From the IMG/VR virus record IMGVR_UViG_3300049793_000366, positions 62,001 through 126,000 of that record: a DNA stretch of 64,000 bases; one strand, written 5' to 3'. The notes below the pieces were generated by a model. The model was given only the letters and a program-made list of their open reading frames with translations. It was not told where the DNA came from and searched no databases. Within the stretch, counting starts at the first letter, position 1, and each line of letters opens with the position of its first letter. Both the position numbers and the translations under genes were made by a program. Positions 1 to 64,000 of this stretch are shown here, piece after piece.

Positions 1-158
1 TGTTTATCTCTGTCCTTATTCTCTTCTTCTGTTAATTCATTTACCAATTTGACAACTTCTTCAAATTGCCAAAAAGGTAAATTATTAGCATCCGTCTCAG
101 ACATATGATAGTGCTTACTAAGCAATAGTTTATTTTTTAATAAACTGGTCAAAGGCAT
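1..158 (-). CDS. gp51-like baseplate hub assembly protein (3' end runs off the window)
   Basis: Not in the ORF track. ATG at 158 gives MPLTSLLKNKLLLSKHYHMSETDANNLPFWQFEEVVKLVNELTEEENKDRDK, resembling T4 gp51-like proteins. It overlaps the end of the gp26-like gene. Confidence 0.55.
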   Translation of the reverse strand, partial: MPLTSLLKNKLLLSKHYHMSETDANNLPFWQFEEVVKLVNELTEEENKDRDK

Positions 159-1071
159 CTGGAAGAGAGAAAATAGCTGACGGTCCGTTGGGAAATACCA
201 TATCAGTGTGGACCTCCTCGCCACACTGGGTACATTTCTTTTTTAAATTCTTAATACCAAACTGCATTTTATTAACAGCCGCATTTAAGAATTGGAAAGA
301 AGGAATAGACATTTGTTGGAATTCTAATAACTTAGATTTAATACCATCAACTGTAATACCATTTCTACCAACTAATGTGAATGGAATAATTTTCAAGAAT
401 GATAAGTTTGGTGTTTTCTTATCATTGTATTCCTTTACAATATATTCAGTGAATGACTTCTGTAACCCAATTGTTGGTGGTGCAATTTTAAACACAGAAC
501 CTTCAACTGTTTCGAAGATAAATTGTTTTTCAATGCTATCGAAATACTTATCAAGTGCTTCCGGCATTAAATGATGTTCAAAGTTTTGACGCTTTAATTC
601 AACTGATAATTCGCACCCACATTGACAAGTAGCATTTGTAGACAATATGTTACCAGCTTGGAATGTTAACTCACGAATTAAGAATATTAAGTATATTCTA
701 TCACCATCTTTAACATCCATGTATGAACCAACTCTATCATCAACATACTTTACACGAACGCAAGCAGATAGCATATCATTCATTTTTTCAATCATATCAT
801 AGAAGTTTTTATCATCTACCATTGAATATGCTTGAATTTCTTTTACCTGTGCCGCACGTACCATTATTTTAGTACCGTTTTGATAGAACATACCAAGCGG
901 TAAATCTTTAGCATCAAACGCGAAATACTGTAAATCTGCTATACGACCAGTATCTTCTTGTTTTAGCCCTTTAATAGATTCCTCAAATTGTGGAACCTTT
1001 GTTTTATTTACGTCAGTTTCATCTAAATACTTTTTTAGAAATTCTTCTTCGTTAATCTGAGATTGTGTCAT
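130..1071 (-). CDS. Baseplate hub subunit, T4 gp26-like
   Basis: DLPLGMFY...KIMVRAAQVKEI start, CQCG and C-terminal CTQC motifs; lies next to the sheath gene and the gp51-like ORF. Confidence 0.65.
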   Translation of the reverse strand: MTQSQINEEEFLKKYLDETDVNKTKVPQFEESIKGLKQEDTGRIADLQYFAFDAKDLPLGMFYQNGTKIMVRAAQVKEIQAYSMVDDKNFYDMIEKMNDMLSACVRVKYVDDRVGSYMDVKDGDRIYLIFLIRELTFQAGNILSTNATCQCGCELSVELKRQNFEHHLMPEALDKYFDSIEKQFIFETVEGSVFKIAPPTIGLQKSFTEYIVKEYNDKKTPNLSFLKIIPFTLVGRNGITVDGIKSKLLEFQQMSIPSFQFLNAAVNKMQFGIKNLKKKCTQCGEEVHTDMVFPNGPSAIFSLPDAFDQFIKK

Positions 1072-1155
1072 ATGACTTTATTATTTTTATCGATATCCTC
1101 TATTATAGAATTATATATTGGATTGTTTTCGATTCCCACCTCAATTGATGCAAAT

Positions 1156-1183
1156 AAAAAAGCCTTGATTTCTCAAGGCTTTT
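1156..1183 (-). terminator. Intrinsic terminator after the tail sheath gene
   Basis: AAAAAAGCCTTGA-TTTC-TCAAGGCTTTT inverted repeat with a U-tract on the minus strand. Confidence 0.8.
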
Positions 1184-1204
1184 GAATTATTAGTTTTTAA
1201 GTGA

Positions 1205-4200
1205 TTATGGGTTTAAGAAACCACCTGACTGAATAGCACCAGTTCTAAGAACCGTAACGTTATTCACAATAACACCCATACCTTTTATCGGTTCAACATA
1301 AGTATCTAAGACACCAAATTGATTATCGATAATTTCAGAAGTATTATTTTCTTCGTCAATCTTATTGAAGAAATTAAATAAACCATTTCTGTTTACAAAT
1401 CTCTCGCAGATTGCGTCAGCTTTTAACTTAATCTCTGCTCTAACATCTGGAGTATTGTACTTCCATTGGTAGTTTAATAACATAGCAGCTATTTCTTTCT
1501 CAAGCTCAATTAGAACCTCTCTAACGTGAATGAATGATAAAGCTGACCTTAATAATGTCTGAGCAGTGTTTTCAGTTTCAATTACGAAACCTCTGTTCTT
1601 CTTAGACACGATTGGATTGGCGTGCATTCCATTCAAGTTTTCAATGTCTTCTGAGTTGAAATTCATCTCAAGAGCGCCGATACCAGTAACAACACCGTTA
1701 GTAACACCAGCCGCGATTGTCCAAGGCGTAACGTTAGTTTGATTGCTGTTAATCTTTCTCATATACGTTGTCGCAACGAATGATGCTGGTGGGAATTCAG
1801 TAGGTCTTCCATTATCGTTTATGATAACATAAGGAGCGAAATAACCAACTGTTGACACACCTGCTCCTTCTGCGAAAGAGTATAAGAATGCTGGGCTTGA
1901 CTCAGGATCTCCACCTAAAGCTATATAGCTTGTTTGTAGAACACCTTCTGTATTTACGAATGTAGGTGATGTAGAGTTCTTAAAGCTTCTCATAGAAGGC
2001 ATATTTAAGAAACCAAATACATCTAATCTAGCACCGCAAACGTCAGCTAATTGTTGTTTAGATAACTCAGTTAAACCTAAACCGAAAGAGTCAGTTAAAT
2101 AACGGAAGCTGATAGCCTCTTTATCTGTTAACGCTTTGAAAAGGTTTGTACCTTTTGCTACCAAGTTCAGAATTCTATTCTGTCTTTCTTCTGTACCATC
2201 AGGCATAGAATCTTGACGGATTTTAAATCCTTTAAGTGCGATAGCTTTGTAAGTAGTTACGTAGTCATCAACTGCTGTGATTCTGTTAGTTTGAAGGTCA
2301 CCATTGAAGTCGTATGTTTTGATACGAGCATCACAAGTGATTTCAACTAAAGTTGTATCAGCAGCATATAATTTTTTGCTTGTAATTCTTGTTAATCTTT
2401 TTGGAATACCATTTGCTGAATCGTAATCAACATCAGATGGATCATTCTCAGGAGCAATATAAGCTTCTAAGTAGTCACCAACCTTAACTTCAGTGTAACG
2501 TGAACCGTTAACTAAAATCTTGTTTGGAGATTGAACATATCCTGTTGGTACTTCAATTTCAACACCTTGTCTGTAATTAGACTTCTGTGACTTAACAACA
2601 ACAGTAGTGTTTAAAGCTACGTCTGTAATAGGCTCAGCAGAAGATAATAAAGAATCAGTGAAAGCAACTTTAAGGTTGTTAGAACCATCAAGGTATGCTT
2701 TAATGAAGTGCTTAACAAGCGCATTCCACATTGTAGATACATCAGTCAATGATTCTGTTGTTACAGACTCGTTAACTTTAAATGCTCTATAATTAGCAGC
2801 TGGTGAATAACCAATAGCAGCTGCGAAGTTATTAGGGTCAATAACAGTTAATGTTCCTGTGTTCGATACTGAATCAGGGAATAATACCTTTTGATTAGTA
2901 GTGAATGTTGGGAAACTTGCTAAGTTGTTAGTGTTGTAGAATACAACGTAACCCTGACCAGTAGCAGTAACGAATGATACGTCAAATGGCTCAGCTAAAA
3001 TATTCTCGTAGAAATAGTCACCACTTTCGATGATACCATCGTTGTAGTTCTTATATAAAGACGAGTATTTAGCAACGATACCATCAGAAGATGTACCAGT
3101 TAATACTGCGGCTGTGTTTTTAGTAGACATACCATACTCAGCGAAGATTAACTCATCATCGATTGTATAGAATCCTAATACACCATTAGCAACATCAGTT
3201 AAAATAGTTGATGATAAGCCAGTTGCTAATGTGAATTTCTTATTAGCAGTAGAAGCAGTAACAACATTTGATAATGTCATAGTTGCTAATGAACGCTTTT
3301 CATTACCATCAACAACCATAGTCATTTTAGACTTGTTTGGTGAATCTAAAAGGTTAATTAAGTGGTTGAAGAATTTGAATCTTCTATATTGTCCGTAGTT
3401 TGCTGTTGAAGCAACTGCGTTAGTAGCTAACATTTCAACAGTTACATCACCACCAGTTGCTACTGTTACAGTGTAATCAGAACCAAGTGCTAATTCAACA
3501 TAACCAGAACCATTTACTGTGTAATCAGTATATACCGCGTTTTGAATTTGATTTATACCAGCTACAGTTTTGATACCGAATACAACGTGACCTAAAACTA
3601 TATCAGTTGTTCCAACTGCTACGTTTGATGAGCTTGTAGTATTTTCGTATTTTCCAATAGTACCTGTTGTATCTAATACGTAAGTAGTAGAGTAAGTTAA
3701 AGTAGATGCTGTAATACCAATGTATGAAGTAGGGTCAATTGTGAATGAACCAGTACCAGCAACATTGATTTGAACACCACCGATAACAGTGTATGCGTTA
3801 GCAGCCGCACCATAAGTAATAGTAGCAGAAGCAGTAGCGTAACTGAAAGTAGCAAGTGTAACACCATCAACATAACCCTCAGCGAAATAAGCTGAACGAA
3901 TTGTTGAACCAGTTAAACCTCTCAATTGAGAAGCTGTACCATCGATTGCTGAAACGTTTCCAGCTCTATCAAGGTATGTGTTGTTATATGTAACAGCTTC
4001 GATAATAGAATCCTTATAAGATAAGAATTCGATATCAGTGATGTCATCATTTGAAATTAAGTTGTTACCAACTATATCAATTAAACCATTTGGAGAATCT
4101 GTTTCAAGAGCTTCTGCGTTGAAAGCACAGAATAAACCTGTTTTGTCAGTATCTCTATTGACAACAGTTTCAACGAAAATGTTTCTTCCGTTTTTATCTC

Positions 4201-4996
4201 TAAAATATGGCACTAAAGATAAACCTTCGTAAAAGTTTAAAATGTTTACATTTCTATCATTGATAAAGTTAAGAACTTGGTCTTTCTTAAGACCAGATGT
4301 ATTAAAGTAGTTACCCCATCTTGAGTCAACTGATAATACAGCGTAGTTTGACCAATCACCTGATACAACAATAATGTCAACCATATAATCAGAAACTAAG
4401 TCATTGGCATATACATACGATGGTATTTTATCGGCAGAACCATAGTAGTCTAACATTGTTTGATTGTACCCTGTAATCTTAGATTTAACTGCGAATACAG
4501 TAATAGTCTTATCAGACATATTAGTAAACTGCATTACTCTTTGACTTGCGTTTGGATTGTTTTTAACAATATTTAAAAACGATTCTGTGTCTTTTGTCCA
4601 GAAACCAGTTGTGTCGAAGAATCTTCTATAAGCACCTGTTTTAACAGTATCGTTTAAATACTGTGTAGAAGTTGACAATGACTTATACTCTAATAAGTCT
4701 AAAGTGTCATCAGTTGCCAATAGATTCATAGCCCATACTGGACTAGATTCTAACATCTTAGTTACTGTTCTGTGGAAGTAAGAACCTTTCTTCTCCATAT
4801 TTCTGTCAATAGGACCAAAAATCTTTTCAAGGTCATTAACATTGTTTAGTAACACTGGATTATTAACAGGACCTTTTCTTGAAAAACCAATAACCATAGT
4901 AGTCAAACCTTGTACGATTGGGGTCTGAATTGCTGAGTTATCGAATTCTTCTATAAAGATTCCAGGTCTTTTGTATTTACCAATTTGAACTGCCAT
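1205..4996 (-). CDS. gp18: Contractile tail sheath protein with a large central insertion
   Basis: N-terminus RPGIFIEEFD...GFSRKGPVNNP; C-terminal sheath motifs PPASFVA, WTIAAG, FIHVREVLIELEK, IDEENNT, YVEP. Confidence 0.92.
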   Translation of the reverse strand: MAVQIGKYKRPGIFIEEFDNSAIQTPIVQGLTTMVIGFSRKGPVNNPVLLNNVNDLEKIFGPIDRNMEKKGSYFHRTVTKMLESSPVWAMNLLATDDTLDLLEYKSLSTSTQYLNDTVKTGAYRRFFDTTGFWTKDTESFLNIVKNNPNASQRVMQFTNMSDKTITVFAVKSKITGYNQTMLDYYGSADKIPSYVYANDLVSDYMVDIIVVSGDWSNYAVLSVDSRWGNYFNTSGLKKDQVLNFINDRNVNILNFYEGLSLVPYFRDKNGRNIFVETVVNRDTDKTGLFCAFNAEALETDSPNGLIDIVGNNLISNDDITDIEFLSYKDSIIEAVTYNNTYLDRAGNVSAIDGTASQLRGLTGSTIRSAYFAEGYVDGVTLATFSYATASATITYGAAANAYTVIGGVQINVAGTGSFTIDPTSYIGITASTLTYSTTYVLDTTGTIGKYENTTSSSNVAVGTTDIVLGHVVFGIKTVAGINQIQNAVYTDYTVNGSGYVELALGSDYTVTVATGGDVTVEMLATNAVASTANYGQYRRFKFFNHLINLLDSPNKSKMTMVVDGNEKRSLATMTLSNVVTASTANKKFTLATGLSSTILTDVANGVLGFYTIDDELIFAEYGMSTKNTAAVLTGTSSDGIVAKYSSLYKNYNDGIIESGDYFYENILAEPFDVSFVTATGQGYVVFYNTNNLASFPTFTTNQKVLFPDSVSNTGTLTVIDPNNFAAAIGYSPAANYRAFKVNESVTTESLTDVSTMWNALVKHFIKAYLDGSNNLKVAFTDSLLSSAEPITDVALNTTVVVKSQKSNYRQGVEIEVPTGYVQSPNKILVNGSRYTEVKVGDYLEAYIAPENDPSDVDYDSANGIPKRLTRITSKKLYAADTTLVEITCDARIKTYDFNGDLQTNRITAVDDYVTTYKAIALKGFKIRQDSMPDGTEERQNRILNLVAKGTNLFKALTDKEAISFRYLTDSFGLGLTELSKQQLADVCGARLDVFGFLNMPSMRSFKNSTSPTFVNTEGVLQTSYIALGGDPESSPAFLYSFAEGAGVSTVGYFAPYVIINDNGRPTEFPPASFVATTYMRKINSNQTNVTPWTIAAGVTNGVVTGIGALEMNFNSEDIENLNGMHANPIVSKKNRGFVIETENTAQTLLRSALSFIHVREVLIELEKEIAAMLLNYQWKYNTPDVRAEIKLKADAICERFVNRNGLFNFFNKIDEENNTSEIIDNQFGVLDTYVEPIKGMGVIVNNVTVLRTGAIQSGGFLNP

Positions 4997-5060
4997 ATTA
5001 ACTTTATTAATTTTATTTTATATATAAAAAAACAAAAACGATATTTTGTGAGTTTTGCTC

Positions 5061-5570
5061 TTACTTGTTAGTGTTAAGCAATTCCTTCTTTGTAGTTTCT
5101 ATCTCTGTTTTCATATATTTATCGAAATCCTGATAATCTTTATTAACCTTACTCTTCAACGCTGTTAACTCATCTGTTAACTTTTTATTATCATTTTGTA
5201 TTTGTGATAGTTGCGCTGCATTTTGTGATGCTAATGTTTTATCAGTTGTACTCTTTAAGTCATTTGTTTTATCCTGACCATCTTTAATACTTTTTTCTAT
5301 CTCACTTGCTCTTCTTTCGCTTTTAAGTATTTGAGCATATTTCAATAGATAGGCGTTCGGGATTTTAACACTACCGTTGACTACATTTGCTTTATCTAAA
5401 ATTCTCTTAGCTAAAGCATCAGGGTCTTCATTTGCATTATTCAAATAGATTGATTTCAATTGACCAGCAAAGGACTTATAATCCTTAACCATTTTACTTT
5501 TTGTTTCTAAACTTTGCGTTATAGATTTATCTAGGTCGTTAAACTCTTCGAACAATGCGATGTATTTCAT
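5061..5570 (-). CDS. Coiled-coil protein with capsid-targeting-like leader (putative internal head protein)
   Basis: Probable true start MKYIALFEEF at 5570, directly after an AATATATA motif (5576-5583). Confidence 0.6.
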   Translation of the reverse strand: MKYIALFEEFNDLDKSITQSLETKSKMVKDYKSFAGQLKSIYLNNANEDPDALAKRILDKANVVNGSVKIPNAYLLKYAQILKSERRASEIEKSIKDGQDKTNDLKSTTDKTLASQNAAQLSQIQNDNKKLTDELTALKSKVNKDYQDFDKYMKTEIETTKKELLNTNK

Positions 5571-5615
5571 ATAAGTATATATTAAATGAAAACATGAGTA
5601 TTTTGTCAAATAAAA

Positions 5616-5637
5616 AAGCCCTCTGATGTGAGGGCTT
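5616..5637 (-). terminator. Intrinsic terminator after the ankyrin gene
   Basis: AAGCCCTC-N6-GAGGGCTT stem with an adjacent A-tract (U-tract on the minus strand). Confidence 0.7.
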
Positions 5638-5640
5638 AGT

Positions 5641-7392
5641 TTATTGCTTGTTTTTACTGATATTATCCTTTAATAGTTTAATAATTTTTTGTGACCTAAT
5701 AGCTTCTTCGCCAGTAGAATCCTCAAGGGCAATCTCAGCCCATTTTATAGCTTGAACATATCCTCTATCAGCTCCATTTTCAATTAGCCATTGAACTAAA
5801 TCAAGGAATCCATTTTCAGCCGCAAATTTTAGTGGCATACCTTCTTTAGAGTTGATGTCAACACCTTTCTCTACTAAATATTTAATAAGTGGTAAGTTAC
5901 CTGTTCTACAAGCCGCTCTAATAGCATAAGAATCTTCGAAGTTAGGGTCAACACCATATTCTTCTACAATATACTTAACAGCATCGAAGTCACCTGATAA
6001 TGATTTAAATGCTTCCTTATTCATATTAGCACCATGTTTAAGTAATAACTTTAACATATCAAATGTTTTAACCAATGATACTGCTGTTTTATTTTTCTCA
6101 TAAGGGATATCCGGATTAGCACCATTATCCAATAAGAATTCAGCAACTTCTAAATTATTCGATTTAACAGCATTTCTAAGTGGTTTACCAGCTTCGATGT
6201 TAATATTAGCACCTTCCGCTAAACACTCTTTAATTCTATCAAGTGATGGAAGCTTTTCAGCTTTTAATTCTCTTGATGCTCTGTTATATTTTTCTTTTTG
6301 GTCTTTTTCTTCATTCGTCATTGCTCTTACAGCCGCATTCTCTTCTTCATCTAATCTTTTTCTAACTTGTCCTTCATCGATATAAGAGTCATTCTTAGTA
6401 TGTGCAGTGTCAAAAGTACCTTTCATATTAACTGTACAACCAATGATAGACTTTAAATCTGTTGGTGGTAAAGCATAGTCAAAAATAGCATACTGCTTTG
6501 TAAATTTATTCTCGTTACCAACGTATTGGTCCCAATGTCCTTGCGTTCTTGCGATACACCAGTTTGTTTGAGCGCATAATAATCGACAAGCATCAAATGA
6601 TTTTAATTCAACGATAACTCGTTCTTTTTCTTCATTCATAAATGCGATTGTAGCACCCCACTTTTCACCATATTTAGCATTAACATCTTCAACCTTCTTC
6701 AATAGTTCAGTCAAACCATCATTAGTACAAGCCTTAACGTATTGCTCCATCCTTTTAGTAGCCTCATCTGCTGTCTTAATAGCTGAAATCTTTTTGAAGA
6801 ATTCTTTTCTAAGAATTGGATCCAAATCGAATAGACCAATAGCAGCACCATCAAATCTTTCTTTTAATTTACCAGTGATACGCAAAACGTCATGTTTTAA
6901 CTCAGATGGTAACTCATCAATAATCTTTTTTACCTTACGGTAGTTTTTAATACGTTCGATATCATCGACTAAATCTTCATAAGCTGTTCTATCTTCAAGA
7001 CCATATCTCTTTTCAGATTCTAAATATTTATCAACTTGTTTAGGAAGCTTGTTTAAGCTATCTCGATTTTCAAGTAATGTATTATACAATGCTGTTAAAT
7101 CATCCATTGATACTTTATCTCTAAAAAAGAATCTTGTGAATACCTCAGTATAACCTGGGTTTCTTTCAACAAGTTTTTTAATTTTTAAGAAGTCAGGATC
7201 ATTTTCAGCCTTTCTAATTTCGTCTGGTGTTAATTTAGCTTGAACTGGTGCTTCTCCCTCTTTAGGTTCAACAGGAGTTTCACCCTCTGTTTTAGAAGCT
7301 AAATATGTATCACGCATGAATTTTTTAGCATTCTGTACGTTTTCATTGACAGTTTCTTTGTTTATAAAGTCGTTGTATTTACGCAAATTCAT
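5641..7392 (-). CDS. Ankyrin-repeat protein with N-terminal domain and capsid-targeting-like leader
   Basis: C-terminal ankyrin-like repeats (PLRNAVKSNNLEVAEFLLDNGANPD, AIRAACRTGNLPLIKYLVEKGVDIN, PLKFAAENGFLDLVQWLIENGAD); N-terminus MNLRKYNDFINKETVNE; central TNWCIA..W..Y motif. Confidence 0.85.
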   Translation of the reverse strand: MNLRKYNDFINKETVNENVQNAKKFMRDTYLASKTEGETPVEPKEGEAPVQAKLTPDEIRKAENDPDFLKIKKLVERNPGYTEVFTRFFFRDKVSMDDLTALYNTLLENRDSLNKLPKQVDKYLESEKRYGLEDRTAYEDLVDDIERIKNYRKVKKIIDELPSELKHDVLRITGKLKERFDGAAIGLFDLDPILRKEFFKKISAIKTADEATKRMEQYVKACTNDGLTELLKKVEDVNAKYGEKWGATIAFMNEEKERVIVELKSFDACRLLCAQTNWCIARTQGHWDQYVGNENKFTKQYAIFDYALPPTDLKSIIGCTVNMKGTFDTAHTKNDSYIDEGQVRKRLDEEENAAVRAMTNEEKDQKEKYNRASRELKAEKLPSLDRIKECLAEGANINIEAGKPLRNAVKSNNLEVAEFLLDNGANPDIPYEKNKTAVSLVKTFDMLKLLLKHGANMNKEAFKSLSGDFDAVKYIVEEYGVDPNFEDSYAIRAACRTGNLPLIKYLVEKGVDINSKEGMPLKFAAENGFLDLVQWLIENGADRGYVQAIKWAEIALEDSTGEEAIRSQKIIKLLKDNISKNKQ

Positions 7393-7395
7393 ATA

Positions 7396-8796
7396 TTACT
7401 TATTAATTTTTGATTCTTCTATTAAGTTAGCCTCGCGTAAATAAATCTCTACGGACATACTATCCTTTATAAAGCCAGAAAGCTTTTTAACTTTTTCATA
7501 ATCTTTAGCATCTAAGGCATCATCAATCTCACTACGTAAATCACTTTGAGACCATCCTGAATAATCTGTATCATCTGATTTAGTTTCTTGTGGTGTTTCA
7601 GCTTGAGTTGGTTCAGTATTATAGTCATCTTCACCATCATTTGGTAAAGCAGTATTATAATCATAATCCTTAAGCTCCTTAATTGTAGCAGCTATTAAGC
7701 TATCAACCTGAGTTCTAGCTTCATCTGTTTTCATTAAGATACCCTTCATTAACTTTAAGAAGTCCTCTGCTGGTAATACTATCATTTTACCAAATACAAA
7801 TTCTCTAATATTTGGAAAGTCATCAACACTTGTATTTACATTTAAGAAATCACGTAAGTCAGCTGCTACTTCTGGTCCGTATCTGAAATCCTCAGCTTCG
7901 TCTTCAAATGTATCAGTATTCATTAATACCTTTTTAGCAAGTTCTTCACTTCCTGGTATTCCTGCTGATGTTATTAATTCATAAATACCCTTAACTGCTT
8001 CGTGTAATAACATTGGAAAGTCAACACCGATTGCTTTAACTGTAATTTCAAATTCATTATATGATTCTTCTTGTTCTTCTTGTGCTTCTTCCTCTTTTTC
8101 CTCTTCCTTATTAGGGTCTTCTGGTTTATACTCTTTTGGTTTCCATTCAACTTTACAAGCTCCTGCTAAACCTTCTGGTACATTTTCCATCATATCACTC
8201 TTAGCTTCGATAGGAATAATCCAGTCTAACTTATCAGCAATAGAAGTAATTTCATTCCATACTTGAAATGCTCTTTCACCATCACGCTCACCTAATATTT
8301 GTTTAATGCCTTCTTTAACTTCTGGCATATTTAAGATGTGCTTTGTATTCTTAGCCTCACCTTGTGTTATAAGGTTTGCTATTTTTCTTTTATCAACTTC
8401 CGATTTCAATTCTGGATCTTCAACCTTTCTCAATTCTGGTAGTTTACAAGTTTCAGAATCACAATCATCCATAAAGTTTTTAACTGCTCTTCTACCACGA
8501 GCAAACTTAATATCCAATTTGATACCATCTAAGATAGCACCATAATTATCCATAATAACTTTAGTAGCTAAATTCTCAAGTTCTACTTCTTTACCAGAAA
8601 TTATTCCTTGTGATTCACCGACTAATTGCATAATCCTTGGTATTAGTGTGTGTGAATTTGTACGGTCATTAATACCGAATCTCTCTTTTGCTCTATCCTC
8701 TACGCTTTTAACGTACTTAGGTTCACTTCCCTTACCTGGAATACCATCATTATCTTTAATGCTGATTTCTTCTAAAAACTTCTTATAATCCTTCAT
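7396..8796 (-). CDS. Hypothetical protein (LLHEAVKG motif, short UVR-like helical pair near the C-terminus)
   Basis: 466-aa ORF starting MKDYKKFLEE; overlaps the upstream gene by a TAATG junction. Confidence 0.6.
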   Translation of the reverse strand: MKDYKKFLEEISIKDNDGIPGKGSEPKYVKSVEDRAKERFGINDRTNSHTLIPRIMQLVGESQGIISGKEVELENLATKVIMDNYGAILDGIKLDIKFARGRRAVKNFMDDCDSETCKLPELRKVEDPELKSEVDKRKIANLITQGEAKNTKHILNMPEVKEGIKQILGERDGERAFQVWNEITSIADKLDWIIPIEAKSDMMENVPEGLAGACKVEWKPKEYKPEDPNKEEEKEEEAQEEQEESYNEFEITVKAIGVDFPMLLHEAVKGIYELITSAGIPGSEELAKKVLMNTDTFEDEAEDFRYGPEVAADLRDFLNVNTSVDDFPNIREFVFGKMIVLPAEDFLKLMKGILMKTDEARTQVDSLIAATIKELKDYDYNTALPNDGEDDYNTEPTQAETPQETKSDDTDYSGWSQSDLRSEIDDALDAKDYEKVKKLSGFIKDSMSVEIYLREANLIEESKINK

Positions 8797-9029
8797 TATT
8801 TAACATAAGTTTTGATATCGTCGCCAGCATCATTTAAAAGGGCGATAAATCTTTTAGCAACATCCTCAGCACTTGCTTTAGGAGCAGGTTCAACAGATGG
8901 CTTATCTCTTCTTATTGGAGATGGTCTGCTTGGTCTTGGTGTTGTTGTAGGCTTGATACCAGGCGTTGTTGTAGGCTTAGTAGCCGGCTCAGCCATAGCA
9001 AAGGATTCAAATTTTTTAAGATATTTCAT
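8796..9029 (-). CDS. Small Pro/Thr-rich protein with capsid-targeting-like leader
   Basis: MKYLKKFESF leader, KPTTTP repeated twice; TATATATA at 9054-9061 upstream. Confidence 0.65.
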   Translation of the reverse strand: MKYLKKFESFAMAEPATKPTTTPGIKPTTTPRPSRPSPIRRDKPSVEPAPKASAEDVAKRFIALLNDAGDDIKTYVK

Positions 9030-9078
9030 AATTTCGGACTTTTACGTTTGCTGTATATATAAAATATTTAATTTTAAT

Positions 9079-9109
9079 TTTGAAAATTAAATTATTTTGC
9101 CTATATTTG
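9079..9109 (+). promoter_or_regulatory. Bacteroidota housekeeping-sigma promoter upstream of the ligase
   Basis: TTTG (9079-9082), 19-nt spacer, TATATTTG (9102-9109): matches the -33/-7 consensus TTTG-N19-21-TAnnTTTG. Confidence 0.8.
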
Positions 9110-9116
9110 TACAAAA

Positions 9117-10946
9117 TTGACCAGATATATGGAATTAGAAGCTTTAAGAAAAATTATAAAAGAAGCAAATGCCGCTTATAGAAAAGGTAACGCTATCATT
9201 TCGGACGAAGAGTATGATAACTACGTTGAAATGCTTGAAGAACTTTCACCAAATGATGATTTGTTAAATCAAATCGGATTTGAAATAGAGGATGATTCGA
9301 GAAAAGAACGTTTACCTATGCAAATGCGTTCGATGAATAAAGTTAAAACCTATGCTGAATTACACAGATGGTTGGAACTGAAGGGTATACCAAAAACTAC
9401 TGAGTTAGTAATTACACCAAAATATGATGGTATCTCATTTTGCGTAGAAGAAGATGTTAAAAAAGCATGGACAAGAGGTGATGGTGTGTTTGGTCAACGT
9501 TCTGATGAACATTACAAAACCATTGGTAACTCAAGTGATACACTTAAGCATTTAACATTTGGTGAGGTAATGATGCCTCGTGGTGTATTCGCGCAAAAAT
9601 ACAGCACTGATTTCAAGAATCCTCGAAATATGGTAGCTGGTCAAATCAATAATAAAGAGCCACAAAAAACATTAGCTGATTTAGTTTACATAAGATATGG
9701 TATTGGAAATAGTGAGTTTCCGACCAAATCAGCACAATTGGAATTCTTAAACAAAAACCAGGGCATCACTGTACCATTTTTCATTACAACTATCGATAAA
9801 CTATCAGAAGATAGTCTATTAGACCTATTCAATAAATTAAACACTGAGTTTGAGCTTGATGGTTTAATCATTGAAGTAAATGATGAATCACTGAGAACTA
9901 AACTTGGTCGCGAAACATCTACTGGAAATCCTTGTTTTGCTCGTGCTTATAAAGGTGCGTTTGAACAAGTAGAAGAAACAGAGGTTATTGGTATTTCTTG
10001 GAATATTTCTAAGCAAGGGTTATTGAAACCAATTCTTCACATCAAACCTATTCAGTTAGATGGTGTAACTGTGTCGAATGTTACCGGGAACAATGCTAAG
10101 TTTGTTAAAGACAATGGTATTGGTATTGGCTCTATGGTTAAAGTTAAGCGTTCTGGTATGGTTATCCCTTTAATCGTAGCTGTAACAAAAACAGTTGAGT
10201 TTCAAACACCAACTATCGAAGGTGTTGAAGTAGTGTGGAATGAAGCCGGTATTGAATTAATGACATTAACTGAAACTGATGAACAACGATTCAAACAGCT
10301 TGTTTCCTTCTTTGAAATTTTAGAAGTTGAGAACGTATCAGAAGGTATCATTAAGCAACTTTGGGAAGCAGGCTACACAAATGTAGCTGATATACTTAAA
10401 CTACAAGCATCGCAACTAAATACCTTAGAAGGTTTTGGTAAAAGAAAAGCTGAGATAGTTTACAACGCTATTCACGATAAAATGAAGAATGTTGAATTGT
10501 CTAAGTTACAACACGCTACTGGATTCTTTAAAGGATTGGGTTCTAAGAAATTAGCTCTACTTGAGCATTTCGAATCAAAACCATCAGTAAATGATATCGT
10601 TTCAATTGAAGGTTTCGCTGAGACATCAGCATTGTCTTACTTAGAGGGATTGGATAAATTTCATGAGTTTGTGAAAGACTTACCTATAACATTGAAGAAG
10701 ACTACCAAAGTAGAATCATTATCAAGTGAGCTATCTGGTCAGCAGTTTGTATTCACTGGTGTAAGAAGAGCAGACTTAGAAGTTGTAATCGCTGAAAAGG
10801 GTGGTGTTGTTGGTTCTGGTGTATCTAAAAGAACTACATACTTAGTAATGAAAGAAGTTGGCTCTGGTTCATCTAAAGAACAGAAAGCTCTTGAATTGGG
10901 TGTTAAAGTTATCACCGTTCAACAGCTTGAGTCGATGCTATCGTAA
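9117..10946 (+). CDS. ligA: NAD-dependent DNA ligase
   Basis: ISDEEYD domain Ia, KYDG adenylation motif, TRGDG, DGLII, OB fold, HhH (EGFGKRKA) and C-terminal BRCT (FVFTG...SKRTTYLV). Start may be the ATG at 9129. Confidence 0.95.
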   Translation: MTRYMELEALRKIIKEANAAYRKGNAIISDEEYDNYVEMLEELSPNDDLLNQIGFEIEDDSRKERLPMQMRSMNKVKTYAELHRWLELKGIPKTTELVITPKYDGISFCVEEDVKKAWTRGDGVFGQRSDEHYKTIGNSSDTLKHLTFGEVMMPRGVFAQKYSTDFKNPRNMVAGQINNKEPQKTLADLVYIRYGIGNSEFPTKSAQLEFLNKNQGITVPFFITTIDKLSEDSLLDLFNKLNTEFELDGLIIEVNDESLRTKLGRETSTGNPCFARAYKGAFEQVEETEVIGISWNISKQGLLKPILHIKPIQLDGVTVSNVTGNNAKFVKDNGIGIGSMVKVKRSGMVIPLIVAVTKTVEFQTPTIEGVEVVWNEAGIELMTLTETDEQRFKQLVSFFEILEVENVSEGIIKQLWEAGYTNVADILKLQASQLNTLEGFGKRKAEIVYNAIHDKMKNVELSKLQHATGFFKGLGSKKLALLEHFESKPSVNDIVSIEGFAETSALSYLEGLDKFHEFVKDLPITLKKTTKVESLSSELSGQQFVFTGVRRADLEVVIAEKGGVVGSGVSKRTTYLVMKEVGSGSSKEQKALELGVKVITVQQLESMLS

Positions 10947-10966
10947 TAACAACAAATTTTTATCTT

Positions 10967-11236
10967 ATGGAAAAGAACTGTTCTATTTGTGGGAATCCTA
11001 TCCCAGAAGGAAGGCTTAAGGCTATGCCCAATGCTAAAACTTGTGTTAAATGTTCTGATACTGATAAAGTATATGGACATAATATGATTACTGGTAAAAA
11101 TACCTACTCAGAGCTTCAAATTGTTGATGCTGAAACTTCTCGTAGATTGAGAGCATTAGAGAACAGGGCTGGGTATGGTGTATCGAATGGTGTTAAATTT
11201 GATTCGGATAAAACAAAAGAATCAGGCGAAGAGTAG
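10967..11236 (+). CDS. TraR/DksA-type C4 zinc-finger protein
   Basis: CSICGNPIPEGRLKAMPNAKTCVKC matches the DksA/TraR zinc-finger pattern. Confidence 0.8.
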   Translation: MEKNCSICGNPIPEGRLKAMPNAKTCVKCSDTDKVYGHNMITGKNTYSELQIVDAETSRRLRALENRAGYGVSNGVKFDSDKTKESGEE

Positions 11237-11269
11237 TAAACTTTTCGTGTTTTTGAATAATAAAACAGA

Positions 11270-12256
11270 ATGAAAGAATTTATTGAGAAAATAAATGAGC
11301 AAATTGTAGAAGCAGTTGATATTGCGAATACTTCTAATTTTAAGAAATATTCAAAGATATCAGAGGTTTTGATTTGTGGTGTGGGTGGCTCTGGTATCTC
11401 AGGTACTATCGTAGCAAATATATTCAAAGACGAATGTAAAGTTCCTATATTCGTGAATAAGTCGTATAATATACCAAAATGGGTCAATAAGAACACGTTG
11501 ACAATTATATCATCATATTCAGGTACAACAGAAGAAACGGTTTCTTGTCTTAACCAAGCACTAAAAGCTAATACACAGATATTGTGCATAGCTACTGGTG
11601 GAACTGTTATAGAAGAAGCTAAGGATAAGAACCTCGACTATATTATTATACCATCTGGTTATCAACCAAGAGCGGCTTTAATTTATTCACTGATTCAAAT
11701 AATTAACGTATTGAGTAGTCAGGGATTTATTTCTGATAAAACAAACGAAATTAAAAACGCATCTGAGATACTTAAGTCAGAATCATGTGATGCTGTTGAA
11801 TACGCCAGACATATCGCTAAATTTATGGTGGGTTCAATTCCTATTATATACTCCGATGATATCTACGAAGGTATTGCAATAAGATTCAGGCAACAGTTGA
11901 ATGAGAATGCTAAGATGATTGCTTTCTCTTCAACATTACCAGAAATGAACCATAACGAATTAGTGGCTTTATTTGGACAATCATCCAATAGTAAAAACTA
12001 TCGTTGTATCTTCATAAATACTGGTCACGACCATGTAGAAATGCGTAAGAGATACGACTTCTTAAAGATAACTCTTGATAAGAGAGGTATACAGTGGTTG
12101 GATATCATCACACAAGGAAATACACCTCTCGAAAAAGCTTTATATACAATCCATTTAGCTGATTGGATATCTTATTACCTTTCTATTGAGAACGATGTAG
12201 ATCCGTTTGATGTTGGTATCATTGGTGCCTTAAAAGACTTCATTAAGCGCGATTAA
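11270..12256 (+). CDS. Bifunctional phosphoglucose/phosphomannose isomerase (double SIS domain)
   Basis: ICGVGGSGISG, SYSGTTEET, GYQPRAA, RFRQQLNENAK and LPEMNHNE motifs of the PGI/PMI family. Confidence 0.88.
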   Translation: MKEFIEKINEQIVEAVDIANTSNFKKYSKISEVLICGVGGSGISGTIVANIFKDECKVPIFVNKSYNIPKWVNKNTLTIISSYSGTTEETVSCLNQALKANTQILCIATGGTVIEEAKDKNLDYIIIPSGYQPRAALIYSLIQIINVLSSQGFISDKTNEIKNASEILKSESCDAVEYARHIAKFMVGSIPIIYSDDIYEGIAIRFRQQLNENAKMIAFSSTLPEMNHNELVALFGQSSNSKNYRCIFINTGHDHVEMRKRYDFLKITLDKRGIQWLDIITQGNTPLEKALYTIHLADWISYYLSIENDVDPFDVGIIGALKDFIKRD

Positions 12257-14424
12257 AGTCTCTTTCCAAAAATATCGATATTATTACCTCTCTGTTGATT
12301 CTTATATTGGTTCATAAACTTTCTGTTTCTATTAACAGATAACATAGCACCATAATCAGTTCCTTCGCTATAATCAACATTCTTTAATTTCTCATTGATG
12401 AATGTTGCTAATTCTTTTGGTATACCTCTGGTAACCATCTGTTCACATAAATCTTTGAAGAATATTTTCTTGAATACTGTCGCGGCACTAACTAATGTCA
12501 TAACAGTATCATCATTACCAGTATCAGCTTGATATCTAACGTTACCAGCAGTTGTTATAGTCTTAATAAAGGTCGTAATCTCATGTATATTCTCAGCATT
12601 ATTAACCTGTATATCACCTCTTTGCATAGCATCTTGGTAATCTTTAATTAATAGATTTTTATTATCATTGATTTTAAGACCTATCTTCTCTTCAGTAGCA
12701 TCCGCGCGATGTTTATATCTAACGAATACACCAGAGCCATAATCATTATTACCATCAAATACCTGTGGCATATGTGCTAATAATTCAGAGCCATATGTAT
12801 TTAATTCTAATACAATCTTAACCTTGTCACCATTGAAATATTCAAAGGCAATTAAATAAAGTAACTCAGCTAATTGCTTAACTGATACAATATTGGATCT
12901 AAATAATCCAATTTGAGTCAATGTAAAGAAATCAGCAGTATTATTATACGTGTGATGTTGTAACTCTATTTTCTCCTTAGACTTAGGCATGAGTCGGAAT
13001 ATATTTAAAATAGAGTAATCCTGACCCAATCCCTCTGCTATATCTACCGATATAACAACATCATATGTTTTCCTTGCAATTGGCGCGAATAGATTAGGGT
13101 CGTCAATCCATTTCAAGTTTTGATATGACCATCTTAATTTTCTATCAAACTCATGTATTTGTTCAAATACATACTCTTTTTTACTCTTAAGTAACTCATC
13201 TATTATTTTCTCATCAAATAATGATTTAGATGCGTTTACGAAACGTAAGTCGTACTCTTGATTGAAAGCCTCTTCACCACCAATATCTTTGATGGCTTCT
13301 TCTTTCCATGATGTAACCTCACATAATTCAACGATAGGTACTTCGAGACCTAATCTATTAATAAACGTAATAGCTCTAACATCATCAGTAGAACATCTAT
13401 CACTGTTTTGTATGTGTATAACATCTTTATTTGTATTGTAGTCAAACTGTTCTGTTATTTGGTCAATTGCTAAACCACCCCAATCAAAGGTGTCTCGTAA
13501 TCTTGCTACGATATCATCCTTAGATATACCGTGTTCGTGTAATAGACCTTCATCAATACGTAGATATGTAACGAATCGATTTGGTACTTGCCACCAATAC
13601 ACACGCATGGCTTTATAGTTATTCTTAAGCTTATCACCTTCTGGTCTCTCAGCAGCTGCTAATAGCTTATAGAACATATTCATACCGTTAGGTGTTGATG
13701 TAATAATAATCTTAGAGTTACTAATCGCAGAAACCGTTGGGAATGCGGCAGTATAGTATGGTTCAATAATATTAGATGGAATGTGAGCAAACTCATCCAT
13801 GTATAAGAAGTCAATAGTAAAACCGATTGCTGGTGTCTTAGAACGAGCAGATGTTTTGATACGACATCCATTTTCGAAAATAAGTGACTTTTGATTCCAG
13901 TTCTTAACACCCTTTTGTAAAAAGAATGGCATCAATCTATAAATTGATTTAATCTTATCAACAATCTCTACTGCTGTATCACCTTTATTGGCGATAATCA
14001 TCACGTTTTTATCATTATTGAATAGTACGAAGTGTAGAATAGCAATCGCGGCTGATACAGTCTTACCAACCTGACGAGATGCCATTAAGATACTGAATCT
14101 ATTTTTTGTATATAAATCTAATATATCTTTTTGGTAATCACGTAGCTTCATTTGACCTACGGTACCATCCTCTCGTTTAATCTTACAGTATTTCTCAGAG
14201 AAGTAATGAATATCAAGTTTGCATTTAATGTATTCTTGGATTTCATCCTCTGTCATTGAATATACGCAACCCGCTCGTCTAACACCTATCTCACCACTGA
14301 ACCATGGGTTCATGAATCTCTTTATAGCATAACCGTCATTAATCTTGGCTGTTACGTCTACTACATTCTCGGCATTAAATATAAATTGTTTATCTGGGGT
14401 TGGCTTTTTTGTTTTAGTAGCCAT
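12253..14424 (-). CDS. gp17: Terminase large subunit
   Basis: LRDYQ, ASRQVGKT Walker A, LYMDEFAH Walker B, IITSTPNG, FNQEY, nuclease motifs SVDIAEG and NDDTVM. Confidence 0.95.
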   Translation of the reverse strand: MATKTKKPTPDKQFIFNAENVVDVTAKINDGYAIKRFMNPWFSGEIGVRRAGCVYSMTEDEIQEYIKCKLDIHYFSEKYCKIKREDGTVGQMKLRDYQKDILDLYTKNRFSILMASRQVGKTVSAAIAILHFVLFNNDKNVMIIANKGDTAVEIVDKIKSIYRLMPFFLQKGVKNWNQKSLIFENGCRIKTSARSKTPAIGFTIDFLYMDEFAHIPSNIIEPYYTAAFPTVSAISNSKIIITSTPNGMNMFYKLLAAAERPEGDKLKNNYKAMRVYWWQVPNRFVTYLRIDEGLLHEHGISKDDIVARLRDTFDWGGLAIDQITEQFDYNTNKDVIHIQNSDRCSTDDVRAITFINRLGLEVPIVELCEVTSWKEEAIKDIGGEEAFNQEYDLRFVNASKSLFDEKIIDELLKSKKEYVFEQIHEFDRKLRWSYQNLKWIDDPNLFAPIARKTYDVVISVDIAEGLGQDYSILNIFRLMPKSKEKIELQHHTYNNTADFFTLTQIGLFRSNIVSVKQLAELLYLIAFEYFNGDKVKIVLELNTYGSELLAHMPQVFDGNNDYGSGVFVRYKHRADATEEKIGLKINDNKNLLIKDYQDAMQRGDIQVNNAENIHEITTFIKTITTAGNVRYQADTGNDDTVMTLVSAATVFKKIFFKDLCEQMVTRGIPKELATFINEKLKNVDYSEGTDYGAMLSVNRNRKFMNQYKNQQRGNNIDIFGKRL

Positions 14425-14458
14425 ATATGTTCATTTTTTTAAGTAAAAAGCATTTCTT

Positions 14459-14468
14459 TATATATATT
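14459..14468. promoter_or_regulatory. Candidate bidirectional late promoter between terL and the terS-like gene
   Basis: TATATATATT sits in the 62-nt gap between the divergent starts at 14424 (-) and 14487 (+). Confidence 0.55.
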
Positions 14469-14486
14469 GAAAAAATAACTCTTACT

Positions 14487-15110
14487 ATGTCAAAGAAAGA
14501 AGAGAAAATAAACGAATTACAATCGGAGTTTGACTCCATACAAAATAATCCAGCCCAAACACCGGCGTTTGATCCAAACAATCATTTAGCTAATACTGAG
14601 GATATGCCAGACTTTGGTGAGCTTGAGATATATAATTATAACAATGATTTAGCCGAAGTGAGAGATGAAGCTACCGAGATTATGGACCATTTGGTCGATT
14701 TATATCTTGGTGATGCTCCTAAAATCACCAAACATCCGTACATTGTGCGAAAGATGAACGAAGATGCGAGAATATATGCTCGTTCATTATTCTTAGAGAG
14801 AATGTCTGAGAAGCTATTAATTCAGCAATTTAAACAAGTTGACCAGGGAGATAACTCAGCACGTATGCACGAGGTTATTAATCAAACAATGCGTGAGATG
14901 CGTGAAATTAACACAGATGGTCGTAAATCCAGAACTGAGATTGAAAAGTTATATAAAGAAATGAGAGATGATTTTGGATTGAATAATCTTTCTGATGCAA
15001 CTCCAATGTCAGAAGCTCCTGCTGAGGGTGCTACCGAAATAGGTAAGGTTGTAGATACCAGAGAGTTGAACGATGCAATTGATAAATACATACAACAGAA
15101 GAAAACTTAA
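14487..15110 (+). CDS. Putative terminase small subunit
   Basis: Helical protein with SARMHEVINQTMREMREIN, resembling the PRxYEV helix of T4 gp16-like proteins; adjacent to terL. Probable start MSKKEE. Confidence 0.5.
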   Translation: MSKKEEKINELQSEFDSIQNNPAQTPAFDPNNHLANTEDMPDFGELEIYNYNNDLAEVRDEATEIMDHLVDLYLGDAPKITKHPYIVRKMNEDARIYARSLFLERMSEKLLIQQFKQVDQGDNSARMHEVINQTMREMREINTDGRKSRTEIEKLYKEMRDDFGLNNLSDATPMSEAPAEGATEIGKVVDTRELNDAIDKYIQQKKT

Positions 15111-15219
15111 TTTCGGAAACGAATATATATCACACAAAAATTTTATATTGATTTAGATTAAAATGATGAAACCTTTTCTGAAAACTCAATATAACACAGT
15201 CTTGAAAAATTCCAATTTA

Positions 15220-15280
15220 AATAAAAAAGTCAGTTATAGATTACTATACGGTAGTGAGTCTATTAGCTGACTTTTTTATT
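15220..15280. repeat. Long imperfect inverted repeat (terminator-like or structured RNA)
   Basis: AATAAAAAAGTCAG / CTGACTTTTTTATT 14-bp perfect arms, plus inner pairings ATAGATT/AGTCTAT and ACTA/TAGT. Confidence 0.7.
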
Positions 15281-15304
15281 ATACAAACTAAAATTAATAG
15301 AGAA

Positions 15305-15544
15305 ATGGGAAAACAACCACTTATTGAAGAAATCTACGATAGAACCAAAGAATTAACTGGTTTTAAGATGATTAAAAACAAATCCATATATGACTTAATA
15401 ATGGAATTGAATCATTTAAATGAAATAAGTGACCTTACTATTAAAAGGAATAAGTACAATGGCGCATTGGTTAACGGTGTAAATTTTGAAATATCAGTTA
15501 AAAAGAATACAATATATTACGACTTAAATTTAAAACTATCATAA
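15305..15544 (+). CDS. Hypothetical protein
   Basis: Probable start MGKQPLIEE; contiguous with the next ORF. Confidence 0.5.
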   Translation: MGKQPLIEEIYDRTKELTGFKMIKNKSIYDLIMELNHLNEISDLTIKRNKYNGALVNGVNFEISVKKNTIYYDLNLKLS

Positions 15545-15754
15545 ATGGACAATAACAATAAAATATCAGTTATCAAACAAGAACGCAAAATTACCTGGAC
15601 AGAGACTAAAGAAACAGTAGAAGCGGTTATTAAATCACACGACATTGTAATATCAAAGAAGGATTTCACAATCTGGATGGGTAAACTCCCACTTAAGGGT
15701 TCGAAATCAATGGAAGAAGCAAAGGCAAAAGCGATTAGCCTTTTGGTTGATTAA
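15545..15754 (+). CDS. Hypothetical protein
   Basis: 69-aa ORF starting immediately after the previous stop. Confidence 0.5.
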   Translation: MDNNNKISVIKQERKITWTETKETVEAVIKSHDIVISKKDFTIWMGKLPLKGSKSMEEAKAKAISLLVD

Positions 15755-16601
15755 TAGATTTGCGAAAAGATTCGTAAGTTTTAATCAATTTCTCTTCAAG
15801 TTTTAATTCTACTTTATTGGAAATGAATTTCATAATTTTATTAGAAGTAACTTGTACTATATGTGCAATTGGTTTACTTTTAATAGAATCTTGAACTTTA
15901 AGCTTAACACCTTCGTCTTTTGTATTGTCAACTAATACATCAATAACTTTATTGATAGATTTACCCAATGCGATAGCTTTAGTTGAATCATCATAGAAAT
16001 ATACCTCTTCATATTTAGTTATTTCTTCTGCACTGAATCCTTTATTCTCTGTTCTCAGACCTATTAGGTGCTGTACCACGAGTTTAATCTTATTATATGC
16101 GATATCATCATCGGATTGATTATAGAACCTTTCATTTATGTGATAGAATGCTTTAATCTGTACACCTATCTCGGCAAGTTTTTCTTGAAGAGTTTTAAGA
16201 AATTTCTCATACTTAACTCTATCTTTTTTAGAGCAGATGATATATATGTCGTCTGGTGAGTTTTTTAAATGGTCGATATTCTCTACTAATATAGAGAACT
16301 CCAAGTTGTCAATAACGTCTTTATTTAAAAACTCCTGTAATGATAAACCTAAGTTAGACATCTTAGATTCGATGTTCTTAACTTTAACTTTTAGTTTTTC
16401 AACTAATTCATTTGGTAACCAATAAGTAGTACCATTGAATTTTATTTCATTTCCGTGTGAGCGAAATATTCCGGATTGATATACACTTAAGTCAGATGTT
16501 TCTATCTTAAGCAAAGGAATACTAGGCTTGGTTTTATCTATTACCCAAACTTGCTGTTTTACCTTTATTACTGTATCAATATTAAATATGTGTGCTTTCA
16601 T
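15735..16601 (-). CDS. HAD-fold-like protein with degenerate motif I
   Basis: IFNIDTV in place of FDxDxT; motif IV-like YFYDDS. Confidence 0.45.
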   Translation of the reverse strand: MKAHIFNIDTVIKVKQQVWVIDKTKPSIPLLKIETSDLSVYQSGIFRSHGNEIKFNGTTYWLPNELVEKLKVKVKNIESKMSNLGLSLQEFLNKDVIDNLEFSILVENIDHLKNSPDDIYIICSKKDRVKYEKFLKTLQEKLAEIGVQIKAFYHINERFYNQSDDDIAYNKIKLVVQHLIGLRTENKGFSAEEITKYEEVYFYDDSTKAIALGKSINKVIDVLVDNTKDEGVKLKVQDSIKSKPIAHIVQVTSNKIMKFISNKVELKLEEKLIKTYESFRKSINQPKG

Positions 16602-16608
16602 TAAATGA

Positions 16609-16860
16609 TTACTTTTCTTTCTTAACTATCTCTAATTCTTCTTCAAGAGATTTCAATTTGTCATTTATTTCATCTAATGAAATTTCTGACCATTTTCTAG
16701 TAGTCATGTTATAGTAACCAACTAATGTGTTCACGCAATTAGCATCATCAGATCCGTTTTTTAAAAACTTAGTAGATTTTAGTCTTTTTAAGACAGCAAT
16801 TTGTGATTCAATGCAATCAACTGATTCATTTATCTGTTGTGAGTTCTTTAAGTATTTCAT
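16609..16860 (-). CDS. Small protein with capsid-targeting-like leader
   Basis: MKYLKNSQQINES. Confidence 0.55.
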   Translation of the reverse strand: MKYLKNSQQINESVDCIESQIAVLKRLKSTKFLKNGSDDANCVNTLVGYYNMTTRKWSEISLDEINDKLKSLEEELEIVKKEK

Positions 16861-17081
16861 TACCTATCATATTTTTTTACACGGATATCTTCTCTATGAG
16901 GCATACCGTCAAATCTTTCACCCGCATATTCTTTATTCTCTACGAATGATACACCACCTGATAACTCGTTATTAAACGAATCACATTTCGGGCAAGTGGT
17001 AACTGGGTTATTTTCATCATATTTCTCGTCTGGTATAATGAATGTTCCTTTACACCAGAAGTTTTTACATACTATTCTCAT
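16860..17081 (-). CDS. Zinc-ribbon protein
   Basis: CKNFWC...CPKC; TATATATA at 17086-17093 upstream. Confidence 0.6.
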   Translation of the reverse strand: MRIVCKNFWCKGTFIIPDEKYDENNPVTTCPKCDSFNNELSGGVSFVENKEYAGERFDGMPHREDIRVKKYDR

Positions 17082-17222
17082 ACTCTATATATAAAATTCA
17101 TAACTCACTTAATAAGAGAATAATTAATATATCATGATGTTGTATTTTTAAGAAATTTTCAAGATTGTGTTTTTAGTCAGTAAAAAAAAGGAATATATAA
17201 CTAACCAAATACAATTTTTGTA

Positions 17223-17558
17223 ATGAGATATAAGAGTCTAATTTATAGTTCTCAAAAGTTCACACGAGAACTTGAAATCAATAAAATACTTATAGATAAC
17301 AATCTTGAGTGGCTTGATGATGCTGAATTCGAAAATGCTGAGATTGAAGTAGTAAACAATACTTTGATATGGCATAACGGAGAATGGTACTCAGGCGACT
17401 TTAACTATGGTATTTGGTTAAACGGTAAATTTTATGGAGGAACATTTATTAATGGAATATGGCAAAATGGCGAATTTCACGGCGGAACATTTGAAAGCGG
17501 CTTATGGAAAAACGGAAAGTTTATTGGAGGTGTCAATAGGCTGACCGATAAAAAATAA
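17223..17558 (+). CDS. Protein with 5-residue xGx(W/F)x repeats (beta-solenoid-like)
   Basis: NGEWY SGDFN YGIWL NGKFY GGTFI NGIWQ NGEFH GGTFE SGLWK NGKFI; AATATATA at 17192-17199. Confidence 0.7.
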   Translation: MRYKSLIYSSQKFTRELEINKILIDNNLEWLDDAEFENAEIEVVNNTLIWHNGEWYSGDFNYGIWLNGKFYGGTFINGIWQNGEFHGGTFESGLWKNGKFIGGVNRLTDKK

Positions 17559-17565
17559 AACACAC

Positions 17566-18039
17566 ATGATGAAAAAGAAAAAAGTAGCTGTTAAAGTTAA
17601 AGAAAGAAATCTTGACTTTACAATTTATACTAACGGCTTAGATGTGGAAATAGTAAGAGACTTAAAAGGCAATTTATACTTCAAAGTAGGAAAAGAATTA
17701 TCAAGCGATGTTGCTGAGGGCGTTGCCCTTCTTATGAGACATAAGAAATCTTTAAACGATAAAGAATTATGGGCAATAGATGTTAAAGATAATGGGTACA
17801 ACACATACCCAGAGAAAGCTCTTTACTGGTTAAGCGGTGGTGACACTGAATGGAACCTAAGAGATAACTACAAAAAAACATGGGGTGAATCTTACTGTCT
17901 TTTTCAAGAACAATTCGGGTTAACTATCTGTGATATTATAAACGAATCAAAAACCTTAGGAGAGGTTAAAACAAAATTTCAAAAACAACTCAACATATTA
18001 AATCTATATGAATTCGCCCTTGATAAGGGAATAGCATAA
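17566..18039 (+). CDS. Hypothetical protein
   Basis: 157-aa ORF followed by a terminator. Confidence 0.6.
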   Translation: MMKKKKVAVKVKERNLDFTIYTNGLDVEIVRDLKGNLYFKVGKELSSDVAEGVALLMRHKKSLNDKELWAIDVKDNGYNTYPEKALYWLSGGDTEWNLRDNYKKTWGESYCLFQEQFGLTICDIINESKTLGEVKTKFQKQLNILNLYEFALDKGIA

Positions 18040-18043
18040 AAAC

Positions 18044-18079
18044 AAAAAACCCTCACTATTAATTTAGTGAGGGTTTTTT
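18044..18079. terminator. Bidirectional intrinsic terminator
   Basis: AAAAAACCCTCACTA-N6-TAGTGAGGGTTTTTT between convergent genes. Confidence 0.85.
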
Positions 18080-18080
18080 A

Positions 18081-18269
18081 TTATATTATGGGTAAGCTTT
18101 GGACGAATATGAAGAACTCTTCATTTTTCTTACAAGTATCGATGAATTCTTCTTTATTTTTGAGAGCATCTATCGCTCTTTTCTTCCAGAGCGGATCTGT
18201 GTGATTCCTTTCAAAACTTTCAATTAGCGTTTTGCGCCAGTTGTCATAAAGACTATCAAAATCTATCAT
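18081..18269 (-). CDS. Hypothetical protein
   Basis: 62-aa ORF coupled to the upstream gene by an ATGA overlap. Confidence 0.5.
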   Translation of the reverse strand: MIDFDSLYDNWRKTLIESFERNHTDPLWKKRAIDALKNKEEFIDTCKKNEEFFIFVQSLPII

Positions 18270-18592
18270 ACTTTTTCGTAATCACCAACTTTTATCTTGA
18301 TGCCTTCAACTTTTGCTTCTTTTGCTAAGTCTTCTCTGCTTAAAACTGAATCTGCTACTGGTTCAAATCTCCAAGCACCAAATCCTGGTTCTGAACTGTG
18401 TGACTCACCAGCTTCGTTAACCCACTTAATTGGTGCGTTTTCGATGCCTTCAAGGTAGAAACCTTTAGCACTAAAACCACGAACTTTGTAGTAACCATAA
18501 AGAACAGGCTTCTTAATATCTAAGCCAGCGTATAAATTTGTATCATTTACAAATCTTACTGTTGAACCAATTTTTATGTTTTCGATTTTCAT
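18266..18592 (-). CDS. Hypothetical protein (SH3-like start: IKIGSTVRFV)
   Basis: 108-aa ORF directly downstream of a consensus Bacteroidota promoter. Confidence 0.6.
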   Translation of the reverse strand: MKIENIKIGSTVRFVNDTNLYAGLDIKKPVLYGYYKVRGFSAKGFYLEGIENAPIKWVNEAGESHSSEPGFGAWRFEPVADSVLSREDLAKEAKVEGIKIKVGDYEKV

Positions 18593-18608
18593 AGCTTTAT
18601 TTATATGT

Positions 18609-18640
18609 CAAATATAAGGACTTTATTCCAATTATGCAAA
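18609..18640 (-). promoter_or_regulatory. Bacteroidota-type promoter
   Basis: Minus strand TTTG-N20-TATATTTG. Confidence 0.75.
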
Positions 18641-18643
18641 TTT

Positions 18644-18691
18644 TTATGCTAATTTCTTGATTTTTAACAATTTAGAGAAAAGAGCGTCCAT
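18644..18691 (-). CDS. Possible 15-aa micropeptide MDALFSKLLKIKKLA
   Basis: ATG...TAA lying between two tandem consensus promoters; amphipathic pattern. Confidence 0.25.
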   Translation of the reverse strand: MDALFSKLLKIKKLA

Positions 18692-18701
18692 AATCACTGG
18701 A

Positions 18702-18733
18702 CAAATATACGGATCAAATAGGTAAAATCCAAA
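18702..18733 (-). promoter_or_regulatory. Bacteroidota-type promoter (second, tandem)
   Basis: Minus strand TTTG-N20-TATATTTG. Confidence 0.7.
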
Positions 18734-18784
18734 TTTTCGAGACTATTTTTTTAATATATATACTACAAAATATGCCCATTTTAG

Positions 18785-20935
18785 ATGAAGTACGTAATTA
18801 ATCGCGAAGAATTTGTTAAAAAAATGAACGAAAGTGTTGATAAGACACAGTTTATCAACGAAGTTATGTCAAATGACATAGGCTGGGGTGATTCATTAGT
18901 AGGTAGAATGTTTGCTTCTATATTTAGAGTAGCTAAAATGGGAGTTGATAATAAGCGAGTAGACTTCGCTTTGGGTAGATTAAAGTCATTAGCTGAGAGT
19001 ACTATTGTTTTATCAGTAGAAGAAGCTAAGAAAGAGATAGAGACTCTTAAACAAGAGGCTGAAACAGTTGCTAAAAAAGAAGCATTTGTTGATGCTATTA
19101 AGAATAATCAAGTAGACACTGCGGTTAAAGCATTAGGTCAAGCAAAAGTTATAGAAGTTATCGCTGAATTACCAGAAGAAATACAACCAGTATTCCTTGC
19201 TATTATATCAAATAGTACAGCATTAGCTACATCAAACACATCTGCTACTGCTTCTGGTGGTACAAATAGCATTGCTTCTTCTACGGATAAACCAGAAGGT
19301 GCTGGTGTTTCAGATAAACCAGAGGTTGTTGGACAAGCGGCATCAGGTGATGAAGGAAAATTACAGAAGATTCAAAATACAATTAATTCTTTAAAGAAGA
19401 TTATTGAAGATAAGAAAGCAAAAGGAGAAGATACTGCTCAGGATGAAAATCAATTAGCAGTAGCCGAAAGAACTCATAAAGTTATATCAGAAAAATTAGC
19501 TAAGGCTAAAGCTGAGGCTGAAAAACAACCAGTAGCTTCGGCTGAACAGGGTGTTCCTGATTCTATACAAGAAGCTATTGCTATCTTAGAACATATTGTT
19601 GAGTCTTTATGTACATCTTTAAACTATCAACCAATTAATGAAGAGTTAACTGGTGGTATCAAAACTAACAGCATATTGGATGCCTTTAGAAAGCAGACCA
19701 ATAAAGAGGTTAAAGAGATGAGTAAAGAAGATGCTGAGAAAGAATTACCAAACGCTATTAAAGAGCTTGAGAAGTCAGCACAAGAAGATGTTAAGAAGAT
19801 TGCACAAGAAGCTAATGAAACTGGTAAGAAATACGAAACAGTTATTAAGTCGAATAAAAAAGTATTAACGGATCCAATTGAAGTATTGAGAATATTTAAT
19901 GACGTTAATAGAATTATGATTAAAGGTAATATACCATCTGTAAGAACTGGTGGTAAAGTTAGTGTATCAAGAGCTAATAACTGGGAGAAGTTAGATGGTA
20001 GTTCTGTTAACCCTACATCACCAGGTGGTGGTCCTTTTAGAAATATTAAATTATTCAGCAAGTGGAATGATGGTGTGTTAGCATTGATGAAAGATAAAGC
20101 ATTAGAATCATTTTTTAACAGTAAATGGATTCTTGTTGATGGTGAAGAGAAACAAGTTTCTTATACAATAACATCTTTCATTACTGATATGTTAAATGAC
20201 CAACAGGCATTTGGAAAACCAGGATATCAAAAAACATACTTAGAAAAACACTTTGGTGTTAAAGGTGTTAGTCTTGGTAATGACGCTAAGAAAACTACTG
20301 CTTCTGCTGATGCTACTGAAGAAGAAAAAGCAGAACAACAAGATGTTAAAGAATGGTCATTTGTTGAATATAATGAAAATTTAAACATATCTAATTTTGC
20401 TGATAAGAAAAGCTTTAGAGTTAAGTGTACTTATAAGATGGATGGTAAGGAAAAAGAAGGTTATGTTTACTTTGTAGGATATAACAATACACTTGAGAAC
20501 AATGAATTAATCAATAAAGATATATTCAAAGGTTCTAAATTATTCCAAGTATCACTTGATAATGATTATTATATTAGTCAGTATAAGGGTTCTTCTTATA
20601 AACCAAAAAGTAGCGTTGATGTAAATAAACAAGTTTACTCAGTTATTGTAAATGATAAGGACTTTAAGAAAGAAGGTTCATTTAATTTATATGCATTACC
20701 AGCTATGAAGAGAGACCAATTAGCTGGTGCTGATCCTTCTGCGTTAGATATAAAGAAAATAACTGCGATTGATGTTCTTTCAAAAGAAGGTAAGCCAGTT
20801 GTTATGAACGTTGGTGTTACTGATAAAGATAATCAATTAAAGAAGTCTGAAAAATGGTTCCCATATACTCAAAAGGAAACAGTACAAATAATGTACGATA
20901 AGTTTTCTAAAATGAAAGGGTTCAGAGCGGCTTAA
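18785..20935 (+). CDS. Large putative internal head protein
   Basis: Leader MKYVINREEFVKKMNES, further FINE and PINE sites, Ala/Glu/Lys-rich linkers; AATATATA at 18753-18760. Confidence 0.6.
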   Translation: MKYVINREEFVKKMNESVDKTQFINEVMSNDIGWGDSLVGRMFASIFRVAKMGVDNKRVDFALGRLKSLAESTIVLSVEEAKKEIETLKQEAETVAKKEAFVDAIKNNQVDTAVKALGQAKVIEVIAELPEEIQPVFLAIISNSTALATSNTSATASGGTNSIASSTDKPEGAGVSDKPEVVGQAASGDEGKLQKIQNTINSLKKIIEDKKAKGEDTAQDENQLAVAERTHKVISEKLAKAKAEAEKQPVASAEQGVPDSIQEAIAILEHIVESLCTSLNYQPINEELTGGIKTNSILDAFRKQTNKEVKEMSKEDAEKELPNAIKELEKSAQEDVKKIAQEANETGKKYETVIKSNKKVLTDPIEVLRIFNDVNRIMIKGNIPSVRTGGKVSVSRANNWEKLDGSSVNPTSPGGGPFRNIKLFSKWNDGVLALMKDKALESFFNSKWILVDGEEKQVSYTITSFITDMLNDQQAFGKPGYQKTYLEKHFGVKGVSLGNDAKKTTASADATEEEKAEQQDVKEWSFVEYNENLNISNFADKKSFRVKCTYKMDGKEKEGYVYFVGYNNTLENNELINKDIFKGSKLFQVSLDNDYYISQYKGSSYKPKSSVDVNKQVYSVIVNDKDFKKEGSFNLYALPAMKRDQLAGADPSALDIKKITAIDVLSKEGKPVVMNVGVTDKDNQLKKSEKWFPYTQKETVQIMYDKFSKMKGFRAA

Positions 20936-21288
20936 TTTGAGCCTGTTCCGTAGGTAAAATCAAGATAGAATAATTGACCGCTTGGTCCCTCTGATGGAAT
21001 GTAGTCAGGGTGATCCGTTATAGTTTTTTCGACATATGCCTTATCTTCTATAAGAGATTCGATTTTATTTTCTCTATTTTCTTCCTTAATTTCTCGTCTA
21101 ATGCGGTTTAATTCCTCACCATTATTACCACCACCCATTGGTTGGACTGGTACTATATTAGTGGCAATTGTTTGAGCGAATACTCTTTTTATTGTAGGAA
21201 AAACAACTGAGTTAAATGAATCAGTCGTTGATTGGGTCGCATTAAGCGAACCATCATAATCCCAGTGGTCTATTAATCTGTGTCCCAT
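20932..21288 (-). CDS. Mini-protein homologous to the N-terminal (Gol-region) segment of the major capsid protein
   Basis: VFPTIKRVFAQTIATNIVPVQPM...GPSGQLFYLDFTY aligns by eye with LLPVAMKIAAQTIGLDLVAVKPTPGPKIDLLYVDFAY in the capsid protein at 33750. Confidence 0.7.
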   Translation of the reverse strand: MGHRLIDHWDYDGSLNATQSTTDSFNSVVFPTIKRVFAQTIATNIVPVQPMGGGNNGEELNRIRREIKEENRENKIESLIEDKAYVEKTITDHPDYIPSEGPSGQLFYLDFTYGTGSN

Positions 21289-21292
21289 AAAA

Positions 21293-21320
21293 ATTATATA
21301 CGGGCTATTAATGAAAGTTT
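21293..21320 (-). promoter_or_regulatory. Candidate middle (ECF-sigma) promoter
   Basis: Minus strand AAACTT-N16-TATAAT, 5 nt before the ATG at 21288. Confidence 0.65.
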
Positions 21321-22293
21321 ATTTAATCTTGATATTGAAGTAAATCCAATAATTATGTGGTTTAACTGATACTAATATCTTTTCAGACCAATTGTATTTG
21401 GTTAACCAAGTTTTGAAGTTTTGCTTGATGTTTTCGTATTCACCTTGGTCGAGATTCATACCATCCCATTTACCAACACCATATAAACCAAATGACATAA
21501 CACCATTTGTAATTTGAATAGGGCTTCTTTCTTGATAGTTAGATGGTTTGTATTCAAGTAATTCACGCTTAACTATCATGAATAATTTTATAATTCTTAT
21601 TGTAGTATCTTTCAACTCTTTTCTAAAGCTATTTAAAGACTTGTTTGGCTTGTTTAAAATAGAAATCAATACAGAGTCAGTCATTTTAAATTGACCCATT
21701 AAAATGCGCTCTCCGTCTACTAATACACCATAATCTAAATATACTGTGTTGTTGTTAAATGAAACACCGTAAAACAAACCAGATGTCTTCTTAGCTTGTT
21801 GTATATGTTGTGCGCCTATTTGTAATGAGCGATATCTTGATAGTAAATCTGATATATCCATCTTATCACCATCACAAGACCAATAAGCATAATAATCTCT
21901 TGGACAATCTTTCCAATTAGGCTCTAATTTTGATTGTAAAGCTGTTAGAACGTAAAGAAAGCAATTAAATGTGTATTTGCCTGATATTGCTACTTTTTCT
22001 ATCTCATCCATTGTTGCTGTGTTTTCATTCACAACATCAGTAGTCGCAATAACTTCTGTGTGGTCTTGATGTCCAGATATAGTATCTTCAATTTCTTTAA
22101 TGAGTACCTTTTGGTCATAATCGCTTAATAAATTAACAGCATTTGATACTGAAATATCAGGGCTAATATTGTTTATATACTTATTTACAATCTTAACTAA
22201 ATCTTTATTACCTTCTAATTGCTTCTCAACCCACTGTCCTGTTGTGGACTCGGTTGACTCTGTAATAAAATCGCTATATTTCTTAATTCTCAT
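21319..22293 (-). CDS. Hypothetical protein with capsid-targeting-like leader
   Basis: MRIKKYSDFITES. Confidence 0.6.
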   Translation of the reverse strand: MRIKKYSDFITESTESTTGQWVEKQLEGNKDLVKIVNKYINNISPDISVSNAVNLLSDYDQKVLIKEIEDTISGHQDHTEVIATTDVVNENTATMDEIEKVAISGKYTFNCFLYVLTALQSKLEPNWKDCPRDYYAYWSCDGDKMDISDLLSRYRSLQIGAQHIQQAKKTSGLFYGVSFNNNTVYLDYGVLVDGERILMGQFKMTDSVLISILNKPNKSLNSFRKELKDTTIRIIKLFMIVKRELLEYKPSNYQERSPIQITNGVMSFGLYGVGKWDGMNLDQGEYENIKQNFKTWLTKYNWSEKILVSVKPHNYWIYFNIKIK

Positions 22294-23101
22294 TTTCAAC
22301 ATTGTTATTTAATTCACCATCATTTATCGGTGTGAATTCAGAAAACTTCTGAACTGTTGGTTGTATATTCGTTACTTCTTCTGCGCCTAATGCGCTTTCT
22401 ATATCAGTAACTTGTGCATCTTTCAAATTAAACCTTTCTTTCATCTTAGATATTAAATCTACGATATAGTTATTTGTAATTAGTGTAGTTAATCCAGACC
22501 CAGCACCAATGAGCATACCTGGTAATACTTCCATATCAATCTTATACTTATCTATTAAATTTGATAGTATTTGTATGATTGGTGTTAACAAAGTCATATA
22601 ATTAAACAAGTCCAAGAACTGATAAACTAATTTACCGATATGTTTAGAGATGATGTTAAATATAGAGCGAATAGAATTAATACATCTAACGGCTTTCTTA
22701 ACAATACCATATATCCCCTGCATTCTAAATTCTTCCAATTCTAATTGGATATCTCTAACTATTAATTCTTTTTCCTTAATTGGTATATCTGCTCTTTTGT
22801 CTTCAACGTGCGTTATTGCTACCGCGCATATCGTCATATTAACAACCATATCTGGTGTTATTGTAACAGTTGACTTCTCGTTTTTAACTAAACTATTTAT
22901 AAAGTCATATAGCGGTAGAATATCGATTGACCTAATAAAGTCGAAACTATGCTTTAAATCATTAAATGCTTTGTTGTGTAGTTCATCCCATGTTGTGGAA
23001 GAAGATTCGTGTAAATTATCAGATAATAGACCCTTTAGGAAATCTTGACAAAAGACTTCCATGTATGACTGTGAATACTCTTCGAATTTTTGAACCTTCA
23101 T
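22283..23101 (-). CDS. Hypothetical protein with capsid-targeting-like leader
   Basis: MKVQKFEEY; AATATATA at 23107-23114 on the minus strand. Confidence 0.6.
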   Translation of the reverse strand: MKVQKFEEYSQSYMEVFCQDFLKGLLSDNLHESSSTTWDELHNKAFNDLKHSFDFIRSIDILPLYDFINSLVKNEKSTVTITPDMVVNMTICAVAITHVEDKRADIPIKEKELIVRDIQLELEEFRMQGIYGIVKKAVRCINSIRSIFNIISKHIGKLVYQFLDLFNYMTLLTPIIQILSNLIDKYKIDMEVLPGMLIGAGSGLTTLITNNYIVDLISKMKERFNLKDAQVTDIESALGAEEVTNIQPTVQKFSEFTPINDGELNNNVENEN

Positions 23102-23129
23102 GTTCCTATATATTAAATGTCAAAATTAA

Positions 23130-23507
23130 TTAGCCGAAATAAGAATAGACTTCATAATCTTTTATCTTGAAGTCAATAAACATCATATCTTGATATCTTT
23201 CCGGATCTGCGACAAATCTAACATCTAATACATAGTTGATTCCTGCAATTTCTGTGATGTAGCTTTCTATCTGACTTATTATTTCAGATTTTATAAAGTC
23301 AGATGAAACTCTTGTTTCGTGTAAATATTTATATAAATCGGCACCAAACTCTGGATCCCCAAGTAATTCGCCTTTTGAAGTGAATAATATCATTTCATAT
23401 TTTTGAATAATTACTTCTATGACTTCATCTTCGATGATTTCATTTGGGTTATACCTATGATGACCTTCGTATAGAATATAGAAGTCTGTGAAATTGAAAT
23501 TAGCCAT
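23130..23507 (-). CDS. gp25: Baseplate wedge protein, gp25/GPW-like
   Basis: ILFTSKGELLGDPEFGADLYKYLHE pattern. Confidence 0.8.
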   Translation of the reverse strand: MANFNFTDFYILYEGHHRYNPNEIIEDEVIEVIIQKYEMILFTSKGELLGDPEFGADLYKYLHETRVSSDFIKSEIISQIESYITEIAGINYVLDVRFVADPERYQDMMFIDFKIKDYEVYSYFG

Positions 23508-23537
23508 AGATTATATATAAAAAAAGAATTATTACCA

Positions 23538-23792
23538 ATGTGGTTTGTTTACTTAGTTGAATGTTCGGATGGTACGTTGTATTGTGGTATATCAAATGAT
23601 GTTGATAAGCGCATAGATAAGCATAATACCAAAAAGGGTGCTAAATACACATCAACGAGAACACCTGTAAGACTTGTATATAAAGAAAAAGCAGATGATA
23701 GGTCATCTGCTTCAAAAAGGGAATATGTTATAAAGAAATTAAGTAGAGATAAAAAACTATTATTGATTAAGAGCTTTAACCTCGCCGAATAA
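23538..23792 (+). CDS. Small GIY-YIG nuclease (YhbQ-like)
   Basis: FVYLVECSDGTLYCGISNDVDKRIDKHN...GAKYT...REYVIK. Confidence 0.9.
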   Translation: MWFVYLVECSDGTLYCGISNDVDKRIDKHNTKKGAKYTSTRTPVRLVYKEKADDRSSASKREYVIKKLSRDKKLLLIKSFNLAE

Positions 23793-24704
23793 TGATAATC
23801 CTACGATTATTGGATCTGTGCCTGAGTTTTCTAAAAATGTTGTATGCTCAGTTACTAACCTCGATACTTTGAATATCTTATCTACGAAAGGTTTCTTGTT
23901 TTCAAAAATCCACTGTATGAATGGCTTACCCATTAATCTAATCATTTCGTCTATCTTATCTGCTCCGAAATTTGTCATCAAGAAGTGATAAACTTGTTCA
24001 GGTGTATCATTTGAGAAAACCATATCATATAACTGCATTCTTAACTTTAAGTCTATGTTAGAACCAGTTGATGATAACTCACCAGTTTCTTTAAAGTTTT
24101 GTAACTGAACAAGTATAGCGCGAAAATCAGGAAAGTATTTGTTTATCAGTTTAACTAAGTCATCCTTACTTATTGTTATATCTTCCGCTGGACAAATTAC
24201 TTCCATGATGCGTTTATACATCTGTGTTTTAAGAAACTTCTCTTCTTCAAGACTTTGTGCATTGAAATCAATGATTAGAAATCGAGAATGTAGTGGGTCT
24301 ATTATCTTACTCAGATTATTAGTGGTAGCAATGAACCTAACTGTTGTGTGCTTTTCGATGAAGCCCTTGAAAGCTTCTTGAAATTGCCGAGATGCACCCT
24401 CAAACTCGTCTAAAAATACAACCTTTGTATCATCAGCGGAATCAAACATTGACATAGTAGAACAGAATTCTTCTATCTTTGAACGTAACGTATCAATAGA
24501 TGTCTCCATCGATGTATTGATTGATAGACAAGGCTTACCGTTTGATAATATCTTAGATAATGTTGTTTTACCAATACCAGAAGTTCCGTATAGTATAATG
24601 TTTTTACTTAGTCCATTTTCGATAGACTTTCGTATTCTTGGTAGAAGGATTATATCGTCCAATGTAGACGGACGCCATTTTTCCCAAAATAGTTTATTTT
24701 TCAT
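23760..24704 (-). CDS. gp44: Sliding-clamp loader AAA+ subunit (gp44/RFC-small-like)
   Basis: WEKWRP, GTSGIGKTT, VVFLDEFE, FIATTN, LHSRF, FPDFR motifs. Confidence 0.9.
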   Translation of the reverse strand: MKNKLFWEKWRPSTLDDIILLPRIRKSIENGLSKNIILYGTSGIGKTTLSKILSNGKPCLSINTSMETSIDTLRSKIEEFCSTMSMFDSADDTKVVFLDEFEGASRQFQEAFKGFIEKHTTVRFIATTNNLSKIIDPLHSRFLIIDFNAQSLEEEKFLKTQMYKRIMEVICPAEDITISKDDLVKLINKYFPDFRAILVQLQNFKETGELSSTGSNIDLKLRMQLYDMVFSNDTPEQVYHFLMTNFGADKIDEMIRLMGKPFIQWIFENKKPFVDKIFKVSRLVTEHTTFLENSGTDPIIVGLSLFGEVKALNQ

Positions 24705-24709
24705 ATGTT

Positions 24710-24737
24710 ATTGTATTTAAAAATGAAGCAATGGTTT
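24710..24737 (-). promoter_or_regulatory. Candidate middle promoter for the clamp loader
   Basis: Minus strand AAACCA-N16-TACAAT. Confidence 0.45.
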
Positions 24738-24781
24738 TAGAATATATAATGGTATTATTTAAAATAAACAAAGTTTATAAA

Positions 24782-26098
24782 ATGAAGTTACCAACTAACC
24801 CAGACCATCGATTTAATTATGATGATGTATTTTTCAGAGACTTAACAGCTTGTTTACTCGATACTATTGATGGTCAATTAACATGGGTTAATAGATTTTC
24901 ATCTGGTGACGTACAGGTTAGAGTTCCAATTTTTTATTCAATGACTGGTGATGAGAGTTTTCTATTAGATTCATTCTCAGATGATATAGTATCAAATTCA
25001 AGATATGTTGAGGTAAATACTTCAATGATTCCTAGAGGGCATATGACATTAACATCATATTCTATTAAAGGTGATGAATTTGCTAATCCAAATGTATGGT
25101 TGAAATGGGTTAGAGAAGATAATGATGAGATTCGTAAAATATTAACTAAAGTAAGAGCTGTTCCGTTATCCGTTAAGTTTGACTTACAGATTATGGTTAA
25201 AAGTGAAATAGACGCATTTAAATGTCAGGAAGCTATTATAAATATGTTCTGGTTATATAAGTATATGTTTTTTGAACATAACTTTATGAATATTGATGCA
25301 GTATTTGTTGTACCAGATGACTCCAACGTTGAAATACAAAGAGAACAGAATTTAGCAGCAGAGAATGTTATTAAATTAACTACCTCATTTGAAGTACATA
25401 CTTACTATCCAGCGGTTAGACCACAGAACTATGATTATAAGAAAGGTAGAATTGGTGGTGCTGGTCAAGATGGTATTGTGAGTGATGATGCTACGAATAT
25501 GCCGGGATTATTTGGTGGTGATATGATGATTCCAAAAAGAGTTAAATGGAGAACACATACAAATAGGGTTGCTGGTTATGGTGAAGTTGAAGCCGCATAT
25601 TTAGAAAATACATTTGCAATCGATAAAAATAGTGAAGTAATAGCTATTATTGAAAATATTAATAATAATACATTTGAAGTTGCGAGAACATATAAATTAA
25701 AAGATACTCTATCAATTACTGAATTGTTGAGACCAGCTAATCAATATGAGATAGATAACTTCGTTTTATCTTTTAATAGTAACTTTAGCCCACTAAACGT
25801 TACATATACGAGTGTTTCACCCACACTTAAGGGTCTAACGTTATCTGTGACACATTACCCTGCTGGTGCGACTATATCACAACCGATTGATTATTTAACT
25901 ACATTGAGTTCTACTGTTTCATTTTGGAGCATATCATCATATAGTATTTTAGACTATTATAATCAATCACTCGGAATCACTGTTTCCAATGCTAATTTAC
26001 GAATATCCAACGATGATTCAAGTTACACGGATTATATTGGAGGAAATAATATATACAATCAACAGTTTTTAATTCAGTATGGCATTAACAAGGTGTAA
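24782..26098 (+). CDS. Tail completion/sheath stabilizer (gp15-like) with C-terminal extension
   Basis: N-terminal half resembles gp15-like proteins (VRVPIFYS, IPRGHMTL..Y, AVPLSV.FDLQI); AATATATA at 24741-24748. Confidence 0.6.
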   Translation: MKLPTNPDHRFNYDDVFFRDLTACLLDTIDGQLTWVNRFSSGDVQVRVPIFYSMTGDESFLLDSFSDDIVSNSRYVEVNTSMIPRGHMTLTSYSIKGDEFANPNVWLKWVREDNDEIRKILTKVRAVPLSVKFDLQIMVKSEIDAFKCQEAIINMFWLYKYMFFEHNFMNIDAVFVVPDDSNVEIQREQNLAAENVIKLTTSFEVHTYYPAVRPQNYDYKKGRIGGAGQDGIVSDDATNMPGLFGGDMMIPKRVKWRTHTNRVAGYGEVEAAYLENTFAIDKNSEVIAIIENINNNTFEVARTYKLKDTLSITELLRPANQYEIDNFVLSFNSNFSPLNVTYTSVSPTLKGLTLSVTHYPAGATISQPIDYLTTLSSTVSFWSISSYSILDYYNQSLGITVSNANLRISNDDSSYTDYIGGNNIYNQQFLIQYGINKV

Positions 26099-26163
26099 TA
26101 AAGGGGAAAAAACGAGTTTTAAAATAAATATATATAGTAATATATAAAAAAAATATCTTAGAT

Positions 26164-27456
26164 ATGAACAAACCATTGGATTTAAAATTAGAGCTTTTCA
26201 ACTTTAAGAAGAAACTTAACTTGGATCAAGAAGAGGTTTTTCAAATTGTAGAAGGACATATGACTGCTCTTAATACTTTTTCTGAAAAGCAAGTAATAGA
26301 GTCGTTAAACGAAAGATTGAAGATTTACACTTACGACAAAGATGTTAAGTCTTTATTAGAGAACATGAATCTTTGCCTTGAAACATACAAACTTTTGTAC
26401 GAACTTAAACACTTATATAAAGTAATTGAATCAAAAAACTTAGGTATGATTTATCGTCAGCCACTTAAAGTTCTTTTTGACATCATTAATGTTGAAGCGG
26501 AAGAAGATAGAATGTCTAAGATTCTTAACGAATTAGCAGTATATGACTATGTTCCAGAGATTAAATTGTTTGTTCATAATTTAACTAAGTCTCCTGAACA
26601 AAAGCAAAACTTATTATCAGGTGGTAGAGCTGAATCAGTATTTACTATCGTTGAACAAGTTGAAGACGGTCACCTTGCTTATGTAAGAGATTCTTGGTTC
26701 TTATTGAACGAAGAAACTATCGAAAAAACTTTACTTGAAACACACGTAAAGGATGAGACTAAATTACGTACTCTAAGATTATTAGAAACAGCTATGAAAT
26801 ATGCTTCTATTGATGACAATAGAATTAACTTCAGAATTTCTGAAAACTTAGTAGTTGGTATGTCAGTTGACAAAAAAGGTACAATGTTCATCAATGAAGA
26901 TGAATTAAATGAAGAGACTACTCTTGAGAGTTTATTTGCTTCACCAATTGTTCCGATTGTTAATAAGAACTTCTACCCATTATTAATCGAAACTTCAAAG
27001 AATCTTGATAAGTTTGTTGAATTAGACGTTGTTAAACGTGTATCTAACTTAATCAATCCTTACTTAGAGGCTTTCACATTCAATTACAAAGAAAGCGTAT
27101 TTATGTATCGTTGTGATGAAAGATATGGTAATTCATTCTACCGTTATGATTCAGCTCTTGAGCTTGTAACAGAAGTTAGAAACGAATTAAACTTCGACCT
27201 TACTTATTTCTTCGAAAACAAAATCGGTAAAGAAATTATCGTTAAGCGTCAATTAGAAGATAAAGAAAGAGAAATCACTCTTCAATTAGAAGACGTTGAT
27301 TCAAACATCGATAAAGTAAAATTCACTCTATCTGATATGAATGATTCTGAAACTTTAACTAAAGCATTACATATGCTTGAAGAAAGAAAGAAGTCTTTAA
27401 ACACTGAATTAGAATCAATTAAAGAACAACAATTAACAGAAGTTACTAGAAAATAA
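26164..27456 (+). CDS. Late protein, possibly prohead core component
   Basis: Two AATATATA motifs (26127, 26139), several I/L-N-E sites (SLNE, FINE, ELNE), C-terminal coiled coil; lies just before the head cluster. Confidence 0.45.
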   Translation: MNKPLDLKLELFNFKKKLNLDQEEVFQIVEGHMTALNTFSEKQVIESLNERLKIYTYDKDVKSLLENMNLCLETYKLLYELKHLYKVIESKNLGMIYRQPLKVLFDIINVEAEEDRMSKILNELAVYDYVPEIKLFVHNLTKSPEQKQNLLSGGRAESVFTIVEQVEDGHLAYVRDSWFLLNEETIEKTLLETHVKDETKLRTLRLLETAMKYASIDDNRINFRISENLVVGMSVDKKGTMFINEDELNEETTLESLFASPIVPIVNKNFYPLLIETSKNLDKFVELDVVKRVSNLINPYLEAFTFNYKESVFMYRCDERYGNSFYRYDSALELVTEVRNELNFDLTYFFENKIGKEIIVKRQLEDKEREITLQLEDVDSNIDKVKFTLSDMNDSETLTKALHMLEERKKSLNTELESIKEQQLTEVTRK

Positions 27457-27476
27457 TCAATTTCTTGAGATAAATT

Positions 27477-27506
27477 AAAAAAGAGAGCTAAAAACTCTCT
27501 TTTTTT
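27477..27506 (+). terminator. Intrinsic terminator
   Basis: AAAAAAGAGAG-N6-CTCTCTTTTTTT. Confidence 0.7.
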
Positions 27507-27528
27507 GTGCCTTTTACAAACCTTTTCT

Positions 27529-27556
27529 AAACTTATCATGATGAGTATTGTATAAT
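27529..27556 (+). promoter_or_regulatory. Candidate middle (ECF-sigma) promoter of the late sigma gene
   Basis: AAACTT-N16-TATAAT. Confidence 0.65.
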
Positions 27557-27596
27557 TTTAAACTATCCAATTGGATCTAAAAACTAATGACTATGA

Positions 27597-27962
27597 ATGT
27601 ATTTAAATAATCGAGATTTATTTGTTGAAATCGTTGTGTCTAAAGCACAGGGCAAATTAACACCAAAGGCAAAAGTAATGCTTGAACTTCTTGCAAAGAA
27701 GACTATTAAAAAAATGCGTTACTATAACAACGACGATAGAATGGATTGTTATCAATCAGGTCTTCTTGATATGTTTTCAAACTGGCATAACTTCAATGAA
27801 GAGAAATCAACAAATGCTTTCGCTTATTATACAGAAATCTTCAAAAGAGGATTAGCAAAGGGATATAATGAATTGTATAAGAAAAAAGGCGATGCCGAAC
27901 ATTTAATTAAACTAGTATCATTGGATAGCTCTAATGATGGACAAGGATTACACTCAATATAA
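27597..27962 (+). CDS. gp55: Late-transcription sigma factor, gp55-like
   Basis: YLNNRDL start, DRMDCYQSG, KSTNAFAYYTEIFKR (equivalent to the NPFAYFTQ motif of gp55-like proteins). Confidence 0.8.
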   Translation: MYLNNRDLFVEIVVSKAQGKLTPKAKVMLELLAKKTIKKMRYYNNDDRMDCYQSGLLDMFSNWHNFNEEKSTNAFAYYTEIFKRGLAKGYNELYKKKGDAEHLIKLVSLDSSNDGQGLHSI

Positions 27963-27963
27963 C

Positions 27964-28281
27964 ATGGAAAAGGAAAAAATTGTGGTTCTCCAACTTTGGG
28001 AAGAATCAGAAAAGGGATGGGGAGTTAGACCAGATGGTTGCTCACTACATACAGACGTAATAGAATGCCAAAATCATATAAAGTCTATCTATAATAGTAG
28101 AAGTAAAGAAGTACCAAGCGAATACTCGCGTGTTTGTGGAAAACCTCTATACGTTCACGTAAGTGATACTTTATATAATTTAGTACAGAAGGATAAAACA
28201 GTAGTTTTACTTGAAAACTCGTTGACTAATTTAAAGGATCTAAGTGAAATTATCTACTTAGAACCTATTTTAGCTGGCTAA
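27964..28281 (+). CDS. Hypothetical protein
   Basis: Probable start MEKEKIVVLQLWEESE. Confidence 0.55.
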   Translation: MEKEKIVVLQLWEESEKGWGVRPDGCSLHTDVIECQNHIKSIYNSRSKEVPSEYSRVCGKPLYVHVSDTLYNLVQKDKTVVLLENSLTNLKDLSEIIYLEPILAG

Positions 28282-28807
28282 TTCTATTAATGAAGTCTTC
28301 GGTTATGATTATAAATTTCATACCCTTCTTCAAACTAAATTCTTCCATTGCCTTCCACTTGGATGAGTTTTTCTGAGCCATTTTAAACTGATACTCAAGA
28401 TTTTTTAATCTCTTTGAGTTTAGATTATTTGGTATGTGAAACTTACCCTCGTTGAACATTTCAACATCTTTAACCTCTTTCATAGGTTTAACTTCGGCTA
28501 TGACTTCTTTTATAGAACCATCAGCCGATTTTATTTTATAATAAAAATCAGGATAATATCTTCTGTGCTTTGTTCTAACCATCTGTGCATCTCTATCATA
28601 TTCTTGTGATGCGTATGGTATTTCGAGCCCTTCGGCACCCCACATTACAATTTCCTCTTTCATATCTAAGTAAATCATAATCTTCTTCTCCCAAGAACTA
28701 CGATAGTATAGACCACCCTTCTCATTTAGCTTAAGCACCTTGTTTTTGTTTTGTGGAACATATAGTCCACTATTATAATTAGCATTATTTGGCTTAGCGT
28801 TTAACAT
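28265..28807 (-). CDS. gp4: Head completion nuclease, gp4-like (TnsA-N / PD-(D/E)xK)
   Basis: YRSSWE, WGAE, RYYPDF, EVKP and KWKA motifs. Confidence 0.85.
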   Translation of the reverse strand: MLNAKPNNANYNSGLYVPQNKNKVLKLNEKGGLYYRSSWEKKIMIYLDMKEEIVMWGAEGLEIPYASQEYDRDAQMVRTKHRRYYPDFYYKIKSADGSIKEVIAEVKPMKEVKDVEMFNEGKFHIPNNLNSKRLKNLEYQFKMAQKNSSKWKAMEEFSLKKGMKFIIITEDFINRISQLK

Positions 28808-28837
28808 AGATTAAAACTGTTTTTTAATATATATTAT

Positions 28838-29533
28838 ATGGGAGTACTTCTACAAACACTTAAAGAGTCAGGAAAGAATTTACCGGCTACATATAAAGAG
28901 AATACAAATTACTTTGGATTAGCTTATAGTAAGGCTAACACTGATAATGGTGTAGTTAAGACTATTGATAAAGGTAAAATGCAAAAGGGTAGATTTTATT
29001 TTTTACACTACGCAGATGATTCCACTTGGATGAAGTATTCACCTATAATGACTGTTGATTTCAAAAGGTTTAATAATATGATTGTTGTTCAAGCAATTAA
29101 TCTAAACTTCATTCCGATGCAAATACGTGCCTTATTCTTTGATAAGTTCATAAAAAACTTCGAGAAAGATGACCAATTAAATTGGGTTAACTATCAGAGA
29201 GTATATACTGAGCTATTAAAGATAGGATATGAGTATGCACTTGTTGAATATAATCTTGCTATGGTTAAGACTGTACATAAGATTGATATATCTAATATTA
29301 ATCGATTTCTATATTCTGGTCACCCTAAAGTTAAATATGACCCCAAGAAGCTATATGAAATTTGGTCTGTCAAGATAGAAACAAAGCGAGAAAGACATGA
29401 AGAGATAATGAAATTCATGCTCGATGACTTCTATAAAATAGATGAAGAGATGCGAAGCGAATACACTGAGTTAAAAGGGCATATAGACAGAATACAGAAG
29501 AATTTAACCAAATACGGGGGTAGGTCTTTTTAA
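28838..29533 (+). CDS. DNA end-protector protein, gp2-like
   Basis: GRFYFLHY.D...YSPI...AINLNFIP..IR; located between gp4 and the portal. Confidence 0.7.
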   Translation: MGVLLQTLKESGKNLPATYKENTNYFGLAYSKANTDNGVVKTIDKGKMQKGRFYFLHYADDSTWMKYSPIMTVDFKRFNNMIVVQAINLNFIPMQIRALFFDKFIKNFEKDDQLNWVNYQRVYTELLKIGYEYALVEYNLAMVKTVHKIDISNINRFLYSGHPKVKYDPKKLYEIWSVKIETKRERHEEIMKFMLDDFYKIDEEMRSEYTELKGHIDRIQKNLTKYGGRSF

Positions 29534-29591
29534 TTATAAGTAAAAGGAAAACTGGAAACTAAATATATACCTAAAAATTAGCAAAAATTTA

Positions 29592-31331
29592 ATGGCCAGT
29601 TATAACCCACAGAACAATCCGCAAAATCAAGTTGTGACAGGGGGTGCCGCACAGAATCGCGGTGTTTTCAGTAGAATACTAAGAGATTTATCGTCGTGGG
29701 GAATGAATTATGATGACATGATTATCAAAAATTCATATGCTATTTCCATTAATGAAGATCCATATTCTCAAAAGGGATTTGGTATGTACGATTTCTTTTC
29801 ACAAAAGGCTATTGCCTCTATTATGGCTAAGAAGTCTATTCCTTATTTAGATAGAGCTTACCCAGATAAAAGAAGAATATTAAGAGAATATTCAATCAAA
29901 GATGAAGTACGAGATTTTGTTACTACAATAGCTGATGAGGTTATTATTTATGGTGATGATGGTCAGAAGTTTTGTAAGCCGAGGTCATTACCAGATGAAT
30001 ACTCTCAAGAAATTAAGAATAAATATCAAGAAGTATTTGAGAAGATATATTCTAAATATGGATTTAATGATGGTATATCTGCTTGGTACTATATAAAGGG
30101 ATTTCTTATTGATGGTTACTTAGCATTCGAAATCGTTTATGATGATAAATTCAAGAATATCATTCACTTTAACCAATTAGACCCAGCTACTCTAGTTCCG
30201 GGTTATGAACCAGCAACGGGTAAACATATTTGGATTCAATATCCAGAAGACCCACAGCTTAGAAAGATTCTATTAGACTCACAAGTTGTTTTCATATCAT
30301 ATTCAACACAAAAAGAATATTCTGAGACATCTTATGTTGAGGGATTAATTAGACCATATAATCAATTAAAAATCATAGAGCAAACAAGAATTATGTTCAA
30401 TATGTTGAACGCTATGATTTATCAGAAGTTTACAATTCCAATTACAGGTTTATCGCGTCAACGTGCAGAAGAGCAAATATCACAATTGATATCCGATTAT
30501 TCAGAAGAGGTTGAATGGGATGACTCATTAGGAACTGTTATGATTAATGGTTCGAAGCATTTACCATATAACAAACAATTGTGGTTCCCTGAGGGTGAAG
30601 GTGGGTCTCCTGCTTTTGAATTAGTATCACCAGAAGGACACAATCTAAATGAGTCTGATATGCTTACTTGGTTTTTTAATGCACTTAAGAGAGCAAGTAG
30701 AATTCCATTCTCACGATTTGATAAGGATAATGGTGGTGGTAATATATTCTCTGATGCATCTGAGATGACAAGAGATGAGGTGAAATTTTCAAACTTCATT
30801 AATAGATTAAGAACCGCTTATAGAGAGATACTTGTTAAGCCAATGAAACTTCAAATGATTATTGAATTTCCTGAGCTTATAAAGGATGAAATATTTCAAA
30901 ATGCTGTTGGTATCGAATTCAATTCAAATGATTTATTTGAAGAATGGAAGAAACTAAATAACCTACAGAAGAGAGCAGAGATTGTATCAAGTATGTTAGG
31001 TTCAATTCAAACAGCAGATGGTCAACCATATTTTCATGTTGACTATTTAGTAGATACAGTTTTAAAGTTGACTGAGGATGAAAAACAAGCTAACGCACGT
31101 TACAAACTTAAAGGTGGAGCAAATGCTACCGCTGGAGAAGGTGGCGCACCAGGCGGTGTAGGCGGAGCTGAACCAGGTGGACCTGATTTAGGTGGTGGTG
31201 GTGGAGCTGAACCAGGTGGTGACATCGGTGGCGCACCAGAAGAAGGTGGTGATGTAGGTGGTCCTGAACCGGGTGGTCCTGAACCAGGAGGTGATACAGA
31301 AGGTGCTGGTGGTGACGAATTTGAATTCTAA
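29592..31331 (+). CDS. gp20: Portal protein with Gly/Pro/Glu-rich C-terminal tail
   Basis: FLIDGYLAFE, LDPATL, SYVEGLIRPYNQLKIIE, WFP..EG, LKRASRIPFSRF, ITRDE-like MTRDEVKF; AATATATA at 29562-29569. Confidence 0.93.
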   Translation: MASYNPQNNPQNQVVTGGAAQNRGVFSRILRDLSSWGMNYDDMIIKNSYAISINEDPYSQKGFGMYDFFSQKAIASIMAKKSIPYLDRAYPDKRRILREYSIKDEVRDFVTTIADEVIIYGDDGQKFCKPRSLPDEYSQEIKNKYQEVFEKIYSKYGFNDGISAWYYIKGFLIDGYLAFEIVYDDKFKNIIHFNQLDPATLVPGYEPATGKHIWIQYPEDPQLRKILLDSQVVFISYSTQKEYSETSYVEGLIRPYNQLKIIEQTRIMFNMLNAMIYQKFTIPITGLSRQRAEEQISQLISDYSEEVEWDDSLGTVMINGSKHLPYNKQLWFPEGEGGSPAFELVSPEGHNLNESDMLTWFFNALKRASRIPFSRFDKDNGGGNIFSDASEMTRDEVKFSNFINRLRTAYREILVKPMKLQMIIEFPELIKDEIFQNAVGIEFNSNDLFEEWKKLNNLQKRAEIVSSMLGSIQTADGQPYFHVDYLVDTVLKLTEDEKQANARYKLKGGANATAGEGGAPGGVGGAEPGGPDLGGGGGAEPGGDIGGAPEEGGDVGGPEPGGPEPGGDTEGAGGDEFEF

Positions 31332-31359
31332 AAATAGAAAAAAGTGATATTTCCAAGTA

Positions 31360-31367
31360 AATATATA
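31360..31367 (+). promoter_or_regulatory. Late promoter core AATATATA
   Basis: Same octamer found upstream of most structural genes. Confidence 0.7.
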
Positions 31368-31392
31368 CTATACAGAAAAAATAAAAAAAAAT

Positions 31393-33666
31393 ATGAAACC
31401 AGTATTAATTGTAGAACACAACACTAGTTCACTTCGTCCTCTAAATGAGAACGCGACTGGGGAAAAAGATTGGATCTTAAGCGGAACGTTTACTGAATTC
31501 GGTGTAAAAAACCGTAATGAGCGTATCTATACTGCTGAAAAATTTCTTCCTTGTCTTAACGAATTGAACGAGCGTATTACTACTATGGGTGTAGTTTACG
31601 GTGAGTTCGACCATCCAGATGTATTTGATACATCTCTATCTAGAGCGTCACACCTTATCAAGTCTACACGCTATGTAAACGAGTCTAACAAAGTAGAAGG
31701 TGAAATTAAATTACTTAACACTTATTGGGGTAAAGAAGCTAAAGCATTAGTTCAAGACGGATGCCCAATCTTTGTTTCTTCAAGAGCTGCTGGTATCACT
31801 GAATCTGACGGAACTGTAACACTTAAAAAGTTATTTACTTATGACATTGTTGCTGATCCTGGTTTTGCTTCTGCTAAGATGGAAGTAAGATCCTTAAATG
31901 AATCTTTTGGATTTAATTCTAACGCAAACTTCAGAATATATGAAATGTCTAACGACTCAAAAATTAATGATTTATTCAATATGAACAAGAATGAATTTGT
32001 AACAAAGCAACAATTGACTGATTACTCTAAGTATTTAGTTAAGGAACTTGCTTCGACTAAAGAACAAGTTACCAAAGCTATTAAGACTGGAAACGTTGAG
32101 CCAAAGAAATTGGATCAAATGATGGAGTATTATGAGAACTTAAATACTACAAGTACACAAATTGTTAAATACTTAGATTATTTATCAGAAAAAGTACAAA
32201 TCGTAGTTAACGAAAACAATTCTTTAAAAGAAACTGCTTCTAAGCTTATGAAGCATAATGATTATTTAGCTGAGAACTTAGAAAAAGCAATTGGTTATAC
32301 TGAATACTTAGCTGAGAACTTAGATAAGAACATTGAATACTCTGAATATTTAGCGGAAAATTTAGATAAGAATATTTCTTATGCTGAATACCTTGCTGAG
32401 AATGTTGACAAAAACATTTCTTACTCAGAATATATTGCTGAGAACTTAGATAAAAACATTGCATACTCTGAATATTTAGCAGAAAACTTAGATAAGAATA
32501 TTGCTTACTCTGAGTATATCGCTGAAAATTTATCAAAAAACATTGACTATTCTGAATATTTAGCAGAACACGTTGATAATACAATTGCGTATTCTGAATA
32601 TTTAGCAGAACACGTTGAAGGAAACATCAAATACTCTGAATATTTAGCAGAGAATTTAGATGATACTATTGCATACTCGGATTATATCGCTGAGTCTTTA
32701 GATAAAACTATTACTTATGCTGGTATGATTACTGAAAAATTAAATGGTTCAAAATTAAATGAATCAATTGAAGGTGGTAAAATTTTAACACTTGAAGATT
32801 ATGGATTTGAAGCAGAAGAAGAAGTTCTTCCAATCGAAAACGGTCAAGAAGAAGGTGCTGAAGAAGAATTACTTCCACTTGAAGACGGAGAAGAGAATAT
32901 CGATGACGTTGATGGTGAAGAACAACCACAAGAAGGTGATGAATCAATCATCGCTAAATTACAAGACTTAAACGCAGAAGAAGGTGACTTATTAAACGCA
33001 TTAGCAGGTGAAGAATCTGTTGAAGGTGAAGAGTCTGCTGAAAATCTTCCATTGGAAGGTGAAGAAGCTCCTGCTGAGGGTGGTCAAGAAGAAGGTGCTG
33101 AAGGAGAAGAAGACTTCGACGGTGGTGCTGATGAAGACGAAACTCAATTTGAGTCCAACACGGATCTATCAAAACAAATAGATACTCTAATCGCAGAAGC
33201 TAAGAAACGTAAAGCTTCAGAAACAAGCGATTTACATTTCTTGAAATTTTTAAACAAGAGTCAAGCTGACAGTTTCAACAGCTTAACAAATGAAGAACGC
33301 GAACTTGTTACTGTGTACCTAAACGAAAACACGTATTTCTCAAGCGCAGATGTTCTACGTTTAATGAATGAAGCTCTATCGACTAAAAATGAGTCAATGG
33401 AAGAAAAGCTAATCAGATTGATGCCAGAAAACATTAAGCCAATTTGGGAGCAAATGAATGAATCTTCAAAGAAGAGCATTTTATCACAAGCAAGATTATA
33501 TCCTGACTTGAACAGTGAGCAAAAAGTAGAACACTTTTGGTTAACGAGAAACCTTAAAAAGAACGAGTCAACTAAGAAATTAGTATCTCACGAGGCTATC
33601 ATTCAAGAAGATAAATTATCTGACAATGAGATGAATTCTATCTTAGAAAGATTTAAAAATCTATAA
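31393..33666 (+). CDS. gp21: Prohead protease (gp21-like) fused to a scaffold/core domain
   Basis: NRNERIY, GEFDHP, VSSRAAG and YDIVADPG protease motifs; followed by a coiled coil, tandem 14-aa repeats and an acidic region. Confidence 0.9.
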   Translation: MKPVLIVEHNTSSLRPLNENATGEKDWILSGTFTEFGVKNRNERIYTAEKFLPCLNELNERITTMGVVYGEFDHPDVFDTSLSRASHLIKSTRYVNESNKVEGEIKLLNTYWGKEAKALVQDGCPIFVSSRAAGITESDGTVTLKKLFTYDIVADPGFASAKMEVRSLNESFGFNSNANFRIYEMSNDSKINDLFNMNKNEFVTKQQLTDYSKYLVKELASTKEQVTKAIKTGNVEPKKLDQMMEYYENLNTTSTQIVKYLDYLSEKVQIVVNENNSLKETASKLMKHNDYLAENLEKAIGYTEYLAENLDKNIEYSEYLAENLDKNISYAEYLAENVDKNISYSEYIAENLDKNIAYSEYLAENLDKNIAYSEYIAENLSKNIDYSEYLAEHVDNTIAYSEYLAEHVEGNIKYSEYLAENLDDTIAYSDYIAESLDKTITYAGMITEKLNGSKLNESIEGGKILTLEDYGFEAEEEVLPIENGQEEGAEEELLPLEDGEENIDDVDGEEQPQEGDESIIAKLQDLNAEEGDLLNALAGEESVEGEESAENLPLEGEEAPAEGGQEEGAEGEEDFDGGADEDETQFESNTDLSKQIDTLIAEAKKRKASETSDLHFLKFLNKSQADSFNSLTNEERELVTVYLNENTYFSSADVLRLMNEALSTKNESMEEKLIRLMPENIKPIWEQMNESSKKSILSQARLYPDLNSEQKVEHFWLTRNLKKNESTKKLVSHEAIIQEDKLSDNEMNSILERFKNL
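32254..32757 (+). repeat. Twelve tandem 42-nt (14-aa) coding repeats in the scaffold
   Basis: Consensus YSEYLAENLDKNIx from HNDYLAENLEKAIG to YAGMITEKLNGSKL; synonymous variation between copies. Confidence 0.9.
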
Positions 33667-33710
33667 TCTAAACAAAATTTCAAAATAGAAAAAAACGACT
33701 TTTTTGAAGT

Positions 33711-33718
33711 AATATATA
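33711..33718 (+). promoter_or_regulatory. Late promoter core AATATATA (major capsid gene)
   Basis: 31 nt upstream of the capsid start, in a context similar to 31332-31380. Confidence 0.7.
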
Positions 33719-33749
33719 GATATAGAAAAAACAAAAACAAAACAAAATT

Positions 33750-35426
33750 ATGTCACACATTAGAATAGACAAACAAAAAGCAATTAAGAAGTGGACACCT
33801 GTTCTTGAGAACATGGGAGTTAAAGATTCTGAAAGAATCGACTGGATGGCGGAATACGCTGAGTTCCACTCAATTAATGAAAATGCTTACGTTAATCAGC
33901 ATAACTTAGCTGGTTTAGGTAACGCTCTTTCTCCTCAACCTTCAAGCATCCCAGGTCAAACTATCGGTGCTTACACAACTAACGGTGGTGTAGTTGGTTC
34001 AGGTGATATCGGACAACAACTTTTACCAGTAGCGATGAAGATTGCTGCTCAAACTATCGGTCTTGACTTGGTAGCGGTAAAGCCAACTCCGGGTCCAAAA
34101 ATCGATTTATTATATGTAGATTTCGCATATGATGACACTCCAATGGGTGAAGGTCGTCCTCAAGTTTTCAAAGTAAACAACGCTTCTGCGGCTGCTATTG
34201 CTAACTTAAGAACCCTTATCACAATCGCTGGTGCGCGTGAAGTGCAAGGTGGATTAACTGGTGCTAAAATTTGGGTTTCTATCAACGCAACTGCGTCTGG
34301 TACTTTCTCTTACGGTGCAACAGAAAACTCTGCTCCTGCGAACAAAAAAGGATGGGTTGAATTCTTAGGTTTCTCTCGTATCGATGGTTATCCAATGTTA
34401 CGTGCTTACCGTCAGAACAACTACACAGGACAAAACAATTGGGCATATGACCAAACAGTAAATACATTCACTTCAACAGGTGATATCGCATCTCAAATCA
34501 CTATGATTTCTGGTGTAGCATTCTCTTCTGCTGCTGTAGAATTAATTTCTGCTCTTGAAGACCATATCCCAGGTTTCGTATCTAACTGGGCTGATAATAA
34601 CTTATCTCCAATGAACCGTAATGCTGATGAGAACTCTTATCCTGGTATTATTGCTCCAAGAGTATCAAGTAAATCAGTACAAGTTGGTACTATCGAAATT
34701 TCTTCTGCTTTAAAGCGTACAGAAATTGAAGATATCAAAGCTAACACAGGTATGGATATCGTTCAAAAGATGGAATCTATCCTTGTTAACGAATTATCTC
34801 AAACAATCTCTAAACAAATTGTTGCGAAGATTTTCGAAATGGGTGATTTAAACAGAGCTTCTGCTCCAACTTTAACTGCTACGGCTGGTATCGCGGACAG
34901 AACTATCTTCGACTTTGACGTTACAAGTTATTTAGCTACTAACGCACCAGGTGGAGAAACATCTCACGCAGTTCAACGTAAGTTAATCTCTAAGATTTTC
35001 AACGCAAGTAACTACTTAGCAACAGAAGGACGTATCGGGCCTGCACAGTTCGCTGTGACAAACGGTAACTTAGCTTCTGTATTAATGGATATCTCTGGAT
35101 ATACTATTAACCCAGCTAAGTCTAAGTTAAATACTGCTGGACAATTATACCCAGTTGGAACAATCGGTGATATCACTATCTACGTTGATCCATACATGAA
35201 GTATAACGACAACCGTATCGTTTTAGGACGTAAGAACAACCCTGACCAACCAGGTATCATCTTCGTTCCTTACTTGATGGCACAATCAATCAGCATCATC
35301 TCTGAAGCGACTTTCGCTCCAAGAATGTTACTAAGAAGCCGTTACGCGGTGACTGAAGTAGGTTGGTTCCCTCAAAAACAATATATGACACTTAAGGTGT
35401 ACGATGCAAATCAGAACCTTATCTAA
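33750..35426 (+). CDS. gp23: Major capsid protein
   Basis: W.PVLE start, AQTIGLDLVAVKP, ELSQTISKQI, GTIGDITIYVDPY, FVPY, TFAP...SRYAV; putative maturation site SINE/N. Confidence 0.93.
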   Translation: MSHIRIDKQKAIKKWTPVLENMGVKDSERIDWMAEYAEFHSINENAYVNQHNLAGLGNALSPQPSSIPGQTIGAYTTNGGVVGSGDIGQQLLPVAMKIAAQTIGLDLVAVKPTPGPKIDLLYVDFAYDDTPMGEGRPQVFKVNNASAAAIANLRTLITIAGAREVQGGLTGAKIWVSINATASGTFSYGATENSAPANKKGWVEFLGFSRIDGYPMLRAYRQNNYTGQNNWAYDQTVNTFTSTGDIASQITMISGVAFSSAAVELISALEDHIPGFVSNWADNNLSPMNRNADENSYPGIIAPRVSSKSVQVGTIEISSALKRTEIEDIKANTGMDIVQKMESILVNELSQTISKQIVAKIFEMGDLNRASAPTLTATAGIADRTIFDFDVTSYLATNAPGGETSHAVQRKLISKIFNASNYLATEGRIGPAQFAVTNGNLASVLMDISGYTINPAKSKLNTAGQLYPVGTIGDITIYVDPYMKYNDNRIVLGRKNNPDQPGIIFVPYLMAQSISIISEATFAPRMLLRSRYAVTEVGWFPQKQYMTLKVYDANQNLI

Positions 35427-35444
35427 TATAATGTTAGAAACACA

Positions 35445-35474
35445 CAAAAGTCCACTCTCAGAGTGGACTTTTTG
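35445..35474 (+). terminator. Intrinsic terminator after the capsid gene
   Basis: CAAAAGTCCACTC-TCA-GAGTGGACTTTTTG. Confidence 0.85.
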
Positions 35475-35528
35475 TTTGCACTATATTTTTAATTTCATCC
35501 GGTAATAATAAATTAATTATGGTCAAAT

Positions 35529-35559
35529 GTTGGAATCGACAAATAAATTATTAAATTTG
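35529..35559 (+). promoter_or_regulatory. Near-consensus Bacteroidota promoter
   Basis: GTTG-N19-TAAATTTG; an AATATATA also lies at 35598-35605. Confidence 0.5.
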
Positions 35560-35609
35560 CATAAAAATAGCAATTAGTAAAATTAAAAACAGCAATTAAT
35601 ATATAGTAT

Positions 35610-36959
35610 ATGATAATATTAAGCCCGGAATTACTAATGATTTTAAGCGAAATTGATGATGAAGTATCATCGGCAATTATGGAGCTTGATAGAAATGGTA
35701 ACATTGAAAATAGCCACGGTGTATCTAAAATAGACATATCTGATAAAGATTGGATGTTTGAAGTAACAATCGGTAAAAGAATTGGTAGTGTTAAAGTTGG
35801 TAGTTTGGTACGAGATTTCTTTGGTAATAGTCTTACACAGAAGCAAATAACAGAATTCACAGTTGATTACAACGAGATAAAGAATGAATTATTTAATTTT
35901 GGTAAGCCTGAAAAGAAAAAACTACCACCAAGAACACCATTACAAGTAGAGGCTAAGAAAGCTAACTATAATAATGTTAGAGAAACATTCTTATCATTGG
36001 TTACAGAGACATATCCACATGGACACGAAGAAGAAGTAATGCATTTGATGCCTTCTGATTTAGAGAAGGATATGTATGGTAACTACTATAAGATAATTGG
36101 TGATTCTGATGTTATGTTCACATCACACTTAGACACCGCCTCTTATAAAAAATCCAAAATTAATTTATTTACATATAAAGAAGGTGACGATGATATCATC
36201 TGTACTGATAATAAAACTATATTAGGTGCTGATGATAAGGCTGGTGTAGCTGTTATGCTGTATATGATAACACATAATGTACCAGGTGTATATTATTTCT
36301 TTATGGGTGAGGAAAGAGGATGTATTGGTTCATCATCAGTTGTATCAAACCTCGATTCATTTAAATTCCTAAAAAATATTAAAAAGGTAGTTTCTTTTGA
36401 TAGAAGAAATTATAACTCTGTTATAACTGTTCAAATGGGCGGCGAATGCTGTTCTAATGAATTTGCTGATGCTTTAGCGGCTGAGTTAAATAAGAATGGT
36501 ATGTCTATGAAGAAGGATCCTACTGGTATCTTTACTGATTCAGCCTGTTTTATGGATGATATGCCAGAGATAACAAATATATCAGTTGGTTATTTCAATG
36601 AACATCAAGATTCAGAGATACAAAACATATCATTTCTTGAAAGATTAGCAGAGGCATCAGTTAAAGTTGACTGGGCATCACTTCCGGTTAGAAGGAGAGT
36701 TGGTATATCACCTGACTTATTAAGTAAGTTTAAAGGCGTTATTTCAGCAACCAAAGCATATTCATTTGATGCTGAGAATCCAATTAAAGTAATTGGTGAT
36801 GGTGATAACGTTATCATTAAAATAGAAGTTGTTGAGCCATCATTTGATAAGTTCTACAAAGATATAATGGCATTGAATAAAATTGTAATTAGTAATAACG
36901 TTAATAGTGTAGTAACTTTTGACGAAAACCGAATGAAAATCAATATTAAAGGCAAATGA
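35610..36959 (+). CDS. M20/M28-type metallopeptidase with an N-terminal phage module
   Basis: FTSHLDT, LGADDKAGV, GEERGCIGS, SFDRR, TGIFTDS, NISVGYFNEH. Confidence 0.85.
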   Translation: MIILSPELLMILSEIDDEVSSAIMELDRNGNIENSHGVSKIDISDKDWMFEVTIGKRIGSVKVGSLVRDFFGNSLTQKQITEFTVDYNEIKNELFNFGKPEKKKLPPRTPLQVEAKKANYNNVRETFLSLVTETYPHGHEEEVMHLMPSDLEKDMYGNYYKIIGDSDVMFTSHLDTASYKKSKINLFTYKEGDDDIICTDNKTILGADDKAGVAVMLYMITHNVPGVYYFFMGEERGCIGSSSVVSNLDSFKFLKNIKKVVSFDRRNYNSVITVQMGGECCSNEFADALAAELNKNGMSMKKDPTGIFTDSACFMDDMPEITNISVGYFNEHQDSEIQNISFLERLAEASVKVDWASLPVRRRVGISPDLLSKFKGVISATKAYSFDAENPIKVIGDGDNVIIKIEVVEPSFDKFYKDIMALNKIVISNNVNSVVTFDENRMKINIKGK

Positions 36960-37321
36960 TAAAAAAATACCAAAAGTACGTCAATGAAGCCAATGGTGAA
37001 GACGCTGATATCAATGAACAAATGGAGCAACTTGAACATTTGCTTGGTTTATTATTTAAGAATTCAGGAATTGAAGCATATGATATTGAAGCCGATGGTT
37101 TGAATTTCAATATGTATGTGATGCTTTCTAAAACAGAAAAGTTATCAAATATAGTAAAGGTATTAGATGTTTGTAAGAAGCTACACACAGATGTTCTTAT
37201 TCAATATGTTGTTGAGTTTGATTTGTGGGAAACAAAGTCTGGCTTCCCGTTAATGACTATAAATTATATTATAGAGGACGAGGTAGATGATTCAGTAATT
37301 GTAAATGAAGAAGAAAAATAA
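36956..37321 (+). CDS. Hypothetical protein with capsid-targeting-like leader
   Basis: MIKKYQKYVNEA. Confidence 0.6.
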   Translation: MIKKYQKYVNEANGEDADINEQMEQLEHLLGLLFKNSGIEAYDIEADGLNFNMYVMLSKTEKLSNIVKVLDVCKKLHTDVLIQYVVEFDLWETKSGFPLMTINYIIEDEVDDSVIVNEEEK

Positions 37322-37326
37322 CAACT

Positions 37327-37346
37327 AACCCTCTAAAGAGGGTTTT
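37327..37346 (+). terminator. Intrinsic terminator
   Basis: AACCCTC-TAAA-GAGGGTTTT. Confidence 0.75.
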
Positions 37347-37399
37347 GTTTTTAAAACAATTATACATTTATTCGTATAAATTAAAAATTAGCAGTAATA

Positions 37400-37879
37400 A
37401 TGAAGAAAATCGAAACCGAAAAATCAGAAGACTTTGAAAAAATATTTGAAAGTTTCTCTAAGGAGAATTCTGATAATACTGTGGATAGCAGACCAATCGC
37501 TATTCACCACGTTGAGAGACAAAAAACATATTTATGGATTAGAGTTTACCTTTCAGTTGAAAGAGTAGATTTAACACCAAATGATGTAATTACTGTTACA
37601 TACGCACCAACCAATGAAAAGCTTAACGCTAAATTTGCGTGTTATGCTAAAAAAGGATTGGATAAAGATGGTGGTGAATTTATAAATGCTTACAATCCAG
37701 AAGATGATAAGAAGATATTATGTCTAATGGTTGATAGTGATGATTTAGGATTTCACATACCTACATTGAGTTCTTTATTCAAGAATACAATACATTATAA
37801 ACACCAACTTTTGAAAAGAAGTGAGTTAACATTTTCGTTTAAAAATTCTGATTTAGAATATTTCGATAGCGAATTTTAA
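37400..37879 (+). CDS. Hypothetical protein
   Basis: 159-aa ORF. Confidence 0.55.
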   Translation: MKKIETEKSEDFEKIFESFSKENSDNTVDSRPIAIHHVERQKTYLWIRVYLSVERVDLTPNDVITVTYAPTNEKLNAKFACYAKKGLDKDGGEFINAYNPEDDKKILCLMVDSDDLGFHIPTLSSLFKNTIHYKHQLLKRSELTFSFKNSDLEYFDSEF

Positions 37880-39426
37880 GTACATTCTGGACAATCTCTG
37901 TCACCTTCACCGTGACATACACCACAGTCTACTTTACCATCACCGCTACATGAATCACATGATAGTATGTTTGTTCCGTCACAGTTAGTACAGGTTTTTT
38001 TACCTGTGTTGTTACATTCTTCGCATCCATTACCGGAACATTCTGTACATTCTACCACGCCTGTTTCTTCACAGAAATAACAATCTGTTTCACCGCTACC
38101 ATTACAATCAGTACATGATTTGGTACCATTGCCATGACAGCTTGTACATTCGATAGCTTGTGTATTATCGCAGTATCTACAAACACCATTTGTACCATCT
38201 TGAGATTCTAACTTCCAAGCTGTTTCACCATAGTCAGCAATGACGCTCTTTTTATTTGATGCTTGTGTTGTATCAGGGTTGAAGAATTTTAAGGAATCCA
38301 TATATGGTAATTCCCAATACTCTTTAAAATTATCAAATGTTAATCTTAATGTAGCATCGGATATACTTGACTTACCTTCTAAATTAAATATCTCTGTTGA
38401 TTGTTGTAATTGTTTATAATACCAACCTCTATCTTTAGCATAGTTTGTAAATTGAATTATATCAGAGTCTTCATTTGTGTATATTCTATCCATAAATGTT
38501 ATCTTCTCTGAACCACCATCAGTGATGAGTTCAACATTCCATAACAATGCTCTACCTTTTATCTTCTCAGATACAGGCTCTAATAGAATAAGCATTTTGA
38601 CTTGATTCTCATTCTCAGTATATAATTGGAAAAATGTTTGACAGCTATCATATTTCATACAAGAGTTACCAAGTGACCCACCTTGTGAGTAGTAAGTATC
38701 TTCTGAATAATATGTTCGTATATCTTCGCCTTTGACTGTCTCGAAATTTCTAAATTTATCTTTAAGTATTTTAAATGTAGCCTTATATTGATTAACAAAA
38801 TCTTCAATTTGCTTATCAGTTGCTTTATATCCACCAATTTGTAATAATCTATTAACTAAGCGACCAACCTTAATTGGATTTCTACCCTTAGTCATCTTTG
38901 TAATCTCGCTGTACTGGTCAATATATCTCACAGCCGCGTCATTTTCATCAGAAGCATATACTGAATCAACTTGTTCATTATCGTTGCTTAAATCAGCTTT
39001 AAAGTGTACTATATCAACATCACCGTATTTCTCATCTTTAGCCCAACCCTTTGTTCCTATTTGATGTGGTTGATATACTTTTCCTTTTAGATTCAACTGT
39101 CTGAACATATCAGTGTGAGTTGTGTATGCTCTACTAGGATTAATCAAAATAGCTCTTCTCCAACCCTTTTCTGATGTCGGTGGTTTAGCCACTAAATCAT
39201 CAGTTTTAGCATCAGGTATGAAGCTTAATTGGTCTTCACTATCAGTAACGTCTATATAATTGATGTCGGTATCTTTATCATCCGAGTTCATAGCTAATAA
39301 CTCAGTAGATATCTCTGATTTAATTCGCTTAAGTGTTTCTACAAATTCATCCGAAAAGTAAATAACGGACTCGTCAAGTCTCAGTAATAAACTTTCTACA
39401 ATAAAATCATTATACCTATTAATCAT
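37876..39426 (-). CDS. Leader-bearing protein with a conserved phage domain and C-terminal DnaJ-type CxxCxGxG zinc repeats
   Basis: MINRYNDFIVES leader; NSCM...VKMLIL...GRALLW...FMDRIY core shared with 52810-54216; about 8 CxxCxGxG-like units at the C-terminus. Confidence 0.75.
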   Translation of the reverse strand: MINRYNDFIVESLLLRLDESVIYFSDEFVETLKRIKSEISTELLAMNSDDKDTDINYIDVTDSEDQLSFIPDAKTDDLVAKPPTSEKGWRRAILINPSRAYTTHTDMFRQLNLKGKVYQPHQIGTKGWAKDEKYGDVDIVHFKADLSNDNEQVDSVYASDENDAAVRYIDQYSEITKMTKGRNPIKVGRLVNRLLQIGGYKATDKQIEDFVNQYKATFKILKDKFRNFETVKGEDIRTYYSEDTYYSQGGSLGNSCMKYDSCQTFFQLYTENENQVKMLILLEPVSEKIKGRALLWNVELITDGGSEKITFMDRIYTNEDSDIIQFTNYAKDRGWYYKQLQQSTEIFNLEGKSSISDATLRLTFDNFKEYWELPYMDSLKFFNPDTTQASNKKSVIADYGETAWKLESQDGTNGVCRYCDNTQAIECTSCHGNGTKSCTDCNGSGETDCYFCEETGVVECTECSGNGCEECNNTGKKTCTNCDGTNILSCDSCSGDGKVDCGVCHGEGDRDCPECT

Positions 39427-39437
39427 ATTGTTATATA

Positions 39438-40100
39438 TTAAATATGTACTGATAATTTATCAGCCTTAATGTATCTATTTACATAGCTACAAAGTGGTCT
39501 TAAGTTTGAGTAATGGTTTAATCTATAAACATCACTTTCTGTTATAGCCGATGATACTGGTATTATGTGGTCTAAATCCCATCCGTAATTTAACTCACCA
39601 TTATATTTGCCCCAATTTTCCCAACTCATCCACGGTTCAAATTTAGATTCTATATAAATCTTAAACTCAATAGGGCTTAGTCCTATAATTTCATGAGTTC
39701 TATTGCTTTTTATATGTCCTCTTTTTCTAAGAACTGCCCTTATTGAGTCTGATATGGTTTCTTTCAATCTATTACTTATGTTTGACATCCTACTTTTGTG
39801 TAGTTTATCCTTATTGATTAATCTATAATTTAAATTTTTTGCTAAAATAACATCCCTGTTTTTAAGGTAATGTTCATGTTTATACTTCTTTAGTACTTCT
39901 TTGTCTATTTTGCGTTTTTCCCTATTATATTTATTCACTCTATTCTTTTCCTTATCTATGTTCTTCTGTCTATACGTATCATAATATACTTTACAACAAT
40001 CTTTACAATTTATTTTAAGACCATCCTTTTTATGTTTATCGGTTGTATAATGTGTTATTTCTTTGTCCTCTTTACACGTTGAGCATACTTTCATATTCAT
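39438..40100 (-). mobile_element. Free-standing HNH homing endonuclease
   Basis: N-terminal CSTC...CKDC, C-terminal WMSWENWG...WDLDHIIP...LNHYSNLRPL; divergent from the polymerase gene. Confidence 0.8.
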
Positions 40101-40133
40101 ATACTATATATTGATATTGAGTATCTATGGGTA

Positions 40134-40161
40134 AAACTTTCTCACAAACAATTTGTATAAT
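40134..40161 (+). promoter_or_regulatory. Candidate middle (ECF-sigma) promoter of polB
   Basis: AAACTT-N16-TATAAT. Confidence 0.65.
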
Positions 40162-40181
40162 ACTAAAATAAAATACTAAAA

Positions 40182-41699
40182 TTGTTAATCGATACTCAAT
40201 ACCTGGCTCATTCAAAACAGCTACTAGCTTCATATGTTGACGCAAGTGGTCAAATAAAACATAAGTACTTTAAGTGGGATGACCCACGAAAGTATGAGAT
40301 TTGTGACGTATCAGATAAACACAAGCATCCAACATTTCGCTCTTGGGATGGATATCCAGTAAAACAAGTGGAAGTATCTCATCCTGATAGATATGCTATT
40401 TATGAATTTTTGGACTCTTTACCAAAAGAACAAAAAGCTGAAATTTTTGACTACCATTTACCTAAAATGTACTTTGTCGATATTGAGGTTGCTCAGAAGC
40501 CAGAAGGTGGATTCTCTGAACCAAAAGATGCGGAGTGCCCAATTATATCTATATCAGTTGTATATGATGATAAAATCATATTAATGGGTACTGATGAAAT
40601 GCCAAAAGAAATGCAAACTCGAATAATCGAAAAAACAAATGATTATTTTAAGAAGTTTGGTGTTGAATATAAATTCAAATACATGAAGTATGATGATGAG
40701 TTCGATATGATGAGACATTTCTTTGAACACTATATTCCTAAAATGCCTTTAATCACTGGTTGGAATTTCGTTGGCTATGACTGGGTATATATGGTTAATA
40801 GATGTAGACGCTTAAAGAAAGTCATCAATGGTATCACTAATCACATTGACCCTGCTATTTCTTCTTTTACAAAACGTTTAAATAAAATATTCTTAACAGA
40901 GCAAGAAATGCCTGCTCATAGAATGATTTTTGACTATATGCAATTGTATGAAATATGTGATACATCTGTTAAGGTTAAAGAATCATCATCATTAGATTTC
41001 GTATCTACTGCTCTATTAGGTGTTAATAAGATTAAATATACTGGTTCATTACAGAAGTTATATGAAGATGATTTTGAAACATTCATGTACTACAACTGTG
41101 TCGATTCAATTCTTGTTCAGAAAATACACGAGAAAACAAACTACATATCAATTGTATTTGCGATTTCCTCATTGGCTCAAATAAAAATTGTAGACGTTAT
41201 TTCCAACTTAAATAATGCGCTTGGTTCATTAGCTATCACTGAAGGTGTATTGCGTAATAGATTCCGTGAGCAAGATAACATTGTTCTATTTAAAGACCAT
41301 TCGGTTAAGGAGGTAGCGGTTGATGCTTCTAAAATTGAGGGTGGATGGGTTAAAGACCCAAGAGTTGGGATGAATCAGTGGGTTGTATGTTATGACTTTG
41401 CTTCTCTATATCCAACTACACAAAGACAGTTTTATATCGCACCAGAGACATTCGTAGGTATTGTTGATAAGAAAGACCCATCCTTCGCTGAATATGGTTC
41501 TCGTGTTACTAAAATAGAACCAGATAAGCACGTAGTTTGTGTGAATGGTGTTGTATTCGAAAAACGTCCGTCACCAACATTACGAATGTTGGAAGATGTT
41601 TATGCTGACCGTAAGAAAGCTAAGAAGGTAATGATGGGTAAAAAGGACGAATATTATAAAGTTTTGGAAGAAATTAAACAATTAGAGGATAGTTTATAA
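40182..41699 (+). CDS. Family B DNA polymerase, N-terminal subunit of a split enzyme
   Basis: Exo I FVDIEV, Exo II GWNFVGYD, Exo III YNCVDS, motif A CYDFASLYP and DRKKAK; ends before the KxxxNSxYG and YGDTDS motifs. Confidence 0.88.
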   Translation: MLIDTQYLAHSKQLLASYVDASGQIKHKYFKWDDPRKYEICDVSDKHKHPTFRSWDGYPVKQVEVSHPDRYAIYEFLDSLPKEQKAEIFDYHLPKMYFVDIEVAQKPEGGFSEPKDAECPIISISVVYDDKIILMGTDEMPKEMQTRIIEKTNDYFKKFGVEYKFKYMKYDDEFDMMRHFFEHYIPKMPLITGWNFVGYDWVYMVNRCRRLKKVINGITNHIDPAISSFTKRLNKIFLTEQEMPAHRMIFDYMQLYEICDTSVKVKESSSLDFVSTALLGVNKIKYTGSLQKLYEDDFETFMYYNCVDSILVQKIHEKTNYISIVFAISSLAQIKIVDVISNLNNALGSLAITEGVLRNRFREQDNIVLFKDHSVKEVAVDASKIEGGWVKDPRVGMNQWVVCYDFASLYPTTQRQFYIAPETFVGIVDKKDPSFAEYGSRVTKIEPDKHVVCVNGVVFEKRPSPTLRMLEDVYADRKKAKKVMMGKKDEYYKVLEEIKQLEDSL

Positions 41700-41720
41700 A
41701 ATTTTTAGTATATTTGTATC

Positions 41721-42404
41721 ATGGATGTAAAATCATTTAATAATTATAATATGGACAAAGTTGATATTTTCGGTGATTCTCAAGTAGGACCTGCTAAAGT
41801 TTTGAAAACTGAACCATATGGTGAAGGATTTGTAGTGTACACAAATGCTGGTGGATTCTATATAAGTGAAAAAACTTGCCCATCTATTGTTGTGGATAGT
41901 GGTGTTTTAATAAAACCACATCTTGATTACACATATGTGTTCGATACTGATTCAAAAACCATCGTTGATATTGCGATGTCAACGGTTGATTTGTTGATAT
42001 TTCATAAGAACTCAAATAGTTTACAATTACTTGCTATAAAAAGAGGACACCCGCCATTCGTTGGTTCATGGGCTAATCCGGGTGGTAACATTGATGAAAG
42101 CGAAGCACCAATACAAGCGGCTATTCGTGAATTGGAAGAAGAAACGAGTGTTATTCTATCTGATACTGATTTGAAATTCATCGGTAAGTTTGATAAGCCT
42201 TGGAGAGATCCAAGAAGTAAAATATGCGTTAGTTATGCTTTCGCTTGTGTTTTATCAGAGAAGCCAGCTACCGTAGCTCAGGATGATGCCGATGATGTTA
42301 CTTGGTTAGATATTGTTGATGGTAAAATTCTTAATAATGGTGTAGCTGTTGAAATGGCTTTTGACCACGAAGAGATTATTAAATCAGCACTTACACTAAT
42401 TTAA
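41721..42404 (+). CDS. Nudix hydrolase (ADP-ribose pyrophosphatase-like)
   Basis: Nudix box GGNIDESEAPIQAAIRELEEET, plus RDPR and AFDH; TATATTTG at 41709-41716. Confidence 0.88.
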   Translation: MDVKSFNNYNMDKVDIFGDSQVGPAKVLKTEPYGEGFVVYTNAGGFYISEKTCPSIVVDSGVLIKPHLDYTYVFDTDSKTIVDIAMSTVDLLIFHKNSNSLQLLAIKRGHPPFVGSWANPGGNIDESEAPIQAAIRELEEETSVILSDTDLKFIGKFDKPWRDPRSKICVSYAFACVLSEKPATVAQDDADDVTWLDIVDGKILNNGVAVEMAFDHEEIIKSALTLI

Positions 42405-42967
42405 TCAATTATTGTGTTTTTGTCTATTATACTTAAGTAGAGTTCAGATATAACGAACTTACCAGTAGATAATAATTTAACAAATTCTGAGAACATTTCT
42501 TTAGTTGCGTAGTTTCTACTAGTTTCCTCGTTAAACTCTTCATCATATACTTCAAATAAGGTTATAACTAAGTCTAATCCAATATCCGATAGCTTCTTAT
42601 AAGCATTGAGTAAAGCATTCACAAACTTATCACTGATAAAATCAACCTCTCCACCTTCATCAATATGTCTTATATCATTGGTGATTTTATATTTAAATTC
42701 GTGTATTATTAAATGACCACCATCTTTGGTGTGTGTCCTACCGAAAATGACATTATCTATCATCTTTGCTGAACCGTGTGTCATAAAGTCATCCTGTACT
42801 AAATCATAATCATCCATTAATATACTCAGGCATTCTTCTATTCTTGGTTTTAATTCCTTAATAGTTCTCTCAAGTAGCTCTTCACGCTCTTGCTCTATGC
42901 GCTTTTCGATACTTATTAGTTCCATATTTTTATCTCTAATAAATCCTTCGTATAGCTTAATTTTCAT
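42401..42967 (-). CDS. Hypothetical protein with capsid-targeting-like leader
   Basis: MKIKLYEGF; AATATATA at 43004-43011 on the minus strand. Confidence 0.6.
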   Translation of the reverse strand: MKIKLYEGFIRDKNMELISIEKRIEQEREELLERTIKELKPRIEECLSILMDDYDLVQDDFMTHGSAKMIDNVIFGRTHTKDGGHLIIHEFKYKITNDIRHIDEGGEVDFISDKFVNALLNAYKKLSDIGLDLVITLFEVYDEEFNEETSRNYATKEMFSEFVKLLSTGKFVISELYLSIIDKNTIID

Positions 42968-43013
42968 AAATATTTAGTATATTTGTTTGTATAACTCTTG
43001 ATGTATATATTAA

Positions 43014-43040
43014 AAACTTACGCTAATTATTAAATATAAC
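43014..43040 (+). promoter_or_regulatory. Candidate middle promoter of the helicase
   Basis: AAACTT-N15-TATAAC. Confidence 0.45.
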
Positions 43041-43044
43041 ATCA

Positions 43045-44715
43045 ATGAGAGACCTTAAGAAAGACCTAAAATACAAACCGCGTAAGGAACAACAAGAATC
43101 ACTTGATTTTGTAGGCGATATTTTCAAAAATAAACCAAATTATAAACATATTCTACTTGATTTACCAGTGGGTATTGGTAAGTCATATCTTGCTCTTATG
43201 GTTGCTGATTGGTATCAAAAGAACATCGACAAGAGTGCTAAGTTTGATATCCTAACAAATTCAAAATATCTTCAAGAGCAATACACTGATGAATTTCAGT
43301 CTATACAATCACTATCAGGAAAGGATAATTTCAATTGTGACCAATATGCTTGTTCTTGCGCCCAGGGTAAAGAATTCAATCGTTTAAATAAAACATCTTG
43401 TGATTCTTGTCCATATGATAGAGCAAAAGCTGGTTTCGTAACTGGTGATGTTTCTCTTACTAACTTTCACTTGTATATTCTATATGCATTGTATATGCCA
43501 GAATTTCTAAAGGGTAGAGGTGCTAAGGTTTTGATTATTGATGAGGCACATGATTTTGACCAAATATTCTCAGACTTTATTTCTATTTCAATCACTGAGC
43601 CATTAGTTAAACGATTGAGATTTTCTAATGATACTCAGATTATAAGCGACCTTAATAAGGTTAAAACAGTTAATGATTATGTTAGTTTTCTTAAGGATTT
43701 ACTTGGTGAGATTAAGCAAACTGTTTCTGAAATAGAGAAAGTTCTTGGTACTTCAAATAAAAACACTAAAATAACAAAGCGCAACCAGAAGGTGAGTAAA
43801 GTTTTAAGTGAAAGAACATCTGATGTTAAATTAATGTCAACCATAGCTGATTTAAATCAGTTAGAGTTGAAGATTGAAGTATTCTTAAAGGAGTTTAAAG
43901 AAGAACCTGAGAATTGGGTATTAGAAAGTTCATATAATGAAAAAACAAGACAGAAATCATTATCACTTGAACCAATATGGGCATATAACTACTTAGATAA
44001 GTATATTTGGTCTAACTACGACCATATTATTATGATGTCTGGGACAATTCTTGATAAGAATTTATTCTGTTATCTCAATGGTTTAGATGTTACGCAAACC
44101 GCGTACTATTCAATACCATCACCGTTTCCTGCTACGAATAGACCAATCTATTATATGCCGGTTGCTCGAATGACGTATCAGAACAAGGAAGCGGCATTTA
44201 AGCAATACGTACCATATATCGATAAGTTATTATCCAAATATCAAAATCATAAAGGAATTATACACACGAATTCATTTGAATTAGCCAATTGGATAAAACG
44301 TGATGTGAAAGATAAAAGGCTTCTATTTCACGAGTCTGATACCAAGTCTGAAATATTACGTCAGCACTTTGATACTGATAAACCAACAGTTGTTGTTAGT
44401 CCTTCGGTTTCTACTGGTGTATCATTTGATAATGACCGAAGTAGATTTCAAGTAATTGCTAAAATTCCATTTCCATCATTAGCTTCACAGAAGAATAAGA
44501 TGCGTCAGAAAATGATGCCTGATTGGTATAGTTGGAGAACAGTGGCTACGATGATTCAAATGACTGGTCGTTCAGTTCGTTCATTTAACGATTATGCTGA
44601 TACTATTATAATTGATGGATGTTTCTCTGATATTATGAAGTACTCAAGCCATTTGCTACCTGGTTACATACAGGATGCTATTAAGAAGATTAATGTTAAT
44701 GCGACATCCAAATAG
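43045..44715 (+). CDS. DinG/XPD-like SF2 helicase
   Basis: PVGIGKS, Cys cluster (CDQYACSC...CDSCPY), IIDEAH, MMSGT, STGVSF and QMTGRSVR. Confidence 0.88.
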   Translation: MRDLKKDLKYKPRKEQQESLDFVGDIFKNKPNYKHILLDLPVGIGKSYLALMVADWYQKNIDKSAKFDILTNSKYLQEQYTDEFQSIQSLSGKDNFNCDQYACSCAQGKEFNRLNKTSCDSCPYDRAKAGFVTGDVSLTNFHLYILYALYMPEFLKGRGAKVLIIDEAHDFDQIFSDFISISITEPLVKRLRFSNDTQIISDLNKVKTVNDYVSFLKDLLGEIKQTVSEIEKVLGTSNKNTKITKRNQKVSKVLSERTSDVKLMSTIADLNQLELKIEVFLKEFKEEPENWVLESSYNEKTRQKSLSLEPIWAYNYLDKYIWSNYDHIIMMSGTILDKNLFCYLNGLDVTQTAYYSIPSPFPATNRPIYYMPVARMTYQNKEAAFKQYVPYIDKLLSKYQNHKGIIHTNSFELANWIKRDVKDKRLLFHESDTKSEILRQHFDTDKPTVVVSPSVSTGVSFDNDRSRFQVIAKIPFPSLASQKNKMRQKMMPDWYSWRTVATMIQMTGRSVRSFNDYADTIIIDGCFSDIMKYSSHLLPGYIQDAIKKINVNATSK

Positions 44716-45193
44716 AAGCTAATTCTATTATTCTTGTTTCCGGTACTTTAAGGAAGAAATTAATATTATTCTCATCACCTAATCGATAATGAATCATATC
44801 TAAATTTAGAGCTTTCTTGGCTCTCAATTTAAGATTCTCGCGAGCATTTTGGTCAAACATACGACCTTCTAATTTAATAGACCTAAAGTAATAAGTGTCA
44901 AACTTATCAGTATCGGATATTTTATTTAAATAGAATGGTGAACGCGATGATAGAAACTCAGGTAAAACTTCACCAATGCTATTGATAAACCCATTTCTTG
45001 TGTACTTAGGATAAATGCCTTTATTAAATGTGTGAAATAATTCAACATCGTATAGTAATTCAACATCATAATCATCATATATGGGTTGCATTAACTGAGT
45101 AAAGTCAGCATCATTAATAGCATCGCCTCTAAGTATTTCAATTACTTGTTTTTCTGTAACAGATTCGTTAAAAGATTTCCAATTTTTAATCAT
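44696..45193 (-). CDS. Hypothetical protein with capsid-targeting-like leader
   Basis: MIKNWKSFNES. Confidence 0.6.
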   Translation of the reverse strand: MIKNWKSFNESVTEKQVIEILRGDAINDADFTQLMQPIYDDYDVELLYDVELFHTFNKGIYPKYTRNGFINSIGEVLPEFLSSRSPFYLNKISDTDKFDTYYFRSIKLEGRMFDQNARENLKLRAKKALNLDMIHYRLGDENNINFFLKVPETRIIELASIWMSH

Positions 45194-45197
45194 CGTA

Positions 45198-45812
45198 TTA
45201 GTTTTTTATAGGGCAATGTGCCGCTGAGTAGATATAGCTATGATTTAACTTTACTATTAACCCGAATGATTCTGCGGCTGTAACAACATCATCTAAACAC
45301 TCGTTATCAGCACCGCCTACAATATAAACAGTTTGTCCTTTCAATGATTCAAATAATTTATGTAGCTTCTTAGGAACGTGCATCCATTGATGTTTATTAC
45401 CGATATAAACAAGAGGTGTTGAATATTTAGTCCAAATAACATCACCTTTCTTATAAGTTTTCTTGCTTAACTCTTTCCAATTCTCTATGATGTTTTTGAA
45501 ATGCTCAATATCAACATCATATTTATATCTTTTTTCTATAAATTGCTTCTGGTTAGGAAAGTCATACAAATCTATACCATCATTATTACTTTGATATGGG
45601 TCATATAAATATGTTTTATCTTTATCTTTTCCTTCGAAATGATTATCCCATATTTGATATACGTTGGTGAATTGTGAAGCATATTCCTTCAGTCTATGTA
45701 TATACATTTCAGTAAAAAACTTCTTAAAAGCTGGTTGTACATCAACTATAATTAGATTCTGATTAGGATTGCTATTTTCCTTAAATATTCTATATGGTAC
45801 CAAGCTTTTCAT
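45198..45812 (-). CDS. Isochorismatase/nicotinamidase-like cysteine hydrolase
   Basis: LIIVDVQP and IVGGADNECL motifs; leader MKSLVPYRIFKEN; AATATATA at 45817-45824. Confidence 0.7.
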   Translation of the reverse strand: MKSLVPYRIFKENSNPNQNLIIVDVQPAFKKFFTEMYIHRLKEYASQFTNVYQIWDNHFEGKDKDKTYLYDPYQSNNDGIDLYDFPNQKQFIEKRYKYDVDIEHFKNIIENWKELSKKTYKKGDVIWTKYSTPLVYIGNKHQWMHVPKKLHKLFESLKGQTVYIVGGADNECLDDVVTAAESFGLIVKLNHSYIYSAAHCPIKN

Positions 45813-45830
45813 GTAGTATATATTAAAACA

Positions 45831-45855
45831 AAAAGCGAGTCTTTCGACTCGCTTA
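45831..45855 (-). terminator. Intrinsic terminator
   Basis: AAAAAGCGAGTC-TTTC-GACTCGCTT. Confidence 0.8.
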
Positions 45856-45881
45856 ATTTGAACAAATATTATTGATTAAAA

Positions 45882-46475
45882 TTATTGAGGTAATTCCTCA
45901 TTGCTTTCACCTTCTTGAGATTCTTCTTCTTTAACTTCCTCAGTTTCTTCTACTTTCTCTTCTGTTGATTCAACGTTTTCATCAACGCTTTCTTCAACAC
46001 TTTCGAAACCACCTTGTGATTCAACAGTTGGTTCAGTTTGTGCTTGGACTTGCGCCTGAGCCTGACCTTCTGGTTGAGATTGAATAGAAACTTCTGGTTG
46101 TTCTGGTTGTTCTTGTACCTGTGCTTGAGCTTGACCCTGAGCTGGTGGAACTTGAGCAACTGGTTGTCCAGGCTGTCCAGGTTTTACTTCACCTCCAACA
46201 AGCGCTGCTGTTGGGATAGCATCAGAATTAACAAAAGTTTGGTTTACATATTTAATGATTTCCTCAGCGATGTCTTGGTCACCATAGAAGTTTCTAAGAT
46301 CCTTACCGCTTTCGTCTTTTACTTTTTTAATTACTTGATTGATAAGTGATTTAGGGATGTCCACAACAGCTTTAACTTTGTAGATATCGTTTACCTGCAT
46401 CACAGATTCTTGAATTGCGTCACCTAATCTTTTTTTGATTTGGAAGCTTTCAAATTTTGAAACGTGTTTTTTCAT
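45882..46475 (-). CDS. Leader-bearing protein with a Gln/Glu-rich low-complexity tail
   Basis: MKKHVSKFESF; QPGQP, QAQAQ and EE-rich C-terminal half. Confidence 0.65.
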   Translation of the reverse strand: MKKHVSKFESFQIKKRLGDAIQESVMQVNDIYKVKAVVDIPKSLINQVIKKVKDESGKDLRNFYGDQDIAEEIIKYVNQTFVNSDAIPTAALVGGEVKPGQPGQPVAQVPPAQGQAQAQVQEQPEQPEVSIQSQPEGQAQAQVQAQTEPTVESQGGFESVEESVDENVESTEEKVEETEEVKEEESQEGESNEELPQ

Positions 46476-46546
46476 ATTAATCAATATTTTTTGTTATTTG
46501 TAGTATTATATATTAAATTGAAAAACTCAATTTTCATACATTATCA

Positions 46547-47044
46547 TTAAAGAATAAGCAACGCCAGTAAAACTATTATAGCGGCTCCACCACCAATGAA
46601 TCCACCTATCTTTTGTCGCTTATGCTTTTGTATTTGTTCGTCCTTTTCGCCTATTATAAGGTCTTTCTTCGCTAATTCTTCTTTACTAAGCGCATCCTTT
46701 GCCTTATATTCGGCAACTTGTGACTTAAGATTAGTGATTTCTTCTGTTTTAGTTTTATCCAATGACTGTAATGCTGATATCTGTACTTTTAAACCAGCGA
46801 TTTCTTTACCCTGAGCATCAACAACTTTGATACAAGCAGAGTCAACACTATTGAAATCAGCATTTAACTGTTTGAATAATTTAAGAAGTTCTCCGTCATT
46901 ATCAAGCTTTTGAGCTTGTTCGATAGTCATAACAACTACTTGTTTACCATTCTCAACTGAGTAATGTGGATATGTGATAGTATCTTGTGCGTTAGAAATG
47001 AATACAGACAAGAATAGAAGTATTGTGAATAATAATCTTTTCAT
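46547..47044 (-). CDS. Secreted coiled-coil protein with C-terminal membrane anchor (candidate spanin partner)
   Basis: Signal peptide MKRLLFTILLFLSVFISNA/QD, long coiled coil, C-terminal IGGFIGGGAAIIVLLALLIL. Confidence 0.55.
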   Translation of the reverse strand: MKRLLFTILLFLSVFISNAQDTITYPHYSVENGKQVVVMTIEQAQKLDNDGELLKLFKQLNADFNSVDSACIKVVDAQGKEIAGLKVQISALQSLDKTKTEEITNLKSQVAEYKAKDALSKEELAKKDLIIGEKDEQIQKHKRQKIGGFIGGGAAIIVLLALLIL

Positions 47045-47045
47045 C

Positions 47046-47462
47046 TTATTTTGTTTTATTTTTTAGTGAATTAAGTAAATCATCACCTTCTCGTTTAACT
47101 GGATTCTTAAGTAACTCAGCTATTTTGTCCTGCGTCTCTTTTAGCTTTTTCCTAGTTTCTTCAAGTCCCTTTTGTGCATAAGCTACCTGATTGGCTAACA
47201 ATACGTTACCTCTTGCTAGGTCTTCAACCAGTTGAGTTTTAACCGCGATGGTAGCTTCTAAATCTTTCTGTTGGTCTTGTAACACTTTGATGTTAGCATC
47301 TCTTTGTGCTTTCTCTTTCTGAATTAGTTCAATCTGACCTTCTAATTCTTTGATTTTTGATTTGGCAACGTCATCTCCTTTGAAATACCATTTACCCACA
47401 AATACCAATGATATGATTAGTAAAACTACTATAATCCAGCTTTTTACGTCTAATTTCTTCAT
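47046..47462 (-). CDS. N-anchored coiled-coil membrane protein (i-spanin-like)
   Basis: Single N-terminal hydrophobic helix followed by about 100 aa of heptad coiled coil; AATATATA at 47496-47503. Confidence 0.6.
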   Translation of the reverse strand: MKKLDVKSWIIVVLLIISLVFVGKWYFKGDDVAKSKIKELEGQIELIQKEKAQRDANIKVLQDQQKDLEATIAVKTQLVEDLARGNVLLANQVAYAQKGLEETRKKLKETQDKIAELLKNPVKREGDDLLNSLKNKTK

Positions 47463-47551
47463 ATTTTTAATATTTTTTGATATATTGACTTTTGGTATAT
47501 ATTACGAATTGCTATATTCGTCAAAAAATGTCCAATATTCTGGTTAAAATA

Positions 47552-47583
47552 TTTGGTTTTCTGATATTAATTTACGATATTTG
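47552..47583 (+). promoter_or_regulatory. Near-consensus Bacteroidota promoter
   Basis: TTTG-N20-GATATTTG upstream of the HAD gene. Confidence 0.55.
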
Positions 47584-47614
47584 TAATCACAATTAAATAA
47601 AATAGCGGACATAA

Positions 47615-48130
47615 ATGAAAGATATCCAAAACATAATAGTATTTGACTTCGATAAAACTCTTATATACACAGTTGAAAGAGAAGAAGGTGAGAAGTTATA
47701 TAAGCAAGCTACTGGTAGAGACTGGGAGCATAAAGGGTGGTGGAGTCGTAAGGAAACGCTTGATATCGATATATTCTATCCCGTTAAGAATGAATGGGTT
47801 TACAAAAAATACCTTGAGGCTAAAGCTATGCCGAACACTATCATAATTCTTATGACTGGTCGTATTCTTCCATTAGAAGATGCTGTTATGAAGATATTAA
47901 ACCATCACGAGTTTGAGTTTGACCGCGTTTTCTGCTGTGATCCTCGTCAGGGTGGTGGTCACCCAATGGGCGCAACTTATGGCTTTAAGCTTAAAAAGTT
48001 TGAATCTTTGCTTCGTGAGTTCCCATATGCGAACCTAACTATGTATGACGATAGAACTGAACACGTTTTGGAATTCCAAAAGTGGGCAAGAACAACTAAA
48101 AGAAATATAGAAATTGTACACGTTAAATAA
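47615..48130 (+). CDS. HAD phosphatase resembling the 'Swiss Army Knife' RNA-repair HAD family
   Basis: VFDFDKTL, WWSRKETLD, ILMTGR, FK..F..LL and MYDDRTEH. Confidence 0.75.
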   Translation: MKDIQNIIVFDFDKTLIYTVEREEGEKLYKQATGRDWEHKGWWSRKETLDIDIFYPVKNEWVYKKYLEAKAMPNTIIILMTGRILPLEDAVMKILNHHEFEFDRVFCCDPRQGGGHPMGATYGFKLKKFESLLREFPYANLTMYDDRTEHVLEFQKWARTTKRNIEIVHVK

Positions 48131-48240
48131 TGAATCACAACGAGAAATTATTTATAATAATATTGTTCGTTTTGGGCATGGGTTATTTGATAATAACTGG
48201 TTTCATGTTTATAATTGATATTTTACATCGTATTTTATAA
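48130..48240 (+). CDS. Small membrane protein (36 aa)
   Basis: Not in the ORF track. The ATG overlaps the previous TAA and gives MNHNEKLFIIILFVLGMGYLIITGFMFIIDILHRIL. Confidence 0.45.
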   Translation: MNHNEKLFIIILFVLGMGYLIITGFMFIIDILHRIL

Positions 48241-48299
48241 CAAACAAATCAATTAAAAAGTAATATATAATCAACAAAATAAGATAAAAATCAAAAGAA

Positions 48300-48578
48300 A
48301 TGACAATAACTAAAGAAAAGAAGGATGCGAGTGTAAAGGAAACAACCGCGCATACTAAAAAACTTGTGTTACACAATGATGATTTCAACTCATTCGACCA
48401 TGTTATCGACTCACTCGTACAAGTGTGTGGACACCAGAGTGAGCAGGCAACGCAGTGTGCCTATATTGTTCACTATAAAGGTGAGTGTGATGTTAAATTA
48501 GGTGACGAAGAGACACTTTCTCTTATGAAAGATAAGCTGGTATTCAGAGGTCTTTCTGTTACCTTAGAAGATAATTAA
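48300..48578 (+). CDS. clpS: ClpS N-degron adaptor
   Basis: LVLHNDDFNSFDHVIDSLVQVC...QA.QCAYIVHYKG. Confidence 0.88.
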   Translation: MTITKEKKDASVKETTAHTKKLVLHNDDFNSFDHVIDSLVQVCGHQSEQATQCAYIVHYKGECDVKLGDEETLSLMKDKLVFRGLSVTLEDN

Positions 48579-48579
48579 T

Positions 48580-49365
48580 ATGAATGACAAAGAACTCCTA
48601 TTATCAATTTTAAATGCACCAGATCCATCAGCAGAGCTTATTAAGCTTGATGAATCTGGTGTACTTGATAAATTATTGCCCGAACTTACGGCATTAAAGG
48701 GAGTTGATTCTATTGATGGCCAACAACATAAAGATAACTTCGCACATACTTTACAGGTTTTAAAACAAACTGCTGAAGTATCACAGAATCCTTATCTAAG
48801 ATTAGTTGCCATTCTACACGATGCTGGTAAAGCACCAACCAAAAGATTCGATAAAGAGAGAGGATGGACATTTCACGACCATGAAAATGTAAGTGCTAAA
48901 ATGTCTGTTAAATTATTCAACAGATTAAACCTCGATATTGAAAATCTTGACTATGTTTCTACAATAATAAAATTTCATGGTATAACCAAAGCTCTTACTG
49001 AGCCAGGTGTTACTGACACTGCTATCAAACGATTCTATAATGAATTGGGTGAGTATGTGAGTGATTTATTATTATTTTGTAGTTGTGATATGACCACTAA
49101 ATCAGAAGCTAAACGTCTTAGATTTAGAAAAAGTCTAATAGAACTACACGAGAGAATTACTTCGATTAAGGAATCAGAAGAAGCTAAATTATGGAGGTCA
49201 CCAATCACTGGTGATTTTATCATGAAGGAGCTTGATATAAAGCCTTCTAAGAGGTTGGGTAATATTAAGTCTGAGATAGAACGTGCTATCAAAGCAAATG
49301 AAGTAGAGGATAATTTTGAATCTGCTTACAAGTATTTGTATCTTATCAAAGATAAGTTTCCTTAG
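48580..49365 (+). CDS. HD-domain protein corresponding to the C-terminal half of HD-type CCA-adding enzymes
   Basis: LLPEL...HKDNFAHTLQV...AILHDAGKAPT...FHDHE...A, SPITGDFIMKEL.IKP...LG.IK; no nucleotidyltransferase head. Confidence 0.8.
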   Translation: MNDKELLLSILNAPDPSAELIKLDESGVLDKLLPELTALKGVDSIDGQQHKDNFAHTLQVLKQTAEVSQNPYLRLVAILHDAGKAPTKRFDKERGWTFHDHENVSAKMSVKLFNRLNLDIENLDYVSTIIKFHGITKALTEPGVTDTAIKRFYNELGEYVSDLLLFCSCDMTTKSEAKRLRFRKSLIELHERITSIKESEEAKLWRSPITGDFIMKELDIKPSKRLGNIKSEIERAIKANEVEDNFESAYKYLYLIKDKFP

Positions 49366-49379
49366 TAATTTTTCTTTTT

Positions 49380-49706
49380 ATGACACCACAACAAATCCAA
49401 TTACAGCTACTTAAGCTGTGTCCTAAATTTAATAATAACGCTGATGATATTATCAGAAGCCTTATTGATAATGAACCATATTGGGATTCAATGATTGTGG
49501 ATAATGATTTGATGGTTAAATTAAGAGATTTGGGTACTGGTATCTGGAATGCTGATACTATTTATATAATGACTCACCACCGCGATGTGATGGAGCCAGT
49601 TGTAGAAAGCTGGAATCCCTCTGCCTGGGAATGGATTTCAAATCCGGATGATTTCTTAGGTGGTGCTGATGTAGATTGTCAGGTTGTTAAAGTATGGTTC
49701 GATTAA
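49380..49706 (+). CDS. Hypothetical protein
   Basis: 108-aa ORF in an operon-like run. Confidence 0.55.
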   Translation: MTPQQIQLQLLKLCPKFNNNADDIIRSLIDNEPYWDSMIVDNDLMVKLRDLGTGIWNADTIYIMTHHRDVMEPVVESWNPSAWEWISNPDDFLGGADVDCQVVKVWFD

Positions 49707-49716
49707 TAAGAAATAT

Positions 49717-49896
49717 ATGATATCAAATAACTTTTTAGACGAAATGACTAAGCTTGGTTATAGCGTCCATATTGATGTAGATGAAAAAATAAAAATAATT
49801 AAGGACAATCAGGAAATAATCCTTAGCTTTGAAAAAATTAGACGCATTTTTTTAAATGCTTTAGTGTCACACATAGATAACGCAAAAGATGTATAA
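49717..49896 (+). CDS. Hypothetical protein
   Basis: Probable start MISNNF. Confidence 0.45.
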   Translation: MISNNFLDEMTKLGYSVHIDVDEKIKIIKDNQEIILSFEKIRRIFLNALVSHIDNAKDV

Positions 49897-50197
49897 GTTC
49901 GAACCAGATGAAATTAGAGACTTTAAAATCATTGATATCAATGGTGGTCTCAAAAAGAAAGTCAAACTTACTTTAGTTGGATTAGATGGTAATGCTCACA
50001 ATTTAATTGGTAAGTTTCAATTAGCCGCTAAGAAAGCTGGGTGGTCAAAAGAAGATGTTAATTTCGTAGTTTGGAAAGCAACATCTGGTAATTATGATAA
50101 TCTTCTTGCTACTCTGATGGAATATTCATCGGATCCATTTGGTTCAGACGATGATGATATCGTCTATGTAGATGGTCAACCTTATAAAAAGATGTAA
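49889..50197 (+). CDS. Hypothetical protein
   Basis: LVGLDGNAHNLIG...A.K.GW....SGNYDNLL motif, which I recall from other small phage proteins. Confidence 0.6.
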   Translation: MYKFEPDEIRDFKIIDINGGLKKKVKLTLVGLDGNAHNLIGKFQLAAKKAGWSKEDVNFVVWKATSGNYDNLLATLMEYSSDPFGSDDDDIVYVDGQPYKKM

Positions 50198-50198
50198 A

Positions 50199-50657
50199 AT
50201 GGTAATGGAGATAACAGTATTGGTTTTATGTTTGTCGTTATTAGTCATGTCGTTTCTTGCCGTGAAGCAATATGGTAACAACCTACACCTGAGAGAAGAG
50301 AACGAATTATTAAAGAAGGAAGTCACTAAAAGCAAAACAGATAAGGATTATCTCGTTTCTATTGACCCTGGTGATAGAGCTATCATTCCTAACTATTCTT
50401 TGGTATACGCAAAGGGTGAAAAAGATGAACATCATTTCGAAGTAACATATGAAGTGGAGATAGTAGAAGTATCTCTTGATAAAGTAAAAGTTAAAGCAAC
50501 TGGATTAACAACACACGATAGTAAAATAAATAACGAGCCGTCACGCCGGGCATCATGTATAGCATTTATGCAGGACAAATGGATAAGCAGAAAAAGTATA
50601 GAATTAGTGGTGGATGACACAATGCGAAGAGATGCAAAATTACAACAATTATTATAG
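50199..50657 (+). CDS. N-anchored membrane protein
   Basis: Hydrophobic N-terminus VLVLCLSLLVMSFLAV; ends RDAKLQQLL. Confidence 0.55.
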   Translation: MVMEITVLVLCLSLLVMSFLAVKQYGNNLHLREENELLKKEVTKSKTDKDYLVSIDPGDRAIIPNYSLVYAKGEKDEHHFEVTYEVEIVEVSLDKVKVKATGLTTHDSKINNEPSRRASCIAFMQDKWISRKSIELVVDDTMRRDAKLQQLL

Positions 50658-50678
50658 TAATTTATGCTTAGGAAGCAA

Positions 50679-50706
50679 CAACTATTTTATAAATAATTAC
50701 TATAAT
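50679..50706 (+). promoter_or_regulatory. Candidate autoregulatory ECF promoter
   Basis: CAACTA-N16-TATAAT upstream of the ECF sigma gene. Confidence 0.55.
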
Positions 50707-50757
50707 AGTAATAACGGCAATTGAGGTAATCAAAAATTAAAAAATTAACGGCAATTT

Positions 50758-51378
50758 ATGAATTTAGACGGCAATCTAGTTGAATTTTCTGAACAAGAAA
50801 CTCTTTTCAGAGAGCGAACAGGGAACGATTTCGCATTCTTTTACAAGAAATATTACCCAAAACTTATTTACTACACATCCAAAATGTGTAATGATCCTCA
50901 AGAAGCAGAGGATGTATCTACCGAATCTTTTATGGTAGCTCTTCAAAAAATCGACAAGTACGAGAAAGACAAAGCACAATTTTCCACTTGGTTATTTACG
51001 ATAGCTCGAAACCTTATGTTACAAAATTTAAAAAGCAAGAAAAAGTTTGTATCAATGGATTACGAGATTGATGAAGAGGGAACAACAATGAAAGACTTTA
51101 TCCAAGAACCACATCAAGAGGGTTCTCATTCAGATGAACAGTTCTATGAGCTTTTTGATAAAAAGGCTGAGATTCTGAAAAAACACATCGATAAGCTTGA
51201 ACCAATTTACCGTACGGTTATTGAAATGAGAGAGCTTAAAAAAATGCCCTACAAGGACATCGCGGTTATACTTAATCTGAATGAAAATACAGTTAAGTCG
51301 CAGATACGCAATGGGCGAATAAAACTACAGAAAATGGTCAAGAAAGAATTTGATGTTCTTGACGAAATGTTCACGTAG
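50758..51378 (+). CDS. ECF-type (RpoE-like) sigma-70 factor
   Basis: Region 2 EAEDVSTESF...FSTWLFTIARN; region 4 PYKDIAVILNLNENTVKSQIRNGRIKL. Confidence 0.9.
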   Translation: MNLDGNLVEFSEQETLFRERTGNDFAFFYKKYYPKLIYYTSKMCNDPQEAEDVSTESFMVALQKIDKYEKDKAQFSTWLFTIARNLMLQNLKSKKKFVSMDYEIDEEGTTMKDFIQEPHQEGSHSDEQFYELFDKKAEILKKHIDKLEPIYRTVIEMRELKKMPYKDIAVILNLNENTVKSQIRNGRIKLQKMVKKEFDVLDEMFT

Positions 51379-51407
51379 TATATTGATTACCTCCGTTAGT
51401 TATGAGA

Positions 51408-51439
51408 ATAGCCTCGACCAAAATCGGGGCTTATTTTTT
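51408..51439 (+). terminator. Intrinsic terminator
   Basis: AGCCTCGA-CCAAAA-TCGGGGCT followed by a T-tract. Confidence 0.7.
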
Positions 51440-51440
51440 G

Positions 51441-51468
51441 CAACTTATTACTATATACTCACTATAAT
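51441..51468 (+). promoter_or_regulatory. Candidate middle promoter of thioredoxin
   Basis: CAACTT-N16-TATAAT. Confidence 0.6.
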
Positions 51469-51492
51469 TTAAACAAAAATAATATTCAAATA

Positions 51493-51819
51493 ATGGTTGC
51501 ATTTATAACAGAATTAAACAACACAAACTATAATGACTTCATTAAAAATGATGTAGTATTAGTTGATATTTGGGCGCAGTGGTGTGGTCCTTGTAAACAA
51601 ATAAGTCCTATAGTTGATGAAATATCAATCGACTTTAAAGATAGAGTATTCGTTGGTAAACTTGATGCTGATGCTGATGATAACAAAGAAATTCTTGCTG
51701 AACTTGGTGTTAGAAATATTCCTACAATTTTAATTTTCAAAAACGGTGTTATCGTAGATAAGAGTGTTGGTATGGTTTCTAAAACTGCTTTAGAAGATTT
51801 GCTTAATAAGCATTTATAG
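51493..51819 (+). CDS. trxA: Thioredoxin
   Basis: WAQWCGPCK active site and VRNIPT. Confidence 0.95.
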   Translation: MVAFITELNNTNYNDFIKNDVVLVDIWAQWCGPCKQISPIVDEISIDFKDRVFVGKLDADADDNKEILAELGVRNIPTILIFKNGVIVDKSVGMVSKTALEDLLNKHL

Positions 51820-51838
51820 TATTATATTAAATTGGGTG

Positions 51839-51928
51839 GCTCCCTTGAGTAGAAATACTCCTAAATACGAAAGTATAGAATAGTTAAGGCTGACCTTTAA
51901 GCATCCATCGAAAGATTATACAGGGGGC
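51839..51928 (+). ncRNA. Candidate structured ncRNA (five-way junction)
   Basis: Closing stem GCTCCCT/AGGGGGC encloses GAGTA-GAAA-TACTC, ATAC-GAAA-GTAT, TTAAGG-CTGA-CCTT(T)AA and ATC-GAAA-GAT. Confidence 0.6.
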
Positions 51929-51991
51929 GAAAAATTTAGTATAGTGAAAGAAAGAACCGTAATTGGTTCTTTTTTTATTTATATATACTAC

Positions 51992-52282
51992 ATGAAACAT
52001 CTAAGAAGATTTAACGAAGAGGTAATAAATGCGGAAGAACACAAGATAAAGTTCAGTTGTGATTTTGATCCAAGTTATAGTAAAATGATTTTAGATGCTG
52101 CTGAATCTGCTGGTGTAGACCTAATGGTTCCAGAGGGAGTTAAAAGAAGATATGTAGAAGAAATGCTACATATGTTAATGACCGATTATATCGAGGTTAT
52201 GATGCAGGAAACATTAAACGAATGGGTAGACCACAATGAATCCACTTTCGAAGATGTTATGAAACAAGTTTCTGCTGAATAA
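51992..52282 (+). CDS. Small protein with capsid-targeting-like leader
   Basis: Probable start MKHLRRFNEE, directly after TATATATA. Confidence 0.6.
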   Translation: MKHLRRFNEEVINAEEHKIKFSCDFDPSYSKMILDAAESAGVDLMVPEGVKRRYVEEMLHMLMTDYIEVMMQETLNEWVDHNESTFEDVMKQVSAE

Positions 52283-52774
52283 TTACTTACCTAAGTAATT
52301 CATTAATTCAATAATATTCTTGATTGTATATTGAAGTGATTCTAAGTTCTTAGAACAAGCTCTTAAGAATTCAATGTGAACATCAATAATTTGAATATTT
52401 CTCTCGTTCTCACCAAGATGTCCATCAATAAGAATTGATTTCTCACCCATGTTAGTTTTCAACCCAACACCAGTTGCGTAAAATAAGAACTTATCCTGTT
52501 TAATTTTCTTAAGCTTAACTTCTTCTTTGGATCTTCTGTTTAGGTAGAAGGAAATTTCCTCATTTATTGTTTGACGATAGTTAAGAGCATTCGATTGCAT
52601 TTCCATTATTTTCTTGGAATTACCAGCATTGAAATCAGATTTTAATACTTCATAAAGAGGGTTTATGTTTTCGTTCCAAATGCTTCTCTTCTTGGAGAAG
52701 AATTCTTCCAATTTATCATTTGTTTCGCTAGCCTTATTTATTCTATCGATTTCTTCTGGTGTATATACGTTCAT
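52283..52774 (-). CDS. Possible UvsY-like recombination mediator
   Basis: All-helical 163 aa ending EFL...KNLESLQYTIKNIIEL, resembling the UvsY C-terminus. Confidence 0.45.
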   Translation of the reverse strand: MNVYTPEEIDRINKASETNDKLEEFFSKKRSIWNENINPLYEVLKSDFNAGNSKKIMEMQSNALNYRQTINEEISFYLNRRSKEEVKLKKIKQDKFLFYATGVGLKTNMGEKSILIDGHLGENERNIQIIDVHIEFLRACSKNLESLQYTIKNIIELMNYLGK

Positions 52775-52809
52775 AAGTAATTTTATTATTTAAAAGTTAA
52801 AAGTTTTTA

Positions 52810-54216
52810 TTAATTATCCTCTTCTTCATCTTCTTCTGGTACATCATCGTAGCTCTCATCTGCGCCCTGCCATGTACCATTCGTAGAATTAAGAACATAG
52901 TCGTAGTCAAAGCCAGAATCGTTTGTTAGCATAAGTACATCTCTATTATCAGTTAGGTAACACAATGTATCTAAATACGGATAATAAGTACCATCCATAT
53001 CATTATCAAGACTTACTCTCAATATAGCATTTGGTAGTTGTTCATTGTCTTTACATATCGACTTAGTATTATCCTTATATGACCATCCGTTTTTAATTGC
53101 GTAATTGATGAATAGCTTTTCATCAGAGTCATTTATTGAATAAATTCTATCCATAAATACACCCTCGATTGATATATCTTTTAATTCGTCTTCAGTAGAT
53201 ATATCATCTAAATACCAAAGTAATGCTCTACCCACGATTTTATCTTCTTTGGTTACTAAGATGAGCATTTTTACTTGCCCTGGATTATTAGTGTATATTG
53301 AGAAATACTTCTGACATCTATTTAATCTCATACACGAGTTCCATAAAGTACCCTTGTGTATTCTATTTTCATAACCATGATATGTAGAATAGTGGTAGTA
53401 TTTAGCAACATCATCACCTTCTACTATTTTAAACTCTACACCGATTTCATCCAAGTTTAATTCTTTTCTTAATGCTAAAAATTCATTTACGAACTTCTCA
53501 ATATCAGAGTCAGTGAATGTTGGTGTACCATCAAATGTAACAGTACCTTCTACTAATACAGGTCTTGACTTTATAAACGTAAGTGGTTCATATTTATAAT
53601 CAACCATTGCTATGTTTTTACCATTATAGAATCTATATTTAGACCAGATTTGTTCAGTTGTAGTTATTGATTCTGCTTTAGCCTCTACATTTATTTGTTG
53701 ACTATCAACTTCATCAATATTACCATTCTCGATATTAAGCTCACCTATTAGTTTACCAGACATCCTTAGTTTACCGTTAAGTTTAATCAGAGCATTTATA
53801 AACTTAATATCATCTTTTGATAATTGGTCTGCGCTATTTAATATTACTTTATTATTATCATAGAAGTAAAACTGACCAGTATAGGTAAAGGTTAATTTAT
53901 TAGTCTTTAAATCAGTGATTATTTTACGAACTAATCTACCAGTTTTGATTGACTGTCTCCTACTATCTTCGAAGTTTGCTAACCAGTCAATTGTGTCTAC
54001 ACGATTCTTTGCTAAGAATGATAATTCAGTTAGGTTAGAACCTAAGTCAATATAATCAGTTGAAAAAATAAAGGCATCTCTGCTTATTCTTATTTTCATA
54101 AGAAACTCAGCTATCTTATCCTTTTTAGCTTTTAATATCTCTAAAATACCATATAAGTCGGTAGACATCTCCAACTCTTCATTGATGCTATTAAATTTAT
54201 TAAAGTTTGTAATCAT
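52810..54216 (-). CDS. Leader-bearing paralog of 37876-39426
   Basis: MITNFNKFNSINEE; IKTGRLVRKI, TDSDIEKFVNEF, WNSCMR, QVKMLIL, VGRALLW and FMDRIY. Confidence 0.75.
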   Translation of the reverse strand: MITNFNKFNSINEELEMSTDLYGILEILKAKKDKIAEFLMKIRISRDAFIFSTDYIDLGSNLTELSFLAKNRVDTIDWLANFEDSRRQSIKTGRLVRKIITDLKTNKLTFTYTGQFYFYDNNKVILNSADQLSKDDIKFINALIKLNGKLRMSGKLIGELNIENGNIDEVDSQQINVEAKAESITTTEQIWSKYRFYNGKNIAMVDYKYEPLTFIKSRPVLVEGTVTFDGTPTFTDSDIEKFVNEFLALRKELNLDEIGVEFKIVEGDDVAKYYHYSTYHGYENRIHKGTLWNSCMRLNRCQKYFSIYTNNPGQVKMLILVTKEDKIVGRALLWYLDDISTEDELKDISIEGVFMDRIYSINDSDEKLFINYAIKNGWSYKDNTKSICKDNEQLPNAILRVSLDNDMDGTYYPYLDTLCYLTDNRDVLMLTNDSGFDYDYVLNSTNGTWQGADESYDDVPEEDEEEDN

Positions 54217-55001
54217 TAGTTAAATCTATTATTGAACTTCAAAAGTCTCTTTGAAGCATTTTTAAGTGGTGTTCTTTTAAATATTTGTTCCGACTCTCTA
54301 TTCCATTCGATAATGTCATCCAAAAGAGTACTGTTTATTTTATCTATCAATTCCTTATAATCCATTACACCAAAGTGTTCTATTCTCTTAAACATACTTT
54401 GACCGTTACCAATAGTTTCGATTTTATATGACATTGTATATTCATCGATTTTATTAACACCGATTAATATTTCAATTATAAAAGAAACAACATCAGACTC
54501 AGTAAACTTTACTGTATCATCTTTCTTAAGCCATAATTCTTTTTCGCTACCAAATGGAGAAAGCTCATCTATGAATGGAGCATCCCATTTTAATTTATAA
54601 AGTAAATTCTCAACCGGGCTTAATTTATCAACCGCGGTCTTTATTAATTCTTTCTTGTCAATATTACCGCTCAAGAAGTCTATTTCTTGACTATTCTTAA
54701 GTTCTTCTGTATCAAATAGCTCAGATAATCTTTTATCTTCATTCCATTCAACTCTTTTAACATCCTCAAGGTTTACATAGTGTGGGTTACCCTCTATCTT
54801 AACACCTATTCTACCATCTTCGATATCGAATGGTGTCAATGGTTCTTTCTCCCAATTTTCATTATCAGAATATTCAGATACTATTTCTGAATATATAACT
54901 CCGCCGGCTTTGATACAATCAACTATATCTTGCTCGGTGATATTGTTGACTTTGTAGTTCTCATTAATGAAACTATTAAAACTCTTTATCTTTTTCATCA
55001 T
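54216..55001 (-). CDS. Hypothetical protein with capsid-targeting-like leader
   Basis: Probable start MMKKIKSFNSFINEN, after TATATATA at 55007-55014. Confidence 0.6.
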   Translation of the reverse strand: MMKKIKSFNSFINENYKVNNITEQDIVDCIKAGGVIYSEIVSEYSDNENWEKEPLTPFDIEDGRIGVKIEGNPHYVNLEDVKRVEWNEDKRLSELFDTEELKNSQEIDFLSGNIDKKELIKTAVDKLSPVENLLYKLKWDAPFIDELSPFGSEKELWLKKDDTVKFTESDVVSFIIEILIGVNKIDEYTMSYKIETIGNGQSMFKRIEHFGVMDYKELIDKINSTLLDDIIEWNRESEQIFKRTPLKNASKRLLKFNNRFN

Positions 55002-55031
55002 ATATCTATATATAAAATATATTAACATAAA

Positions 55032-56174
55032 ATGCTGGATGTAACTAAACAATGGATCGAAAACACACCGAAAGAATACAGAAAGAAATTCGGTCAATAT
55101 TTTACCCCTTCTCAAATAAGAAGTAGGCTATTCGAACTTTTACCAAAAATGGAGAATGCCTTAGTGCTTGAACCAGCTATTGGAACTGGTGAGTTTGTAG
55201 AAGACATACAACAGAATTTAAAAGGTTGTACGATAAATGGTTGTGATATAGATCCTGAAATAATTAAGAATGTATCACCGAGCATCCCTGTTAAATGTAT
55301 GTCATTCCTTGACATGAAAGCTGAATCGATATATGATTACGTTATTACTAACCCACCATATTATGAATTTACATTAGATGAGTCTACTAAAGAGAAATTC
55401 AATTATGTAGTTGATGGTAGAGTAAATATTTACTCTCTTTTCATAAAACATTCTATTGATTTCTTAAAGCCAGGTGGTTATTTAGCATTTGTGGTTCCTA
55501 CGTCAATGAATAATGGTAGATACTTCGAAAGACTTAGAAGCTATATAATGAATAATTGTGAGATTGAACACATTGAACTATTTAACAGTAGAAACTTTAT
55601 TGATGCTCAACAGAATGTACAGATTGTTATTCTTAGAAAAGCTTTAAATACTGGTAAGAATATATTTTCTAAAAATGGGCTTATTATATTTACACCTGAC
55701 TGGCAGAAACTTTCAAGTTACTATAAAGACAGTAAATCGATTAAAGAACTTGGATATGCGGTAAAAACTGGTAGTGTTGATTGGTCTAAGAATAAAGAGA
55801 AGCTAATCAACGATTCAAGTTACACGAAGTTAATCTGGTCTCATAATATTAAAAGAGGTAGTATAACACTTAGTACCAATAATGATAAGAAGCCTCAGTA
55901 TATAAATGCTCATGGTATAGAAGGCCCAGCAATAGTAGTCAATAGAATTACGGGTGCTGTTGGTAAAGGTGCTATCAAAGCTGGTATTGTTACTGGACGA
56001 TTTTTAGCTGAAAATCACGTAAATGTGATTACTCCGACTAACCCTCAATGTGAACTTAGTGTGATTTTGAAGTCCTTATGTGACCCAAGAACAGTTGAGT
56101 TATTACAGATGATAACTGGTAATACCCAGCTTTCTAAGACAGAATTAGAAAATTTAATACCAATTCGTATATAA
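55032..56174 (+). CDS. Solitary amino (N6-adenine-type) DNA methyltransferase, TaqI/Eco57I-like
   Basis: FGQYFTP, LEPAIGTG, NPPY, NIYSLF, GGYLAFVVP and a C-terminal target-recognition-like region. Confidence 0.85.
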   Translation: MLDVTKQWIENTPKEYRKKFGQYFTPSQIRSRLFELLPKMENALVLEPAIGTGEFVEDIQQNLKGCTINGCDIDPEIIKNVSPSIPVKCMSFLDMKAESIYDYVITNPPYYEFTLDESTKEKFNYVVDGRVNIYSLFIKHSIDFLKPGGYLAFVVPTSMNNGRYFERLRSYIMNNCEIEHIELFNSRNFIDAQQNVQIVILRKALNTGKNIFSKNGLIIFTPDWQKLSSYYKDSKSIKELGYAVKTGSVDWSKNKEKLINDSSYTKLIWSHNIKRGSITLSTNNDKKPQYINAHGIEGPAIVVNRITGAVGKGAIKAGIVTGRFLAENHVNVITPTNPQCELSVILKSLCDPRTVELLQMITGNTQLSKTELENLIPIRI

Positions 56175-56188
56175 ATTGTCCGGAATAT

Positions 56189-56219
56189 TTTGATATATAA
56201 CTGAAATTCACTATATTTG
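56189..56219 (+). promoter_or_regulatory. Bacteroidota promoter with an embedded late-like motif
   Basis: TTTG (56189-56192)-N19-TATATTTG (56212-56219); GATATATA at 56192-56199. Confidence 0.75.
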
Positions 56220-56223
56220 TGGT

Positions 56224-57441
56224 ATGACCAAAATTCAAAAGTTTTTTCAGTTTAATGAAAGTGCGCTAGGCTCTACTTTTTGGAATTTAATTCCAGAGTC
56301 TATTAAGACTATTCATGCCGTTTTTCAAGCAAGTGGTTATAAGCTATTCTTGGTCGGCGGTGCTGTGCGAGATTTTATTCAAGATGATATTCCAAAAGAT
56401 TATGACTTAGCTACTGATGCTCACCCGAAAGAGGTCATGAGCCTATTGGATGGTTATGAACTTAACTTACAAGGTAAAGCATTTGGTGTGGTTGTGGTAT
56501 ATACCGAAGACCAACCTCTTGGTATGGAGATAGCTACATTCAGAAAGGATGTTTCTAAAGGTAGAAATCCTTTAGTTGAGCTTATTGGTGTTACAATAGA
56601 AGATGATGTTAGAAGACGTGATATCACATACAATGCGTTATTCTTCGATTTGGATAAAAAGGAGATTGTAGATTTAGTTGGTGGCGTTGAAGATTTGAAG
56701 AACAAAATCACAAGAATGGTTGGTGATGCGATTGAGCGATTAGATGAAGATTCATTGAGAATTCTTAGAGCGTTCAGATTCGCCGCGAGATATAACAGTG
56801 AACTTGATGCTGATTTAGTTTCAGCATTGAGAAGAAGAAACTGGTTGAAAAATATTAACCACGAGACTGGTAAGCTTGAAAGAATCTCACAAGAGAGAAT
56901 TTGGCAAGATGAAATTGTTAAAGCATGGAAACAAGCTAAGAACAACTATACCAAGTATTTAAAATTCTTCACTGAGTTTGATATGTGGCCAGAAGTATTT
57001 CCGGGTGCTGTAATAAACTCTGATATCGTTAAGTGTGAACACTTCGAGGTTTACATGGCTAACCTTTTCAGAAATATGGATGTGGATGTTGCTCACCCTC
57101 AGAAGTCAGAAGCAGTATTGGTAGCTAATTACAAAATTGATGGTAATACAGCCGCAGTGATTGTTTTCTTAGTTAGTTTGTTACAGTTAACACCACAGAA
57201 TGCTCTTAGATTGTATAGAACTAAGACAAGATGCGTTTCTATGGGCTTTGAAGATATAGACCCAATGATAATCGATTGGTTCAATGTTAACTCAATAACC
57301 GATTCGACACATTCTAAATTCATCAGTTACAGACCTACTGTTGATGTTGAGTTTTTAAAATCTCAGGGTTTTAAAGATAAAGCTCTTGGTGATGAAATTC
57401 AGCGATTAGAGGTGATAGAATTCACTAAGTTAATAAAGTAA
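56224..57441 (+). CDS. cca: Class II tRNA nucleotidyltransferase (CCA-adding / poly(A) polymerase family) without HD domain
   Basis: LVGGAVRD, PKDYDLAT, EIATFR, RRDITYNAL, GGVEDL, EDSLRILRAFRFAAR and ISQERI; leader MTKIQKFFQFNES. Confidence 0.9.
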   Translation: MTKIQKFFQFNESALGSTFWNLIPESIKTIHAVFQASGYKLFLVGGAVRDFIQDDIPKDYDLATDAHPKEVMSLLDGYELNLQGKAFGVVVVYTEDQPLGMEIATFRKDVSKGRNPLVELIGVTIEDDVRRRDITYNALFFDLDKKEIVDLVGGVEDLKNKITRMVGDAIERLDEDSLRILRAFRFAARYNSELDADLVSALRRRNWLKNINHETGKLERISQERIWQDEIVKAWKQAKNNYTKYLKFFTEFDMWPEVFPGAVINSDIVKCEHFEVYMANLFRNMDVDVAHPQKSEAVLVANYKIDGNTAAVIVFLVSLLQLTPQNALRLYRTKTRCVSMGFEDIDPMIIDWFNVNSITDSTHSKFISYRPTVDVEFLKSQGFKDKALGDEIQRLEVIEFTKLIK

Positions 57442-57466
57442 AATTAGAATTCAATATATAACGACA

Positions 57467-58210
57467 ATGGCAAGATTACAATACATAAAAGATGTTTTAG
57501 GAAATAACTATGTGGGTATAGATGTTTACGCAGAAGAGGTTGCTCCTTATTTACAAAAACTGAAAGATTACATAGATGATGATAAGCAATTTGAAATACT
57601 AACTGCTAATCAAAAGTTGCGTGACCACGATAAATGGCACATCACTGTAATTAATGTATTTGATTATAACGACTTAGCTAAGTCACTTGGAATGAAAAAC
57701 TTTCTTGAGAGGTTAGATAATATCTTCAAGATGGAAGTTAACGATATCGATTTTAAAGGTATCGGTAGAGCAGAAAGAAATGGTAATGAAGCTTACTTTG
57801 TTGTTTGTCAGTCTGACTTTTTGAATTCTATTCGAGATTCTTTCAAATTAAACCCAATTGACCTTCATTGTACACTTGGGTTTAATAGAAAGGATGTTCA
57901 TGGTGTGAGGAAGAATGAGATTTTGGAGAATAAACCAAAATTTTTAAAAACTATTTCCAATCTTTATCATAAAGATAAATCTCTATCATTTATAAACGAC
58001 ATTCAAAATTTAGGAATGAAGTTAGATAATATAGAGGTTTTATCCATTACTGATACAGTGTTAACTATTCGTTCAAACGATGTGTGTTATGGTATATCTT
58101 TAATAAACACTGGTGATGAAGACGTTCTACGTATTGTATCGCAGTACGCAGATAATGGGAGTAAATCAATCAATCAATATCAAATAGAGAAAATACTGGG
58201 TAAACTATGA
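57467..58210 (+). CDS. 2H phosphoesterase
   Basis: Two HxT motifs (WHITVI, LHCTLGF) about 75 aa apart; AATATATA at 57453-57460. Confidence 0.75.
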   Translation: MARLQYIKDVLGNNYVGIDVYAEEVAPYLQKLKDYIDDDKQFEILTANQKLRDHDKWHITVINVFDYNDLAKSLGMKNFLERLDNIFKMEVNDIDFKGIGRAERNGNEAYFVVCQSDFLNSIRDSFKLNPIDLHCTLGFNRKDVHGVRKNEILENKPKFLKTISNLYHKDKSLSFINDIQNLGMKLDNIEVLSITDTVLTIRSNDVCYGISLINTGDEDVLRIVSQYADNGSKSINQYQIEKILGKL

Positions 58211-58536
58211 CCAGAATAAAAATTAAGCGCACCACAATGACAGAGGTTTTAGGGTACTTTAACTTATCGGAATGTACCGACAGAAAAAAAGTAACAACGT
58301 ATCTCAATGATTTAGCTGATAATTGTAAGATTACTTGGCACCAAGAAGATTATGACACTATAAAGATAGTGGATCTTGATTTGGATGAAACAGAGATAGA
58401 GGACATTACTAAGTTCTTGAGCGATTACGATGTAATACAAGATATCATTCAAGAGGATAATGATGATGATTTTTATGATTCTCGTGGTGATTTCGATGAT
58501 GATTTCAGTGATTTTGGCTATGGTGACATGGTTTAG
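58207..58536 (+). CDS. Hypothetical protein with acidic C-terminus
   Basis: ATGA overlap with the 2H gene; D-rich tail. Confidence 0.55.
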   Translation: MTRIKIKRTTMTEVLGYFNLSECTDRKKVTTYLNDLADNCKITWHQEDYDTIKIVDLDLDETEIEDITKFLSDYDVIQDIIQEDNDDDFYDSRGDFDDDFSDFGYGDMV

Positions 58537-58621
58537 TCTTATTTTTATTTATCTTTAAGTATCTGATTATCAACAAGTTATGTTTTATTTTAAATATTGG
58601 ATGAAAATAGTTCGCTAAAAA

Positions 58622-58653
58622 CTTGCACAATAAGAAAAGCGTCCGTATATTTG
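58622..58653 (+). promoter_or_regulatory. Bacteroidota-type promoter, probably driving ORF 58694 and the RNA array
   Basis: CTTG-N20-TATATTTG; the first obvious downstream terminator is at 59760. Confidence 0.65.
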
Positions 58654-58693
58654 TACTCAGCTAATAAATAATATAAACTTAAATAAACACACT

Positions 58694-59314
58694 ATGGCAG
58701 GTATCTTCGACAAAGCAAAAAAGAACGCAGTTGTTAAAACAGCAGCAAAAGACGAAAAAACTCGTGTAACTATCGATAACCCAGAGTTCTTCGATAAAAT
58801 TGCTACTTTACAAGTACTTAACGAAAACATGAAACGTGATAAAGCGAAAGCTGACATGATTTCTGATGAAGTTAAAGAAATGGGTATCGAGAAGTGGGCT
58901 GACCTTTATACCGAAAAAGGTAAAAATCCTGAAACCATCATGCTTGAAGCACAAAACGCTACTGGTGACACTGCTCAAGCAATGTTCATGGTTACAGACA
59001 AATACATCAAAATTGACGAAGCTCGTGCTGAACAGTTGAAAGAATCTTATGGTGATGATATCGTTACCGAAGAAACTACTTTCGCTTTCGATGCTAAGAT
59101 GCTTGAGAAATATGCTGATATCATCAGCGAATTAATTGAAAATAGCGACAAAATTAAAGATGCCGACAAAGGCCAGTTAATTGTTGCTACAACCTCTTAC
59201 AACGTAGCAAAAGGTACTATCGACAAGCTTGATAAGTACGGAGAAGTTGCTACAATGGTTCAAGAAGTGAAACCAGTTGTAATGATGAAAAATGTAGAGG
59301 TTATCAACGGGTAA
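58694..59314 (+). CDS. Hypothetical early protein
   Basis: 206-aa Lys/Ala/Asp-rich ORF with strongly biased, high-expression-like codon use. Confidence 0.7.
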   Translation: MAGIFDKAKKNAVVKTAAKDEKTRVTIDNPEFFDKIATLQVLNENMKRDKAKADMISDEVKEMGIEKWADLYTEKGKNPETIMLEAQNATGDTAQAMFMVTDKYIKIDEARAEQLKESYGDDIVTEETTFAFDAKMLEKYADIISELIENSDKIKDADKGQLIVATTSYNVAKGTIDKLDKYGEVATMVQEVKPVVMMKNVEVING

Positions 59315-59316
59315 CC

Positions 59317-59436
59317 TTTTAGGAGCGTCTCTTGTTGTCGAAGAGTGGTGAGAAATCATCACTCTTTGTCAGATGGTGACTAAATGATACAACCAAATAG
59401 GTCACGCTACTATTTAATATAGTAGTTCTCTTAGAA
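59317..59436 (+). ncRNA. Candidate four-way-junction RNA
   Basis: Closing stem TTTTAGGAG/CTCTTAGAA; arms CGTCT/AGATG ending in an 11-bp GAAA hairpin, GTGACT/GGTCAC and CTACTAT/ATAGTAG. Confidence 0.5.
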
Positions 59437-59445
59437 ATTAAAAAT

Positions 59446-59511
59446 GGGGATTTAGCTCAGTGTTTAGAGCGTCTGTAAAGAAGGTCGGTGGTTCGATTCC
59501 ATCAATCTCCA
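59446..59511 (+). tRNA. tRNA-Ala-like RNA with a truncated anticodon arm (no anticodon)
   Basis: Acceptor GGGGATT/AATCTCC (G3:U70) with A73; D-stem GCTC/GAGC; T-arm GGTGG-TTCGATT-CCATC; variable AGGTC; anticodon arm only TCT-GTAA-AGA. Confidence 0.75.
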
Positions 59512-59513
59512 CA

Positions 59514-59624
59514 AGTGTTGTAGGGCATATTAGGTCAGTTAAAGCACTGACATAGGGGTAGAATGACAGTACTTCGTTTTACCAAACAAAAACTACAAGT
59601 GTTTACCCGACACTTGGCAACACT
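59514..59624 (+). ncRNA. Candidate multi-stem RNA between the two tRNAs
   Basis: AGTGTTG/CAACACT closing stem; hairpins GTCAGT/ACTGAC, GGTAGAA/TTTTACC and CAAGTGT/ACACTTG. Confidence 0.5.
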
Positions 59625-59629
59625 GACCC

Positions 59630-59701
59630 GGTTTGGTAGCTCAATGGCAGAGCGGCGGATTCTAAACCCGAAGGTTGTGGGTTCGAACCCCATCCGAACC
59701 A
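59630..59701 (+). tRNA. Amber suppressor tRNA (anticodon CUA)
   Basis: Acceptor GGTTTGG/CCGAACC with A73; D-arm GCTC-AATGGCA-GAGC; anticodon loop TT-CTA-AA (59660-59666) on CGG/CCG; T-arm GTGGG-TTCGAAC-CCCAT; no encoded CCA. Confidence 0.78.
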
Positions 59702-59702
59702 C

Positions 59703-59757
59703 ACTGCTTAGTTACATAGTGTGTTACAGATTCTCCTTTAGCAAGAGGATCAGCAGT
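59703..59757 (+). ncRNA. Small candidate structured RNA after the suppressor tRNA
   Basis: ACTGCT/AGCAGT closing stem stacked on a GATTCTC/GAGGATC hairpin. Confidence 0.35.
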
Positions 59758-59759
59758 AA

Positions 59760-59789
59760 AACCCGTTCTTCGAGCGGGTTTTCTTTTTT
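59760..59789 (+). terminator. Intrinsic terminator ending the RNA array
   Basis: AACCCGTT-CTTCG-AGCGGGTT followed by TTCTTTTTT. Confidence 0.85.
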
Positions 59790-60492
59790 ACAATAAATTG
59801 ATTTTGGATATTGGTCTATCACCGCTCTTGAATACACCCATTCCTATAATTACGGAAATAGTATCATCTTTCTCTTCGGTTTTTATTGCGCGACTTATAA
59901 CTACGTCTAAATCATTCTTATTTATGATTAGAACAGACTTCTCAGTCCAAGTGGGTACTACATAGCATTTTCTATTATTAATGAAGCCAGCCTCAGAGAA
60001 ACCCATATTCTTACTAAATAGTAGACTATTCTGCTTTTTGTAAATATCATTGAATGCAGGCATACTGAATAAAACTATTGAGTCAGCCTTTAGACATGAT
60101 TCTATACTCGACATTACGTATTCCTTAGACTTAGTTTTCTTTGAGAAAAGTCTCTTGAAGAAATTCTTTGCCTTATAAAACTTGATGTATTCTATTACAT
60201 TAGCATTTGATGATAAATAATTTAGAATGTGACTATGAATGTGACTCTTAGCTAAATTAGCAGCTATTGGTGTTAAGTCAATATCATTTTTATTATGTTG
60301 GATATCAATATTATGTTCATCCAAAACACAGTCTATAAGTACCGTATCAGTTTCGATTAGGTCGCCTTTGTTGACGGTTGTTTGCTTTTGATACTTACCT
60401 TTATTTCTATCGATGTAGAAAATATTTACAATATCGCTAACGTTAGATGCATTCATAGCACCTGATAAAATCTCGTGTTTATCTATGTTCAT
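59788..60492 (-). CDS. Hypothetical protein
   Basis: 234-aa ORF converging on the terminator. Confidence 0.55.
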   Translation of the reverse strand: MNIDKHEILSGAMNASNVSDIVNIFYIDRNKGKYQKQTTVNKGDLIETDTVLIDCVLDEHNIDIQHNKNDIDLTPIAANLAKSHIHSHILNYLSSNANVIEYIKFYKAKNFFKRLFSKKTKSKEYVMSSIESCLKADSIVLFSMPAFNDIYKKQNSLLFSKNMGFSEAGFINNRKCYVVPTWTEKSVLIINKNDLDVVISRAIKTEEKDDTISVIIGMGVFKSGDRPISKINLL

Positions 60493-60524
60493 AGATTTGA
60501 TTTTCTCTTTTATATTAAAAAATG

Positions 60525-61217
60525 TTAGATTGTTCTATTGACAAGTTCAATAGCACTTAAAGGAATTGAGTCAAATGTCATTACAACATCTTCTCTCTTG
60601 TGGAAATTTAAATCCATCCACCATTTATTTGGAATCATTGATGTGTCAATTCTCCATTTATCCATATCGTCTCTCCAATTATCACTGGGGTGATTTATAG
60701 CGAATACTGCTGGTGGGTATGCTAAGTCATTACTGCCTTTCCAGTTAGTACTCTGCTTATGATTTCTTGCTTTTATACCGTCTTTTAAAATCTCTTGTCT
60801 ATTAGATTTGTTAGAGAAGTGATATACATATCTATCGGTTTTAATTCTTGTATTGTGTATATCTTTAAAGAATAGGTTATAGCTGTATGTCCATGTACCA
60901 GTAGTTTCGAAGTCAAGTGAATCACCACCCATAAACTTTAAATCTGGTATTTTGGAAAAAGTATATGATAACATTACACCAATTCGCGTAAGTTTATGTT
61001 CCCACTTATCTAATATTTTGATAATAGAATCATGTGATTCTACTGAAAGATGTCTTATTTGTAATTCGTGAAAACGCTGTCTGTCTTTATCGTACTTAAC
61101 ATTATCTCTCTTTATTGATGATTCAACGCCTTGAATATCTTTAAGAATAGATTTCATATATGACTTAACTAATAACTCATTACTGACTGTCTCGTTAAAT
61201 GATAGTAGGTGCTTCAT
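60525..61217 (-). CDS. Leader-bearing protein with a putative ADP-ribosyltransferase-like C-terminal domain
   Basis: MKHLLSFNET; YVYHFSNKSNRQEILKDGI...AVFA...TFDSIPLSAI pattern. Confidence 0.55.
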   Translation of the reverse strand: MKHLLSFNETVSNELLVKSYMKSILKDIQGVESSIKRDNVKYDKDRQRFHELQIRHLSVESHDSIIKILDKWEHKLTRIGVMLSYTFSKIPDLKFMGGDSLDFETTGTWTYSYNLFFKDIHNTRIKTDRYVYHFSNKSNRQEILKDGIKARNHKQSTNWKGSNDLAYPPAVFAINHPSDNWRDDMDKWRIDTSMIPNKWWMDLNFHKREDVVMTFDSIPLSAIELVNRTI

Positions 61218-61636
61218 ATTAATTTAGCATTTTTATATCTTACCTTAATGTATTTAAATTCTGGATGTATAATCTGTGTACTCATTCTTACTGATGAAAC
61301 ACAATCTAAATCTTCTATTTTTCTAACTGCTTTATTTACTGACTTTTCTAGTTCTTCTATATTAGATTCTTTAGTTCCTGATATAATAAATTCATCCTGT
61401 ATTTTAATTACTGTGGATAGGCTACTCTTATCAATATTATCTTTAACGATGATAGATGTAGTTAATATATTAGAATGCTCGAATTTTGAGTTATGGTTCA
61501 TTTCGAATGTTCTTTCTCTATCTACGGTTATACCATCGTCAACCATACCAAAGAATATTTCAATACACTCGTTATCTGACATCACACCTGTGACTCCATT
61601 GCTATTAAATGATTCAAATAATTTAATGTGCTTCAT
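61214..61636 (-). CDS. Hypothetical protein with capsid-targeting-like leader
   Basis: Probable start MKHIKLFESF. Confidence 0.6.
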   Translation of the reverse strand: MKHIKLFESFNSNGVTGVMSDNECIEIFFGMVDDGITVDRERTFEMNHNSKFEHSNILTTSIIVKDNIDKSSLSTVIKIQDEFIISGTKESNIEELEKSVNKAVRKIEDLDCVSSVRMSTQIIHPEFKYIKVRYKNAKLI

Positions 61637-61640
61637 CAGG

Positions 61641-62609
61641 TTATACTTTCTTTTCAAAGATGTATAAGTCATAAATGTTATTACCCTTTATGCGCTTAAT
61701 CTTCTTTAGTACATCACCAGTTACAGAATCAAGTACTTTATATACACCCAATGTTGTACCGTTGCTTGTCAATACTTTTACAGTATTACCAGTTTGACCT
61801 AATGCTCCTAATATTGCGATGAATTTATTACCATAAATACTCTTTAAGAAAGATAATCTCATGTTAGCAACATCTTTAACTTGTGCTACATAAGCATTTT
61901 CAAATGGTTCATTTAAGTCTAATAAAGTATCAGTCTTAGTAACTTTAATAGTTGCGAACTTAGAACCTTTCTCAGACATAGTAACATCTTCCTTATTTTG
62001 GATTGTTTGTGTCTTAACAAGATTCTGTTGATTTCTTCTAATTTCATTAAAGTCAGCACGAGCGATGATACCACCTCTCATACCCTTATCATTCATATTA
62101 TATCCTTCTGGTGGTAAACGGTAGAAAGATCCGGTAAATGTCATTGATAATATACGGTCTGCTCTGAATAAACGCCAGATTTTCTTAATATGTGAGTTCT
62201 GTGATACAGACCAACCATTTAAGTGATAACCTCTAAGTAAAAGTTTACCCTTTGATGATTTACCATATACCATAGGATAGATAACCCTCTCGTGACCAGC
62301 AAAGTGCTTATCTTTTTCACCCTTATAGTTAATAAGGAAAATCATACCGTATTTAATAGCTCTGATTAATATATCAGGATTGAATTTAATTGGTTCGTTT
62401 ACTGGAATATCTTTAAAGATGGCTACATCATTTAATGAGAATCGAGGTACGAAAGATGTATCTTCAATTAAATCATTATAGTTTTCCCTTAATACAAACT
62501 CAAGTGGCTTTTTAACAGAATTATACACTGGTGGTTGCCAAGTATCTTCAAGCTTATTAAGAGCTTCGTTTGTTTTCTTTATAAAGGATTCTTTGTTATT
62601 ATCAACCAT
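61641..62609 (-). CDS. WYL-like domain protein
   Basis: INYKG...RVIYPMVYG...LLRGYHL.G.S...IWRLFRADRILSM; AATATATA at 62614-62621. Confidence 0.65.
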   Translation of the reverse strand: MVDNNKESFIKKTNEALNKLEDTWQPPVYNSVKKPLEFVLRENYNDLIEDTSFVPRFSLNDVAIFKDIPVNEPIKFNPDILIRAIKYGMIFLINYKGEKDKHFAGHERVIYPMVYGKSSKGKLLLRGYHLNGWSVSQNSHIKKIWRLFRADRILSMTFTGSFYRLPPEGYNMNDKGMRGGIIARADFNEIRRNQQNLVKTQTIQNKEDVTMSEKGSKFATIKVTKTDTLLDLNEPFENAYVAQVKDVANMRLSFLKSIYGNKFIAILGALGQTGNTVKVLTSNGTTLGVYKVLDSVTGDVLKKIKRIKGNNIYDLYIFEKKV

Positions 62610-62644
62610 GTGTTATATATTAATTTCACCATGACCAAAAACAA

Positions 62645-62670
62645 AAAAAGAGACCCATAAGGTCTCTTTT
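62645..62670 (-). terminator. Intrinsic terminator after the lipoprotein gene
   Basis: AAAAAGAGACC-CATAA-GGTCTCTTTT. Confidence 0.75.
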
Positions 62671-62692
62671 CTGTAAGTATCGCGATTAACGA

Positions 62693-62866
62693 TTACTTTG
62701 TAGTGTCAACTGCTGTTGTAGTTGAACAAGCTGCTGTTGTGTCAACGGCAACTACTGCTGAATCAACTGCTGTTGAATCAGTCTTTGGAGCTTCAGCTTC
62801 CGTAGTGCTACCACCACAAGATGCAAGAACTACTACAAAGCCAAGTGCTAAGAATAAATTTTTCAT
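62693..62866 (-). CDS. Small lipoprotein (57 aa) with Bacteroidota O-glycosylation motifs
   Basis: Not in the ORF track. MKNLFLALGFVVVLAS-C lipobox, then GGSTTEAEAPKTDSTAVDSAVVAVDTTAACSTTTAVDTTK; own TATATATA (62909-62916) and terminator. Confidence 0.8.
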   Translation of the reverse strand: MKNLFLALGFVVVLASCGGSTTEAEAPKTDSTAVDSAVVAVDTTAACSTTTAVDTTK

Positions 62867-62975
62867 AATTTGTTTTGTTTTATTGTTTTTTAATTATTGT
62901 TTGAGTAGTATATATAAAGATGAACATCTTTAGTTTAGTGTGTTTTTGAAAAAAATTAAAATAATATATACATTT

Positions 62976-63701
62976 ATGAAGCAGAAGATTGAAAACCGAA
63001 AACAGCTAAATGACTTTTTCAAAAAAGTAAACGAAGAAGTTGATAAGTATCTTATTGAACATCAAATCAAACCAAGTAGACTTGCTAAGTATATTATCAG
63101 TAATGGTGGGATAGATAAGTTTGTTGAAGAGATTGGACTATCTGAAATTGATGGTATAAATAAAGTTGTTGACCAGGTTCTTAAATCAAGAGTTCATATG
63201 GAAAGGGATGGTATTATGAAGTTTGAGTCATTCAGACTAAATGAAGATGCTGTTGTAACTGGACCCAGCCTATTGACAGTAGATGTATTATTTGATACAA
63301 TCGGTAAGGCTACTATTGAACACGAGAAGATATTAGGGGATTACTTTGATACATCACTTGGTCACATAGAAGAATTTAATGCTTTAAAACATCTTTATAT
63401 CGTTGATTCAACAGAAGGTAAGTATTATGCTTATGCCTTCACTGATAGTGATATGGACACAATGTTCAATAACATTAAAGAGTTCGTATATAACAACATA
63501 CCACTTGAGGTAGAAGTTAAACTAACCGCTAATAAGTCAATTAGTATTCCGGTAACAGAAGCGAACGTAGAAGCTAAAGTAAATTCTTTGGATGTTACTT
63601 CAATATTGGAAGAATTATTTAGTGATTACACGATAGAGAAATTCGATACATCAAGTGATAATCACAACGAAGCTATCGTAATCTATAAGAAGAGTAACTA
63701 A
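62976..63701 (+). CDS. Hypothetical protein with an internal leader-like motif
   Basis: Probable start MKQKIEN after AATATATA (62963-62970); internal IMKFESFRLNED. Confidence 0.6.
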   Translation: MKQKIENRKQLNDFFKKVNEEVDKYLIEHQIKPSRLAKYIISNGGIDKFVEEIGLSEIDGINKVVDQVLKSRVHMERDGIMKFESFRLNEDAVVTGPSLLTVDVLFDTIGKATIEHEKILGDYFDTSLGHIEEFNALKHLYIVDSTEGKYYAYAFTDSDMDTMFNNIKEFVYNNIPLEVEVKLTANKSISIPVTEANVEAKVNSLDVTSILEELFSDYTIEKFDTSSDNHNEAIVIYKKSN

Positions 63702-64000
63702 TTTTTAGTCACAAACTTAACGTAATTCTTAGTCTCTTTAATGTTTGGAACATTTTCATTTGCTTCCAATACATTAACTATACCAGCATTATATTCAGAT
63801 AGTGCTAATTCCCACGCTTTGTCTTCATCGTATTTCTTATTCCACTTATCATACAGAACGTGTAATAGATACACGCCTACTTTTATATTATTTTCAGGTG
63901 TATGTCCACCAGTCAAATTTAGCTTTTTATAATTTGACGAGAATGTACCAGGCATTATTTGCATATAACCCTTGGCACCAGCAGAGCTTATAGCTTTTGA
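63698..64000 (-). CDS. Lytic transglycosylase (SLT domain), 5' end outside the window
   Basis: The frame is open to the window edge: ...AISSAGAKGYMQIMPGT...N...G..LL...AL..YNAG...ETKNYV. Confidence 0.88.
   Translation of the reverse strand, partial: SKAISSAGAKGYMQIMPGTFSSNYKKLNLTGGHTPENNIKVGVYLLHVLYDKWNKKYDEDKAWELALSEYNAGIVNVLEANENVPNIKETKNYVKFVTKN

What the first reader, a model, noticed from the sequence alone, without database searches (positions are those of the whole stretch)
59630..59701. Amber suppressor tRNA in a phage region that uses the standard code
Seen: in the only register that pairs the anticodon stem (C28-G42, G29-C41, G30-C40) and gives U33, A37 and a 5-nt variable loop, the anticodon is CTA (59662-59664). 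Pairs 27:43 (G-A) and 31:39 (A-C) are mismatched. All long ORFs here are open under code 11. Known: CUA tRNAs accompany TAG-to-Gln recoding in some gut phages (Lak, some crAss-like), which use in-frame TAG in late genes. Inference: a suppressor without visible recoding, which could be a precursor or relic of recoding, a timed read-through switch, or a way to disrupt host termination. The amino acid is uncertain (A73, short variable arm).
Basis: partly seen in the sequence, partly recalled or inferred. Interest (0 to 1): 0.75.

Follow-up and report, generated by a model that had tools for sequence, protein, structure and literature searches.

The report
Conserved amber-decoding tRNA, standard-code megaphage
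A huge soil phage that reads TAG as a normal stop nevertheless keeps a well-formed, evolutionarily conserved tRNA that should read TAG as an amino acid; such tRNAs are already known in other standard-code phages, so this is a good new example, not a new kind of thing.

Summary
Window 59630-59701 (+) is a tRNA (Rfam 62.4 bits; ARAGORN anticodon CTA at 59662-59664) with non-standard 27:43 and 31:39 pairs. The window lies in a 507,910-bp IMG/VR phage record, cut from a 711,805-bp contig. It is related to the 634-735 kb huge phages.

I found no TAG recoding in the 508 kb held. Sheath, terminase, portal and capsid genes are open and end in TAA. In-frame TAG is not enriched, and 13% of genes stop at TAG. 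No release-factor domain was found.

Orthologues at the same locus in five other lineages keep CUA and an A/C opposition at 31:39, while their stems co-vary. One lineage has only a truncated copy; more distant relatives have none, or a tRNA(CAU). So this is a selected but dispensable UAG decoder, not a relic.

It ends an operon with a CCA-adding enzyme and a 2H phosphoesterase. The inserted amino acid and the biological role remain unknown.

CUA tRNAs also occur in at least seven other jumbo phages with unbroken terminase and portal genes, and in cultured standard-code phages, so novelty is modest.

By-products: an anticodon-less alanine-type tRNA-like gene, a conserved structured spacer, and a conserved hairpin whose loop displays UAG.

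The parts
59630..59701 (+). tRNA with anticodon CUA (59662-59664). Acceptor GGTTTGG/CCGAACC, discriminator A73 at 59701. Anticodon stem has three Watson-Crick pairs flanked by G27.A43 and A31.C39. Loop is UUCUAAA. No CCA is encoded.
   Evidence: ARAGORN; Rfam 62.4 bits with alignment; covariation over 11 related CUA tRNAs: 95.7% of cells paired, 38 compensatory cells.
59702..59756 (+). Conserved 3' trailer. Hairpin 59729-59751 has a 7-bp co-varying stem (GATTCTC/GAGGATC) and an invariant 9-nt loop CTTTAGCAA (59736-59744). The loop holds TAG at 59739-59741; its UUUAG is the complement of anticodon-loop nt 34-38, CUAAA.
   Evidence: Alignments A4 and A6. The same loop occurs with different stems in L013, L010, L061 and L063. 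The 11-mer CCTTTAGCAAG is unique in the 508-kb record.
59758..59790 (+). Intrinsic terminator that closes the unit: an 11-pair stem followed by a T run.
   Evidence: Terminator scan; stem co-varies among relatives.
59446..59511 (+). Anticodon-less tRNA-like gene, 66 nt. Normal acceptor, D and T arms; G3:U70 plus A73 (the alanine identity set). The anticodon arm is replaced by a 3-bp stem capped by GTAA.
   Evidence: Rfam 53.3 bits, missed by ARAGORN. Present in L013 (4-bp stem plus GTAA) and L009. Its own covariance model scores 93.7 bits here; the next best hit is the phage's tRNA-Ala(UGC) at 64 bits.
59512..59629 (+). Conserved structured spacer between the two tRNA-type genes: an outer 9-bp helix enclosing three hairpins.
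   Evidence: RNAalifold on three relatives: -30.3 kcal/mol, 32 pairs, 3 with compensatory changes. No Rfam family at E<=1.
56224..57441 (+). CCA-adding tRNA nucleotidyltransferase, same strand, upstream.
   Evidence: Pfam PolyA_pol head 8.8e-28; PHROG 2244 7.8e-54; NCBIfam CCA/PcnB models.
57467..58210 (+). 2H phosphoesterase (2H-SAK family), an RNA-end healing type of enzyme.
   Evidence: Pfam PF22547 1.2e-17. Syntenic in all relatives.
58207..58536 (+). Conserved small ORF (about 100-109 aa) of unknown function; ends in TAG.
   Evidence: ORF list; synteny; no family match; stop codon.
58694..59314 (+). Conserved 206-aa protein of unknown function, immediately upstream of the RNA genes. It was the marker used to find orthologous loci.
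   Evidence: 1,384 homologues. No Pfam, PHROG or NCBIfam match. AF2 model pLDDT 84 with no informative fold match.
33750..35426 (+). Gp23-type major capsid protein, one of the late genes used to test for recoding. The others are sheath 1205-4996 (-), terminase 12253-14424 (-) and portal 29592-31331 (+). All are unbroken and end in TAA.
   Evidence: Pfam; stop codons; no stops inside the domain matches.

Best explanation
It is a functional phage tRNA gene whose anticodon CUA pairs with UAG. It is kept by selection in one subclade of huge (0.5-0.7 Mb), probably Bacteroidota-infecting, standard-code phages. Shown: the gene, its cloverleaf, the conserved anticodon, the lack of recoding and the operon context. 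Inferred: it is transcribed with, or just after, an operon for a CCA-adding enzyme and a 2H phosphoesterase, and ends at an intrinsic terminator. It is then cut out of a structured precursor and receives CCA post-transcriptionally, like nearly all tRNAs of this phage. It is charged by a host or phage synthetase; lysine or glutamine are the best guesses from A73 plus U35. It competes with host RF1 at UAG. Because the phage still ends 13% of its genes in TAG and has no in-frame TAG, suppression is probably partial or confined to part of the infection. It would act on ordinary stop codons (short C-terminal extensions of host and phage proteins, or rescue of amber mutations), not on recoded genes. 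The conserved unpaired 31:39 position is probably a tuning feature of the decoder. The biological payoff is not established.
For: The tRNA is real and of ordinary quality. Orthologues at the same locus, downstream of the same 206-aa gene, keep CUA in L013 (86% protein identity), L010/11/12 (76%), L061/62 (82%) and L063 (83%). Their acceptor and anticodon stems change by compensatory substitutions. The 31:39 opposition stays A.C or C.A in all five full-length orthologues. Among phage CUA tRNAs in general, 31:39 is unpaired in 10 of 30, against 9 of 125 sense tRNAs from the same DNA. Standard code: ORF coverage is 73.6% under code 11, 77.2% with TAG as sense and 75.9% with TGA as sense. Only 2 TAG sites have coding potential on both sides, against 8 for TGA and 23 for TAA. 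The one long TAG-joined pair is a complete adenylate kinase followed by a separate gene. Stop use is TAA 513, TGA 111, TAG 94. Sheath, terminase, portal and capsid are unbroken. No RF-1 domain was found. CCA dependence: 64 of 66 phage tRNAs have C after the discriminator and only one encodes CCA; the CCA-adding enzyme lies 2.2 kb upstream on the same strand. Possible charging enzymes in the phage are GlnRS, a LysRS-like protein and a short TrpRS-like protein. From general knowledge (recalled, not tested here): in E. coli, amber suppressors built on A73 bodies tend to be charged with lysine and those on G73 bodies with glutamine.
Against: There is no expression, aminoacylation or suppression data; the only run that holds the sequence is soil DNA. 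The gene is dispensable: it is truncated in L009 and absent in L014, L015/16 and L004. No CUA tRNA was found in the 634-kb genome by a full ARAGORN scan, nor in the 634-, 642- and 735-kb genomes by a restricted pattern search. TAG stops are more frequent here (13.1%) than in the suppressor-less 634-kb relative (8.1%), and TAG stops have no nearer back-up stops than TAA stops. An efficient suppressor might be expected to leave such marks. The anticodon stem has only three Watson-Crick pairs in this copy. The acceptor stem (G1-C72, U3-A70, A73) fits neither the glutamine nor the tryptophan pattern of this phage's own tRNAs. The first 204 kb of the 711,805-bp source contig could not be read.
Confidence: 0.6

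Rival explanations
1. It is a stepping stone to, or a leftover from, TAG-to-amino-acid recoding of the kind used by Lak phages, which belong to the same large clade. On this view the tRNA has no present job beyond making in-frame TAG tolerable.
For: The 206-aa marker protein has its only GenBank phage matches in records of 634,780, 642,428 and 735,411 bp. Those lengths match the largest genomes of the Mahaphage clade, which also contains the TAG-recoded Lak phages and is predicted to infect Bacteroidetes (PMC7162821). Borges et al. propose that low-GC phages first lose a stop codon and then acquire a suppressor, and they report a standard-code phage with a TGA suppressor (10.1101/2021.08.26.457843). 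The phage encodes GlnRS and four tRNA-Gln genes.
Against: TAG is not depleted: 13.1% of stops here against 8.1% in the suppressor-less relative. There is not one convincing in-frame TAG in 508 kb. The acceptor stem and discriminator are unlike tRNA-Gln. CUA has been kept through enough divergence for stems to co-vary, which argues for a present function. No RF2 gene is present.
Confidence: 0.15
2. It does not serve translation. Together with the neighbouring anticodon-less tRNA-like RNA it acts as a substrate, decoy or regulator for tRNA-directed enzymes, for example host anticodon nucleases or the phage's own RNA-repair proteins.
For: It sits about 200 kb from the phage's main tRNA arrays. 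It ends an operon for a CCA-adding enzyme and a 2H phosphoesterase. It lies next to a tRNA-like gene that cannot decode anything. A conserved hairpin complementary to its anticodon loop follows it.
Against: The anticodon triplet itself and U33/A37 are invariant, and the body keeps all elements needed for the ribosome and EF-Tu. A decoy would not need a precise CUA. The tRNA occurs without the tRNA-like neighbour in L010, L061 and L063. Nearly all tRNAs of this phage need CCA addition, so the neighbourhood is not specific to this one.
Confidence: 0.15
3. It decodes more than, or something other than, UAG. The shortened anticodon stem may relax wobble so that UAA is also read through C:A pairing, or C34 may be modified, as in tRNA-Ile2, which would change its partner.
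For: Short anticodon stems allow near-cognate stop reading, and an old E. coli screen linked 4-bp stems in suppressors to UAA read-through (PMC13092985). This copy has only three standard pairs. 27:43 and 31:39 are unpaired more often in phage CUA tRNAs than in sense tRNAs. A tRNA(CAU) occupies the same slot in a distant relative, and tRNA-Ile(UAU) and tRNA(CAU) are among the nearest sense tRNAs.
Against: 71% of the phage's genes end in TAA, so reading UAA would be costly. The top pair, 27:43, is restored in L013, L010 and L061. Only the bottom pair is consistently open, and the cited work did not study that case. Body similarity does not single out one isotype.
Confidence: 0.07
4. It is a decaying or chance tRNA-like sequence without function.
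For: Two mismatches in the anticodon stem. A truncated copy in L009 and absence in several relatives.
Against: 62.4 bits, mid-range for this phage. Five diverged orthologues have an intact cloverleaf, an invariant anticodon loop core and compensatory stem changes. The 31:39 mismatch is itself conserved as A.C or C.A.
Confidence: 0.03

Closest known systems
Suppressor tRNA(CUA) of TAG-recoded (code 15) phages: Lak megaphages, crAss-like phages, Phass-1
   Same: Phage-encoded tRNA with anticodon CUA, U33, A37 and A38. The Phass-1 Sup-CTA tRNA was picked up by BLAST with this tRNA. This phage is related to the largest Mahaphage-clade genomes, the clade that contains Lak.
   Different: There are no in-frame TAG codons in 508 kb, including late structural genes. 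There is no RF2. TAG ends 13% of genes. The acceptor is G1-C72/A73, not the U1-A72/G73 glutamine type seen in Phass-1.
Sup-CTA tRNAs annotated in phages not known to be recoded (e.g. Aeromonas phage Akh-2, Demerecviridae) and the suppressor-bearing standard-code phages noted by Borges et al.
   Same: An amber-type tRNA in a phage with no sign of TAG recoding. In IMG/VR, 13 other records that carry a CUA tRNA have an unbroken terminase ORF, and 7 jumbo-phage records also have an unbroken T4-type portal.
   Different: The Akh-2 tRNA sits inside a tRNA array and has G3:U70, the alanine type. This one is solitary, ends an RNA-repair/CCA operon, has an open 31:39 pair and carries a conserved trailer hairpin. 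I did not test the code of Akh-2 myself.
tRNAs with shortened anticodon stems that read stop codons (Blastocrithidia-type tRNA-Trp; bacterial 4-bp-stem tRNAs, PMC13092985)
   Same: Fewer than five anticodon-stem pairs in a tRNA associated with stop-codon reading.
   Different: Those tRNAs keep a sense anticodon and are opened at the top of the stem. Here the anticodon is already cognate to UAG, and the consistently open pair is the bottom one, 31:39.
tRNA-associated theta (minimal HDV-like) ribozymes of gut phages (PMC10879173)
   Same: A phage suppressor tRNA without encoded CCA, followed by a conserved structured 3' element, in a genome with a CCA-adding enzyme. That enzyme is 250-fold enriched in theta-ribozyme phages.
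   Different: No HDV-like family matches even at E<=1. The trailer does not begin with G, and I could not draw the nested P1/P2 fold. The conserved element is a simple hairpin plus terminator.

Membership tests
tRNA (Rfam RF00005) | Cloverleaf with 7/4/5/5-bp stems and a score above the curated threshold | tested here: met
   62.4 bits against a gathering score of 29, full-length match. 95.7% of cells paired over 11 related sequences, against 78% in shuffles.
tRNA (Rfam RF00005) | Conserved tertiary nucleotides: U8, A14, G18G19, G53-T54-T55-C56, A58, C61 | tested here: met
   All can be read directly in 59630-59701.
Amber suppressor tRNA | Anticodon CUA in a 7-nt loop with U33 and purine 37 | tested here: met
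   Loop UUCUAAA. Invariant CUA in five orthologues.
Amber suppressor tRNA | Aminoacylated, and inserts an amino acid at UAG in vivo | not testable with these tools
   Only a soil DNA run holds the sequence.
Code-15 (TAG to Gln) phage recoding system | In-frame TAG codons in conserved genes, especially late genes | tested here: not met
   Caveat: 204 kb of the source contig was not seen.
Code-15 (TAG to Gln) phage recoding system | TAG rare or absent as a terminator | tested here: not met
   94 of 718 called genes end in TAG.
Code-15 (TAG to Gln) phage recoding system | Glutamine-type suppressor (U1-A72, G73), often with phage RF2 | tested here: not met
   G1-C72 and A73, whereas all four phage tRNA-Gln genes start with U1. 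No RF-1 domain in the record.
tRNA-Pyl (ARAGORN's label) | Small D loop without G18G19, 6-bp anticodon stem, 3-nt variable loop, atypical T loop | tested here: not met
   G18G19, a TTCGAA T loop, a 5-nt variable loop and a short anticodon stem are present. ARAGORN gives this label to any CUA tRNA. pyl genes were not searched for.
tRNA plus theta ribozyme unit | HDV-like double-pseudoknot ribozyme with its cleavage site at the tRNA 3' end | tested here: inconclusive
   No HDV-like Rfam match at E<=1, and no such fold seen by eye in the trailer. The published RNArobo descriptor was not available to run.
Short-anticodon-stem stop-reading tRNAs | Stem opened at the top (27:43) with a 7-nt loop | tested here: inconclusive
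   G27.A43 in this copy, but paired in L013, L010 and L061. The conserved opening is at 31:39.

The most novel reading that the evidence does not exclude
The locus is a dedicated phage module for manipulating termination, not for recoding. On this reading the amber decoder's activity is set by a deliberately open 31:39 pair. Its own transcript carries a UAG-displaying hairpin that pairs with the anticodon loop (CUAAA:UUUAG). That hairpin would either mask the tRNA until it is processed or sense free suppressor just before the terminator, in a T-box-like way. An anticodon-less, alanine-type tRNA-like RNA made from the same transcript would be a second non-decoding player.
Probability: 0.1. Interest if true: 0.75.

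Novelty: new member of a known kind. Interest (0 to 1): 0.45.

Why it matters
Why phages that use the standard code keep suppressor tRNAs is an open question. The only published proposal is that the tRNA is a step towards recoding.

This case gives a clean test object:
- The amber decoder has been kept through substantial divergence in one of the largest phage lineages known.
- TAG is not depleted as a stop, and no recoded gene was found, which argues against the simple stepping-stone idea.
- The conserved open 31:39 pair and the UAG-loop hairpin are concrete features that can be mutated in a reporter assay.

If the tRNA is active, it would also be a natural, probably orthogonal-looking amber suppressor. 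No close counterpart of its body was found in 185,579 bacterial and archaeal species genomes.

Tried and rejected
1. Hidden TAG recoding. I tested this by ORF coverage under four stop sets, TAG-joined ORF pairs, coding potential on both sides of every stop, extensions after TAG stops, and a frame-independent coding scan of the gene-poor last 50 kb. No signal appeared. The best candidate, record 296,582-297,619, is a complete adenylate kinase followed by a separate gene.

2. Theta/HDV-like ribozyme after the tRNA. This was attractive because of the CCA-adding enzyme and 2H phosphoesterase upstream. No Rfam match was found and no fitting fold could be drawn.

3. Function of the 206-aa neighbour. 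There are no family hits. The AF2 model is confident (pLDDT 84), but there is no significant PDB match, and the AlphaFold DB hits are mostly uncharacterised proteins (the one name given looks like an automatic label), with TM below about 0.5.

4. Isotype by similarity. The nearest sense tRNAs are Lys(UUU), Ile(UAU) and Met(CAU) in these phages, and Trp, Val or Thr in GenBank phages. This is not decisive.

5. Bacterial source of the tRNA. Two pattern scans of 185,579 species genomes gave nothing, apart from one unrelated odd tRNA.

6. Exact-pattern searches for close copies in IMG/VR found nothing for either RNA.

7. Reading the trimmed 204 kb of the source contig or the 709-kb relative. Those records are not held.

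8. Kissing hairpin as a general feature of phage CUA tRNAs. It occurs only at this orthologous locus, and 8% of sense tRNAs have a chance complement of their own loop downstream. The duplex energy alone is weak, -1.8 kcal/mol.

Full report
**1. The observation**

ARAGORN finds a single tRNA in the window, at 59630-59702 (+), with anticodon cta at position 33, which is 59662-59664. Rfam's tRNA model matches 59630-59701 end to end at 62.4 bits, against a gathering score of 29. It flags two non-standard pairs, the outermost and innermost pairs of the anticodon stem: G27.A43 and A31.C39.

U33, A37, A38, a 5-nt variable loop, A73 and the usual tertiary nucleotides can be read from the sequence. No CCA is encoded.

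**2. Where the window lies**

- The window is bases 62,001-126,000 of a 507,910-bp IMG/VR virus record, with CheckV completeness 97%.
- The record has GC 33%, 61 ARAGORN tRNAs plus a tmRNA, 68 Rfam tRNA matches all on one strand, and no 16S rRNA.
- The same DNA lies at about position 324,588 of a 711,805-bp JGI contig. The IMG/VR 'provirus' is therefore the last 508 kb of that contig. I could not reach the first 204 kb.
- The only sequencing run that holds the sequence is a soil metagenome.
- A 206-aa protein next to the tRNA has 1,384 homologues, on contigs of up to 709 kb.
- Its only matches among GenBank phages are records of 634,780, 642,428 and 735,411 bp. These lengths match the largest genomes of the Mahaphage clade of Al-Shayeb et al. 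That clade also contains the TAG-recoded Lak phages and is predicted to infect Bacteroidetes (PMC7162821).
- The window itself encodes a tail sheath, a T4-type large terminase, a T4-type portal and a Gp23-type capsid protein.

**3. Is the code standard?**

- Coverage by ORFs of at least 150 aa is 73.6% under code 11, 77.2% if TAG is sense and 75.9% if TGA is sense. This is no specific gain for TAG.
- Only one pair of ORFs of at least 100 aa is joined by a TAG. It is a full-length adenylate kinase followed by an unrelated ORF.
- Sites with coding potential on both sides number 2 for TAG, 8 for TGA and 23 for TAA. That is what adjacent same-frame genes give.
- In 718 simple gene calls the stops are TAA 513, TGA 111 and TAG 94. 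Read-through extensions after TAG have a median of 6 codons, no shorter than after TAA.
- The gene-poor last 50 kb shows no pattern of in-frame TAG.
- Sheath, terminase, portal and capsid are unbroken and end in TAA.
- No RF-1 domain is present.

Within the 508 kb held, the phage uses TAG as a stop.

**4. Is the tRNA under selection?**

I used the 206-aa protein as a marker to fetch orthologous loci.

| Locus | Protein identity to window | What lies downstream of the 206-aa gene |
|---|---|---|
| L013 | 86% | CUA tRNA (also the tRNA-like gene) |
| L061/L062 | 82% | CUA tRNA |
| L063 | 83% | CUA tRNA |
| L010/L011/L012 | 76% | CUA tRNA |
| L009 (709-kb contig) | 82% | Only the 5' half of the CUA tRNA, anticodon loop included, fused to the terminator |
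| L014 | 70% | No tRNA |
| L015/L016 | 57% | No tRNA |
| L004 | 48% (CCA-adding enzyme) | No tRNA |
| L017/L018 | 59% | Leu, Arg and Met tRNAs |
| LR745206.1 (634 kb) | 54% | tRNA(CAU) |

- Among the full-length orthologues the acceptor stems differ (GGTTTGG, GGTCTGT, GGTCTAA) with matching changes on the other strand.
- On an alignment of 11 related phage CUA tRNAs, 95.7% of cells are paired, against 78% in shuffles. There are 38 compensatory cells, against 11.
- The one position that is consistently not paired is 31:39. It is A.C in the window and L013, and C.A in L010, L061 and L063.
- Among 30 distinct phage CUA tRNAs gathered with a pattern that does not constrain 31 or 39, 10 have 31:39 unpaired. 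The figure is 9 of 125 for sense tRNAs from the same DNA (Fisher p=5e-4). The sequences are not independent, so this is only indicative.
- LR745206.1 has 59 tRNAs and no suppressor. A restricted pattern search found no CUA tRNA in LR745206.1, LR756502.1 or LR756501.1.

The gene is therefore a maintained but accessory trait of one subclade. Its anticodon is never 'sense' in the orthologues.

**5. Context and maturation**

On the same strand upstream lie, in order:
- an N6 DNA methyltransferase;
- a CCA-adding enzyme (56224-57441);
- a 2H-SAK phosphoesterase (57467-58210);
- a small conserved ORF;
- the 206-aa protein.

The RNA genes follow, then an intrinsic terminator at 59758-59790. A convergent gene lies beyond it.

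Of 66 phage tRNAs, 64 have C after the discriminator, 49 have CA, and only one encodes CCA. CCA addition is thus a general need of this phage's tRNAs, and the CUA tRNA follows the same pattern.

The tRNA lies about 200 kb from the main tRNA arrays.

**6. Which amino acid?**

This remains unresolved.

- G3:U70 and a long variable arm are both absent. That argues against alanine, and against serine, leucine or bacterial tyrosine.
- The phage's four tRNA-Gln genes all begin with U1. Its tRNA-Trp has A1-U72 and G73. The CUA tRNA has G1-C72 and A73.
- The nearest sense tRNAs are Lys(UUU), Ile(UAU) and the syntenic tRNA(CAU), at 70-78% identity. GenBank phage hits include Trp, Val and Thr.
- The phage encodes GlnRS, GluRS, a LysRS-like enzyme, AspRS, AsnRS, TyrRS, a short TrpRS-like protein and an AlaRS fragment.
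- From recalled E. coli work on synthetic amber suppressors (not tested here), A73 bodies with CUA tend to be charged with lysine and G73 bodies with glutamine. Lysine is my first guess and glutamine my second.
- Two pattern scans found no tRNA with this body in 185,579 bacterial and archaeal species genomes.

**7. What does it do?**

The mechanism I commit to is decoding of UAG in competition with RF1. The anticodon, U33, A36-A37-A38 and the whole body are kept as a translation-competent tRNA would be.

The purpose is open. The stepping-stone model expects TAG to be depleted. Here TAG is 13.1% of stops, against 8.1% in the suppressor-less 634-kb relative.

Because the phage tolerates 94 TAG-terminated genes without nearer back-up stops, I infer that suppression is partial or temporally limited.

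Short anticodon stems are linked in the literature to relaxed stop reading (PMC13092985). Cross-reading of UAA is therefore a live but minor alternative.

**8. How new is it?**

- Sup-CTA tRNAs are annotated in cultured Aeromonas T5-like phages.
- Borges et al. tabulated suppressor tRNAs by genetic code, including code 11, and describe a standard-code phage with a TGA suppressor.
- Among IMG/VR records carrying a similar CUA tRNA, all 13 with a terminase match have it unbroken. Seven jumbo-phage records (155-425 kb) also have an unbroken T4-type portal.

This is therefore a new, well-documented member of a known kind. Its value lies in the comparative evidence and the odd anatomy around it.

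**9. By-products**

- (a) Window 59446-59511 is a 66-nt tRNA-like gene that ARAGORN misses (Rfam 53.3 bits). It has G3:U70 and A73 and normal D and T arms. Its anticodon arm is reduced to a 3-bp stem capped by GUAA. It looks like the phage's tRNA-Ala(UGC) with the 7-nt loop removed. L013 has a 4-bp stem with the same GUAA loop and a compensatory acceptor change. L009 has G3-C70 instead.
- (b) The 118-nt spacer between the two genes is as conserved as the coding DNA and folds into a closed four-helix structure.
- (c) The trailer hairpin has an invariant loop CUUUAGCAA on co-varying stems in all five orthologues. Its UUUAG complements anticodon-loop nt 34-38. However, L013's tRNA has C38 without a matching loop change, and chance complements are not rare.

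Noticed in passing
window 59446-59511 (+); also L013 1286-1354 and L009 5738-5803: A tRNA-like gene that lacks an anticodon. It has G3:U70 and A73 (the alanine identity set) and normal D and T arms. Its anticodon arm is cut down to a 3-4 bp stem capped by a GUAA tetraloop. The closest sequence is the phage's own tRNA-Ala(UGC). It may be chargeable with alanine but cannot decode. It is conserved in three relatives, one of which has lost the G:U pair, and is absent from L010, L061 and L063.
   Followed up: partly
window 59729-59751 (+), loop 59736-59744: A hairpin between the CUA tRNA and the terminator. Its 9-nt loop CUUUAGCAA is invariant and its stems co-vary in five orthologues. The loop contains UAG and is complementary to anticodon-loop nt 34-38. 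The 11-mer is unique in the 508-kb record. It may be a cis mask or a sensor of the suppressor; chance is not excluded.
   Followed up: partly
window 59512-59629 (+): The spacer between the tRNA-like gene and the CUA tRNA is conserved in L013 and L009. It folds into an outer 9-bp helix enclosing three hairpins, with a few compensatory changes. It matches no Rfam family.
   Followed up: partly
whole record G000 (66 tRNA matches): Nearly all phage tRNA genes are followed by C, then A (64 of 66 have C74; 43 have CAA). Only one encodes CCA. This is a uniform 3' signature that implies dependence on a CCA-adding enzyme.
   Followed up: partly
G000:C1 388-425 kb and 14-15 kb (outside the window): A large set of phage aminoacyl-tRNA synthetase genes, several placed next to their cognate tRNA genes: GlnRS beside four tRNA-Gln genes and a LysRS-like enzyme beside a tRNA-Lys cluster. 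The set also includes GluRS, AspRS, AsnRS, TyrRS, a 240-aa TrpRS-like protein and a 240-aa AlaRS fragment.
   Followed up: partly
G000 as a whole; JGI contig Ga0497410_0000003: The IMG/VR 'provirus' of 508 kb is the right-hand part of a 711,805-bp contig, and a relative sits on a 709,085-bp contig. The true genome may be about 0.71 Mb, near the largest phage genomes reported. The provirus trimming is probably an artefact of bacterial-like genes.
   Followed up: no
G000:C1 460,000-507,910 (outside the window): The last 48 kb has very low long-ORF coverage in every code and weak coding signal. My calls give many short genes there (120 per 50 kb). It is not explained by TAG or TGA recoding.
   Followed up: partly
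G000:C1 320781-320837, 407620-407690, 431477-431549, 433277-433350, 412731-412807: Further Rfam tRNA matches that ARAGORN does not call, plus two ARAGORN calls with 2- or 4-base 'anticodons'. The phage carries several other non-standard tRNA-like genes.
   Followed up: no
window 5641-7392 (-): A 583-aa protein with ankyrin repeats lies between the tail sheath gene and other structural genes. This is unusual for a phage structural region.
   Followed up: no
L064 3066-3143 (-), Alphaproteobacteria MAG PFND01000022.1: A bacterial tRNA with an 8-nt anticodon loop (ARAGORN gives anticodon 'ctta'). Its body resembles the query pattern. It may be a frameshift-suppressor-type tRNA.
   Followed up: no
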